Source: Octopus sinensis
Taxonomy: Eukaryota
Assembly: GCF_006345805.1 (NCBI RefSeq)
Contig: NC_043006.1
Span: 29,760,001-29,824,000, forward strand
Reading direction: 5' to 3'
Length of the DNA: 64,000 nt
Shown here: in pieces, positions 1 to 64,000 of the stretch
How the letters are laid out: each line of letters begins with the position of its first letter
How positions within the stretch are numbered: the first letter of the stretch is position 1
Program-made: the position numbers and the translations under genes
Notes under the pieces: model-generated
Told to the model about the DNA's origin: nothing
Seen by the model: only the letters and a program-made list of their open reading frames with translations
Databases searched by the model: none

Positions 1-1534
1 CTTTCGGAATAGCACACCTACATAAAGTTAGATTTTCTCTGAGGGATTTTACAATTTTTTTCTTTCCACCAAACCTTTGAAATTGATGGCGGGAGGCTTT
101 TTATGAAAAAAAAAATTTTTTAACTTAATTTCAAACAAAAAATGAAATTGATTTAGGCAATAGTGAAATCGTTTTTAATATTTTCATTAACCCTGGCCCT
201 GCTTAAATCCTAAAATTTTTGGCTTCTTTTTTCTAATTCTTTTTTTTTTTGACAGTTTTAAATGCAGACAGTCCAAATCTGCAATTTGTTTTTGTTTATA
301 ATTTTCTTATGAAAAGGTGTGATTTAAGGGAGACTTAGTTGTTTCCAGCACATACCATGACCACCATGTACCTTCCTTGTTTCTTTGTCACTCTGACATG
401 CATTGATATTTTTCAATATTTTTCTCCCCCATAAACACATTTTATAGAACAATGATGCAGTCATCCACAGCTGGGATTTAAGCAACAACAAAAATTTTGT
501 AATTTAAATTTTTAACCACCCAACACCTCACATCAAGCAAGGCCATGTGTGTGCAAAAAAAAAAAACATATTTACAAACAGAAAAGTATGCTATTAAAAT
601 AAACTTTTACATCCTTTTTTAAAATCAGCCTGTCGTCCTAATGAAATTCCCTTACAGACATGATATGCACACACACACACACACACACATACACACACTC
701 AGCATGAGCAATGTATTTTTATAAAGAATGAGAGAGTGTGGTAAATATATATAGAAAGAAGGAAAGTTTACTATGGGAAAAGTAAAAAATGGAAGAGAGA
801 GAAAGAGAGATGTTTTCTGTTGCAGTCACAGATTTTGAAATTTTAAAATTAAGTGAAAATTTCTAAATTTGGTATATTGATGTACTTTTTCATGCTGAAT
901 ATGAGTTTGATTCATTTATTCCAGAAAGAGTTTAGAAAAATGTTACAGAGGTTTAAAGTTTGATCATTTTTACCCAATCAGAAAACAGGATTTGTACATG
1001 ATAGCTGTGATAAAATGAAAGTAAGCATTAGAAGATTAGGTCTCAAAGCAAAATGAAAGCAATGCATCAGTGTTAATACATATGCAGAGAGAGAGAGAGA
1101 GAGAGAGAGACAAAGAGTGTGGTAAATATATAGACAGATAGATTGATAGTGACAGATAGTGAGGAAAGTTACCAATCTAAAAGTCGAGTTATTTCCCATA
1201 ACAAATTATATTTTTTCATTATTATTCATATACTCATTCTGCATTCACACTTTTAAATTTTACTTTTTATTTCCACCTGATATTTTCCTAACAACAAGGT
1301 CAGAAGGACACACAATGTAATAGCACACCTTTGATGCAAGTCTGACAAAATACCTCTCTAATGTCGAAAACCACAAATATTACTTTATTTTTCATTTAGA
1401 ATTTTCACATAAACTGGCATTGCAAATGGAGATGGTATGGAAACATTTGTAACTGATAATTAAAGATGTATTAAGGAATTTTCTTTGTCTTCTTTTCATT
1501 GGCATATATATTTTTTATTAATATTTAGCAGATA

Positions 1535-1665
1535 GGCGCAGGAGTGGCTGTGTAATAAGTAGCTTGCTTACCGACCACATGGTTCCGAGTTCAGTCCTAC
1601 TGCGTGGCACTTTGGGCAAAGCCTTGTGAATGGATTTGGTAGACAGAAACTCAAAGATGCCCATC

Positions 1666-1726
<61 letters not shown>

Positions 1727-1957
1727 TGTGTGTGTGTGTGCGTGTGTTTGTGTGTCTGTGTTTGTCCCCCCAACATCGCTTGACAACCAATGCTGGTGTG
1801 TTTACATCCCCATAACTTAGTGGTTCGGCAAAAGAGACAGATAGAATAAAGTACTAGTCTTACAAAGAATAAGTCCTGGGGTCGATTTGCTCGACTAAAA
1901 GTGGTGCTCCAGCATGGCCACAGTCAAATGACTGAAACAAGTAAATGAGTAAAAGAG
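1535..1957 (+). mobile_element. tRNA-derived CORE-type SINE (family A, OR-like), near full length
   Basis: Head GGCGCAGGAGTGGCTGTG..GGTTCCGAGTTCAGTCC, CORE-like TTGGGCAA, internal (TA)/(TG) tract, 3' body ending GACTGAAACAAGTAAA..GAGT; close copies at 6610 and 59885. Confidence 0.9.
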
Positions 1958-2778
1958 AAGTAAGAGACAGACTCAAAGTCCAACAGTTTCATGCACTGGC
2001 ATTTATGAAATGTCTGTATGTATATATATCAGCACTGAGTGAAAAACAAACCCTTTTTACATGGTTGCTTCTCCAAGGAGCAATTTATATGTTCCAGTGT
2101 ATTTTCATGCAGTAATGTATGTATGCCCAGTGTTGAATGCACTGTATGTTCTCTACCTTATGGCAGTATGATGACAAAGATTACTTCCCAACCGTAAATA
2201 TAATGCTGTCTGTCTCTATAAACTCAGATTGACCAATGTCTTCTGAATTGAGTTTAATAGACAGAAGCTGTGCAATAAATTACTCCCTGTGGGGGGGGGG
2301 GATGTGTGTGTGTAATCAAACCAAAGTACACTGTATCAAATCCAATGGAGTGAACTCAGGATTTATCTATCATGAAGTATCGTGTAATTCTTTATCTTAA
2401 TTCTGTACGTTCCCTATCATTCAATGTGGTTAGCCAGATCTGGATTAGATCAGAGTGCTAATAAGGTACCTGCTCAGATTTCAAATCCCTATTCCTTTAT
2501 GTTTTGATAGATATATATATAGGATTAAAGTAAAAGTTTTTATTTTCCAATCACTTTCGGAATTACAACAATTGATGGCTTGGAGTTTTAACTGCTATTT
2601 CTAGCGAGTCAGATATCCTATTCTTCGGGTATCTCTTTTGTGTTTGAATGTAAACTGTATTCCTCTTTGAATAATATATAGTCTATTGACTAATTTTTTT
2701 CTTTCTCGCTAGACCACTGGTAACTAAGAATTTTTCTATGAATATTCTTGCTACCCTAAGATTTTAATTAATGATAAA

Positions 2779-2813
<35 letters not shown>

Positions 2814-2815
<2 letters not shown>

Positions 2816-4110
2816 CTGTACAGGCCATGTACAGAGATGCTGTCAGTGAGGTGGAAGTTAACCATGAATATAGTGAAGAATTTGATGTACATGTAGGGAT
2901 TCATCAAGGCTCAGTCCTCAGTCCCCTCCTTTTCATCATTGTCCTCCAGACCATAACAGAGGAATCCAAGACCGGCATCCCTGGGAAGTACTATATGCTG
3001 ATGATCTTGCCCTCATGGAAGATTCCATATCAGAGAAAGAATATAAATTCCAGGTATAGAAACAAAACCTGGAATCTAAGGGCCTTAAGGTTAAATAGCA
3101 AAGACTAAGGTCCTAGTAAGCAAGAAAACAGATAGAACACTACTCCCTTCAGGTAGGTGGCCCTGTTCAATTTGTAGGAAAAGTGTAGACAGGAACTCCA
3201 TATGGTGTACCCATGTAAGCTATGGATACACAAGAGGTGCAGTGGGTTAATCGGAAGGTTATCAGAGAAAGTAATGTTGATATGTGGAAGATGCACAGGC
3301 ACCATAAAAACTACAGAGACTCAGGAAATTGATTCTCTCAAATGCCTTGGTGGCTCATTAGAGGTAGTGGATAATTTCTGATGCTTAGGGGATCAAATTA
3401 GTTGTTGGGGAGGATGTAAGGAGAATGTATTAGCTAGAATAAGAATAGTATGGAGGAAATTCAGAGTGCTGTTACCTCTGTTGGCTACGACAGGTTTCTC
3501 TCTCCGAGTGAAAGGAAAATTGTAAGGACTTCAAAGGTTAGAAAGGAATGAGGCTATTATGCTCTGCGGATGTGTAATGTAAGTGTATATGTTCGACAGA
3601 GTGTTAGTATTTTGAGAGAGAAGTTAGGCATAAGGGGAATTAAATGTTGTGAGCAAGAGAGAAGATTGTGCTGGTTTGGTCATGTGATGTGGATGGATGC
3701 TGACAGCTCCATAAAGAAGTGCTGATCTTTCAAAGTAAATGGAACATGTGGAAGTGGGAGACCCAGGAAGACATGAGATGAAGTACTGAAGAACAATTTC
3801 AGGATGCTCAACCTTTCAGGTGAGATGACAAAGGACCCAGATGCCTGGTAGAAAGAAGACCTGTACTCCTCAGTAGAAGTGCTAAGATTGGTCCTCCCTG
3901 GTGGCAAGGGTCGTATGCAGATTCCACATAAAAAGTATTCATGGCTGTGCCATGTAAAAGCACCAAACACACTCTGTAATGTGGGTGGTGTTAGGAAGGA
4001 CATCCAGCCATAGAAACTATGCCAAAACAGCTCTCCAGCTTACCAGCCCTGGTCAAACCCTCCAACCCATGCCAGCATGGACAGAGGACATTAAATGATG
4101 ATGATAATGA
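2814..4110 (+). mobile_element. RTE-clade LINE, 5'-truncated (RT, embedded PHD-like finger, 3' UTR, (GAT)n tail)
   Basis: RT motif GIHQGSVLSPLLFIIVL (ORF 2827-3108); Cys/His cluster WPCSIC..C..CKLWIHKRC..CGRC at ~3155-3297 across a frameshift; RRLCWFGHVMWM near 3660-3700; stops and frameshifts throughout. Confidence 0.9.
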
Positions 4111-4144
4111 TACCATCATCATCATTATGATATATATATATATA

Positions 4145-4325
4145 ACGGGAAGGTTTACGAAAATAAACAAAAGATGAAGGCAGGTGGAGTACAAACAAAC
4201 AAATGTATTAGTATGGCGCTCAGGAATAGAAATAGAACAAGTCTTTTACGTTTTGAGCCTACGCTCTTCGACAGAAAGATACACGGAAAAGAAACAAGGA
4301 GAGAAAAAAAATGTGTGTAGGAGCT
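4145..4325 (-). mobile_element. Short Penelope-like terminal repeat with degenerate hammerhead-like core
   Basis: Minus strand CTGTCGA-A-GAGC-GTAG-GCTC-AAAACG at 4274-4248; family assignment by motif resemblance only. Confidence 0.45.
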
Positions 4326-4342
4326 AATATATATATATATAT

Positions 4343-4462
4343 GGCATCCAGCCGTAGAAACACTGCCAGATCTGACTGGGCCTGACGAAGCCTTCCAGCT
4401 TCACAGACCCCAGTTGACCCGTCCAACCCATGCTAGCATGGAAAACAGACGCTAAACGATGA

Positions 4463-4466
<4 letters not shown>
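4343..4466 (+). mobile_element. RTE 3'-end fragment inside (TA)n
   Basis: GGCATCCAGCCGTAGAAAC..CCAACCCATGCTAGCATGGAAAACAGACGCTAAACGATGATGAT; (TA)n on both sides. Confidence 0.85.
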
Positions 4467-4501
<35 letters not shown>

Positions 4502-5102
4502 CATATATGCCTTGAGACATAGGCTCAATAAGCAGCTTGCAGAGGGCCTTACAAATTTATGGGTCTAATTCTAATCAATGCCATGACTTGCTATCAATAA
4601 ATCTATACTGTAGAGCCCAGTGATATGCCCAGATGCCTATAATGCTGTAAATAGCCTTGATTGGGTATCTGTACACATCAGATGATGGTGTGTTTCCACA
4701 TGAAAGTTTATAGAAATCAAAATTCAGTGAAATATGTACAAACACAATTGTATATATGTACTCCAAATGTAAAATGCACACACACACACCCTAAAAAACT
4801 GTCACTTAACATAAGTAGTGAACATGAGTAAAAAATGATGGACTAATTTGAAGCATGAACTGTAAAATAATTCAAAGTAATGCTTTGTTCTGTATACGAA
4901 TGTATGAAAATTTCCCTCAAAGAAATCCGACCTACTTATTAAAAGACGTATTGTATAATGTTAAATGCACTTTGTGTGAGAACAATATGAGGTGATCATA
5001 ATTGGACTCTTTGATGAGAGATCTATTCATCAAGGATGAATGAACATGAAACACTACCTTCTCCTTAAATGTAGTTGCTTAACATTAGATCAAAAGATCT
5101 AA

Positions 5103-5460
5103 TCTCTATATATATAAACAGCAAAATGTCTGTGTGTGTGTCCTTTATACAAATCCACAATTTTTCAGTTAGAGGGCTCGCACTTTCTATGGTCATTGAA
5201 AACCGTCCAAGGGTGGTCGTGCACATCTTTACATTTCCCCAGTCACCCCGCAAAGCCATTAAAAAATCAATAGAAGTGACTCTTTTGTGAATTTTCTATC
5301 CAAAACCCAATCAAAATGCCCGAAACTTGATACGCCAATTGAATGCCAGCTAGCTGTATGTGATTGGTCATAGATTTGGACAGTACTCGCATGTATGTGC
5401 GCACGCACACAGCTGTATATGCATACACTATGACCCGGCATTACCAGGTCATAGTGCTAG
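5103..5460 (+). mobile_element. Non-autonomous Helitron
   Basis: A|TCTCTATATATATAAA 5' end; subterminal hairpin ATGACCCGG-CATTA-CCAGGTCAT; CTAG|T 3' end; no TSD. Confidence 0.75.
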
Positions 5461-6609
5461 TATGATATAATTTTCCAGGCTATTAACCTTCAGATAAATA
5501 TTTTTATTTCTATCAGCCTTATTGAACCTATTGAAACGTATTGTTTTTATACATATTCAGGAATAAGACAGAAGTTAACTTGTGAGAATAATTGAAGGTA
5601 AAAGCCAAGCAGTGAGTAATTTTACATTGGCTGAAGCAGACTTAGGTGGAGAGATGACTTGTGGTTTGATAATTTAATGTAAATAGACAAAAAATTAAAA
5701 AATTGCTTTGTTGAAAAAAGTGCATTGTAGAGTTAGGGAGAAGCATCTCTGATGAAGCTAAGAACATTTGTACATCAAAGAAAATCTGATGAAAAGCTGA
5801 CATTTTTGTAAAGATCTGTGTGGAGAGATATGTTGTAAAGATCTGTCCAACTCATGCTAATATATGAAAGTAGATGTCAGATCATTGACGATGATGATGA
5901 TGATGATTATAAAGTACCTAAATTTATGAAGTTTTACACCCACACAAAGTTGCTGTGTTGGAAATTTAATATCAATACCAAGCGTTAACAATCTTGCCAA
6001 ATCTTATTATTACTCTTATCCTTCTGAATTTAGTTGTAATTAATATCACTAAAATCTTTTATCTTTAGAGACTAAACCAGCTTTTTCATTAGTTCCATTT
6101 AGGTAGTTAAATGTTATAGTGAGGTTCTAGATTACCAGATCAATGTCACCAGAGGTTTTTATCATTGCAATTATCACTGTAGCTTGCATCATACTATCGC
6201 TCATCAAACACCACCACCATTAACAATACCAACAACAATTGCTGCTTACCACCACTGCTACCACCATGTCCTTTATTGTTGTCTGTAGAAATGAATTGCT
6301 ACAACACCTACCAACACAAACCATTAAATCAACCCCGAGCTGGTTCCTCAGCATGCTATAAATAGTTTACAACACCCACCTCAAATTATATCCTATTGTT
6401 TTAAAAAAGGGAAAAATGCATTAAATACTTACAATCCTATCAACCCCTATCACTTCAATGCCTTGACTAACAATTCTACAACCATGTTTGCATTGTGTTC
6501 CAACCTTCGTACTTCTTGTCTCTCCAGGTCTTTCAAAGGTCTTATATTTGTAAAATATCTTATTCAAACACCATAGTAATATCATTCTCTTCTTCATTTG
6601 ATCTCAATA

Positions 6610-7020
6610 GGTGCAGGAATGGCTGTGTGGTAAGTAGCTTGCTAACCAACCACATGGTTCCGGGTTCAGTCCCACTGCATGGCATCTTGGACAAGTGTCT
6701 TCTGCTATAGCCTTGGGCTGACTAATGCCTTGTGAGTGGATTTGGTAGACGGAAACTGAAAGAAGCCTGTCATATATATGTATATATATGTGTGTATGTG
6801 TGTGTCTATGTTTGTGTGTCTGTGTTTGTCCCCCTAGCATTGCTTGATAACCGATGCTGGTGTGTTTACATCCCCGTAACTTAGCGGTTCAGCAAAAGAG
6901 ACCGATAGAATAAGTACTGGGCTTACAAAGAATAAGTCCTGGGGTCGATTTGCTCAACTAAAGGCGGTGCTCCAGCATGGCCGCAGTCAAATGACTGAAA
7001 CAAGTAAAAGAGTAAAGAGT
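6610..7020 (+). mobile_element. CORE-type SINE family A, full length
   Basis: Colinear with 1535-1957 and 59885-60330; AAAGAGT tail repeats. Confidence 0.9.
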
Positions 7021-7477
7021 AAATTAATAAATCCCTTTCATTTATCAGATTATTCACTAATAAATTCCCTGAATTTAGTCTCATTTCCAGTCCTTCATTA
7101 TAGCCAATGATGGTTGTAATTTGAAACCAAACTAGAATATAATGCATTTTTAAGGACCAATTAGAAGGTTAGAGTAGAGTGAGAGAAGTTTAATCAATGT
7201 CTTTTTATCGCTGCTGTGATGATGATGATGGTGATACATCTGTATTACAACAAACACTCATATTAGTGTATTTACCACAATGGCTTAAGCTATTCTTGAA
7301 GATCATGAAAGTCCTTTTCAAATAGTTGCCATAAATAATCATGTATCATTGGCCAGATCAGATTGCTGACCATATTGGCACCAAGAATCAAAACAGTGGG
7401 CTGGATCAACATTGAATGATCCTTTCTATTAACAGCACAAGGCCTAAAACCCTGTGAGAGGAGACTAATCAATTATA

Positions 7478-7628
7478 TCAACCCCGGTATTTCACTGGTA
7501 CTTAATTTATCAACTCTGAAGGGACGAAAGATTAAGTCAACCACCACAGAATTTGAACTCAGAATGTCAAGACGGACGAAGGTATTTTGCCCAGCATGCT
7601 AATGGTTTTGCCAGCTCACTGCCTTTTC
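7478..7628 (-). mobile_element. SINE family B (AAGGCGGCGAGCTGGCAGAA head), degenerate
   Basis: Reverse complement resembles 40743-40966 (GAGCTGGCAAAA..GAGTTCAAATTC..GATAAATTAAGTACCAG). Confidence 0.75.
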
Positions 7629-7944
7629 AGTACTGAATAATGATGATGTTGAAATGTGAAGTCAACACAGAGAAGATGACCAGTTCTGGCACCAGATAGC
7701 AATGAATTTACCAGTATTACCAGATTTGGCATATTTAAAGTACAGAACTCAACTGCATTTTTCTTTTCAAACCCAGTTATCAGATCCTTAAGAAGGAAAA
7801 TCTGAAATTATAAATATAAAACTTCACAGTAGCCAAAGAGAAGAGTGTACAAGTGCACAGGCACATCAGCTCTTGGAGTAGTTTTGCATCTCTTTGAGAT
7901 TAGAAACTGGATATCAATATTAGAGAGCCAACATGAAATAAGTT

Positions 7945-8450
7945 CCCCAATCTTACTGTCCTGGACTGGTCAACAAGTAGCAGGAAAAACCTCAAAGGAA
8001 CAAACTCCTCTGTCATTGCTATTAAGTAATACTGTTGACTGTGAGAATACAGATCAATTAATGTTTAAAGCAAACTTCTTTAAAGCATTGGGTGCATTCA
8101 ATAAAGTAACACTGCTAGCATGTTCAAGGTCCTAAGATCATAAGATTCATCTCATATTGAAGTTACACAATACAACAAGAGCAATGATCAACATTATAAT
8201 GTTGCAGCTTATCTGTCTGTCTTGTTTCTTGTTGACAGTAAAGGAGATAAGAACATTAAAGATTGTAAAGAGTCAACTGCTGGAAAGACCATTTTTATTT
8301 TGTGAACTTTAGGAAGATGAAAAATATTTGATTAACTCATCTACAGACAGATCAGAAGTCACTCAGGTTTGATCAGTTATGAATATCTTTAGCGTAAGAA
8401 GATTCATTTATGAGAACCACTGGTACATTGGTACTTATCTTTGTTGCAAT
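7945..8450 (+). pseudogene. Possible decayed ARF/ARL-family small GTPase relic
   Basis: Walker A-like ILLSWTGQQVAGKTS (7950-7994); after a frameshift HIEVT..HYNVAAYLSVLFLVDSKGDKNIKDCKE..AGKTIFIL* (8144-8305); motif order matches ARF/ARL proteins but with stops and indels. Confidence 0.3.
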
Positions 8451-8659
8451 ATTCACCAAGCTGATTCTATGGAATTCTCTTGGATTAAAAGCTTTCTGTC
8501 CAACTGCAGCATCACATTGTTGAGCTGTTGACTCTGATATACGTGGAAACTTGGTTATATCACCTCCACTTTTTATTATACATTTTTGATTCACTTGTTG
8601 TCACCTTCAACAATTCTACTGTTATGCAACCAATAGTTACCATTGCTGCTGGCAACAAA

Positions 8660-8800
8660 AGTCTTTTCCCTCAGAGTGAAAGGTAGATTATACGAAGCTA
8701 CTACTGTGATACTGTGGGGTAGTGAGACTTGAACCTTGAATGCAGAGGACATGAGAAGACTGGAAAGAAATGAAGCTTACATGTTCTGTTGAATGTAAGT
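8660..8800 (+). mobile_element. RTE LINE internal fragment (same family as 2814-4110)
   Basis: CTCAGAGTGAAAGGTAGATT matches CTCCGAGTGAAAGGAAAATT at ~3503; LNAEDMRRLERNEA. Confidence 0.65.
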
Positions 8801-9187
8801 GTGAATGAACATGTAGTATGCAGTCCTGCAAATTATATTCATCTGGACGGTCGCACTGATGACCTACGGACATTTATGTAAGTAAAATTACGTAATATGT
8901 TAATAGTGAAACATGTATGCGAATAATCCATATTTTCATTGCTTTTTCTTTTGTTTTGCTCGATTACATTTTGGTTGTTTGGCTAAATTTTTCTTGAGAA
9001 CATTTCTTAGTGATAAGACCACAGCGGATCTATTTTTAGCATAAGGGTGGTTTCCTTCTAATATGTATATAATACAATTTTACTGAACCTTCAGTTTTTT
9101 TATATGCTAGACCACTGCTGTGAAATCGATGTTAATTAAATTAACATCTAATTTCTCACCCTCATTTTAAATTTAAATTTATATATC

Positions 9188-9484
9188 GTAAAAAGCACCA
9201 TCCGATTGTGGCCGTTGCCAGCTTCATCTGGCCCCCATGCCGGTGGCACATAAAAAGCACCATCCGATCGTGGCTGTTTGCCAGCCTCGTCTGGCACCTT
9301 TGCAGGTGGCACGCAAAAAGCACTCACGGAGTGGTTGGCGTTAGGAAGGGCATCCAGTTGTAGAAACACTGCCAGATCAGACTGGGCCTGGCGCAGCCTT
9401 CTGGCTTCCCAGACCCCAGTTGAACCGTCCAACCCATGCTAGCATGGAAAATGGACGTTAAACGATGATGATGATGATGATGAT
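9188..9484 (+). mobile_element. RTE 3' UTR fragment with internal AAAAGCACC tandem units and (GAT)n tail
   Basis: Shared tail CCAACCCATGCTAGCATGGAAAATGGACGTTAAACGATGATGAT followed by (TA)n. Confidence 0.85.
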
Positions 9485-9919
9485 ATATATATATATATGA
9501 ATGTGAGTATATGTGGTTATGTATGTGTATTTAGCCTCCAAAGGCTCTGAAATGGAGCATCCTCAAGAAAAATGAATTTCATTTTCGAAATCTGCATCTC
9601 AAAGAGAAGAATAAACTGGCATTGCAAATGGAGATGGTACAGAACCATTTGTAACTTATAATAAAAGAGGTGTTAAAGAATTTTCTTTGTCTTCTTCTTT
9701 TCATTAGATTATTTACTCTTTGCCAAACCCATAAAACTTGGATTTTCTATATCTGAAGCATTTCGGCTTTAGCTTGGATCCCGACTATGTTGATAGCTCA
9801 GTATTTGGGTCAAGTGCTTCTCTGGAAATACCCCAACTTCACACCCAACCTGACCTTAGCCACTTGCTCTATACCAAATATACACTTCATATATTTGAAC
9901 TTATCTAAAAATATATATA

Positions 9920-10160
9920 TATATTCTTTTATTTGTTTCAGTCATGTTGACTGTGGCCATGCTGGAGCATCACCTTTAGTTGAACACATCGACCCCAGGA
10001 CTTATTCTTCATAAGCCTAGTACTTATTCTATCAGTCTCTTAGCTGAACTGCTAAGTTACGGGGACGTAAACACACCAACGCCAGTTGTAAGCGATGGTG
10101 AGTGACACACACACACACACACATACGACAGGCTTCTTTCAGTCTCCGTCTACCGAATCC
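9920..10160 (-). mobile_element. SINE family A, 3' two-thirds
   Basis: Reverse complement of family A body (TTTGTTTCAGTCAT..GCTGGAGC..GACCCCAGGACTTATTC). Confidence 0.85.
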
Positions 10161-10194
10161 TGAAGCTATACAGATACATATATTAATATATACC

Positions 10195-10385
10195 TGCAAA
10201 ACGTAACCACATGTGAATCATTGGCGATTTTCTTCCTCCGTCTTCCTTTCTATTGGACTCTCCTCTGTTTCTGAAGAAGAGCATTGCCCGAAACATTAAA
10301 CCATCTTTTTCTCCTTCCCTGAATGTCTGCTAACTTTACATGTGTCCTCACATTGTTGTTTTTTTGTGTTTGTTCTTTTTTGGGG
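10195..10385 (+). mobile_element. Short Penelope-like terminal repeat with hammerhead-like core
   Basis: CTGAAGA-A-GAGC-ATT-GCCC-GAAAC at 10271-10294. Confidence 0.45.
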
Positions 10386-10401
10386 ATTTACTATATATTA
10401 A

Positions 10402-10451
<50 letters not shown>

Positions 10452-10489
10452 CATTAACAGGATTAAGGCAATGAGCAAGTAGAGTTGTT

Positions 10490-10660
10490 ACTTCTCCTAG
10501 AAAAATGTTTGAGGCAGCATTTCGTCTGCTTTTATGTTCTGAGTCCAAATTCCACCACAGTCAACTTTGCCTTTCATCCTTTTGGGATCAATAAATGAGT
10601 ACCAGTTGAGTGCTGGGGTGGATGTAATCGACTTACACCACTCCCCAAAACTACTGAAAC
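10490..10660 (+). mobile_element. SINE family B, degenerate
   Basis: TTCTGAGTCCAAATTCCACC..TCAACTTTGCCTTTCATCCTTTTGGGATCAATAAATGAGTACCAG. Confidence 0.75.
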
Positions 10661-10814
10661 TAATGTAAATTAGCAAGATGTCTCTACCTCTTTCTGGTTG
10701 TCCATCATCACGAGTGAGACAACTCTGATCTTAAACTATTTATCTCCCTTGGTTATTCAATCCTCAGTATATTTACAGTGTATACTTCTGACTACACTAA
10801 GTAAAAAGGAATAA

Positions 10815-11150
10815 AGACCCCTTTCAGTCACAAATGATCATGGGATTGCACTTAGTAAGTTCCCCTCCTAGGAACAAATATGGGCAAAGTTGTCTGTGTT
10901 AGATCAGCAGTTGCCTATGCATATCGGCATCCCCTCTCCAAGCCACTGATGTTATCCCAAGGGAAATGGCAAAGGCCATGATACAGCTTGGCACCAGTGA
11001 TGTTGCAACTCATTTCAACAGCTGAGTTAACTGGAGCAACATGAAATAAAGTGTCTTGCTCAAGAATGCAATACAAAGCCCGGTCCAAGAACTGAACTCA
11101 AGACCTCATGATTATAAGCTCGACACTCTCACCACTGAGCCATGCATCTC
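10815..11150 (-). mobile_element. tRNA-derived SINE family C (TCTTGAGCAAGACACTTT type)
   Basis: Reverse complement colinear with 16572-16895. Confidence 0.8.
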
Positions 11151-11336
11151 AGCATATCATATGGTCACATGACAGATAATGATGGCTACATACTTTTGCT
11201 ATTGTTGGTAGTAACAGATAATGTGAGACTTGCAACCAATTGATAAACAATATTGCTGTTATTACTAACATACTAACATATATTCATTGTAAATATACAA
11301 ATGATAATTTTTTTTTTTCATATCATTGTCATCATG

Positions 11337-11367
<31 letters not shown>

Positions 11368-11369
11368 TA

Positions 11370-11404
<35 letters not shown>

Positions 11405-11489
11405 ATGTATGTATGTATGTATGTATGTATGTATACACAGGCACACTCGCCCTATTATCACGGTTGGTAACTTCAATGTGTCATTTTGG

Positions 11490-13440
11490 GTAAGAGTCCA
11501 GTGGACTTGATGGTATACTTATGACTCTGGTTTCAGAAATGAGGAGAGAACAAAGAAGAAGGCTGCTAGAAGTCCATAATGCAAATGATTTGCTGACCTG
11601 CAACACTAACTGCAGCAAACCAGCCAGCCAGCCACTGTTAATCTAGTTAATCTAGTAGGTACACAAGCCAGATTGGCCATATTTTCATCAGAAACAAGGA
11701 CAGGCAGATGCTTGTAAATGCAAAGTCCTTCCATGGTGCAGAATGTACAACTCAACAGAGTTTAGTGTTAACTTCAGACTTAGGTTTAGAAGGATTCAGA
11801 GATACAAGCCAGTCTGGAAAAGGAGAATATGGAAGCTTAATGATTCATTAAACAATCAGAAGTTTAGAGAAGTTCTAACTGAAGTATTTGATGAGAAGGA
11901 AGAGAGAGAGAGAGATAACAAAGAGAAATACTGGAAGTTCTTATGAGACAACCTATTAAGGGGTACAATATGAAGTTGGGTCAAAATTCCAGCCAGACCA
12001 AGGTTGACACAGTGGTGGAACAGTGAGGTGGACAGGGCCCTCAAAGTGAACGGACAGGTTTAGCAAGTGTTGGAAAATTAAAGTGGTATATCAGGTGGCC
12101 AGGAAGGGAAGCTAATGAATGTGTTTATCTAGTAAGGAGTAGGAGCAGGAAGGAAGTGGTTTGCCAATGTCTTACAGCATGAAAATCAGAAGCATGAGAT
12201 GTTCTGGATCGCAAGACAGTCTATAAGTGAGAATCAAGATGTTGTAGGAGAGAAGTGAATGTGTGGAAGGATAAAGGTACACTTGCACTTTTAGTGATTC
12301 TGGAAAGAAAGAGGCATGAAAGTGCTACAATGAAAGGCAATTAAATATGAAGAAAGGAAAGTCTTCCCAATGTGAACCCAATGGAAGGAGAAGCTATCCT
12401 AGTTAGCAGCAGTATGATAGTTAAGGTAATTAAGGATATGAAGAATGGGAAAGTCCCTGGTCCATCAAGAATCATCAGTGAAATGCTTAAAATATCCGGC
12501 AGAGTAGCACACAGCCTAGTCCCCTGTATAGTTAATCAGGTTGTACAGGAAAGTGTCATACCCAATGAGTGGTATAGCAGCATTATAGTCAATTGTTACA
12601 AGGGTAAAAGAGATGCCAGGAGAGAAGTAATTAGAGAGGTATCAAATTGCAGGACCAGGTGGAAGTTACAGAGAGAGTTATAACCCTCTTAATGAAGAAC
12701 AGAATTAGACAAGATGTGATGCAGCTTTGCTTCATGTGAGAGGGATGCAGAGTGCTATTGATGTCATCTTCTTAGTCTACAGGAGAAGTATTTAGCTAGA
12801 AGTAAGCCATTGTACTTGGCATTTGTTGATCTGGAGAAAGCTCTTAATGCAGTCCTTTGTTCTGTTATCTGGTTGTCTCTGAAGAAGCTAGAAGAAGACA
12901 AACGGCTTGTGAATGCCATTCAAGCCATGTACAGGGTGCAGTCAGTGAGGTGAGAGTTAGCCATGAGTACAGTGATTAATTTAGGGTATAGGTAGAAGTT
13001 CACCAGGGCTTGGTTCTCAGTCCACTCCTATTCATCATTGTCCTTCAGACTATAACAGGAATTTAAGACCAGCTGCTCTTGAGAACTATTATATGTCAAT
13101 TACCTCATTCTCATAGCAGGATCTATAAAAGAATTAGAATAGAAATTCTTGGTGTGAAAGCAAAACTTGGAATCGAAGGGCCTTAAAACTAACTTAGGAA
13201 AGACCTATGTTCTAATAAGCAGGAAAACAGAGAGGACGCTATCCCTTCAGGTAAATGACACTGCTCAATATGTAGGAAAGATGTAGGCAGAAATTTCATA
13301 GAGTACCCAGTGCAAGCTACGGACACACAAGGGGTGTAGTAGAATCACAGGAAGATTAAGAGAAAGTAGTGTTTGTATTTGGAAGACATGTGCAGAAGCA
13401 ATAAACATTAGGGACACACAAGAAACAGATTATCAGTTCA
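11490..13440 (+). mobile_element. RTE-clade LINE ORF2 remnant (end of endonuclease region, RT, PHD-like finger)
   Basis: KMKNGKVPGPSRIISEMLK, LAFVDLEKA, HQG.VLSPLLFII motifs; Cys cluster ~13255-13395 homologous to 3155-3297; many stops. Confidence 0.9.
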
Positions 13441-14030
13441 TGCCAAAAAGTTATGATCCAATTTAGGTGCTGAGCAAACTCAAACTCTCAGGCGGTGCTA
13501 ACAAGCTCTGATTATTCTCAGATGAGAAGAACTTTGTCCAAAATCAAAAAGTGAACAGGAAGAATGACAGATGGTTCCGTGCCAGATACAGTAAAGTCCT
13601 CACTGTTATACACATCAAGTTCCCAACAGTGAGGGCCATATCATAGCGCCTCATGTTTTCATGCAAGATCTTAGGGTCAATACAGCAGCCTACATTGAGA
13701 TAATGAAAATGGTTGTCAAGCCCTGGATTCAGATGGTCATTTGGAGGAGGCTGTACATCTTCTGCTCCCTCTTACACAACTTGAATGACACATGAGGGTA
13801 TGGCAGAAAATTAGCCTCCTAGCTCTCCTGGTTTAAAACCCCTCGACTACTACATGTTGGGTACCATTGAGAAGGAGACCAACAAGCATAGCTACAATAT
13901 CAAGGACTTGTTGATGGCTGCTATTGGGGACATTATGGCCAACATGAATATATATCACTTAACCAATGCATTCAGTCATTTCAGAAGCCATATCCAGGCA
14001 ATAATCAAGGTTGAAAACATTTTTTTAAAA
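13440..14030 (+). mobile_element. Tc1/mariner-superfamily transposase remnant
   Basis: FSDEKNF..Q..NRKNDRW (~13515), VVKPWI, SSPGLKPLDYY (~13822; SPDLNPLDY-like), then ORF 13854-14078. Confidence 0.8.
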
Positions 14031-14484
14031 ATCACATTTTGCTGCTACATGTATTTAAGAATGTATCAAAGTCTATGAAAATAAATAGTTTTTTTTCTAA
14101 TATCTTTATTAATGCCACTACTTATTTTTGAAAGTCAGGTACTTTTTCTGACAGTCTCTTTTGCTGAATGGCTAAGTTACAGGAATGTAAACAAACCAAC
14201 AGCAGTTATCAAGTAGTAATGGGAGATAAATACAAAGGCACACACACACATTTGGCTTAGGTATGGTGGGACTAATAAACTGGTGTAGAGCTAATGAAGC
14301 TCATAAGATAATTGTTTATTTGTTTGTCATTCTCCTTATTACATTCTGTACTTGACTAACACTTCCTCCTGAAGCATAAGTTTACTGAGTTCTACACCAG
14401 GTTAATTAATGAAGTTCATTAGATAATCATTTGTTCCTTTATCATCTCATTTTCTTATACACACACACACACACACACACACAC

Positions 14485-14632
14485 AAGCTTCTTTCAATTT
14501 CTGTCAACAAAATCCACTCACAAAGGTTTGGTTAGTGCAATGCTATAATAGAAGACACTTGCCCAAGGAGCCACACAGTGGGGCTGAACCCAGAACCATG
14601 TGGTTGTGAAGCAAACGTCTTACAACATAACC
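14485..14632 (-). mobile_element. SINE family A, 5' part
   Basis: GAAGACACTTGCCCAAGG..CAGTGGGGCTGAACCCAGAACCATGTGG. Confidence 0.75.
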
Positions 14633-14704
14633 ATACATATATATATATATACGTACGTACATACATACATACATACATACAAAGAAAAAAGGAAGCACTC
14701 TATC

Positions 14705-15022
14705 AGTTACGACAACAAATGTCCCAACTGATACGATCAACAGAACAGCTTGGTTGTGAGATTAATGTGCAAATGGCTGAGCACTCCACAGACATGCATA
14801 TGTACCCCTCTTACATATTTCTCAGGGGGATTCAGCATGATACAGAGTGTTAAAAAGCTGGCCCCTTAAAATACAGGTACTACACATTTTTGCCAGCTGA
14901 GTGAACTGGAGCACCATGAAATAAAGTGTCTTGCTCAAGGACACAATCTGCCACCAGGAATTGAACTTGCGACCCTGCGATTACAAGCCAAATACCCTAA
15001 CCACTAAGCCACACGCCTTCAC
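14705..15022 (-). mobile_element. SINE family C variant
   Basis: AAAGTGTCTTGCTCAAGGACACA, GGGATTCAGC; colinear with 59546-59841. Confidence 0.8.
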
Positions 15023-15439
15023 ATGCATGTATGTATGTATGCATCTGTCTTGTACCTCGTCCCAAAACACTTCACATCATCTGTACTGCTGCCTATCACC
15101 TCCCTAACCCACACCTACTTCCTCCACCTTCCCATCCAACTGATATTCATAACTGACCACACCCCTACACATCTTCACTCTTCATTGCTTTATCCACCTC
15201 TCACTTCCCTTCAACACCCACAAACATACCTACCCATTCACCCTCTCCAATCCCTTGGACCACTTCTCTTATGCCCACCTTATTGTCATCTGAGGGTATG
15301 CCCTAACACTTCTTCACCCTCATCTCCCTTTTACCAGCTAGAGTACCAATGTATCTCCTTCTGAAAGACACCTGTTCCTGTCACCTCCATATTTTAGCCT
15401 CTCAACACCTGACAAAAAGGCACCTTCCTCAATAGTGCA

Positions 15440-15665
15440 TCTCTCAGTTGAAGGGTCCTGTCTTGCAAAAGACTTGGTGAATTCACTAGTGTTGGTACCC
15501 AAGGAAAAAAAAACAAAAAAGAAAACTAGTACACTTTGAAAAGTGGTTGGTGTTAGGAAAGTTATCCAGCCTTTGAAATCATTTCAAAGCAGACACTGGA
15601 GCTTGGTCTTCTGACCGATCACTACCTGTCAAACCATCCAACCCATGCCACCATGGAAAATGCAT
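15440..15665 (+). mobile_element. RTE 3' UTR fragment
   Basis: GTGGTTGGTGTTAGGAAAG..ATCCAGCC..CCAACCCATGCCACCATGG. Confidence 0.75.
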
Positions 15666-16269
15666 ATTTTATTACTGTTTTACTATATTTGTCACAGTGG
15701 ATTTTGCCTTCGCATGTGGTTGCCAATGGATACTTGACACTGATGAAGCTCAAAGAGGCAAAAATGCACATTTAGCAATACCACTATCACTGCTACAAGA
15801 TTTTTCATCTACTGCTGACATATTTCTCTGCATTATTTAACCTTTCAGTATTTAAACCGGCCATATCCGTCCAAAATATTCAAATTGCTTTATATTCAAA
15901 CTGGTCAGGGCCTGCCTCTCACACCTATCCTACACTGTTAGTGTAAAAAAAAACTATATCACCAAAATTTTTAAATTACAAGATAATGCATGCTTAATTC
16001 AAAACAAAGTGAATAAACAGGCATTACTTTTGACAGAGAAATCTGAACACTAAAGGATGAAGACAGTATGTTCATAAGATTATTTCCAGACAAATACTGC
16101 AGGTAATTGGCCTTTCAAAGATATATCTGCTTTAAGTAGGATACACAGATTGATATATATATATCTTTTATTTGTTTCAGTCATTAGACTGTGGCCATGC
16201 TGGAGCACCACCATGAAGAATTTCAGTCTAACAAATTGCCCCCAATACTTATTTTTTGAAGTGAGATAT

Positions 16270-16271
16270 AT

Positions 16272-16303
<32 letters not shown>

Positions 16304-16389
16304 CATTCATATATATGCATATATAAATAAATAAATGCAGTTATATACATATGTATATACATTCATATATATATATAAATGTGTGTATG

Positions 16390-16423
<34 letters not shown>

Positions 16424-16447
16424 ATATATACACACATAAATAATACA

Positions 16448-16483
<36 letters not shown>

Positions 16484-16500
16484 TATATAAAATTATACAT
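16270..16500. repeat. (TA)n compound microsatellite
   Basis: Direct inspection. Confidence 0.9.
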
Positions 16501-16571
16501 ATAAGCATAATGCATGTTAAATGATGAAGATGATATACATACATAAAAATATACATACACATATATACAAG

Positions 16572-16895
16572 TGAAGGCACATGGCTCAGTGGTTAGAGCA
16601 TCGAGCTCACAATCATGAGGTAGTGAGTTCAATTTCTGAACCAGGCTGTGTATTATGTTCTTGAGCAAGACACTTTATTTCACATTGCTTCAGTTCACTC
16701 AGCTGTAGAAATGAGTTGCAACATCACTGGTGCCAAGCTGTATCGACCCTTTTGCCTTTCCCTTGGATAACATCAGTGGTGTGGAGAGGGGAGGCTGGTA
16801 TGCATGGGCATCTGCTGGTCTTCCATAAACAACCTTGTCTGGACTTGTGCCTCAGAGGGGAACTTTCTAGGCGCAATTCCTAAGGGGGTCTTTAC
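16572..16895 (+). mobile_element. SINE family C, full length
   Basis: tRNA-like head TGGCTCAGTGG..GAGTTCAATT, then GTTCTTGAGCAAGACACTTTATTTCAC. Confidence 0.85.
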
Positions 16896-16944
16896 TTTTA
16901 CATGTAAACATATACAGACATACATGTGCATGTATGTATATATA

Positions 16945-17055
16945 TCATCATCATCATCATTTAACATCCGCTTTCCATGCTAGCATGGGTTGGACGATTT
17001 GACTGAGGTCTGATCTGGCAGAGTTTCTACAGCTAGATGCCCTTCATAACGCCAA
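16945..17055 (-). mobile_element. RTE 3'-end fragment (the only minus-strand copy found)
   Basis: (CAT)n-TTAACATCCGCTTTCCATGCTAGCATGGGTTGGACG next to (TA)n. Confidence 0.85.
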
Positions 17056-17059
17056 CCAT

Positions 17060-17283
17060 ATGGACAGATAGGTGCCTCACCTTGTTTGTTGTTACATTTC
17101 AGCTGATGTATTCTCCAGCCTTCATCAGGTGTTCTGGTGGAATTTCGAACCCAACCCTATTCTCATTCCTAAGGTATTCTTTATTGCTGCTGTAGCTTTT
17201 TTCTGTTGATAGTATTTCCCAAGATTGAACTGAGAATCCAAGGGTCAGTAGCCCACACTCTTATCCACTACACTATATGCCCG
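17060..17283 (-). mobile_element. tRNA-headed SINE with Penelope-like, hammerhead-like 3' part
   Basis: Minus strand: A-box-like TAGTGTAGTGG and B-box-like AGTTCAATC in 17283-17215; CTGATGA-A-GGCTG-(10 nt)-CAGCT-GAAAT at 17128-17096. Confidence 0.6.
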
Positions 17284-17504
17284 ATGTGAATGTTTTGGGC
17301 TTATAAACCTAATATTTTATCTTTTCTTAATACTGGTTCCCATATTACACTCATATCTGCACTAGGTCTGCTTAGGAGTTTATTGTGTCCTAACATATGT
17401 GCAGAGACTTGGGAAATAATATCAACAGAAAAAAAATGACATGTATATTATGAAAATGATGTACATAGTTCCTCATCTCAAAAATATAGAATAGTATATA
17501 TGTA

Positions 17505-17890
17505 TATATAAAGGGGCCTCACAAAGGCAAAGTGGCCAAGTTCCTTTCAAGCGTTGGGCCTCAAAGTAGCTGAGTTCCTTTCAAGAATTGGGCCTCACAG
17601 AGGCATTGACTGAGATCTTTGGCATTATGTCGTGCTTGAGAAGAAGACCCATCAAACAGCAAAATTGCAGTCATGACAGATACTGGTGTCACGTAAATGG
17701 GAACCAAGCCAGTGGCACGTAAAAGCACCCATTACACTCTTGAGGTGATTGGTGTTAGGAAGGGCATCCAGCCATAGAAAACCATGCCAAATCAAACTGG
17801 AGTCTGGTGCAGCCTTCCAGTTTACCAGCCCTGGTCAAACCGTCCAAACCATGCCAGCATAGACAACAGACGTTTAATGATGATGATGAT
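17505..17890 (+). mobile_element. RTE 3' UTR fragment
   Basis: Tandem GTTCCTTTCAAG..TTGGGCCTCA units, then GGTGTTAGGAAGGGCATCCAGCC..ATGATGATGAT and (TA)n. Confidence 0.85.
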
Positions 17891-17951
17891 GATATATATA
17901 TATTATATATATATATATATATAATATATATATATATATACATACACGTAC

Positions 17952-18039
17952 GGATGGGTCTTCATGAATACAGCAATGCACCAGATAAATGACTAAGGCG
18001 AGATGTGTGGCACATTGCTGGACTCATGAAGACCTGTCC
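17952..18039. mobile_element. Small inverted-repeat element (MITE-like)
   Basis: GGATGGGTCTTCATGA (17952-17967) versus TCATGAAGACCTGTCC (18024-18039), 14/16 complementary. Confidence 0.5.
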
Positions 18040-18049
18040 ACCACAGAAG

Positions 18050-18288
18050 AATTGATACTAGTGCTGGTGCTATGTGAAAAGCACTCATGCTGGGGCCACA
18101 TTGATAGCACTGGTGCTGGTGCCACATAAAAAACACCCTGCACACTCTGTGGAGGGGTTGACATTAGGAAGGACATCCAGATATGGAAACCATGTCAGAA
18201 CAGACAATGGAGCTTTATGCAGTTCCTGGCCTTACCACCTGCGGTCAAACCTTCCACCCCATACAGACGTTAAATGATGATGATGATG
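18050..18288 (+). mobile_element. RTE 3' UTR fragment
   Basis: TTAGGAAGGACATCCAG..CCCATACAGACGTTAAATGATGATGATGAT. Confidence 0.75.
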
Positions 18289-18312
18289 TATACATATACA
18301 TACATGTATGTC

Positions 18313-18353
<41 letters not shown>

Positions 18354-18489
18354 AATGAGGTCACAGAAGTGTGATGAAAGAACTCTGGCCGAAATACAAT
18401 TAATATAAAATGAAGCTGAAGCAAATGAACACCAAATATATAGTGCATGTGTTTTTATTGACTAACCTGGCAACATGACCATCCCCAAA

Positions 18490-18760
<271 letters not shown>

Positions 18761-18846
18761 AGGTACACTGCATAAGTGCAATAATTGGTCACAAGTTAGG
18801 TTCAAAGTTCACAGCTGAGGCTGGAGCTCAGGATCCGTAGTAGGCT

Positions 18847-19290
18847 TGGACAATGAAACCAAGGCAAGACAAGTATTTCAGGTCATTTAGAATATTTAAT
18901 TAGAGTAAGGTGAATCAAAAAACAGAGATGTAGAATTGATTAATGTCTTAAAACTGTTTCTGGGATATCCCACATGATGGGTCGACATCTCCATACAGTG
19001 AGTATTCCATCATCAAAGACAAGGTGTGTATGCAGGAAAGTTCCAGACAGAAAATTCCCAGTAGATAGAAGAATAAAACAGTAGTCTGTGTCTGGATCTT
19101 TCCTGCAAACACTCCTTGTCTCAGATGACGGAATACCCAGTGTATGGAGGTGCTGACCCCTCACCCGGGATGTCCCAGAAACAGAGGTAAGACATTAATC
19201 AATTCTACATCTCTGTGTTTTGATTCACCTTACTCTAATTAAATATTTTAAATGACAGAGATACTCATCTTGCCTTGGTTTTGTTGTCCA
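18847..19290. repeat. Fold-back element, ~200-bp inverted arms, 39-nt loop
   Basis: Arm 18847-19049 (TGGACAATGAAACCAAGGCAAG..TTCCAGACA) is the reverse complement of 19089-19290 with scattered mismatches. Confidence 0.9.
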
Positions 19291-19409
19291 TTTATATATA
19301 GATATATACGTCCATACATACATATATACTTATATATACATACACACACACATAGATAGATAGATAGATAGACACACACACACACATATACATACATACA
19401 AATATATAT

Positions 19410-19524
19410 ATATGGCCTGCTTGCTTAGCCAGCAGGGTGGCGTCATTTGAAGGCTAAAAGAATGTGAAGTGCATTGTGACCAGCGATGTGTAGCAACATC
19501 TGATAGCCTGGTCAGTCACGTGAT

Positions 19525-19533
<9 letters not shown>
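19410..19533 (+). mobile_element. 3' end of a second LINE-type family with CACGTGAT terminal repeats
   Basis: ..GATAGCCTGGTCAGTCACGTGATCACGTGAT then (TA)n; family assignment from memory. Confidence 0.45.
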
Positions 19534-19583
<50 letters not shown>

Positions 19584-19689
19584 TGTATGGTGGAAGTCAG
19601 CTCATGCTTGAATAAGACAACTTACACTTTCTAAGGATTTCGAGCATAAAGTTGACCCCCACTTTCCTCTGGGTTTGTTGTCTTGCCAG

Positions 19690-19805
19690 CTGCATGGCGA
19701 TCTTAACTGTGCTGGTGTCATGTATAAAGTACCCAGCTCACTCTGTAAAGTGGTTGGCATTAGTAAGGGCATCCAGCCATAGAAACCTTGCCAAAATAGA
19801 CAACT
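19690..19805 (+). mobile_element. RTE 3' UTR fragment
   Basis: CACTCTGTAAAGTGGTTGGCATTAGTAAGGGCATCCAGCCATAGAAACC. Confidence 0.75.
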
Positions 19806-20134
19806 GCTGTATGATAGTCCTTGGACACATCGGTTCCTCTCAAATTCCAAGCGATATATTCTAATATGGAACATGGACCTCTCTCTCTCTCTCTCTCTTT
19901 CTATACATGTGTGTGCGCGCACACGTGTGCATGCGTGTGTGAGTGTGTGCGTGTGCTTTATACCCTTTCTACTTTAACAAAGTCACGGAAAAGTACGTGT
20001 GTGTCTAACCCATGCCATCATGGAACACAGACGTTATATGATGTGTATGCGTGTGTGTATATTAATACCCTTTCTCCTTTAACAAAGTCACAGAAAAGAT
20101 GAACACATATACATATATATACGTACGTGTATAT

Positions 20135-20178
<44 letters not shown>

Positions 20179-21336
20179 CGTGTAAGGTGTAGAGCGAAAA
20201 GTATAAAGTGCTTCTTCTACTTCCAAGAACATGTTTCGAAAATTATTTGCTGTCTATTTGTCATTTCCCTGTGGACTTATGCAACGTTAATTGATATCTA
20301 TATGATATGAATAATATTAATAACATCCTTTTAAGAAAATTAATACAAAGAAGAATGAAATATATATTCTTCGTTGGTGCTAGAATATAAATTTTGAAAT
20401 ATTATTAAATATTACCAAATATATTTGCTACACAACAAAGTGGAATGAAAACGCTAATCGATTCTTTGGGACATGTTTTTAAATCTGAGCACATGTTAAT
20501 TTATCTTCACCGATTCCAGCATCAGTTTTAGTTCACAACTCCAGGGAAGTTGATACGAAACTTTTTACATGTTCATTAATTTCTTTCCAATTCTCAATTT
20601 TATTCACTTTTTCTTTTTTCTTTTTTTTTTTTAAGAAATAGACAAAAAAAAAATAGTTGGAATTCGTGTTATAATATTCCAAGCGTGGCTAATAAATAGA
20701 AGAAAGAACTTGGCCGTTTCTGCTTTCGGAACGGAACTCATTACAACCGACTGAACGGAAGCTAAAAAAAAAAACTCTGAACAAGAAACACAGAATGAAA
20801 ATGGTCCTAGAAACAGCAGACCAAATAGAAAGAAAGAATTATAAACACACGGAAAATGAGATCTGTTTTTCTTTCGAAATAAAGAATGACAAACGAAAAT
20901 CTAAATTATTCAACGAACTTTCGTAAAACCGCTCTCTCTCTCTCTCTCGACCACTTATATAAGTCTAAATTGATAAAATAATTATTCATGTTACTTCGCT
21001 TCTTCTGTTATTTATTCTGGTTAATTTCGTGTAAAAAAAAATATTTCCCATTATAACGCACAAGTTAGTATCTATTTCATTAAGATTAAATAGACTGTAA
21101 ATTCATGAAGCTACTAACAGCCAATATGTATAATTCGTTTTCTTCAACAGAAATGATGTATCCATCATATTACGAAGCCAACACTATAGAAACTGCTAGT
21201 GAAATCTTTTGCTCGACAAGCAACAAGCGAGTTTGAAAACTTTTTATTTGTAATCAGCGAACCATGAAGACACGCACGCACATACATACATATGTGCGTG
21301 TGCATACAGATAGAAAGACAAACACAGAGAGGTATA

Positions 21337-21388
<52 letters not shown>

Positions 21389-21723
21389 GAGAAAAGGAAG
21401 AAAAATAGGAAAATTGACGTACGGACGTCATTTACTCAAAGACATTCAAATTCCTGACATATACATTTATATACATACATATATGCATGCATATATTTAT
21501 ATACATATTTTATTGTCTGGGGAGAGTCGTTCTGTTTTAATTAACACGCTCACCGGTTCGATTTCCACTCATTTACTTAGTTTTCCTAAAATTTTCGTTG
21601 CTTCTTGCAACCTCTTCAACAGTCGATGATATACATACATAGATATAGATATAAATATATTACATGTATACATGTATTCATTTATGTTCATATATATTTA
21701 TAGAAGTGTGTGTGTGTGTGTGT

Positions 21724-21762
<39 letters not shown>

Positions 21763-21959
21763 ATATATATATATATATATATAAAGTACGATACATACAT
21801 ACATACATACATACATACATACATACATAATTTCTCAATGGCATAATGATACTAAAAACCTGGTGCTTGAACTCAATAATATTCTTATGCTTCAGAATAT
21901 CATCGAGTACAGAGCATAATGTGGAAAAAAAAATTTGACAAAGGAACAGGAAATTATGC

Positions 21960-22130
21960 AATGAACTTCGTAAGCTTATATCTTTATTTGCTGAGTTTCC
22001 ATAGACTCAGAACTGAATGCTTGTGCATCAGAAGCTCTGACGAAGCTATAAGGTGATGTACAAACACACAGCTCTGAATCCACGGCATCTTATAGCAGAA
22101 ACAGGTGTAAGCGAAGTAAATTCACTAAGT
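21960..22130 (+). ncRNA. Hammerhead-ribozyme-like motif with extended stem II (probably Penelope-like terminal repeat)
   Basis: CTGACGA (22037-22043), GCTATAAGGTG (22045-22055) pairing with CATCTTATAGC (22086-22096), GAAAC (22098-22102); stems I and III not unambiguously closed. Confidence 0.4.
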
Positions 22131-22199
22131 AATTTCCTGTTCCCTTGTCAATTATTTCGTTTCACATTATGCTCTTTACTCGACAAATGCTTTATCCTG

Positions 22200-22449
22200 A
22201 AGCTTTATATATATATATATATATATATATACATACACACACGTGCATATATACATTATATACATACATACATATATATAAATATATTACATACATTCAT
22301 GTATGTGCATATATATATGTATGTATATGATATATTTATATATATACACATATATATGTGTGTGTATATATATGTATGTATAAGATATATGTATATGATA
22401 TATATTTATATATGTGTGTGTGTATATATATATATGTATGATAGATATT

Positions 22450-22517
<68 letters not shown>

Positions 22518-22730
22518 ATATATATGTATGTATATGATATATATTTATATATACATATATGTGTATATATATATGTATGTATATGATATATATTTATATA
22601 TGCATATATATGTGTATATATATATATATATATTAGAAGGTTTATATATATATATATATATATTATATAATATATATATATATATTATATATATACATGA
22701 ATGTAATGTGTAGTGTACAGAAATTGTATA
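22200..22730. repeat. Long (TA)/(TATG)/(TG) compound microsatellite
   Basis: Direct inspection; source of spurious IYIY ORFs. Confidence 0.9.
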
Positions 22731-22964
22731 TATAGAAACACACGTACACACACAATATTTCATTTATAAAAGATGTCATAAAAGCAAAAATATATTCCAA
22801 GATAGGCTTTTACAACTGCTACAGTTCTTATAGCCATTTTTTTGTTTTTGTGAGATTACTTTAATCTTAATTAAGAAGAACCTAGACCCTCCGAGCAGTA
22901 ATCCGGTGTTTATCTATTCCAAGCTTACTAAAACTTTTTCTCTACACACATATAGGAAAAGATC

Positions 22965-22965
22965 C

Positions 22966-23000
<35 letters not shown>

Positions 23001-23135
23001 ATATTATATATATAATATATATATATATATATAGATAGATAGATGGATGGATGGATGGAGGATGGATGGATGATGGATGGATGGATGGATGGATGGATGG
23101 ATGGATGGATGGATGGATGGATGGATGGATGGATG

Positions 23136-23215
<80 letters not shown>
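22965..23215. repeat. (TA)n-(GGAT)n-(GATA)n compound microsatellite
   Basis: Direct inspection. Confidence 0.95.
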
Positions 23216-24123
23216 CTCAAGCGCGCCTACATACACGTATACACACACACACACAAAACTTTATAATAAACCTCAAGAGTTTCCCTCTCTTATCAGCATC
23301 ATTAATATTTTGACAGACAATTTGGTGACAAAGTTTGAACCTAATCGAAATGGGGAGAATTCCCCTTTATTTCTTAGTCGAAATGTATTTCATCAAAGTG
23401 ATTTTCTTCCCAACCGACAGTGTTATTTATTATTAACCAGACTAACTAAATAAAATGTAATATTACAAACAATCTGATGGAGATCGCCTTGGGACGGTGA
23501 AGTGGCGATCGGAACTTTTGTTAGCATTAGCAACGAATAATGATAATAAAAATTGAATGTATTTCACTTTGATAAGACTGGTGTAGTAGTGCGCAAAAGA
23601 TTGGAGAGAGATATGCTCTATTTGTACAATAAAAATGGTGATGATAGTGACGAATAAAGATGAAGTTACAATTGTAATTCTTGTATCTCAAGTGTTTTGA
23701 CATTAGAGGATTAGTAAAGTAAATGAAAGTTGGAGGGTCAATAAGTTAGATGTGTGGAAACTAACACATGTTGCTTTATAAAGTTTTGATCGTCAGGACG
23801 GGATGGTAGATTGTGGATTCATCAATTCTCCGTGAAACATTTTTCTTTTTTCTTTTTCTTTTTTTGTGTGAAGAAACGGAGAATAATTTATACTTCGAAA
23901 CACTTTTAAATTTGTTGTTAAAATTGAGTTCTTTGTTACGGATGTGTAAATAGAGAAGGATTTTAGTAACGATGATGTTTTGTGAGTCTAATGATTTTTT
24001 ACATAATGTGAGAGAAATCAACAAGAATAAAGGCACCGTCGTCAACAACATCGCCATCACTTCGACAATGAGAATGACGACGACGACGACGATGAAGGAT
24101 GATGAGAAGATGAAGCTGCTTAC

Positions 24124-24184
24124 CTGGGATGCAGTCAAGTGTTATTATTACAACCAGAAAAACGCTCCACTGGTAACTTTTCAT
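24124..24184 (-). CDS. Putative first coding exon of a secreted or membrane protein (signal peptide)
   Basis: GGAGAC-ATG at 24184; MKSYQWSVFLVVIITLDCIP+G (basic n-region, hydrophobic h-region, small c-region); CCAG|GTAAGC donor at 24123, phase 1; unique non-repeat sequence; downstream exon not found. Confidence 0.6.
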
Positions 24185-24214
24185 GTCTCCACTTTGTAGA
24201 GGAAAGTAATAAAC

Positions 24215-24345
24215 TTAGAATGAGTAAAATCTTCGGCCGACCATGACTAGCCTGCCCAGCCGAAACAGTGAAACACAACAAACAATTCTTCTTTCAATAC
24301 AGAAAAAGCCCAATTTTTTCATCTCCGAATCCAAAACTGACTTCC
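24215..24345 (-). promoter_or_regulatory. Candidate core promoter / 5' UTR: Inr-like TCAGTT and a 9-codon uORF
   Basis: TCAGTT on minus at 24340-24335; uORF ATG 24244 to TAA 24215 (MVGRRFYSF*); purine-rich GA tracts further upstream on minus (24350-24930). Confidence 0.3.
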
Positions 24346-24607
24346 TTTGCCCTCCCCTTCCTCTTACTCTCACTTTTACCATTCTATCAGTTTTCTTCTT
24401 TTCTTCCTTTTACATTCCCCTCTCTCTTTCCTATTTCTATCTTTCACCAATCTCCTCTCTCTTTATAATATACGCTGCCTCTTCCTCTTATTTGGTTTTG
24501 TTTTCTCCTTAAATTATTCTTCTCTTTCTCCTCCTCCCGCTCTTCTTTGAGCTTTTTTCTTCTTTTTGCCCATTCCACTTTCTCTCTTCTCTCTCTCTCC
24601 CCATCTG

Positions 24608-24645
<38 letters not shown>

Positions 24646-25327
24646 ACACGTTCTTTTTCGCTATCTCTCCACCTCGTTTTTTTCCCTCTAATTCTTTAAA
24701 ATTGACCAGAGATGATCGAATTGTCTATGAAATTCATCGACCTCTCTCCCAGGTCATTTTCTGTTTTATCTAAAAAAATATTTCTTTTACTCACAGCCAT
24801 TTCTCTCTCTGTCTCTCTCTCTCTCTCACACACACTAACTCACTCACTCTCTTCCCCTTCTCTCTCTTCCTTTCTCTCTCTCACACGCACTAACTCACTC
24901 TCTCTCTCTCTCTCTCTCTCACTCACTTTACCATTTCTGTTTGTGTCACTCATAAATAAAGTTCACTTACAACTTTTTACCATTTTTTAAAAACTATTCT
25001 TTACGCATGTACATGCTCAATAGACAGACGTTGAGATACAATCATGCATATTGTTATATCAATAAATGTCGCGCTTTATATCACCACCACCACCATCATC
25101 ATTATTAAACGGCAGAAGTTACAAAATGACTCAAAGTTCGATAGTTTCGTTTATGGCACAATAAATTCCATAAATTCATAAACGAAACTCCCGACCCGTG
25201 ATTCAATTTGTAATTTCTGTCGAATATATAATATTCATATCGAATTCTATTATTTGTTCAACCAAACTTCTGTGTGTGTTTATATGTGTATGTATGTGTA
25301 TATACATATATGTATGCATATATTCCT

Positions 25328-25658
25328 TTATTCTTTTACTTGTTTCAGTCATTTGACTGCGGCCTTTATTCGAGCAAATCGACTGCAGGACTTATTCTTT
25401 GGTAGCCTAGAACTTATTCTATCAGTCGTTTTTGCCGAACCAGCAGGAGACAAACACAGACACACACACACACACACACACACATTTATATTTACGACGG
25501 GCTTCTTTCAGTTTCCATCTACCAAATCCATTCACAAGGCTTTGGTCGGCCCGAGGCTATTGTAGAAGACACTCGCCCTAGGTGCCACGCAGTAGGACTG
25601 AACCCGGGACCATGTGTTTGGTTAGCAAGCTACTTACCACACAGCCACTCCTGCGCCC
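25328..25658 (-). mobile_element. SINE family A, near full length
   Basis: Ends CACAGCCACTCCTGCGCCC; reverse complement of 1535-1957. Confidence 0.9.
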
Positions 25659-25972
25659 ATATATATATAATATTCGTCAAAAATTTTATTGTGCGTGCGA
25701 GTGTGTATGTGTGTGTGTTTGTGTGCGTGAGTGTACGAGTTTAGTTAGAGATTGCGTGTATTTCTATATATGTTTATGAATGTTTGTTACATTTTCGTCT
25801 CTCCCCGTATTTTTGACTTGTTATCTCATCGAAGTCCCCACGGCCAATTAATCTGCTTCACTTTTATATTTTATTTTCGTTATTTTCCGATATTTCACTT
25901 GTCAAGAAATCTTCTCTTCAAATCTTCTCACTATTCCTTATTTTCTTTCTTAAAAATACACGCTTTCACATA

Positions 25973-25974
<2 letters not shown>

Positions 25975-26005
<31 letters not shown>

Positions 26006-26277
26006 CACACACATACATACATACATACACACATACATACATACACACACATACATACACACATACATACACACATACATACATACACACACATACATAC
26101 ACACACATACATACGTACATACACACACATACATACATACATACATACATACATACATACATACATACATACATACATACATACATTCATACACACACAC
26201 ACACACACATACATACATACATACATACATACATACATACATACATACATACATACATACATACATACATACATACG
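25975..26277. repeat. (CA)n/(TACA)n microsatellite
   Basis: Direct inspection. Confidence 0.95.
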
Positions 26278-26299
26278 TGAGAGCAACAACATCTTCAGA

Positions 26300-27187
26300 A
26301 TTGGAGAAGAACCACTGTGTAGGTACTCTGAGACTGCAACTGTCTCATGCAACCCAAAGACAGACTGCACTGTCCTACCTAAACAGATGCTTGGAAGAGA
26401 AGCAGGCATCATAGCAGCAAAATGCAAAGCATGGGTACATATCCCGTAAGTGAGAGGGCAACAATAGCACTGACAGGAAGAGTAGCCCCTACTGGACCTT
26501 ACAATACATCCCACCTAGAAGACATTTCTTCACTATCCACAAACAGGAGATAGCTATTAAGTACTTGATAAACAACAAGGAGAAATATACCACCAAACCT
26601 CCACGTTGTGATAAAAAAAATGTCGGCTCTGCTATACCAATGTGGAAGATATCACCCACATCCTCAGCAGCTGCCCCAAAATGTCTACGAGATACTATCT
26701 GTCCTTGAGGCATGATATAGTTGCAAAGACTATTTACAATGCTATCCGAAGGAAGGACTGCCGAGATATATAACATCAAAAGCATATCAGGACCAGCAGG
26801 TATTCACACCTTTAAAAACAAGTATTCCTTGTTGAACACCCCAATAAAAACACCAATTTGATGCAAATATAACAGACCTGATATTCTTCTGCAGGACAGG
26901 GAACAAAAGTCATGCAGTGTTGTAGAAGCCAGCTGCCCAACGGATGTGAATGTACAATCGAAAGTCCAGGAAAAGAGTATGTTTATGGTGAATTAATGCG
27001 GAACTTACATCACTTGTACCCTGACTACGGATTCTCGTTTGTACCTATCATCGGTGGGTGTATTGGGTTATGTAAATCACATATTTGCACAAAAACCTAG
27101 AAATACTCGAATTCGTGGAGAAAGAGCAAAAGAAACTGACGTGGATTCTCCAAATCCAATCTATTAGTGGCACAGTGAAGATGTGCA
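26300..27187 (+). mobile_element. Non-LTR retrotransposon 3' region with CCHC finger and restriction-like endonuclease (R4/Dong/Hero-like)
   Basis: CRLCYTNVEDITHILSSCPKM..LRHDIVAK (zinc knuckle), YNRPDI..VVEASCP (PD-(D/E)xK type), ELMRNL..YP.Y.F.FVPII. Confidence 0.8.
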
Positions 27188-27231
27188 TCTATTCACATAA
27201 GAATCTCACATGGAGAATTTTTAGAACGTCT

Positions 27232-28020
27232 TGCAGATCTTCACTGTGTCACTAACAGATTGGATTTGGAGGATCCACGTCAGTTTCTTTCGCTCTTTTT
27301 CCATGAATTCACGTATTTTTAGTTTTCTGTGCAAAGTTGTAGGTGCATAACATAATACACATAATACAAACGAGAATCCATAGTCAGGGTACAAGTGATG
27401 TAAGTTCCGCATTAATTCACCATAAATATACTCTTTTCCGGGACTTTGAGGGTATGCATGGACATTTCAACCAACACACCAACTCAATCACATATTTACA
27501 AACAGCGAGAACTCTCTTAACTCAAAAAGTGTTGTCGCTTTGTTAGCGACCGGCTTGAACCCTCCTGAGAAGAACTTAAATAAAACCCAAAGAAAAATCA
27601 TACACAAACATGAATATATTTCTTGCTTACATACACGAACCAACGATGAACTTTGTACGTGGTCGCTCGAAGATAATGTAGTACTGTATAGTGTGTTTGA
27701 AAAGAAAAAGGTCGGGATGTCGGGATGGAGTTAGTTGGAATGCCTTTTCAGTGTTGGTCTGCTTGATTAGAGCTGACTTGACGAGTGAAACCTTCTTTTC
27801 GCTCCTCTTTCCTTTCATTGACTCTAAGGTACATCTTAAAGACCTGTTGCTCAATTGCAGGTTCCATTGAAGATCACAAGTGTATGGCACCATCACACAC
27901 ATATTTCTTGATTAGTATCAATGTTGTTGGTATATGACATATTCATATCCTCTGTTTAAATATGTGACCGGCAAATTCGATAACCAAAGAGACATTTGAA
28001 AATGCTTGTCTAGTCTCGGA
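27232..28020 (-). mobile_element. Second copy of the RLE LINE, tail-to-tail with the first
   Basis: 27232-27447 is a close inverted copy of 26961-27187; ORF 27221-27412 MRNLHHLYPDYGFSFV..QIQSVSDTVKICKTF; SLWLSN..GYEYVIYQQ near 27990-27930. Confidence 0.6.
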
Positions 28021-29256
28021 TGTCATTAATTAATCAATCAATCCAAAAGCAGAAAGCAGAATACGGTAGCAGTGGCTGCCGGTTGGCTCCTCTTTTCTTC
28101 TCTGCCTTGGCGAAAGTTCTTCGCCCTCTCTCTTGTAATCTGCACGAAGTAAATTCGTATGAGAGATCATTTCAGCTCTATTTTTCCTCCATAATCATAA
28201 ACTTACTTTCTTCATAATGCACAATTTGTTGTTATTTTCTCAAAATTTTAAAAATCAACTTCTATTTCTCAAATATCAGTCTTGAAGCAATCTCTGTATC
28301 TCTAAGCATGCTTGTTTTGAGGTCTTTTGCGCTCCATCAATTCCTCATAAAAAGCTATTTTAGGAAACTGCCATTATTTAGCCGTAATATTTGATCATTT
28401 AACTCAGGCTACTTTTATGAGACGAGTTTTAATGCCCAAGCACTGCTGTAACAGAAATCTTACTGCAGACAGTTTCGTTCAGATGCAAATATTGATGGTT
28501 CATAGCAAGGATCACCAGGACCAGGAGAAAACATCAGTTTTGCTTTAAAGAAATATATCGAGAGCAAACAGCTGAAAAATCTATCTTTTATTTCTGGAAG
28601 ATCAAATCTCCTAATCAGATTTCTGAGTATTATAGCAAATGTTTTGCCCTTTACCTTTAAGAGCTGTAAGTAAATTTAAAACAAAAAAAAAAAGCCTGCT
28701 GCTTTCACGAACACAGTATTAGGTTTTGCATCTGAAGGTGACACTGACCACACTAATATGTGTTTCCATATTCTTTTTATTACCATAAGTACAACAATTA
28801 TTTAAATAAACCTAATTACAAAACTGACCGACAGAGTTGTGTTCTGTTCGTGAGTTCAACATCCCAACTTTTTATAACTTGTAGTCACTCTTCTAGAACC
28901 TTCGGCAGAACTAGTAGGCGGGAAATTTCCCAAAACTTACTTTCAAGTCCGTTGCTTATTTGGTCAAGCGATGTTCAAGAAAGCGGTAGTGCCTTTTATA
29001 GCAAGACAGTTAAATTCTCATAGCCGGTCTTTGCTTTTTATGATTCTAAACTGGGTTATCTAAGCGAGATGGTATAAAATTCTGTAGAAGTTTCTTTCCA
29101 AGAGTCTTTTCATGGGTATGTTATAAAACAAACGTGACGAATATAAATAAATAGATAGACAGACAGACAGACAGATGAACGGACGGACGGACAGACAGAC
29201 AGACAGATAAATAGATATAGATATGTATGTGTGTAAGACAGCGTGTGTGTGCGCGC

Positions 29257-29291
<35 letters not shown>

Positions 29292-29295
<4 letters not shown>

Positions 29296-29577
29296 GGCGT
29301 GTGACCCAGTGGTTCGGGTATTGCACTCACGATCGCGAAATCGTAGTTTCAGTTCCTTGGCCGGGTGGTGCGCTGTGTTCTTGAGCAAAACACTTCATCA
29401 CACGATGCTCTGCGATCACCTCTACACCTGATGCATAGCACAGCATACACCTGTTAATAAAGGGAGTCAGCTAATGTACGGCACATGCATTTGATCACCA
29501 GAAACAAATCATTTTGTGCAGGTCGTTCGGCAAAAAGCTGAACACTCATACGTTGTCTTCGACGGGGAGAGATCGAC
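29292..29577 (+). mobile_element. tRNA-derived SINE, family C-related variant
   Basis: GTGACCCAGTGG head, GTGTTCTTGAGCAAAACACTT core. Confidence 0.7.
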
Positions 29578-30229
29578 ATTACATATATATATATATATAT
29601 CATCGTGATGGTTGTTCCCTATATTTTCAGTCGTTCACTCGATCGAACGATAAAACTGAACCATGAACCATGAACGCACCCAAATGCTTATCTGAAACAG
29701 CTGTATGCCTATAAATAAATAAATAAATAATAAATAAATAAATAAATAAATGAATTTATAAATAAATGTGCATAACCCATTCTTTCTCTCTAATTTGTGT
29801 GTGTGCGTGTATGTGTAGGCCGATGCAACTATGTATCTATATGTGTGTGTATGCAATTTTGTGTGTGTGTATATATACACACATATGTATAAATATACAT
29901 ACATACATAGAGAGGGAGGGGAGAAAGAGAGAGAAAAGAGTTATGAGAACACAGAAGCAAATACAATCAATAATTTAAAATCGACCAAATACATACCAAG
30001 TGTTATAGCATAAAGACAATGGTATTCTACATAAGATAGGTCATTTGTACTTGCCACACCAATTCACTTTTCTGCCACTTTTAATAGAAAAACACCTTTT
30101 TATGAACAATGACTTTGTGCGTTGAATGTGTCATTATGTAATTTTAATATTGTGCGTAGAAATGTAGGTTCGCAAGGCATTGAACTAATGTAAGTTTGTT
30201 TTTTTCGTTTTTTGTAATTCTTTCAGTTT

Positions 30230-32150
30230 TGACCGTCGCTTTTTTAACTGTAAGCATCAATTACGAAATATTTAGGATGTACCTGCAAAATACGATAAGA
30301 TCTGGTATATTGTGCGGTTTATTCACTGCATCATTACTAACATGAGAGCAGGTAGTGATGTAAGTCGGAATATTTTTTAATATGTTAACTGTTTGCTGTC
30401 TGAGGAGTTATTTCGGTAACTCGGAAATATATTGCCACAGACAATGCTCATTATTAGTCGGATCGTGACACATCTTGAAATTTCCAGCAGCCGTCTGTCC
30501 TGGAAGTGTCTAATGTCGTGCCATAACACAGTTCTGCTGCAGTAGATAAAATTTAGGTCTACCTTACTTGACGTTTTGATACCAAGTAGTTTAACAGGCA
30601 GATATTCCAACCAGCCACCAGTGTTGCCGTATGCTTTAAGTGAAGCTTTAAATTGACAACGGAAACGTCTTATCATTCCATTTGCCGCAGGATGATAGAC
30701 TGTAGTTTGGATTTTCCTAGTACCCAGCCATTGGATTCACTCAGCAAACTAAATTTAAACTGTCGGCCTTCGTATGTTGTTATTGTCGTTGGAGTTCCGA
30801 AACATGAAAGCCATTTGAAAAGCTTTCGTGACGGTGGAAGATGAAATATCACTAATAGGAATGGCATCAGGCCACCTAGAGAAACGATCAATACAGGTCA
30901 ACAGAGAGGTGTAGTCTTGAACAGGAGACAAGGATCCAACAATATCTATTTATATTGTTGGAAATGAGCGTCCTGTAGAACAAATGTTCCCAGACTTGTT
31001 TTAATATAACAACGACCTGTAATGGTCATTCCTATTCATATCTGGCCATATGAACTGAACTGAAGTAAGTTTTTCTAATGCGACAACTCCTGGGTGAAAT
31101 CACTAGTGAAGGGTTAAAAAAACTGAGCAGATAAAAAAGGTCGTTCATTCCAAGTAGAAATATCTCAGCAAATATGGAAACAGGAAAAGGAACAAGACGG
31201 AATTCTTAAGATGACACAAAGTTCTTTAATTGTAATAATTCTTCATCCGTTTCCTCATCCACACCATCTTTTTCCAAATCCATAGAATTATTGGAGTGGG
31301 ATAGAGTGTCACTTACGCAATAATTTAGAGCCCTTGAGATAACGAATATCAGCAGTAAATTATAACACAAAATCAAAGCGTCTAACCTAAGTAGGAGAAT
31401 GTTTATCTAATTTAGAATGAAATGCAAAAGTGAACAGCTTATCGTCTGTATATATGACAAAATTTCTTCGTTCTAGAAAATTACGAAAAGGCATAACAGA
31501 TAGATATGCCACAAATAATTCCCAACCGAAAGTACTTTCGGTTGAAAATTATTAGCGGCATATTACCTGCCGAGATTAGATCTAATTTCGGCAGGTAACA
31601 AACACTTCGAGAAAAAAGACAAAGGTTCCCAAAAATCCAGAATAAACTATTGCCAAACACTACCGTTTCTTAAGTCAGATGAGAAAGATGTGCATCACGT
31701 GTGTTAATAAGGCGACTCTTCTTTCTTTCTTTTTTTTTTTTTTTGTTTCGCAACAATTCTCTTGAAGGGTAAGTTCTTTCAGCACAGAGTGGAATAAGAC
31801 GACAGTAGAAATTCACGTAAATTTTGTAACGAAATAGGAACTAGGAGCTGCTACCTTTTGCATCTACGAGCATTATTGCTAAAAATGTTAAAGATGAAAC
31901 AACAAAGAGACGTTTTAGTGGGGTTAATTACCACGCCATAATGTGAAATGTTGACTGAGATGATGGTATTTGTACCCCGATTCCAAAGTATTAGTTATCA
32001 ATAAATCATAGATATAAGCAAAGCAAAATTCAAACGCGAACAATTTCATCAATAAATCTTTGAGAGGGATTTGCAGAATTCCTGAACCCAAGAGGTAGTT
32101 TAACGATTAGTCCAAACAGTGTGATTATAGCTGTTTTATATGCCAGATGG
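30230..32150 (-). mobile_element. Ty3/Gypsy pol remnant (RT - RNase H - integrase)
   Basis: KTAIITLFGL, PLGFRNSA..QRFIDE..AYIYDLLI (RT); STFG.ELFVAYLSV..IYTD (RNase H); IDIVG..LLTCIDRFSRWPDAIP, FGTPTTITT, YHPAANG (integrase); RT-RH-IN order; many stops. Confidence 0.9.
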
Positions 32151-32159
32151 AGCAGTTTT

Positions 32160-32320
32160 AAATGTTATAACTGTTTGCTGTCTGAGCAGTTATTTCGGTT
32201 ACTCGGACATATATCACCACAGACATTTTTAGCCGGATCGTAACACAACTTGAAAATTCCAGCAACTATTGAGCTCTACGCAGCAATTAAATTTTTATTC
32301 GAAAAATCTATAGCACCAAG
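32160..32320 (-). mobile_element. Extra Gypsy integrase C-terminal fragment
   Basis: 32167-32270 is a direct-orientation paralog of 30385-30490 (AACTGTTTGCTGTCTGAG..TTATTTCGG..CGGATCGT..TTCCAGCA). Confidence 0.6.
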
Positions 32321-32519
32321 TAGAGAAGATGAGAAATCATGACAGTAAGAAATAATCATCTGGCACCGTTCTGGAATTTAACATCCTACTGTCCGCTCAG
32401 GGACACTAATCCTCTTCCATCTTTTTCGCTACCATATGGAGAGGAGAAGCCCCTAATTAACCCTAACTAACCCTAATTAGCGGCAATAACTATAACATAA
32501 TAGCTGGCACTGTTGCTTA

Positions 32520-32780
32520 CAAGGACGTGTGTTTCAGTTGATCCGATCAACAGAACAGCTCTTCTCGTGCAATTAATGTGCAAGCGGCTGAGAACTCCAC
32601 GGACATGCGCACCCTTAATGTAGTTCTTAGGGAGATTCAGTGTGACATGGAATGGAACAGGTCTTGCCTTTTGAAATACAGATACAACTCATTTTCGCCA
32701 GTTGAGTAGACTGGAGCAACGCGCGCCACCAGGTATCGAACTCTTGACCATACCGTAACCACTGATCTGCGTGCCTTCAC
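32520..32780 (-). mobile_element. SINE family C variant
   Basis: GTTGATCCGATCAACAGAACAGC..GGGAGATTCAG..ACTGGAGCAAC. Confidence 0.75.
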
Positions 32781-33019
32781 CATTAACAGCAATATTGCGC
32801 TGCTTTATCACAACTTTAGAATTTATAGTGGACCGGGCATGTTTTCAGCAGCCATTTAACAAAAGCCTTCTTAGTCAACTACAACGAATTTCTGAGCATC
32901 TCTCTTCATATCTTTACTCAACTTAAAGGATAAATGGAGCCATTTTAATAATTTGCAATGAATTTGGTAATGATGTGCCAATGTCAGGTTAGCAGATTTA
33001 GGTCACAGCAGAGTTTTTA

Positions 33020-33180
33020 TGACATTTGATTCGATCAACAGAACAGCCGTTCGTGAAATTAACGTGCAAGTGGCTGAGTACTCCGCAGACGCGTACCTTT
33101 AACGTTGTTCTCAGTGAGGCACAAAGTGACAAAGGCTGGCCCCTTTTGAAATACAAATACAACTCATTTTGCCAACGGAG
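33020..33180 (-). mobile_element. SINE family C variant, internal fragment
   Basis: GAAATTAACGTGCAAGTGGCTGAGTACTCC..GTGACAAAGGCTGGCCCCTTTTGAAATACA. Confidence 0.75.
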
Positions 33181-33479
33181 TTTCTCTGCTTTCACTTATG
33201 GATTGTGATCGCGCGACAATTAAACTTTCACCCTATCTATTTGTCAGCCCAGACAAATATCTATCTCTCCTATTTTCAAGTCTTCTAGCAGTCAATAAAA
33301 GATGGATTTAATTCCCTAAAGAATGGATATCAGTACTGTGAATAATCGTCGCAAAACAAATCGAAGAAATTGTATTTTACATAATAACGATGAAAATAAA
33401 AAGCCATTTCAACTAAGTAATATCTTCCTTTCATTTTCATTGCAACATACCATCGTTATACCTACATGTCAACAGATGA

Positions 33480-34443
33480 AAAGATGAATGCGTATTAGCG
33501 GAAGACCATGCATGGATATGTTAGCACAAAGCTCCATGATGACAGCAACATTGATCATTAAAGCAGTCTATCGTGAGCCAACAGCCAGATTGCTAACTCT
33601 CACTTTGAAGGGTATGCGTTTGCAATGCAGAAGTACGAAATAATTACCAAAATCGTGATGCGCAAATGGGACAGAAGTGCCAGAAAGACACCGAAATGTG
33701 AATCAGACTTTGTGGAGTAAACACCGAAGATATCGCCCACATCATAAGCAGGTGACCAAAAACGTCATTGTGTTGCTATCTACCGGTGAGATATGGTGTT
33801 GTGTCCAAGACACAGTACAATGGGATCCGTTGAAAGTATTCCCGTAACACCTATGATATAAAATCCCACTGTGTCGTAGAGAGTATATCTACTCATAAAA
33901 GAGTATTGGCGGGATGTTCCAGTGAAAACTTTAATAAAATACAAACATAATATACCAGAAATAATGATTTCGGACAGAGAAGGGAAACTATGTACAGTAG
34001 TGGAAATCGGATGTCAACCTAAAGCTAAAGATCGGTGAAAAAGAAAACACCTACGCGAATCTATTAAGAAATTTACGGTTTACTCTACTCAGATCTCAAG
34101 TTCGGGTTTATACCAGTAATTATTGGAAAACTGGGAAATTAAGGTTCTCAAAACAAGAAATGAGAAAGCAAATTAGTTTACAGATACAAGCCATCAATGG
34201 AACTGTCAAAATCTGTAAAACTTACCAAAATTTTAGCATATATGTACAGATGCATATCTCTAGAGAAGCAGCTGTATGCATGAGTATACATTCATAAAAC
34301 AAAACATATACACACAACACATGCACATAAACACACAACCATCCACAAATGTCCTGTTGATGTTGAAATTCCAACGCAGGAGCCTTGGATCTCGGTTAAA
34401 AACTGGCCTTTTCTTTCAAGAAATCTAGAAATAAATCTGAAAT
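33480..34443 (+). mobile_element. Third RLE LINE copy: 3' coding end plus probable 3' UTR ending at (TACA)n
   Basis: KTMHGY..HFEGYAFAMQ, RLCGVNTEDIAHIIS, EYWRDVPVKT..NIPEIMI.DRE..CTVVEIGC, QIQAINGTVKICKT; AATAAA at ~34429 just before (TACA)n. Confidence 0.8.
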
Positions 34444-34461
34444 ACATACACACATACGTAC

Positions 34462-34492
<31 letters not shown>

Positions 34493-34984
34493 CATACATA
34501 CATACATACATACATACATACATACATTACATACATGGTAATTGCTCCATTTTCACAGATGATAGCCATCTCCTTGTGCTTCCTCGTTGTCAATGTAGTT
34601 TCTAACTTTCTGTCCATGATCTTTCAGATGGCTGTCCAGTCTCTCTGCAGATCTGCATGGTTTGAAGCATACGTGCGCTTCCAACTAATTCCGTTTGCAC
34701 ACGTCACCACTCTTCCATCACCGTAGTACTTTCAGTGGACGGAATGACAAGTAAGATCGCCGCATAAAGACCTTTATATGTCATTGGATAATAATGATAA
34801 ACGCTTGTACAACACGAGTACCATTGAGTCTTCGTGATTAGTACCTAGTATATTAGTACTTTTATGATTAGTACCTAAGGGATAAAGACAATTCATACGT
34901 TTCACTAGTTCTTACGTATCACTTCAGCCCTTGCTATGAACTGCATTCCTATCAGAAGAAAACGTGCTATTACGTTAATGTATT

Positions 34985-35220
34985 TATGGTAAGAGCTGGC
35001 AGAAATGTTAGCATGCCGGGCAAAATGCGTAGCCGTATTTCGTCTGCCGTTACGTTCTGAGTTCAAATTCCGCCGAGGTCGACTTTGCCTTTCATCCTTT
35101 CGGAGTCGATTAAATAAGTACCAGTTACGCACTGGGATCGATATAATCGACTTAATCCGTTTGTCTGTCCTTGTTTGTCCTCTCTATGTTTACCTCCTTG
35201 TGGGTAGTAAAGAAATAGGT
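34985..35220 (+). mobile_element. SINE family B, full length
   Basis: Near-identical to 40743-40966 (ORFs 35063-35326 and 40685-41026 share the same translation). Confidence 0.9.
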
Positions 35221-35599
35221 AAATATGTTCCATCCCCTCTTGATGGTGGGGAGAGGAGACATTATTTTCCTTAATACCTATCCCTGCAACATGTTGCGGC
35301 TCATCAGACTTTGCATGATATTTCAATTGGTCCTGGTTTTAACTCTCATTGGTCCCAGTTTCACCTCTGAAAATTACAGTCAGCCAACTATTAAACAGTG
35401 AGATATAAAATATGAGTATAGTTCTCAGTCGAACAGCTCTTTAGGTGAATCTATTGAGGAAGAAGTCTGAAGACACTGAAAAAGGGAGGCCAGTGTTACA
35501 TTATATATTTCTTATCACTAATTAATGAGAATTGTGATCACTGACGGTTTTTGTTTTTATGTAATCAAAGATACTCAAATGATGCCACAAGTTAAAAAA

Positions 35600-36800
35600 A
35601 AATAATCACCGAAGTAAATACTCTGCAATCACAAAGAATGTCTTTCGTCGGCATTTTGAAGATCTCACTGATAATATTACAAAATGGCAGATTCGAATTG
35701 TTAGAAGATAAATCTAGTATTTCAGCTTAAAATTTTTAGGAATTGCTGTTATTTCATTAGAGCAAGAAATACAAAGAAGTTATAGACAGATTTCTTTGCT
35801 AAGTTATTTTAGAAGCTTATGATGCAAATGTGCAAATGATATCGTAAATGCTTTGAGAAAAGAGCTTTGTGAACTTGAAATTAAATATTAAATTAAGGGA
35901 TTGCCATTTAGTACGGACAATGCTATGTTGATCTGAAACATTGAAAGCAGAATGACCATCGTTGATTTCAAGTAGGTGTACTCACCATCCGTTGCAATTG
36001 GCAAAGTTTCATGCTTCAACAGGATCCCTTCCAAGAACCTAAGAAATTTTGGTTGCTAAAATATAAATGGTTTTCACATTGGTCATTATAGCAAACAGTT
36101 GTGTGAAACTATCTATGAACATAAAGCTCTGCTCAAACATTTTGAAAAGTTTTGCAAACAGGAGGTTTTCAATGATAATGGTAAAATCGTAAATACAGAG
36201 GTTGGAGCTAAATACTCATTTTGGGATTGTGAATTGAACTGAAAAATGTTCTACAACTGCAGCTAAGAAAGATTATAAAAATTTGTTGTTTATTTGGTTT
36301 TTGCATCCTGTACAAGCGAATAATCTCTTTGATCAACAATGTTGACAATACCTGACTGTTTATAGAATGTTCTAGCTTCAATAGGCCAAATATTAATACT
36401 GTGAGCCTTCTGAGTAGACCTTCTACCATCTGATACAGAAAGATATAGAAATCCGAAACTAAATCTTGGTCACGGGTTTGAAAAATTGCAGAACTTAATA
36501 CTCGAGAACCCTTTGCAGAATTTAAGGAATTTTAGATGGTCGTGGTCTCACGTGGTGAAACCATCTAATAACGACTCAGAAAGCTGGAATAGGAGATGTC
36601 ATTCGAAGAAAGAACAGTATACAATGAATATCCACAGAACCAAGCAGTAGCTTTTAAATGCCTTTTACTCCAGGTCACAAATATATACAAGTTGAATAAA
36701 TCACGAAAGTTATTTACAAGTGAAAGGCTATGTTCAGTTTCTGTGTATCCTACGACAGAGCTGCTCAATGTCTATTAGGTGTTACATGCCTTATGCAAGA
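35600..36800 (+). mobile_element. Probable hAT-superfamily transposase remnant
   Basis: Fragmented frames with FSTDNA and LTIRCNW (CxxH-like position), repeat-free coding-like composition; heavily degraded. Confidence 0.4.
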
Positions 36801-37260
36801 GTTATGGTCACATCCTCGCACGCTGCGTCGCGATGACAAAGAGGAAGCACTAAGTCCCGGAACCTCAGAGTTACATGCTTTGCCACTTAGTGGCCAGCTA
36901 TTTAGACAGCTACCGTCAGGAGAGGTAACTGCGCCTACAAATTGGTTGAAACAAGATTTTGTTGGTCTTTTTCCGACAGTTTAAGAAGAGAAAACTGGAG
37001 AACATAAATATTTAAAAACATGTCTTGTATTTCTGTTGAAGGCAAATTAAAGCAAGTAAAAAAGTTTATTAATCATATCTTAGAAATGTTATTTAATAGA
37101 GGAGGAAATGATGCCGCCGCTGCAATATAACAGCAGCCATTTCAATAAACGGACAAATGTAAAAAAAAATGCTGAACAGTTCTAGATAAGAGTAAGTGAA
37201 GATTAAGATACCTAAGAGATCAATTCCTTCAAAGAGTTATCTGGTTGTGGCATAAATTTA

Positions 37261-37374
<114 letters not shown>

Positions 37375-37661
37375 CTAACTCAAATACTGAAATTGAGTGT
37401 TTAATTCTATGAATATGGAATCAAGAAATAAGATGGAACTACTTTAGCTGAAAGCTATTCACTCCGTAAAGAATAATCTCAATCGCAACGAGTATCCATT
37501 GCCAACATCAGCAATAAATTGAATATGAAAATTCGTGTCTTCAGTTGGTAAACAGAATATTTTGGACCAATGAAGCAATATTTTCAAATTCCTCTTGAGC
37601 GGTCTTGGACCGACGACAACCTATATTCTAAATTACTATTATTGCTTCCAAGTTCTGGAAA

Positions 37662-38039
37662 TCTTCTTTATATATAAAAGTCAAGTTGTGTGTCTGTCTC
37701 CTACGATTTAGATTCCTAACTACTCCCACATTTTGCGGTGCAGTTTAACCAAAACAGGGTATCTTATAGTCGTGATTCATATCGAGCCCTTCTGGGTATT
37801 AGCGCGCGTCTACGATGAGTCTACGATTAAAAAAAAATTTACCATCATTTTTTTCCATTTTAATGCATTTTTTCGCTATTATATAAGGGAAGTAACTCTC
37901 TAAAAATGTCTTAGATGAGTAAACGATTTTTAAAAAAATTTACCATCGTTTTTTTCCCATTTTTTTGCTATAACTCTCTAAAAATGCTTATATAGTTATT
38001 TCCCTTACAAACCCGAGCAACGCCGGGCGATACTGCTAG
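37662..38039 (+). mobile_element. Non-autonomous Helitron
   Basis: A|TCTTCTTTATATATAAAA 5' end; hairpin CCCGAGC-AAC-GC-CGGG; CTAG|T 3' end. Confidence 0.8.
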
Positions 38040-38648
38040 TAAGAACTATAATAGTAACCTATTAGCGAGAAAATAAACCAATTACATAACAGGAGCAATC
38101 CTCCAGTCTGCTAACTAAATTTTTTTCTTTTTAAATGATGGGACGATCAGTTTCCAGACCAAAAATACAGAGCAATGGGACGCACTTCGAATCATATGTT
38201 CGTTACATATTCGTCAGAGTTTCTTTGGCGGCAAATATAGAATTACATTTTCTTTAATACAATTTTCGAGACAAGACATTATTGTAACCTCTAAATTATA
38301 TAAAAATTCTAATTGTTTTGTAATGAGTTCAGTGTACTTTTTACTGATTCAAAAACTACCAAAATTCTATTTCCTACATCAAACATTATTCTATAAAGTT
38401 ATGCTTGTTGTAATTTATATTGTTAAAGTTTATAAATCATTTAAAGATTTAAAATATTTAACAATTATCTACAATATTTATATTGTGTTTTTCAAATGAA
38501 AACTATAAAAGCCGAACCTATAAATGTAAATGGGATTCAATTTCGTTTTGTTTGAATTACATGTACCAACAAAATAATATCGCAAATTTAAAAAGCAAGT
38601 ACACATATTTACAAAAACATATCGATTTGTAATAATGCATTTTTGCTA

Positions 38649-38925
38649 AAGGTGGCGAGCTGGCAGAATGGTTAGATCGCTGGACAAAATGCCACTAAGC
38701 ATTTTGTCCGTCTTTACGATCTGGGTTCAACTACCACCGGGCTCGACTTTGCCTTTCATCCTTTCGGTGTTGATAAAGTTAAGCACTGAGGTCGATAAAG
38801 TTAAGCACTGAGGTCGATAAAGTTAAGCACTGAGGTCGATAAAGTTAAGCACTGAGGTCGATTTAATCGATTTAGTCCCTATCTCGAAATTGCTGGCTTC
38901 ATGCCAAAATTTGAAACCAATATAT
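38649..38925 (+). mobile_element. SINE family B with internal 4 x 22-bp tandem expansion
   Basis: GATAAAGTTAAGCACTGAGGTC x4 at 38772-38859. Confidence 0.85.
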
Positions 38926-38989
38926 ATTTGCTAAGTTAATTGTTTCACTTATAAGCCCAAAGCCTAAAGTTTTGGAGTCGGTGGCTAAT

Positions 38990-39125
38990 CGATAACATGG
39001 ACATCGATGACTACGAAATTATATAAGGCAAAGTCGATCACAGCGGAATTTGAAATCAGAACAACGTAAAGCCGGAAAGAAATGCCGCAAAGCGTTTTGT
39101 CCGGCATTTTAGCGATTCCAACACT
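38990..39125 (-). mobile_element. SINE family B, degenerate
   Basis: AAGGCAAAGTCGA..GCGGAATTTGAAATCAGAAC. Confidence 0.65.
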
Positions 39126-40394
39126 TGCTACCTTGATGCTAAAATATAAATTGTTTGAGTTACAACATTCCGTTTCTCGCATTTTTGTACATCTTATTTT
39201 TGGCAGATTCTGCACGTTTTGAATATTCTCATTCAGTAACACAGCTTCTTCTCAACTCAATAGAAATAGCATCTAAATTTCTTCAAATTACATCCTACTA
39301 TCTACAAAAAGAGAAGGAAGTTCTAGATTATCAAAAAAGACGCGATGGCACCAATTGGTGAGCCTTTGATCAAAAGTTTGTTCCTTTAACTCTGACATGG
39401 GGTTAAAATACTAACAACAACAACTGTAAGAAAGGGATTAAAACGTGTAGAATGCAGAAATATTCTGTTCCTGTCGTGCTCTGATACAAAAGACGTAATT
39501 TTATATTTGACGTGCATCAAATGTTTTATCGCAATTTTAGTGAATGAAATCTCTGCGGCAGAACATAAGAATCATACACGTGAGTGGTGTCACAATGCGT
39601 AAATCAAAAGTTTTATGGTAAGGGATTTACGTTTCACTCCTGGCATCTATTTTATAGATTCATCGGTGATAGAGGAACGGTAAAAGAGAGAACGTCTAAC
39701 GAAGTTGTCGCTTTTTGTTTTAACTACACAGTTTAATGTGTTGGAATATTATCTACACCATGTGAAGTTCTCTAAGAACGATTCTCCCAACAGATCAAAT
39801 TGCGTGCGTACGTGCGTGCGCGACTGTGTGCGAGCGTGCGTGCGTGCGTCTATAAGTGTGTGTGTGTGTCTGTGTGTGTATGTCTATGTATGCCTGTATG
39901 TGTGAGCCTATATGTTTGTGTATGTCTGTGTGTGTATGTGTGCACGTGTGCGTATGTGTGTGTGAGTGTGTATGTCATGTGTTTTTGTGCCTGTATGTGT
40001 ATGTGTGCATGAGCGTGTGCGTGTGTGTGCGCGTGGAAAAACGATGGAACAAATGAATTACAAGATCGAGAAAAAGCCGGATAACATTTCGCAATTTACA
40101 GTTGTAGAACTTGAAATACGAAATTAAACTCGCCGCAGGTTTCTATGTGAAAATTCCATTTTGTACATAGAATGGTCAAATGAGTTAGGTTTTTGTATTC
40201 GGTAAGAGGATTTCTCTAAAGGAATTTTAATTTTGGTTGGAAACTAAAAATAAGATAACAAATGGTGCGTTTTTTAATGGCTTAGAAGAGGAAGGATATT
40301 GCCCCTAAACCCCTTTTTAAGACGTACATAGTTTGCAGCAAGATGCTACCTTTAAAACAGAAGACTGGCCCCAATATTTCCAATAGAGTGGACC

Positions 40395-41460
40395 CTGCAA
40401 AAAGCAACCAAAGGATGTTGCTGCCCTAAGTGAAAGCAGGCTTGCAGACACTGGTGGATTACGGGAAGTTGGAAGTAGTTATACCTTTCTTTTTTCTTTT
40501 GTTTTTCTTTTGGAGCGGAGAGCCTGCAGATGAACCAAGAATTTCTGGTACTGTCATTAAAACGACACTACCTGGCAAATTGCCATCCGTCCCTCAAGCT
40601 GCTGATGAGCCTCTCATGACATTTCGTATCACGATAGGTAAATCCTCATCTATGCACATTATCATTGCATATGCACCTACCTTATCAGCGTGCGAACAGG
40701 AATACACCATCTACTCCAAACTGCAGACGGTATACCATGACATAAGGCGGCAAGCTGGCAGAACTGTTAGCACGCCGGGCGAAATGCGTAGCCGTATTTC
40801 GTCTGCCGTAACGTTCAGAGTTCAAATTCCGCCGAGGCCGACTTTGCCTTTCATCCTTTCGGGGTCGATAAATTAAGTACCAGTTACGCACTGGGGTCGA
40901 TATAATCGACTTAATCCGTTGTTTGTCCTCTCTGTGTTTAGCCCCTTGTGGGTAGTAAAGAAATAGGTATACCATGACAAAATCATATTGATGGGCGAAT
41001 TTAATGCCAGAATAAACAACAAACATACAGTGAGGTCAGGAGTAATGGGGAAAACATGGGACAGGAACAGTCAACGAAAGCAGATTGCGACTGCTGTTTT
41101 TTTTTTTTTTATCAACAGTTTAGTCTAACAATCACAAATACAGTGTTTCAGCAAGCAGACAAATACAAAAACAGCTGGTGGCATCTTCGATCTGGCCACT
41201 GGCACACGTTCGACTATGTTATAACTAAGAACAAGGATTGTAGCGATTTCAGAGTAACCAGAACTCACAAAACTCCCGAGTGCTACTCAGATCTCAGAAT
41301 GGTTCGCAGCAAAGTATTTAAACGGTATGCAAAGAAGCCACTGAGATCCAGTATACATCCGAGAATAAACATCGGTTCTTAAAAAAATCCAGAAACGACA
41401 AAAATATTCATGACAGCGTCAAATCATCTGCAGAAGTACTTCTTAGATTCGTGAAACGCA
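40395..41460 (+). mobile_element. RTE (BovB-like) LINE endonuclease region, interrupted by a SINE
   Basis: DVAALSESRL..YTF..WSG..IIIAYAPTL..[SINE]..KIILMGEFNARI..WWHLRSGHWHTFDYVI..DLRMVRS (APE motifs). Confidence 0.85.
40743..40966 (+). mobile_element. SINE family B with 13-bp TSD
   Basis: GTATACCATGACA at 40730-40742 and 40967-40979; removal restores QTVYHD-KIILMGEFNA frame. Confidence 0.95.
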
Positions 41461-41489
41461 AGCATCTTAATTGGTTCGACAAGACCAAT

Positions 41490-43078
41490 TCTCAATATAT
41501 ATAAAACTGAGAATGTGTGTCTGTCTGTCTGTGTGTTTCCCTAAAACTTGAGAACTAAACAACCAATTTCATTCAAATTTTACACATGCCTTACTTAGGG
41601 TCCGGGGAGTGTCATCGGCAAAAAAACTTTTAACTTTTTGCCTAGGGCGAGCCCACAGCAATATCATATCTTCTCCACTATTTCAGTATTACGTGTTAAA
41701 AGTGAAACAAAAACATTTCTCTATTTTATGTCAGATACTTTCACTTTAACAATAAAAATAATAACAATTAAATTATATGTAGTAAGTAATAATTAAAATC
41801 AAACTAAAGTATAATATAATCGTAACATAACAAAAGTAAAAATAGCAATTAGTATAAAATTGCATCAATGACTTGAACTTGAATAAGTGGTTTCACATGC
41901 ATGGGAATAAGTTAAAAATAAAATTAGCGTGCAGAAATGGAACAGTCCAGATGGAGCTGTGCACATACCGTTTACCACGGCTTTTACATTAGATTATCTG
42001 CTAATTAGCTAGCATTAAGTATCTCTATGAAGTTTGGCTGTATGTAATGTCTGTTTTCTCGAGCAGCCGCTTCTACTGAGTACTGCTGTTGGTTTATTTC
42101 TTATACATAAAGGACTATAGCTTCAACTGCGTACTGCTTTTTGATTCACCGTAAGGTTTGTTGCTATTAATATTACTGTTTAACTATTGTTATCACGTTT
42201 GTTGGTTCCTCGTAAGGGAAACGTTGTTGTGTTGCATTTGTTAAATAATTGTAAATTGTAACGCTCCCCCTTTGGGAGAAGGAGCTTTGGTTATTGTTTA
42301 AAAATTGAATTATGTCCCTGTTTGGGGAAATTGACAATATTTTCACCGTTTACACGGAAGCATTTTCGTTAGAATGCCTTAGATAGAAGAAAGTCAAAAA
42401 ATGAACTTCGCTGCAGCCGTCGGCGGGCGCGAACTCATTAAAATTAAAATGGAAGAAATACAAACCTATTTCGGATTGATCACCGACAAAGACGGTGAAT
42501 CTAGGATAACACCACCAAACGAAATAAAAAATTAAATTAAAGAAAAGACTATTGTCTATAAAGTATACAATGTAGAGAAAAAAAAGATTTGAACACCTGG
42601 AGGAAAGCACCATCGAAAAGTGTCTTGGGGCGACTATGAAAGATATCTATCCAGAGGCGGTAAATTCGCCACAATAGAAGCAAGGTTCGAGTCAACGGAG
42701 CGTGCAAGGGAGTACTCGACTCGAACCTTGCAAAGTGGAAATATTTTATTTTTACCTGGGGCGTAAGACGTCCCGGATAAAAATTTAAATGTCCCCCCAG
42801 AAGTAGAGGTAGGCTAGATTGTAGCGACACTTCTATACAAGAGGGAGGACAAGATACAACTGATCGAAATTGTAAGAGACGGGCCTACAATTCCAGTCTG
42901 TTATATATTTTGAGTATTGTTATCACTAGCGATATCAAGATATAACTTTGTATTTTGTATTTTATGTGTAGATGTATATATATATATATATAGATGTACA
43001 TGTAATATGTACACATATATATACACATATATACATGCACTAGCACTATGACCCGGCAACGACGGGTCATAATGCTAG
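41490..43078 (+). mobile_element. Probable Helitron (1.6 kb) with internal LINE-derived sequence
   Basis: TCTCAATATATATAAAA 5'-type end; hairpin ATGACCCG-GCAACGA-CGGGTCAT and CTAG|T at 43078 nearly identical to the 5460 terminus; whether both ends belong to one element is inferred. Confidence 0.55.
42330..42895 (+). mobile_element. LINE ORF1 (gag-like) 5' fragment
   Basis: MNFAAAVGGRELIKIKMEE.., TIEARFESTERAREYST.., NVPPEVEVG; stops and frameshifts; resemblance to ORF1 RRM regions only. Confidence 0.45.
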
Positions 43079-43176
<98 letters not shown>

Positions 43177-43307
43177 CATACATAGTCGCTATGAGGATAT
43201 TTAGACCTCTTATAGGGATATTTTTATTCAAGATACACTGGTTTAATATATTGCATTTTGAAGAGGTATTTCTTCAATGAATATATTATATAAAATATCA
43301 AATATCA

Positions 43308-43517
43308 AATATTATTATTGAGTTTGAAAACGGAGAGATCTAATGGATACAAATTAATTTATCAATTAATATCTTCTATAATTGTTTCATTTCTCAACCA
43401 AAATTAAGTTTTAATTTTGGTTGAGAAATGAAACAATTGTAGGTGAATATGTTAATTAATGAATAAATAAATTTGTATCCATTAGATCTCTCCGTTTTGA
43501 AACTTAATAATGATATT
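43308..43517. repeat. AT-rich palindromic element (~100-bp arms, 3-nt loop)
   Basis: AAAACGGAGAGATCTAATGGATACAAATT..TTTCTCAACCAAAATTAA-GTT-TTAATTTTGGTTGAGAAA..AATTTGTATCCATTAGATCTCTCCGTTTT. Confidence 0.85.
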
Positions 43518-44104
43518 ATATATATATACGCACACATAAATACACACACGTGTATGCGTTCTGCGTGTGCTGTGTATGTGCTCTCTGTGTTCGCGTGTGT
43601 ATGGATAGACGGACGGTCGTTGAACGATGAAGATTCAATTGTTTGATCAACTGAATTACTTGCTCCTGAATTAACGTAAAAGCTGTTGAGTATTCGACAG
43701 ATGCGAGTAACCTTAACGTAACTCTCGAGCAGAATCAACGTAACACAATGCGCAACAAGTCACATGACAGTACCTCTTTTTCAATTCGATGCACAATCCA
43801 CCTGAGGGTTTCCACAAAGTTCCCGCCAAACCAATTTCATTGACAGTTTACACATTACTATAGAAAATTATACTTGCCTAAGTTGTCACAGGGTGGAACT
43901 GAATTCGTGATATCACGGTTTCGAGAAGAACTTCTTAACCATTCTCCAATATTATGTTATGACAACTACATACATAAATACAAACAAACAAACATACATA
44001 CATACACACATACATATGTAGTCAGTTGACATCATTAGGCTGTAGCCGACATAATAAAATAGGAGCTTTTATATGCATATTCAAAACGTTTCCCGTAAAC
44101 GAAC

Positions 44105-44228
44105 TTAAAGGATATATATATATATATATATATAATATATATATATACATACATATATATATATACAAATATATATATACATATATATATGTATATATAT
44201 ATGTATATATATATGTGTGTATATATAT

Positions 44229-44279
<51 letters not shown>

Positions 44280-44304
44280 GCATGTATATGTATATATATA
44301 TGTA

Positions 44305-44350
<46 letters not shown>

Positions 44351-44438
44351 TAAATATATATATAGCTAGGCGTCCCAAACAGCAGTTATTACCAAAGAAC
44401 ACAAACTTCTTTTGTCAAACCAGAAAAATTGTCTCTCT

Positions 44439-44480
<42 letters not shown>
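44105..44480. repeat. (TA)n compound and (CT)n microsatellites
   Basis: Direct inspection. Confidence 0.9.
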
Positions 44481-44490
<10 letters not shown>

Positions 44491-45262
44491 ATCCTTCTCT
44501 CCACTCACACCCAATATTCATTTGATTTCTTGCCGTCCTTTTCTATTCCAAAACAACCACTTCTCTTTTCTCCCTACAAGCTCACACCACACCTAACCGA
44601 CACCACTCCACTCGCCCAATAAGCGCTCCACCATAAACACAAGATGTAAATTGTGAAAAAACCAAAATAAACCGAAACTTCGAAGTACTGTCAACCTTTT
44701 CTTTATAAAAATATGTAAATACGGTACTTCACTGAAAAGTATTGCGTGGTCTTTCAGTTTCATGTGCAACTGTTTTTATTTATAACTTTACATTTATATA
44801 TAACTTTGAAAACAAAAAACTATAAATATATATAGAGGGGGAGAGTGATAGACCAATTAAGTTTCATGCCTATATATTTGTATGTATCTACACACACACA
44901 CATATATACACACACACATATACACACACACATACACACATTTATATACATGTATGTATGTATGTATGTGTGTAATTTACAAGATAAGGGTATGAGTAAG
45001 TATTTCACTTATATCTCGCGTATTTGCCACTGAAGAGGGGAAAATTTCTTATTAATTAACCCCGAAATTGGACCAATACGGTAATAATTAATTTTTTAGA
45101 GATTTCTATCGGTTTGTTTCGAGACGCATAAATTATAATGGTTATTGAAAAGTTTTGTCTTTTTTTCGGCATATTTGAGATTAGAATTTTTCTTTTGCCC
45201 TTATCTTGTAAATTATTTATAAATTTAACCTTTAAAGGTATTTTTTGATATGCTGGCCATTG

Positions 45263-45264
<2 letters not shown>

Positions 45265-45295
<31 letters not shown>

Positions 45296-45327
45296 TGTAT
45301 GTATGTATGTATGTATGTATGTATGTA

Positions 45328-45384
<57 letters not shown>

Positions 45385-45460
45385 ATGTATGTATGTATGT
45401 ATGTATGTATGTATGTATGAATGTATGTTTGTATGTATGTATGTATGTATGTATGTATGC
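45265..45460. repeat. (TATG)n microsatellite
   Basis: Direct inspection. Confidence 0.95.
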
Positions 45461-45710
45461 ATGCTGGAGGTGTAAAATGTGTGGTTGTGTTATCCTTTCC
45501 AAGGCTGCGTATGTCAACCATCTGAAGTTCCGTGAAAGATCAATGGCGTGCAGTAGCCTTCCTCCTCAGCCGTGTGATTCGACGTTGTCGTGTGTGAAAG
45601 GACTTCGGTACTGAGAATTCATAGATGGAATGTCAGAAATGCCATTGTCAACGGGGAAGCTCAGACACGGTAGCCATCTGTGAGGATGGAGCAATCCACC
45701 AAGTATGCAT
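45460..45710 (+). mobile_element. Probable LINE 3' end with degenerate C2H2 finger
   Basis: CKMCGCVILSKAAYVNHLKF (C-x2-C-x12-H), typical of RTE/BovB C-termini; family inferred. Confidence 0.45.
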
Positions 45711-45719
45711 ATGTGTATC

Positions 45720-46265
45720 TCTTTTATTTCTCTTTTACTTGTTTCAGTCATTTGACAGCAGCCATGCTGGAGCACCGCCTTTAGTCGAGCAAATCGGGAT
45801 CTTTTCGGTTTGACCGGCAGTTTTTTAAAATAATTTCCACGTAACTAAACACTTTTAAACTTCGTATACTGGTAGAATGTGTTTATAAAACATCTTTCTC
45901 TCTTGGCTTTATTGAGAAAATTCTAAAGTTTGTAAGATATTTGTTGTTTTTTCTTCAATTTCTGCAATTTCAACCAATCAATTACGTCTATTGAGGTAAA
46001 AAACATTCTGTGCCGTATGAATATGTCCCTCGTTTAAGAAACAGATTGGGTTTATTTACATTTGTGAAGAAAAAAGATACCCTTCCCCCCACCCCTAACC
46101 CTAACCCTAAAACATTGAAATGCAATAGATCGATACTAGGGTCATAATTATGGGTGACAATTTCATATGACACCGCTAGAAAAAACTGCCGTTCAAACCG
46201 AAAAGATACCCAAATCAGCCCCAGGAATTATTCTTTGGAAGCCTAGTACTTATTCTATCGGTCAA
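45720..46265 (-). mobile_element. SINE family A 3' part, split by a MITE
   Basis: ..CCTTTAGTCGAGCAAATCG[MITE]CAAATCAGCCCCAGGAATTATTC.. Confidence 0.85.
45797..46210. mobile_element. MITE with GGATC termini and (CCCTAA)-like core
   Basis: GGATCTTTTCGGTTTGACCGGCAGTTTTTT versus AAAAAACTGCCGTTCAAACCGAAAAGATACC; flanks CAAATCG / CAAATCA; left arm similar to 61137. Confidence 0.8.
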
Positions 46266-46754
46266 TGCATATACGCATGTATGTATGTATGTATGTATGT
46301 ATGTATGTATGTATGTATGTATGTATGTATGTATGTACGTGCATGTGTGTGTCTGTTTGTCCGTTTGTATGTATGTATGTCTCTTAAATTTTTTTAATTA
46401 TTATACATCTTCCACTGAGGAGGGAAGCGGTTTCCAACAAAGATACAAGGTTCCATCTTTGTGATGTAGTTTACACGGAGAAATTCACTTTTGCAACTTG
46501 AGAAAAGTCTTGCATATTTTTACTGTTCCACTCACAGTTTATCCAGATTCTCCTTTAAACATTTTCAAACAAAACCTAGGACTCCAATTATTATTGGTAC
46601 GAATATGAAATCATTGTTTGGATATAGAAGCTGGTGGTTTCGAAGCAACTGTCCATAACTATCCTCTTCTTCTTGGACTTTCAAAGAGATATTTATATCT
46701 GGAGGACAGCTGACCTCTATGATGGTACATACCTTTGCCCCTCAGTCCCAAACA

Positions 46755-46900
46755 ACCGTATGTATGTATGTATGTATGTATGTATGTATGTATGTATGTA
46801 TGTATGTATGTATGTATGTATGTATGTATGTATGCTTGCATGTATGCATGCATGTATGTACGTATGTATGCATGCATGCATGCTTGTATGGCTATATGTA
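46755..46900. repeat. (TATG)n/(TGCA) microsatellite
   Basis: Direct inspection. Confidence 0.9.
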
Positions 46901-47048
46901 TATATGTATAGCAAGAGGGAGATAGGGAGAGACTAAATTGATTATTCCCAGGCAATTGATATTTTTCTTATTTACAGATCTTACCTTTCAATGATATTAT
47001 CGTGGATTGTTGTTGTTATCGTAGCTGCTGCTGTAGTTGCTGTTGTTT

Positions 47049-47080
<32 letters not shown>

Positions 47081-49454
47081 GGTGGTGGTGGTGGTGGTGG
47101 TGGCGTTGGTTTGGTGGTGGCTGGTTTGAAGTGATGACTGGTTGAGTTGTTGAATGTCTACCTCGGGCTATGTGAAAAAATGACAACACCCGCGAGCAAT
47201 TAATAGAAGACTTTATCGCCTACAGTTACCGTATGCGCGTAAGCGAAAGCAGGGCATTGTAATCACTCGTCTTAGTTTGTCTGTGTGTTTGCAAATTTAC
47301 GGATTTTCAACATATTTGGCAGAAATGCTCATTGGGTGAGCGGCTCAAAATGAGGAACACTTGATTTATCTATAAAAAATATTCTTATTAATTTTTTAAT
47401 CGAACTTACAAATTTCCCGATAAGCAAGTGGTCATATTATTTTGTTCGCTCTCTTTTTCATATGAATTGCCCCTCGTCTGCATGCGTATAACTCATGGTC
47501 TACCTATGCGCGTAGACATGTGTGCGTACATACATACATACATACATACATACATACATGTGCGACAGTGTGTGTGTGTGTGTGGTGTGTGTGTGTGTGT
47601 GTGGTGTGTGTGTGTGTGTGCAGTGATGAATTCGAGGGTTTCATTTATTTACGAGTTGATTTCTTAATTTCACTGGAGTAAAAATATCTATAATGATGAT
47701 ACTTAAAAAAAAATAATAATTCAATTCAATTAAAAAGCATGGGTAAGCAACACATTGTAAGCCACACTATAATTTGCGAAAAAATTTATTTGCACGCAAG
47801 ATATGCATCGCCCTTCCGATGTCTTTCTTTTCTTCCGTTTTAACTGTGATGGTCGTTTATAAATACTAACAGCAATAATTTCATTCAAGGAGAGACATAC
47901 TGCTTGGAGTTTACGACAAGTTTATTGATATAGCAGACTATGGCTGGCTCATCGTAACTGGAAAATAATTGCGCTATATTTGTAGCGACGAAAATTCCTG
48001 TCTATTATCGGCCATCTGTCTTAACCGGCTGGATGAAGTGAGAATGGAGACACGATGTACGGCTGCCTTAACATTCTGCAATTACCACCAATAAATACCT
48101 TTTTATAGAGCTCAAGAAGATTTTACAGGATTGAATCACGCGATGGCTTGACACTGATTAGTTGCTTAGTAGACGGGTCACGTGAAACTGTGGTTTGATC
48201 ATGTTGTTTGACCGGCTACCTAGCGGTTCAGTTTCAAATCAACGCTACCGTGCTAATACTACCCCTTCTATTGTACCTGGTTTTAAATGATGTTACAGGT
48301 AAACACAATATATTTAATATTAAGTATAATATTTAAGTGAGTGTAGTGTTCTGCAAGATGTTACACGTGAGCTGTAAAATTCAACGAAGTAGCCTGTATG
48401 CAGTAGCTTGATATGCTAGAAATAGCAATCGAATCTCCCTTAGAAAACATACTCAGACGTGATTCCCAGTCAAATTGAAATCGTACGAGAACTTTGTTCC
48501 TTTATTGAAATCCTGAGCACAAACGGTAAGATAAAAGCAATCGTCAACAATGCACTTAAATTCTTGATCGCCAATGTCATGTGATTCATTTATCTTAATT
48601 CGTCCACGTTATATCACATTTTCCTGAACTTTCTGATTAATAACTAGCGTAGTTCAAGAAAGATAGTTTAATCAACTAAAACTTTCGTTCTTCAGTGGGT
48701 AAACGGTGGTTGTCCGAGTTAATTTTGCTCTCCATTGAAAGAGACTTGACTGCTGAGGTGAATTACAATAAAATAACTTCAACAAAATGGCGCCTAGACA
48801 AGAGATTGTTGCACTTCATTCATACATTTTTCACATTCGTTTGATTTCATTTTAAGCTTGAAATCAAAATAAATAACGAAGAGATTTTTATTATGCTTTC
48901 TAATTTATGAACTTACTGTAAAACAATTTTATTGGTTTTTTTTTTTTACATTTTAAATACAAAATAACAGATATGTCCTTCATTATAAAGGTATCCGCTT
49001 TGTGGTTGGAATTTAATGATTTAAAACAAAATATAAATATAGAATAAGTTGACAATTATTTGTAATATGACATGGCGTCTTTTTTAAGTGCATGCTCCCT
49101 CTAATATCAGAACTTGATTATGCAGCTGCACATATTCAATATATATCCTGTTTTAAAGCCATCCATGTAGAAATCTTTTGAACACGTATGCAGGTATACA
49201 TACATATATGGATATATAGAGAGAGGGAGAGAAAGAGAGAGAGAGTGAAAATTTAATCTTCTCTCTTCGCTCCTTTGCGCCACATGGGCTCAACTCCCCT
49301 CCCCTCTTTATCTGAATCCCCCCTCTCTTCATCTGACACCTACTTCCTCTCTTCACTCCTACCCACCTCCCTTCATTGATATGCCCGCCATCCACACCCA
49401 CATACCCCACCCCTATCTCTTCTTCCTAGCTCTCCTGTCCAACTACTTTTTTCT

Positions 49455-49600
49455 AACCAGTCGCCATGATTGTCTCCTCTTAAGCGCTGTATAATTTCAA
49501 TTTGCAGATTCAATGGGAGAGTAACATGCTTTCTTTTCACACTTTTTCCAAATTGGCTATTCTTATCATTGAAAGATATGTTCATCAATGAATGGATAAT
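49455..49600 (-). mobile_element. pogo/Tigger-like transposase N-terminus (HTH_psq/CENP-B type) remnant
   Basis: KRKHVTLPLNLQIEIIQRLRG in ORF 49373-49624. Confidence 0.5.
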
Positions 49601-49629
49601 AAATAAGTAGATAAAGGCAGACAAAAACT

Positions 49630-50070
49630 ATTTGGGTGCAAGGTCTAAACAATGTCGAGGTAGCATTGGTGACCAGAGTTAGGAAAGAACAGCGAAACGT
49701 GAAAAGCGTTGGACTATTAGGTTTGCCTGACTATTTGGACACTGGATTAGTAGAACATTACTGTAGGAGTCAATAACATGTCAATAACATGTAGCATGCA
49801 CAAATGTTGAAGGATAGCATGTATGTTATTGTTAATGTTCTTGTTGGTGCCGGGATATAGGTGCAGTTGCATGCAAACAACTACTTGGAGCCATAGGTGA
49901 GAGTTGGGGGCCAGAGGAGAACCCCTAACAGTGCGATGTGTACCACCGTCAAATGTCCCATCCCTCCCTGATACTCCATATACTAACGTGAGGATCGCCA
50001 ACGAATGCGTGACACTTGATAAGTTAGGGTTTGCTTCCTTATGTGTGTGAAGACTGGATCCAGCAGACAC
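49630..50070 (+). mobile_element. LINE ORF1 (gag-like) fragment
   Basis: VKSVGLLGLPDYLDTGLVEHYC (RRM-like) and RVCF.C.KTG-like knuckle remnant near 50025-50060; stops. Confidence 0.4.
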
Positions 50071-50074
50071 TAGT

Positions 50075-50388
50075 GGAGGCACATGGCCTAGTGGTTAGAG
50101 CAGCGGACTCGCGGTCGAGGGATCGCGGGTTCGAATCTCAGACCGGGCGATGTGTGTATTTATGAGCGAAAACACCTAAGCTCCACGCGGCTCCGGCAGA
50201 AGGTAATGGCGAACTTCTGCTGACTCTCTCGCCACAACTTTCTCTCACTCTTCCCTCCTGCATCTTGCAGCTCACCTGCGACGGACCGGCGTCCTGTCCA
50301 GGTGGGGAACCTATACGCCAAGGAAACCGGGAAACCGGCCCTTATGAGCCAGGCATGGCTCGAGGAGGAACAAACAACACAGGTACTG
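50075..50388 (+). mobile_element. tRNA-derived SINE with V-domain-like segment
   Basis: TGGCCTAGTGG and GGTTCGAATC boxes; CTGCGACGGACCGGCGTCCTGTCCAGG resembles the V-SINE central domain; (CAA)-type tail. Confidence 0.75.
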
Positions 50389-50639
50389 CGGAAGAAACCT
50401 TCATGGTTCGTCGGAGGAGAAGACAGCTGTAGCAACACATTGTGGAGTACAGAGAACAAGATGAGGCGAGTAAAACATTTTTATCATCCCTTGCATCCGT
50501 CTCTCTCCCCAGTCGTCTTGATCTGCTCTTACCACTGGATTGAAGATAGTCACGGAGGAGAGAGCGAGGTTGATGGTACGCAAGTCTTCTTCATTTTAAA
50601 CAAAGTTACCGCGCAAGTCATCAGTCACCATTAAAAATG

Positions 50640-51180
50640 ACTAGATGATCCTTGCCATTCCGATAGAAAATCATGCTTTGTTGATATTATTGTTGCACCA
50701 GATCGGCTCTGAATGAATAGAACTATGGTGGAAATTATTTCAACAATGATCTTTTTGGTGGGGACAGAATTAGCTTTTATTTCTAGCTTGTGAAGCAACC
50801 ACATTGGTCGCTTCGTTAACTCTGGCTGGTATGTTGCTGTCTGATGGGTATAATGGATTTCACTGGTTCATAAATAATTTATTCGACGCCTACGTCTGGT
50901 CAGGACTTTTTGAGAGGCACACGCAAAAACTTTGAAAACATTTTCGAATAAGAACATTATAACCCAGTTTCATTCTACAGTATAAAAACCCCCGTCTCTA
51001 CACAAATCATGGAAACAGTCATTGTCGTAGTCGTTACAAATGCTAAACCTTGTAATCTCTGATAATCTCTCTGGCGACTTCACAGATGTAATATTGTCTA
51101 GACTGCATCTCAAAGACGTCGCTTCCTCTTCAGGATTAGAAAATACTTCAGCCCTGATCAGTTTATTTACCGCCTGCAAT
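50640..51180 (-). mobile_element. Possible L1/Tx1-like LINE C-terminal remnant
   Basis: EPIWCNNNI, WLLHKLEI fragments; weak. Confidence 0.25.
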
Positions 51181-51249
51181 AAGACAGAGAGGAGGGGGTC
51201 GTGTGTATGTGTGTGAGTGTGTGCAGACAGACAGACATGCAGGCAAACG

Positions 51250-51640
<391 letters not shown>

Positions 51641-51759
51641 AATAGACACGATGCTTCTCAGATTGTTGTGTTCATGTATTTCCCAAAGGCATTAGTGACG
51701 TAAATGGAAGCAATTCCAGCTGAGAATCAAAACCATTTCGCGGACTCGGATTCCTTAGA

Positions 51760-51858
<99 letters not shown>

Positions 51859-53865
51859 TAAAAATTTCATGAGACAACAAAATGGAGACGATGAGATTAT
51901 GGTCAGAGGAGAGGATTGCATAAGATCGACATTTCTTTATACATTCTTCTGTTTTGTCTTCTCATATATGCCCTTCTGTTTATATACTCTCAATAAACAC
52001 TTGTCACTTATAAATCAACAAGGGTGCTTCTACGTAGTCAATCAATCTACTAGAAATAGTAGCTAAATTCTCTCAATTTACACCCTACAGCCTTAGAAAA
52101 ATGATACGTTGAAGAACATTGTCCTGGGTTTCTAGCACATAGAAAGGCATGAAGGCCACGACTAGACTGCTTTTGATTGTGAGCCTGCTCGATCAGGACT
52201 GGCAGGGCTAAACAACAGCAAAAATAACTTGCCATTTAATATAGTAGTCTTGACTTTAAATTGTCTTTAGATTAATAAAAATAAATAAATAAATAAATGT
52301 ACTCTTATAAAGATTTGTTATAAGCAGACGATGTATACGTGCCTCATCATATTACAAGTAATATAGAGGGAAGTAATATAGAGAGAGGGGAGAGTAACTG
52401 CGTGATATAGAGAGAGGGGAGAGTAACTGCGTGAGTGTGGGTGTGAGTGTCTGGGGCTTCGAGTGGAACAGACATTAAAACAGTGTTTAATGGTTTTCGA
52501 GTAATTTTCGATAAAATCAAGTCTTTAGAAATGTATTAAAGACAAAAGAACAAAGAAACCAAAAGCTTTTCCCACTCATCATACGTAAGAATTTAGTGTG
52601 ACAACACTACAAAACCAGCTGGGCATTTGATATAACAATGAAGTTAAATCCAGAAACAATGTGATATAGAAGTGGCATTGTAGCCACTAAATCACATGCA
52701 CTAATTATTTTGTAATGATATACAATCTTTCATGTTTAGAAGGTGAGCTACCTCAAGACCCCAGTGAGTCAAACTTAAGATCCATACAGTTCGAGTTACC
52801 CATGGAGTGGAGAGCAACTCGAAGGCAATTCCAGACAAAAAGAAATACATCACGAATAAGGCAAAAGTATATCAAATAATCGGCACAACATCCGATAACA
52901 GAAAAACAATCCTAGATACTAATTCTTTAGTACACTCCACATGACCGGCTTTGGTTCACCATCAAAGGCTTAGCAAATTAGTGGCTGATAAAGGAAACGG
53001 AACATATTAGCCAACATTAGGAATGTTTAATGTAATCCAAGACTTTTATGGGCCAAGCATTGGAAGTTTTAGAATCTGACGAACCACTTCCGTGTCATCA
53101 GATCTACTCAAGCAGAACAGACCAAAGACACTCAACAAACGCACACACATACACACACACACACAAACATATACATACACAAACAATCACGCACATACTA
53201 TGAATGTATCCTGCAGTCCCATTATAGAAGGAAACCGCCGGCAAGCAAAATATGTTCCTGCAGTATAAACGCAACGAATCTTCTCCATCTTACAACAGAC
53301 TTTCGCTGTCATTGTAGAAAATGGCGCTTATTTAAAAAATTAATTTAATAACCGCGCTTCTTGGACAAATTTCAGAATTTTGTTTATTTATTCATTTATT
53401 TTTAGAATGGCAAGGACCAAGACGGAAGTTTTTAATGTTTCATGGCTTGACACTTTCATACGTGCAACAATAGAGACTCGATAAGAAACAGCGTCCCGCG
53501 GGATTTTCTGGAGGGCACGTCTGACGAAAATCTATTATCAGATGGTGAGTCATGCCTCATACGGTCCGAATTGCGAAAAAAATTCGCCTATGCCTGGTCT
53601 ACATTCAACCCACTGTTCACCACTCAGTGTATCCACGGTTCACTGAATAAGTGATGACTAATTATCTGCTTAATGATCCTTTCTAAAGACAATGTGTCCG
53701 AGGTGACTGAGTAGAAAAGGTGGCCGGAGTAGCAGTTGAAAACTCAATGATGTGTAATATTTATCCCCACTTAAACCTGAATGTTCTGTTAGAACAAACA
53801 ATGCTATGGTAGATACGATGAGAGAAACTCTCGTATTGGCTTTTGGTGCAAAATGCACACTTGCT

Positions 53866-54009
53866 TATATCACTAGCGGGAAGATGAGTCCCCACCATCT
53901 CCAGCACAGGGACCACCAGATCACATGACTTCAACTTTCCTTAGTCTCGTCGATGATGGATGCTCCACCGCTAGAGATAACGAGGACTCATCTCCCCGCC
54001 AGTGATATA
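53866..54009. mobile_element. MITE, 26-bp TIRs, TA-rich ends
   Basis: TATATCACTAGCGGGAAGATGAGTCC versus GGACTCATCTCCCCGCCAGTGATATA (24/26 complementary). Confidence 0.75.
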
Positions 54010-54479
54010 TAGAAAAACAGAGCCAGAACTAGCGCTGGTGTCACGATTAACCAGTGAGTTTGTTAAAATATGGATTAGCGGCAGAGGCAGTTTAATACCT
54101 AAATGTGTAGCTTGTATCTTGTTAAAAATACCACACTGTGTCCATAATCGCCACAATTAATTCCCACTATCTCAATTCATGTAAGTAGGTACAATGTCCA
54201 GAGTATACGTCGCCTTCTATAAGTAACAAAGCATCGTATATTTAACGGATGTCATGTTAACTTTCAGTACCGAAAAGTCCCTTTTCGTGGTTTGAAAAGT
54301 TAACGGTAACTAAATTCTGTGTATGCTTCCCATAAATAAAGTATATCCTTCACTTATATGACAGACAAACTTTAAAAATCTTTTAAAATCTAATTGATGT
54401 CAGTAATGTCTTACTGTAAATGTCTTACCTGGAAACACGACCAAGCATTTGTAGAAGACATGACATAGGAATTGACTGT

Positions 54480-54780
54480 CTAAAATGTTATCAATTCAAA
54501 GAAACCACCATGTAAACAAAGGAATAAATAAATAGCTAAATGATGCGAAAACCATGCAGCGTAAACTGAAGTTTGCTGCAAATTCCATTTGATACAAACT
54601 TTGACAAATGTGTGGCAAAACATACGAGTTTGCCTATGACGCAATAATAGAGGGGCGTAATGTGGGGCCTGCTGTAGGCTAGTTGATACAAATCTTGGCA
54701 TTTGTGCTACAAAGTTTTCGAATTTTCCAATGCTGAGAATGTCTAAAGTAAATGACATCTTCAATACGTTCAAGGAAGTA
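54480..54780 (+). mobile_element. Possible Mutator (MULE) transposase remnant
   Basis: EVCCKFHLIQTL resembles the MULE CxFH..Q motif; no other support. Confidence 0.3.
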
Positions 54781-56068
54781 AGTTGTTAGATAAAATCTAG
54801 GCAGGAATATTTTGCAGTCGTTCATAACGGCTTCAAGCTGTTGCAAATACCATTATAATATAAAAACGCAAGTGTCTTTATATAGAAACATTATAAATAC
54901 TTGCATTCTGCTTTGTGCAGAGCCCAAAAGAAAATAATACACACCTTAACACAATGCTGCTGAAGCTGTTTATGCTATTCAAGATATTTGGCCGTGTCCC
55001 AGTGAAACCTCACATTTCTTGAGTTCAAATTCACCCAGAATCACCTTATATTTCATCTCTTTCTCTTGTCAATAAAAGAGGCAGAAAGACGACCGACTTT
55101 ATTCATTAAAGATTCGAAGAATTGTTTGAGCTGGAGAAAGTGTCTGTGGTACTTAGATACAGACATCTACGACCCAAATTCAAATCCTGCCAAAGTTAAC
55201 TTTACTTTTCATCATTCTGAAGTCAAAAACTATAAAATAGTAATCAAGTAATGAAGTTAATTTAATATTCAAAATATCAGGCTAGTTGCCCAGTAATAAA
55301 TGGCAAGATACGGTTAAATGAAAATAGAGAAAACATGAGAACCCATCTAAGCCAGAGATTGTTTCTTAGGCAACATTATCAATGTAAATTATCTTTTATA
55401 AGTTTACCTATTCGCTTTCTGTCTATTTGTCTCTGTTGTGACGAATATCTGGGAGTAAAAGAATAAAAAATATTTTTGCAAAACGTGAATTGAAGTATTT
55501 GAGAGGGAAATTTTTGGTGACTAATCAACTACTTTAAGGAATGACGTAATGAAAATCAATTATATTTTCACTTATTTCACACCTTTTTCAATATTTTAAA
55601 TTTTAGTTGATTTGTTCACCCCTTTTGGTTAATTTATAAATATTTCCCCCATAAATAATGAAGGCCATAGTGTAAAGACCTGTAGTCAAGCTACAATTGC
55701 TGGGTGCCGCTATTTCACTTCTATTACTATTGTCTACATTACACTTCAGCCAGAACATAGAGAGCTAGCAAAACTTTGATGAATATCCCTGACTACCAAT
55801 AACAGACAAGTAAAAATATATGAACGTTTGAAGTTTGATGCTATTTTCTTGTGTAAAACATAACTTCAATATTTCCGTATGACGTAAATTCAGAACCCTG
55901 AAAACCGATAAATAAATTTAAAAAACATGTGAAAGACTCAAAGTTATAAGAAAGACACATAAGAGCTGATATTATTTCGAATTCCATTACATTAAGGTTT
56001 CTTAATCACTTGTAAATCAGAAAAAAATTTGCTTTCATTATTTACACTCACGATATTTTCCTGTCCTT

Positions 56069-56285
56069 TAAGGCAGTAAGAACAGCCAAATTGTTAGCAC
56101 GCCGGACAAAATGCTTACTGACATTTCATCCGTCTTTACGTTCTGAGTTCCAATTCCACTAAGGTTGATTTTACCTTTCATTCTACCGAGGCTGATAAAA
56201 TCAATACTAATTGAGTAGTAAGATTCGATGTAATCGATTTAACCCTCCTCCCAATGTTTCAGGTCTTGCGCCTTTATTAAAAGGG
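56069..56285 (+). mobile_element. SINE family B, degenerate
   Basis: TTAGCACGCCGGACAAAATGC..GTTCTGAGTTCCAATTCC..TTTACCTTTCATTC. Confidence 0.75.
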
Positions 56286-58254
56286 ATATTTTCCCTGTTC
56301 TTTTCTTTTTTTATTAGATCTTTTCAGTTTAAATATTTTTTCTTTATATATTGCAAGTAACCAGGGTGGGCATCAACGGTTGTTGTAAGAAAATTGGTTC
56401 TAGAATTCAGCTTAGAAATTACCGGAAGTTATCAGAGTACCTGTGGTAGCAACAACAATTGTTTTACATATTTATAAAGACTGGTACTTTTAAGAGAGTC
56501 AAGAGTGAGATGAATAGTTCCAGTCTTCGAAATCAGCAAATGGAGTCTTCTCTTCGGAAGATTAACCCATCCGAATTTGTTGCTTATTGCAGAAACAATG
56601 ATAAGACTTTTGTAGGTAACCTGTGTTTTATTATATACTTTATTTTACTTCTAGATTTCATCATTTGATAAAATTATGGTGTTAATTTTGAGTAAAGTTC
56701 AACAAGCAATGTATCATCTAACAAGTTTCAGCTATTACACACACGAGAAGAAAACGAAGAGCTTGAATATCGTTCATTTCCGTTGTCAAAAACAGAAATA
56801 AGTAACAAAAATGAAAATTGGAGAAGGAAATGAAACAAAAGGAGAGTTAAACCGGATTTGAATTTTGAAAATATTTACACAAACAGTTAAATATGAGAGA
56901 GCTTTCTTCAAATACTTAACAACAAATAATGATTTCTTTTGAGAAAGCACGAGGACAATTTTTTTAGGTGATTACATATGAAAAGTAAAGTATTAACTAT
57001 GTTACAGGAATAAATAAAAGGTTATGTAGACGTCTGGAACGAATCCGGATAACGATAATATCACTTTGCCAATTCTATCGCTTCTACTCAGCTGTTTTAC
57101 TTGCTTGAAGCAGTAGCTGAATTTCCCTAAAACCATTCCTACCATCTTCAAAAAAGTACATTGGATATTGTAATCCGAGATACAGAATTCTTGCAAAACT
57201 AAGATATGACAACAATTGGAATACTTCGATTCTTCCCTACACAATTAATATTTACGGGGATTAAACATAAATTGCGAATTCTGTTTTTTTTTTCTAGTTT
57301 CAGCTCTAAACCTATTTGTTTTTTGCTACTAATTAAGGCGGTTAATTAGTAAAATGGGAAGAACGTTGGACAAAATGACTTACCATATTTAATTACTTTT
57401 TTGTTCCGAGCTCATATCGCACTGATATTGACTTATGCCTTCTATCTTTTCGAGTTCGCGAGCGAATTTTGACTTTAAAGTCTATATAAATCTTTCCATG
57501 TTGGATTTCAGTGATTTAATTAACAATGTTTAATTTTTTTATTGAATTCTAAACTCAAGCTAAATATCCTGTATACAGACCGAAACAAGGCTGATGGAGT
57601 AACTTGGAATATCAACCGAAGAACAGACAATTGATCACTACATTGCTCGTTCTCAGATAACAAATCTATGGTTTTAATATCCTAGATTAGATTAGATTTA
57701 CCTTTAATAGTATCGTGTTACTTCCGCCATGTCTTCGGTAAATACTGTGGAATTTAGGCTTGGAGCCATAGGAGCAGCATTTTCGACATGAAACTATATC
57801 TCAATCGGAATGTAAATTGCTCAACCAAACTTTCCCGAGGTGCAGTCCTTATGGCCAACTCATCTTCAGAAATTTCAAATTTCAATTTGAACAGAAACCA
57901 TTCTGTTCCATTAATTCGAATGGTAGCCTTGAACTATTATTGTGGCGCAAAAATCGTCTATATTTTGCAGATGATATCCTAATATGACCGAAACAATCTC
58001 AGAACTGTACCCCGTACTGATCCGAAATAAAAGTAATGTTCGTAATTGACTAATATTCCATTTTCTCACAGTAAATTATTTTTAAATAGACTTTAGTACT
58101 CATTGAATCAATTAAGCGGCTATAATTAACCATGGGTTACATCCTTTTCTCCCTTTTTTTTTCAAGCAACATCGATTGTGACTGGTAAAAACAATGCAAA
58201 TGATAATTTGTCGCAGAGGTGAGATAAGTGTGTGATTATTGGCCTGTTGTCTCT

Positions 58255-58880
58255 ACTGCATTCCTTTCTGAGGATCCACGCTTCTAGATTCCTCATGAAA
58301 ATACTCTTGTAGTCCAGCTAGAGACGGCTAATGGCATTTTTTCAGATGCATCTCCATATAGGATATCCGTAGCGTTGCTGCTTCCTCCACGTGTTGGATG
58401 TGACCCAACCAGCTCAGTTTTCTATTTCCTGAGCAGAGTGTACATGCTGGGAAATCCAATGCCGGACAGAACCGCTACATTGGACACTATCTTGCCTGAA
58501 TGTTTTAAGCATGTGATTCTTAAATGGAAGACGTTCGGTCTTCTCTCCAATCTGGTACATGTGGACCATACAGTAGCATGATAGTGTGCTTGTGTCACAG
58601 ATGTTTACAGCAACCATCAGAATGTCTTTTGCCACGACGCCTTTCTGTATGCTTAACCTTGGTCACGACAAAAATAACAGAAAAAGCTATGAATCGTGGC
58701 CTGTACTGATTCTGGCATTAAAGCCATCCAGAATAACGAGTTGCTCATTGCTACAGACGCAGATGATGTATGATGAGGGATCCTCATAGAATTCGTCTTG
58801 CGTCTGGTGTGGAGAACAGTGCCGGGGTATACATGCTGTTACGGGTGATTGTGCCTTCCATGATGTTTAGACGCAGGGCC
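58255..58880 (-). mobile_element. RTE (BovB-like) LINE RT C-terminal remnant
   Basis: Minus strand NVAVLSGIG.PSM.TLL..LSWLGHIQHV and ERLPFKNHML motifs. Confidence 0.65.
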
Positions 58881-59545
58881 AGGAGCTACTCTGAGCCCTT
58901 GCTATCTAGTTCAACAGGTTGTTCTCTACTATGAAACCAACCACCTCTAAAATTTCTCCTACAGTCATATGCAAATATACTGTTAGTTGCACTGTAGCAA
59001 ATCTGGTGACAACTATGCTGAAACAACACAGCAGATGAAGCTGGATGTTGATGTGGATATGTGAGTGAGCACATACGTAGGCAGGCGGCCGGTCAGAAGC
59101 CTGTGCGGCGTTGCCCATGCAGCGCGTTCCTCATTTCCACTTCTCTGGTGAATCTAAAGGAAGGTAAAAAGAAATGAATCTTGTGCTGCCTGGGTCACGT
59201 CTATCGCATGGAGGAGAACAGTATCTCAAAAGAAATCCTATATGAGAAATGCTTTCGTAAAAGCTGAGAAAGAGGTTGTGGATAACAATGAACTGCCTTA
59301 AGGGTTCGAGCCCTACGGCAGGCAGGCAATTCGTTTCCTCTGAATCAATTTGAAGGAAAATGAAGCGACATGTACAATGACACAGCAGAGAATCGAAACT
59401 ATGACCATAGGATTATGAGTTCAAGCTCTAGCCACTAGGCCATCGCTCAGACATATATACATGTCTGTGTATATATGCATGGTTCTATGTATGCGTACAT
59501 ATATGTATAATGTATATGTGTGTGTGTGTTTGTGTGTATGTGTGT

Positions 59546-59841
59546 GAAGACGCATGGCTTAGTGGTTAGGGTTTTCGGCTCGCAATCGTAAAGTCATGAG
59601 TTCGATTCCCGGCCGTACATTGTGTCCTTGAGCAAGACACTTTATTTCACATTGCTCCAGTCCACTCACCTAGTAAAAATGAGTTGCACCTGTAATTCAA
59701 AGGGCCAGCACTGTCACACTGAATCTCCCTGAAAACTACTTTAGAGGTATCCGTGTCTGAGGAGTGCTCAGCCACTTGCACGTTAATTTCACAAGCAGGC
59801 TGTTCCGTGGAGCACTCGTCGTCGTAACCGACGGAGTGTCA
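59546..59841 (+). mobile_element. SINE family C variant, full length
   Basis: TGGCTTAGTGG, GAGTTCGATTCC, GTGTCCTTGAGCAAGACACTTT, ends GTCGTAACCGACGGAGTGTCA. Confidence 0.9.
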
Positions 59842-59843
59842 GT

Positions 59844-59879
<36 letters not shown>

Positions 59880-59884
59880 TATAT

Positions 59885-60330
59885 AGGCGTAGGAGTGGCT
59901 CTATAGGCGTAGGAGTGGCTGTGTGGTAAGTAGCTTGTTTACCAACCACATGGTTCCAGGTTCAGTCCCACTGCGTGGCACCTTGGGCAAGTGTCTTCTA
60001 CTATAGCTTCGGGCCGACCAAAGCCTTGTGAGTGGATTTGGTAGACGGAAACTGAAAGAAGCCCGTCGTATATATGTATATATATATGTATATGTATGTG
60101 TGTGTATATGTTTGTGTGTCTGCGTTTGTCCCCCCCAACATTGCTTGACAACCGATGCTGGTGTGTTTACGTCCCCGTAACTTAGCGGTTCGGCAAAAGA
60201 GACCGATAGAATAAGTACTAGGCTTACAAAGAATAAGTCCTGGGGTCGATTTGCTCGACTAAAGGCGGTGCTCCAGCATGGCCACAGTCAAATGACTGAA
60301 ACAACTAAAAGAGTAAAAGAGTAAAAGAGT
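59885..60330 (+). mobile_element. SINE family A, full length, with a 20-bp duplicated 5' end
   Basis: (A/C)TATAGGCGTAGGAGTGGCT twice at 59881-59920; (AAAAGAGT)3 tail. Confidence 0.95.
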
Positions 60331-60352
60331 ATATATATATATATATATATGC

Positions 60353-60384
<32 letters not shown>

Positions 60385-61136
60385 GTATGCGTGTACACGC
60401 GCGCGCGCGCCGCATACATACACACACACACACACCACACATACACACACACACCACACGTACACACACAAACACACACTGCAGTAATAAAGACTTGTCC
60501 CATTGTCTATGTGACTAGATTGACGAGATAAGCAAACTCATCATCAAACACCAACACAGATCCACACACAAAGTAAATACTCATAAAACATCTAGAAATA
60601 CATCTTCTTCAATATTCCTCTCTAAGTACAAACACAAGATCACAGTGGGAAGCAGCAGTTACTCACTGACCCTATTATTGTTACCAAGGTTACTGTGTAC
60701 TAGATGACACTCGATGAGATCGGAATATTATGACAGCTGTTTTATTCGGCCAAAGAAGATAACTTAGGCTATCTTTACGTAGGATAGGGTGGGAGGTAAT
60801 TATGGCAAACTATAAGATACACTTTTAGACGAGCCAATTAGGGAAACCTCTATGTGATCGCTTGACCTACCAGAAAGCGCAGTTAAATCTCTTCCAAATC
60901 ACACCTTTCCGTCTTAAACGAAGAAAAGCCTCATCAGGTAATTTAGGGCGGCATGTCCTGAAACAACTAGGTGGTCATTACTGGAACGTCGGTACTCGAT
61001 CCGTGTTGATAATTTTCAGAATGTGGTGTCAGACCATTTTGAAATCTAATTATGCCGTTGGCATTTCTCTTCTCCATTTTCTGTCCTCTTGTTACTTAAA
61101 TTAGCACAAAAAAAGTCATGAGCCATCACAAAGTTC

Positions 61137-61788
61137 GGATCTTTACCTTTTGACCGACAGATTTAAAAAATCATTTTTTGTAACTAAACACTTTCAAACT
61201 TCGGACACTGGTAGAATGTGCCGTATAAAATATCTTTTACTCTTAGCGTTTTTGAGAAAAGCTTATATTTACGAAGTTAGTTCACGTTAAAGTTGTCCTA
61301 TTTCGGTAATTTCAATCAATCAATGACGTGTATTCAGCTGAATAAAATTACTGCTGATGTTTGTCAACAAGAACTTCCGTCGGTGTGTATTTCGTTTGTC
61401 ACTGTTATTTATGACAACCCTAATCCTAAAACCCTAATTCTATTGCCCTAACCCTAAAACCCTAACCCTGAAACCTTAAAGCTAAAACTAGCACAAACGC
61501 ACGAACGATGTCATAAATAACAGTGACAAACGAAAAATACACCGCCGATAGTTGTTGTTGACAAACAACGGCAGTAATTTTATTCAGCTGAATACACGTC
61601 ATTGATTGGTTGAAATTACCGAAATAGGACAACTTTAACGTGAAATAACTTTGTAAATATAAGCATTTCTCAAAAATGCTAAGAGTAAAAGATGTTTTAT
61701 ATGACACATTCTACCAGTGTCCGAAGTTTGAAAGTGTTTAGTTACAAAAATTTATTTTTTAAATCTGTCGGTCAAAAAGTAAAGATCC
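61137..61788. mobile_element. Fold-back MITE with ~280-bp TIRs, 8-bp TSD, (CCCTAA)-like spacer
   Basis: Arms 61137-61416 and 61509-61788 (GGATCTTT..AAAGATCC); TSD CAAAGTTC (61129-61136) / CAAAGCTC (61789-61796). Confidence 0.9.
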
Positions 61789-62562
61789 CAAAGCTCGAAG
61801 AAAAAGGACAAAAATGGACGTTTTCATCTGTATTTGAAAATATGAAAAAAGAATTTCTTTTTTTATAGTCACGGTCATTCGATTAAAACAATAATCATGA
61901 TGACATTAGAAATAGGCCACACAGGAAACGTCCATGTAGTCCCTTGTATTGCTAGAAATAACAGTCAAACCACACTATTGTCTTGCAAAATGGCAGAACA
62001 TATAGGATAATGTTGTCCTTGCAGGAACGCTTTTGAACATGTATCTGCTAGAGCAGAGATGACTTAGACCAAAATGGCAATGACAATAATAACAAATATT
62101 TGTTATTAACTGACTGAAACAGAAGAATGCCGGAATAAATGACAAACTGTTTCATTTTGTCCGTCTGTGTCAGGTTTGGTCCATGATAAAACCTCCACCA
62201 GACAAAAGTTTCGGTAAAAAAGAACTGAAACAATTTGTTTAAATGTTGGATAATTTTTATACAAATATACTTTCATAGTAAATCTATCTTTCTTGGGAAG
62301 AAGAAAAAAGATATGACTTCTTGGTGTGTATATAATAGCATATTTTGACACAAGGCCAGCAATTTGGGGGAAAGGATAAATCGATTACATCGACCTCAGT
62401 ACACAACTGGTACTTCTTTTGGTACTTTTTGGTTATTTTACACCATTAAGAAAATTGCCATTAAAAATTTGGGTTATATCCCCACTAAAAAGTTTAGTTT
62501 ATGTAGCGACAAGAGATTGAATTAAAAGGGTTTAGATCCTTTTGATTCAATACTTCAACATA

Positions 62563-63310
62563 TTGTTAACTTTTGGCCTACTCAATAGGAATGCTATGAT
62601 TTGTTATAAAAATGTTATTAGATTCAATAACATTTTATTTTCGCAGTTTTCATGTTTATTAATTCTTTCAGTTTTATATGATTTGTTATGAAAATGTTAT
62701 TTGATTCAATAAGGTTTTTATTTTCTCAGTTTTCACATTAATAACTTTTTCAGTTTGTTGACTTTTGGCCAACTCAATAGGAATTCTATGATTTGTTATA
62801 AAAATGTTATTAGATTCAATAACGTTAATAATTTTTTCAGTTTTATATGATTTGTTATGAAAATGTTATTAGATTCAAAAAGGTTTTTATTTTCTCAGTT
62901 TTCACGTTAATAATTTTTTCAGTTTTATATGATTTGTTATGAAAATGTTATTAGATTCAAAAAGGTTTTTATTTTCTCAGTTTTCACGTTAATAATTTTT
63001 TCAGTTTTATATGATTTGTTATGAAAATGTTATTAGATTCAAAAAGGTTTTTATTTTCTCAGTTTTCACGTTAATAATTTTTTCAGTTTTATATGATTTG
63101 TTATGAAAATGTTATTAGATTCAAAAAGGTTTTTATTTTCTCAGTTTTCACGTTAATAATTTTTTCAGTTTTATATGATTTGTTATAAAAATATTATTTG
63201 ATTCAATAAGGTTTTTATTGTTTCAGTTTTCATGTTTATTAATTTTTTTCAGTTTTATATGATTTGTTATGAAAATATTATTAGATTCAATAAGGATTTA
63301 TTTTTTTAGT
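62563..63310. repeat. AT-rich 82-bp minisatellite
   Basis: Unit starts at 62840, 62922, 63004, 63086, 63168 (exact 82-bp period); diverged flanking units. Confidence 0.95.
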
Positions 63311-63329
63311 TTGGCCGAAATGACCCCAG

Positions 63330-63608
63330 TATTTTTGGTTTTCTTTGAAAGCTGGTACTTATTCAATCGAGCACTTTTTGCTGAACCGATAAGTCACGTG
63401 GACGTAAACACACCAACACCAGTTGTCAAGCAGTGATGGTGGGGAGGGGGGGCAAACACACACACACAGACACACACATGCTCTCAAGGCTTTGGTCGGC
63501 CCGAGACTATAGTAGAAGACGCTTGGTCAACGTACCACGCACTGGGACTGAACCTGGAACCATGTGGCTGGGAAGCAAGTTTCTTACCACATAACCATGC
63601 TTGTGCCT
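63330..63608 (-). mobile_element. SINE family A, degenerate
   Basis: AAGGCTTTGGTCGGCCCGAG..CACTGGGACTGAACCTGGAACCATGTGG. Confidence 0.85.
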
Positions 63609-63669
63609 ATATTGTTATATATATATTTATATATATATTTATATATATATAGTCTATGCATGTATGTAT

Positions 63670-63810
63670 TAAGGCGGCGAGCTGGCAGAATCGTTTGCAC
63701 GCCGGGAAAAAATGCTTAGTGGCATTTCGTCTGCTACCACGTTCTGAGTTCAAATGCCGCTGAGGTCGACTTTGCCTTCCATTCGCTCAAAGCCGATAAC
63801 ATAAAGGTAC
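63670..63810 (+). mobile_element. SINE family B, 5' part
   Basis: AAGGCGGCGAGCTGGCAGAATCG..GAGGTCGACTTTGCCTTCCAT. Confidence 0.85.
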
Positions 63811-64000
63811 TTATCTCACACCCCATTAAAAAATTGGTTTATCTTCCCAACTAAAAAATTTATTTAACCCCCAATAAAACAAAAAAATTAATAAACACGA
63901 AAAGAGAAAAGATTAAACACCTTATTGAATTGGATATTTTTATAATAAATCACATAAAACGGAAAAAATTAATGAACATGAAAACTGAGAAAAATATAAA

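What the first reader, a model, noticed from the sequence alone, without database searches (positions are those of the whole stretch)
19300..20700. Sharp CpG-density boundary splits the window into two domains
Seen: hand counts of CpG per 600 bp give 3 (1-600) and 1 (11521-12120, inside a relatively GC-rich RTE) on the left, versus 23 (20701-21300) and 17 (57601-58200) on the right; old repeats on the left show CG-to-TG/CA decay. Established: invertebrate 5mC is concentrated in gene bodies and erodes CpG by deamination. Inference: 1-~19.5 kb is a long-methylated gene body and the right part is unmethylated promoter/intergenic DNA. The switch sits ~4 kb inside the putative intron 1 of the minus-strand gene starting at 24184, independent support for that gene model. 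A convergent neighbouring gene could also explain it.
Basis: partly seen in the sequence, partly recalled or inferred. Interest (0 to 1): 0.7.

Follow-up and report, generated by a model that had tools for sequence, protein, structure and literature searches.

The report
Sharp CpG-depletion boundary, likely methylation footprint
The left 19.8 kb of this invertebrate (probably cephalopod) window has lost about 70% of its CpG sites to TpG/CpA while the right 44 kb has not, with a step under about 0.6 kb wide. This is the ordinary footprint of a long-methylated stretch next to unmethylated DNA, but I could not find the gene it is supposed to belong to.

Summary
All four hand counts are exact. CpG o/e is 0.26 for 1-19830 and 0.83 for 19831-64000, at nearly equal G+C (37.1% vs 35.8%). 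There is one change point, at 19831 (support interval 19420-19924). Its likelihood-ratio statistic (LRT) is 268-283, against a maximum of 13 in permutations. The step is under about 0.6 kb wide, and neither side has further structure.

The contrast survives masking: 0.22 vs 0.81 in unique sequence, 0.30 vs 1.01 in repeats. The left lacks 392 CpG and has 401 extra TpG+CpA, split evenly between strands. Copies of the same repeat families keep 34% of ancestral CpGs on the left and 59% on the right (p = 1.4e-4), and the left copies are not older.

This is the classic footprint of long-term germline 5mC over a whole domain, as known from invertebrate mosaic methylomes, including octopus.

The "gene body" part is inference only. 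I found no exon, Pfam domain or homologue on either strand. The strand and the gene are unresolved, so the step is not independent support for that gene model. It is a clean but ordinary example of a known phenomenon.

The parts
1..19830 (.). CpG-depleted domain. It runs off the left edge of the window, so it is at least 19.8 kb long. CpG o/e is 0.26 overall, 0.22 in unique sequence and 0.30 in repeats. TpG and CpA o/e are 1.32 and 1.30.
19420..19924 (.). Support interval of the single change point (ML 19831-19916). The transition is step-like, under about 0.6 kb wide. The interval holds microsatellites and decayed repeat fragments. No CTCF-like motif or other discrete element was recognised.
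19831..64000 (.). CpG-replete domain. CpG o/e is 0.83 overall, 0.81 in unique sequence and 1.01 in repeats. No further significant substructure. No coding evidence apart from decayed transposon fragments.
24122..24184 (-). It is present as sequence but has no database support.
1532..1957 (+). SINE-A copy in the left domain: 8 CG and 12 TG/CA at ancestral CpG columns, 4.2% non-CpG divergence. Other left copies lie at 6603-7023(+), 9922-10160(-) and 14487-14606(-).
59890..60330 (+). SINE-A copy in the right domain: 17 CG and 8 TG/CA. Other right copies lie at 25362-25674(-), 45719-45796(-) and 63341-63591(-). These serve as the internal control.
2815..3291 (+). Decayed non-LTR retrotransposon reverse-transcriptase fragment. 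The RVT_1 match is weak (E 0.0024, below Pfam's cut-off). The RTE clade was not verified.
30380..30949 (-). Decayed LTR-retrotransposon integrase fragment in the right domain. The rve match has E 7.7e-4, below Pfam's cut-off.

Best explanation
Positions 1-19830, and DNA beyond the left edge, have been heavily CpG-methylated in the germline for a long time. 5-methylcytosine deaminates to thymine, so CpG has been converted to TpG/CpA across the whole domain, in unique sequence and resident transposon copies alike. The domain is now near the level seen in fully methylated genomes (o/e about 0.2-0.25). The 44 kb to the right has stayed unmethylated and keeps near-expected CpG.

By analogy with invertebrate mosaic methylomes, the methylated domain is most likely part of a constitutively transcribed unit, here long intron sequence with no exon detected. 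The step would mark one end of that unit's methylated span.

Shown: the composition step, its sharpness, the CpG-to-TpG/CpA bookkeeping, and the position-dependent decay of repeats. Inferred: that 5mC is the cause, that the domain is a transcription unit, and which strand it is on.
For: CpG o/e is 0.26 vs 0.83 at equal G+C, with GpC about 1 on both sides. There is a single change point, LRT 268-283 against a permutation maximum of 13. The profile is step-like.

The contrast persists in unique sequence (0.22 vs 0.81) and within repeats (0.30 vs 1.01). The missing 392 CpG are matched by +200 TpG and +201 CpA, symmetric between strands.

At ancestral CpG columns of four repeat families present on both sides, left copies keep 37 of 108 and right copies 87 of 148 (Fisher p = 1.4e-4). 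Left copies are not older: non-CpG divergence is 7.0% vs 9.2%.

Unique DNA on the left is more depleted than the repeats inserted into it. This argues for methylation of the whole domain rather than methylation aimed at transposons.

Against: No exon, protein homologue, Pfam domain, tRNA or Rfam RNA was found in the left domain on either strand. "Gene body" therefore rests on analogy.

The homologue searches had no positive control. Nothing matched, not even transposon ORFs, so it is unknown whether this organism's proteins are in the database.

The organism was not identified. "Cephalopod" is my recognition of the repeat and microsatellite style, not a tool result. Methylation itself cannot be read from the sequence. 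No strand asymmetry of substitutions or of base skew was detectable.
Confidence: 0.7

Rival explanations
1. A minus-strand gene starts at about 24.2 kb with a signal-peptide exon (ATG at 24184). Gene-body methylation begins 4.35 kb into its first intron and covers the rest of the window to the left.
For: ATG, a hydrophobic 21-codon ORF and a consensus donor CAG|GTAAGC are present. [quoted passage not shown] The three recognisable LINE/DNA-transposon fragments on the left are all on the + strand, i.e. antisense to such a gene. That is weak, with n = 3.
Against: The exon shares no three 5-residue words with any protein in the database. No downstream exon was found in 24 kb. A short ATG-led hydrophobic ORF followed by GT is an easy chance find in T-rich DNA. 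The step position does not discriminate between this start site and any other to the right of 19.9 kb.
Confidence: 0.15
2. A plus-strand gene lies to the left and ends near 19.8 kb. The step would then be the 3' limit of its gene-body methylation.
For: The composition data fit this equally well. In octopus, methylation of class MP2 and MP3 genes extends to and past the transcription end.
Against: No terminal coding exon or homologue was found on the plus strand of 1-24300. Published profiles describe methylation continuing downstream of the transcript end, which suggests a softer edge than the step of under 0.6 kb seen here. That last point is my inference, not a measurement.
Confidence: 0.3
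3. The left domain is methylated but is not a protein-coding gene body. It could be a long non-coding or small-RNA-precursor transcription unit, or a repeat-rich patch silenced by targeted methylation.
For: No coding signal in at least 19.8 kb. Cover by within-window interspersed repeats is 24% on the left and 11% on the right.
Against: Unique sequence is more CpG-depleted (0.22) than the repeats (0.30), which is the opposite of transposon-targeted methylation. Transposons are largely unmethylated in the one cephalopod methylome read here. Long exon-free introns are common in large invertebrate genomes (my own knowledge).
Confidence: 0.1
4. No methylation is involved. The step would reflect a join of two unrelated pieces (assembly chimera or old rearrangement), or different sequence age or composition.
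For: The support interval contains (TA)n, (CT)n and (TG)n runs, which can attract misassembly.
Against: There are no N gaps. G+C and GpC o/e are the same on both sides, and the same repeat families occur on both sides. A join would move the boundary's origin but would not explain why one side lost CpG to TpG/CpA one-for-one. Left repeat copies are not older.
Confidence: 0.04

Closest known systems
[quoted passage not shown] The reference was seen; the paper was not readable here, so its content is from my own knowledge.
   Same: Kilobase-scale CpG-poor domains abut CpG-rich domains with abrupt boundaries. CpG o/e serves as a historical record of germline methylation. Transposons carry the state of the domain they sit in rather than being targets themselves.
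   Different: There the CpG-poor domains were shown by methylation-sensitive digestion to be methylated and to coincide with annotated transcription units. Here neither the methylation nor the transcription unit could be demonstrated.
Octopus bimaculoides gene-body methylation classes MP2 and MP3 (Macchi, Edsinger and Sadler 2022, BMC Biol 20:202, PMC9476566)
   Same: The genome is sparsely methylated, with methylation confined to the bodies of a subset of genes. The TSS or first third of the gene is unmethylated, and intergenic DNA and transposons are largely unmethylated. The window's repeat and microsatellite style looks octopus-like.
   Different: Those classes are defined on bisulfite data over annotated transcripts, averaged in metaplots. 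This is a single locus read from sequence composition only. Organism identity is not verified and no transcript was identified.
Vertebrate CpG island or island shore
   Same: A local switch between CpG-depleted and CpG-preserved DNA, caused by the presence or absence of germline methylation.
   Different: The polarity and scale are reversed. Here the CpG-preserved state is the 44-kb, 36% G+C background, and the depleted state is the special domain. The right side does not meet G+C-based island criteria.

Membership tests
Germline-methylated (gene-body type) domain of a mosaic invertebrate methylome | CpG o/e strongly reduced relative to adjacent DNA of the same G+C | tested here: met
   0.26 vs 0.83 at 37.1% vs 35.8% G+C. 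One change point, LRT 268-283.
Germline-methylated (gene-body type) domain of a mosaic invertebrate methylome | CpG loss balanced by TpG/CpA gain on both strands (deamination signature) | tested here: met
   -392 CpG, +200 TpG, +201 CpA relative to the expectation from the right domain.
Germline-methylated (gene-body type) domain of a mosaic invertebrate methylome | Depletion covers the whole domain (unique DNA and inserted repeats), not only repeats | tested here: met
   Unique sequence 0.22 vs 0.81, repeats 0.30 vs 1.01. Shared repeat families keep 34% vs 59% of ancestral CpG, p = 1.4e-4, at similar age.
Germline-methylated (gene-body type) domain of a mosaic invertebrate methylome | The domain coincides with a transcription unit (exons inside, TSS or TTS near the edge) | tested here: inconclusive
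   No homologue, Pfam domain or convincing splice-flanked ORF on either strand. The searches lacked a positive control, and a long intron would give the same result.
Germline-methylated (gene-body type) domain of a mosaic invertebrate methylome | CpGs actually carry 5mC in germline cells | not testable with these tools
   Needs bisulfite, EM-seq or nanopore data.
Isochore-type or G+C-content boundary | A shift in G+C content across the boundary | tested here: not met
   37.1% vs 35.8% G+C. GpC o/e is 1.00 vs 1.02.
Vertebrate-style CpG island on the right of the step | A short (0.2-2 kb) G+C-rich segment (50% or more) with o/e of 0.6 or more in a CpG-poor background | tested here: not met
   The high-CpG state extends 44 kb at 36% G+C. 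The 1.75 kb next to the step is 26-38% G+C.
   ATG at 24184, 21 codons, CAG|GTAAGC.
   No candidate shares three 5-residue words. The pseudo-protein of left minus-strand ORFs found nothing.

The most novel reading that the evidence does not exclude
The CpG-depleted domain of at least 19.8 kb is not a protein-coding gene body. It would instead be a germline-methylated non-coding transcription unit or a chromatin domain, with an edge under 0.6 kb wide set by something other than a TSS or TTS. In a cephalopod this would be a class of methylation target not described in the published methylome.
Probability: 0.1. Interest if true: 0.45.

Novelty: new member of a known kind. Interest (0 to 1): 0.2.

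Why it matters
This is a clean single-locus example showing that CpG o/e alone can place a germline methylation boundary to within about 0.5 kb in an invertebrate genome. It also shows that transposon copies take on the CpG-decay regime of the domain they land in. Such steps can guide annotation: they flag that a constitutively transcribed unit probably begins or ends near 19.8 kb. They can also serve as priors for methylome studies. The finding does not change what is known about invertebrate methylation.

Tried and rejected
1. Protein homology with pseudo-proteins made of all non-repetitive ORFs of 38 aa or more. Left minus strand and left plus strand gave no hit at E <= 1e-3.

2. Exon 1 alone. 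The 41-aa ORF around it found no candidate.

3. Pfam on the same pseudo-proteins. The left gave 0 families. Right-domain ORFs of 55 aa or more gave only a weak rve match. Transposon-focused pseudo-proteins gave only weak RVT_1 and rve matches. The "RTE" clade assignment of the 11.5-13.4 kb element could not be verified.

4. Rfam and tRNA scans found nothing.

5. An ad hoc splice-site plus ORF exon finder gave 3 candidates in the left 24.3 kb under strict rules. Under looser rules the density matched the right domain and no candidate looked coding.

I did not pursue it by other means.

7. The look-up of encoding contigs on a 148-aa window ORF, tried to identify the source record, found nothing.

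8. A literature search for 20-24-mers of the SINE, tried to identify the organism, found nothing.

9. Strand inference from GC/AT skew and from complementary substitution asymmetry in repeat copies gave no significant signal.

10. A CTCF-like motif at the step: none there, and the window-wide count is at chance level.

11. Extra change points, such as the dips at 26-27 kb and 49-50 kb, are not significant.

Full report
**Observation**

The window is 64 kb of A+T-rich DNA (36% G+C) with no gaps. It is rich in (AT)n and (ACAT)n microsatellites and in SINE-like repeats.

In 1-kb windows, CpG o/e is 0.11-0.52 (mean 0.27) up to 19 kb and 0.31-1.26 (mean 0.84) from 20 kb on (Mann-Whitney p = 1.3e-9).

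I treated each C as a trial ("is it followed by G?") and fitted a single change point.
- The maximum-likelihood position is 19916, or 19831 with tandem repeats masked.
- The 2-lnL support interval is 19420-19924.
- The likelihood-ratio statistic (LRT) is 268-283, against a maximum of 13.3 in 200 permutations.

Recursive segmentation finds no second change point. The best residual splits have LRT 11.9 (left) and 7.8 (right). A logistic fit prefers a pure step. A width parameter of 500 bp is already worse by 3.4 log-likelihood units, so the 10-90% transition takes less than roughly 0.6 kb.

**Controls**

- G+C is 37.1% on the left and 35.8% on the right, and GpC o/e is about 1.0 on both sides. 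This is not a base-composition or isochore effect.
- After masking tandem repeats and every segment with a second copy in the window, unique DNA gives 0.22 vs 0.81. The repeated segments themselves give 0.30 vs 1.01.
- Dinucleotide bookkeeping: relative to the right domain's o/e values, the left domain lacks 392 CpG. It carries 200 extra TpG and 201 extra CpA. The replacement is almost one-for-one and strand-symmetric, which is the signature of 5mC deamination.
- Four interspersed-repeat families have copies on both sides of the step. At columns that look ancestrally CpG, left copies retain 37 of 108 and right copies 87 of 148 (Fisher p = 1.4e-4). Left copies are, if anything, younger by non-CpG divergence (7.0% vs 9.2%).

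So CpG decay depends on where a copy landed, not on what it is or how old it is. Unique DNA on the left is more depleted than the repeats inserted into it. The process acts on the domain as a whole rather than on transposons.

**What is at the boundary**

The support interval contains only microsatellites ((TA)n, (CT)n, interrupted (TG)n) and decayed repeat fragments. There is no CTCF-like motif there, and the window-wide count of such motifs is at chance level. A 444-bp palindromic element lies about 0.5 kb to the left, at 18847-19290. I recognised no discrete sequence element that would define the step.

**Search for the gene**

- I joined the non-repetitive ORFs of 38 aa or more from 1-24300 into pseudo-proteins, one per strand. 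Neither found any protein at E <= 1e-3 among about 5.8 billion, and neither matched any Pfam family.
- The putative first exon exists as sequence: ATG at 24184 on the minus strand, MKSYQWSVFLVVIITLDCIPG, then CAG|GTAAGC. The 41-aa ORF around it shares no three 5-residue words with any database protein.
- A simple acceptor/ORF/donor scan gives 3 candidates in the left 24.3 kb under strict rules. Under looser rules the density is the same as on the right, and none of the candidates looks like coding sequence.
- On the right, ORFs of 55 aa or more match only a weak integrase core, from a decayed LTR element at about 30.4-30.9 kb.
- tRNA and Rfam scans are empty.

These negatives carry a caveat. 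None of the homology searches returned anything at all, so there was no positive control that this organism's proteome is in the database. Exons shorter than about 30 aa, exons overlapping masked repeats, and untranslated exons would all be missed. The honest reading is that there is no evidence for exons in at least 19.8 kb. That is what a long intron, a non-coding transcription unit or intergenic DNA would all give.

I could not infer the strand. GC and AT skews are small on both sides. Complementary substitution classes in repeat copies are not significantly asymmetric (A>G 27 vs T>C 20 on the left). The three recognisable LINE/DNA-transposon fragments on the left are all on the plus strand, which would be antisense to a minus-strand gene. 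With n = 3 this is only a hint.

**Most likely mechanism**

Established knowledge, from sources I name:
- In invertebrates with mosaic methylomes, 5mC is concentrated on the bodies of constitutively transcribed genes, and CpG o/e records germline methylation history. For Ciona this is Suzuki et al. 2007 (pmid 17420183). I saw the reference but could not read the paper here, so its content is from my own knowledge.
- For Octopus bimaculoides, Macchi et al. 2022 (PMC9476566) report fewer than 10% of CpGs methylated. Methylated CpGs are enriched in introns and exons of a subset of genes, and intergenic DNA and transposons are largely unmethylated.
- The same paper describes four gene classes. MP2 has a methylated body and methylation past the transcript end, but none at the TSS or promoter. 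MP3 has an unmethylated first third of the gene.

The window fits this picture. The left domain sits at about 0.22-0.26, the level of fully methylated genomes. It includes its resident transposons. It abuts 44 kb that behaves as unmethylated, where repeats keep CpG o/e of about 1.0.

I therefore put 0.7 on [quoted passage not shown]. Within that:
- about 0.3 that it is the 3' end of a plus-strand gene;

Non-methylation explanations (misjoin, age or composition differences) get about 0.04. They do not explain the one-for-one CpG-to-TpG/CpA conversion or the position-dependent decay of repeats.

**Organism**

I could not identify it with the tools. Literature searches for SINE k-mers and a look-up of a window ORF both found nothing. 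"Cephalopod, octopus-like" is my own recognition of the repeat and microsatellite style and should be treated as a lead.

**Comparison and novelty**

This works like, and probably is, an ordinary edge of a methylated domain in a mosaic invertebrate methylome. Of the defining features, three were tested and met: CpG depletion at constant G+C, balanced TpG/CpA gain, and domain-wide scope. Coincidence with a transcription unit was tested and is inconclusive. Actual 5mC is not testable here.

It is not an isochore boundary (no G+C shift). It is not a vertebrate-style CpG island (44 kb at 36% G+C).

It is a new instance of a known kind. Its value is practical: it helps annotation and gives a tidy internal-control demonstration. 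It is not conceptually new. Interest 0.2.

The most novel reading not excluded is that the methylated domain is non-coding, or is bounded by something other than a transcript end (probability about 0.1).

Noticed in passing
window 18847-19290; 26961-27447; 43302-43523; 61134-61416 with 61509-61791: Four self-complementary (palindromic or foldback) elements with arm identities of 82-93%. The first lies about 0.5 kb left of the CpG step. The last is also related to 45796-46010. They look like MITE or foldback-type transposons.
   Followed up: partly
window 62595-63312: A minisatellite of an 82-bp A+T-rich unit, 8.7 copies, 84% matches.
   Followed up: no
window 38772-38862: A perfect 22-bp tandem repeat (GATAAAGTTAAGCACTGAGGTC), 4.1 copies, 100% identity. 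It lies inside a SINE-B-like repeat region.
   Followed up: no
window 50001-50500: The most G+C-rich patch in the window: 53% G+C, 30 CpG, o/e 0.74-0.97. The 49-50 kb stretch next to it is CpG-poorer (o/e about 0.4). Several frames are open, but there is no Pfam match and it is not a significant segment in the CpG segmentation.
   Followed up: partly
window 1-19500 vs 20000-64000: Interspersed repeats with a second copy in the window cover 24% of the left domain but 11% of the right. Tandem repeats show the opposite trend, about 10% vs 15%.
   Followed up: no
window 19880-19960 and 20137-20190: (TG)n-type microsatellites just right of the step are interrupted by CG (for example GTGCGCGCACACGTG and GTGCGTGCGTG). 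That pattern is expected where CpG is not being eroded.
   Followed up: no
window 26882-27097(+), 27224-27466(-), about 46.5 kb and about 34.0-34.3 kb: A recurring ORF motif (...YGELMRNLHHLYPDYGFSFVPIIGG... and diverged versions) suggests a further decayed transposon-encoded protein family. It has no Pfam match.
   Followed up: no
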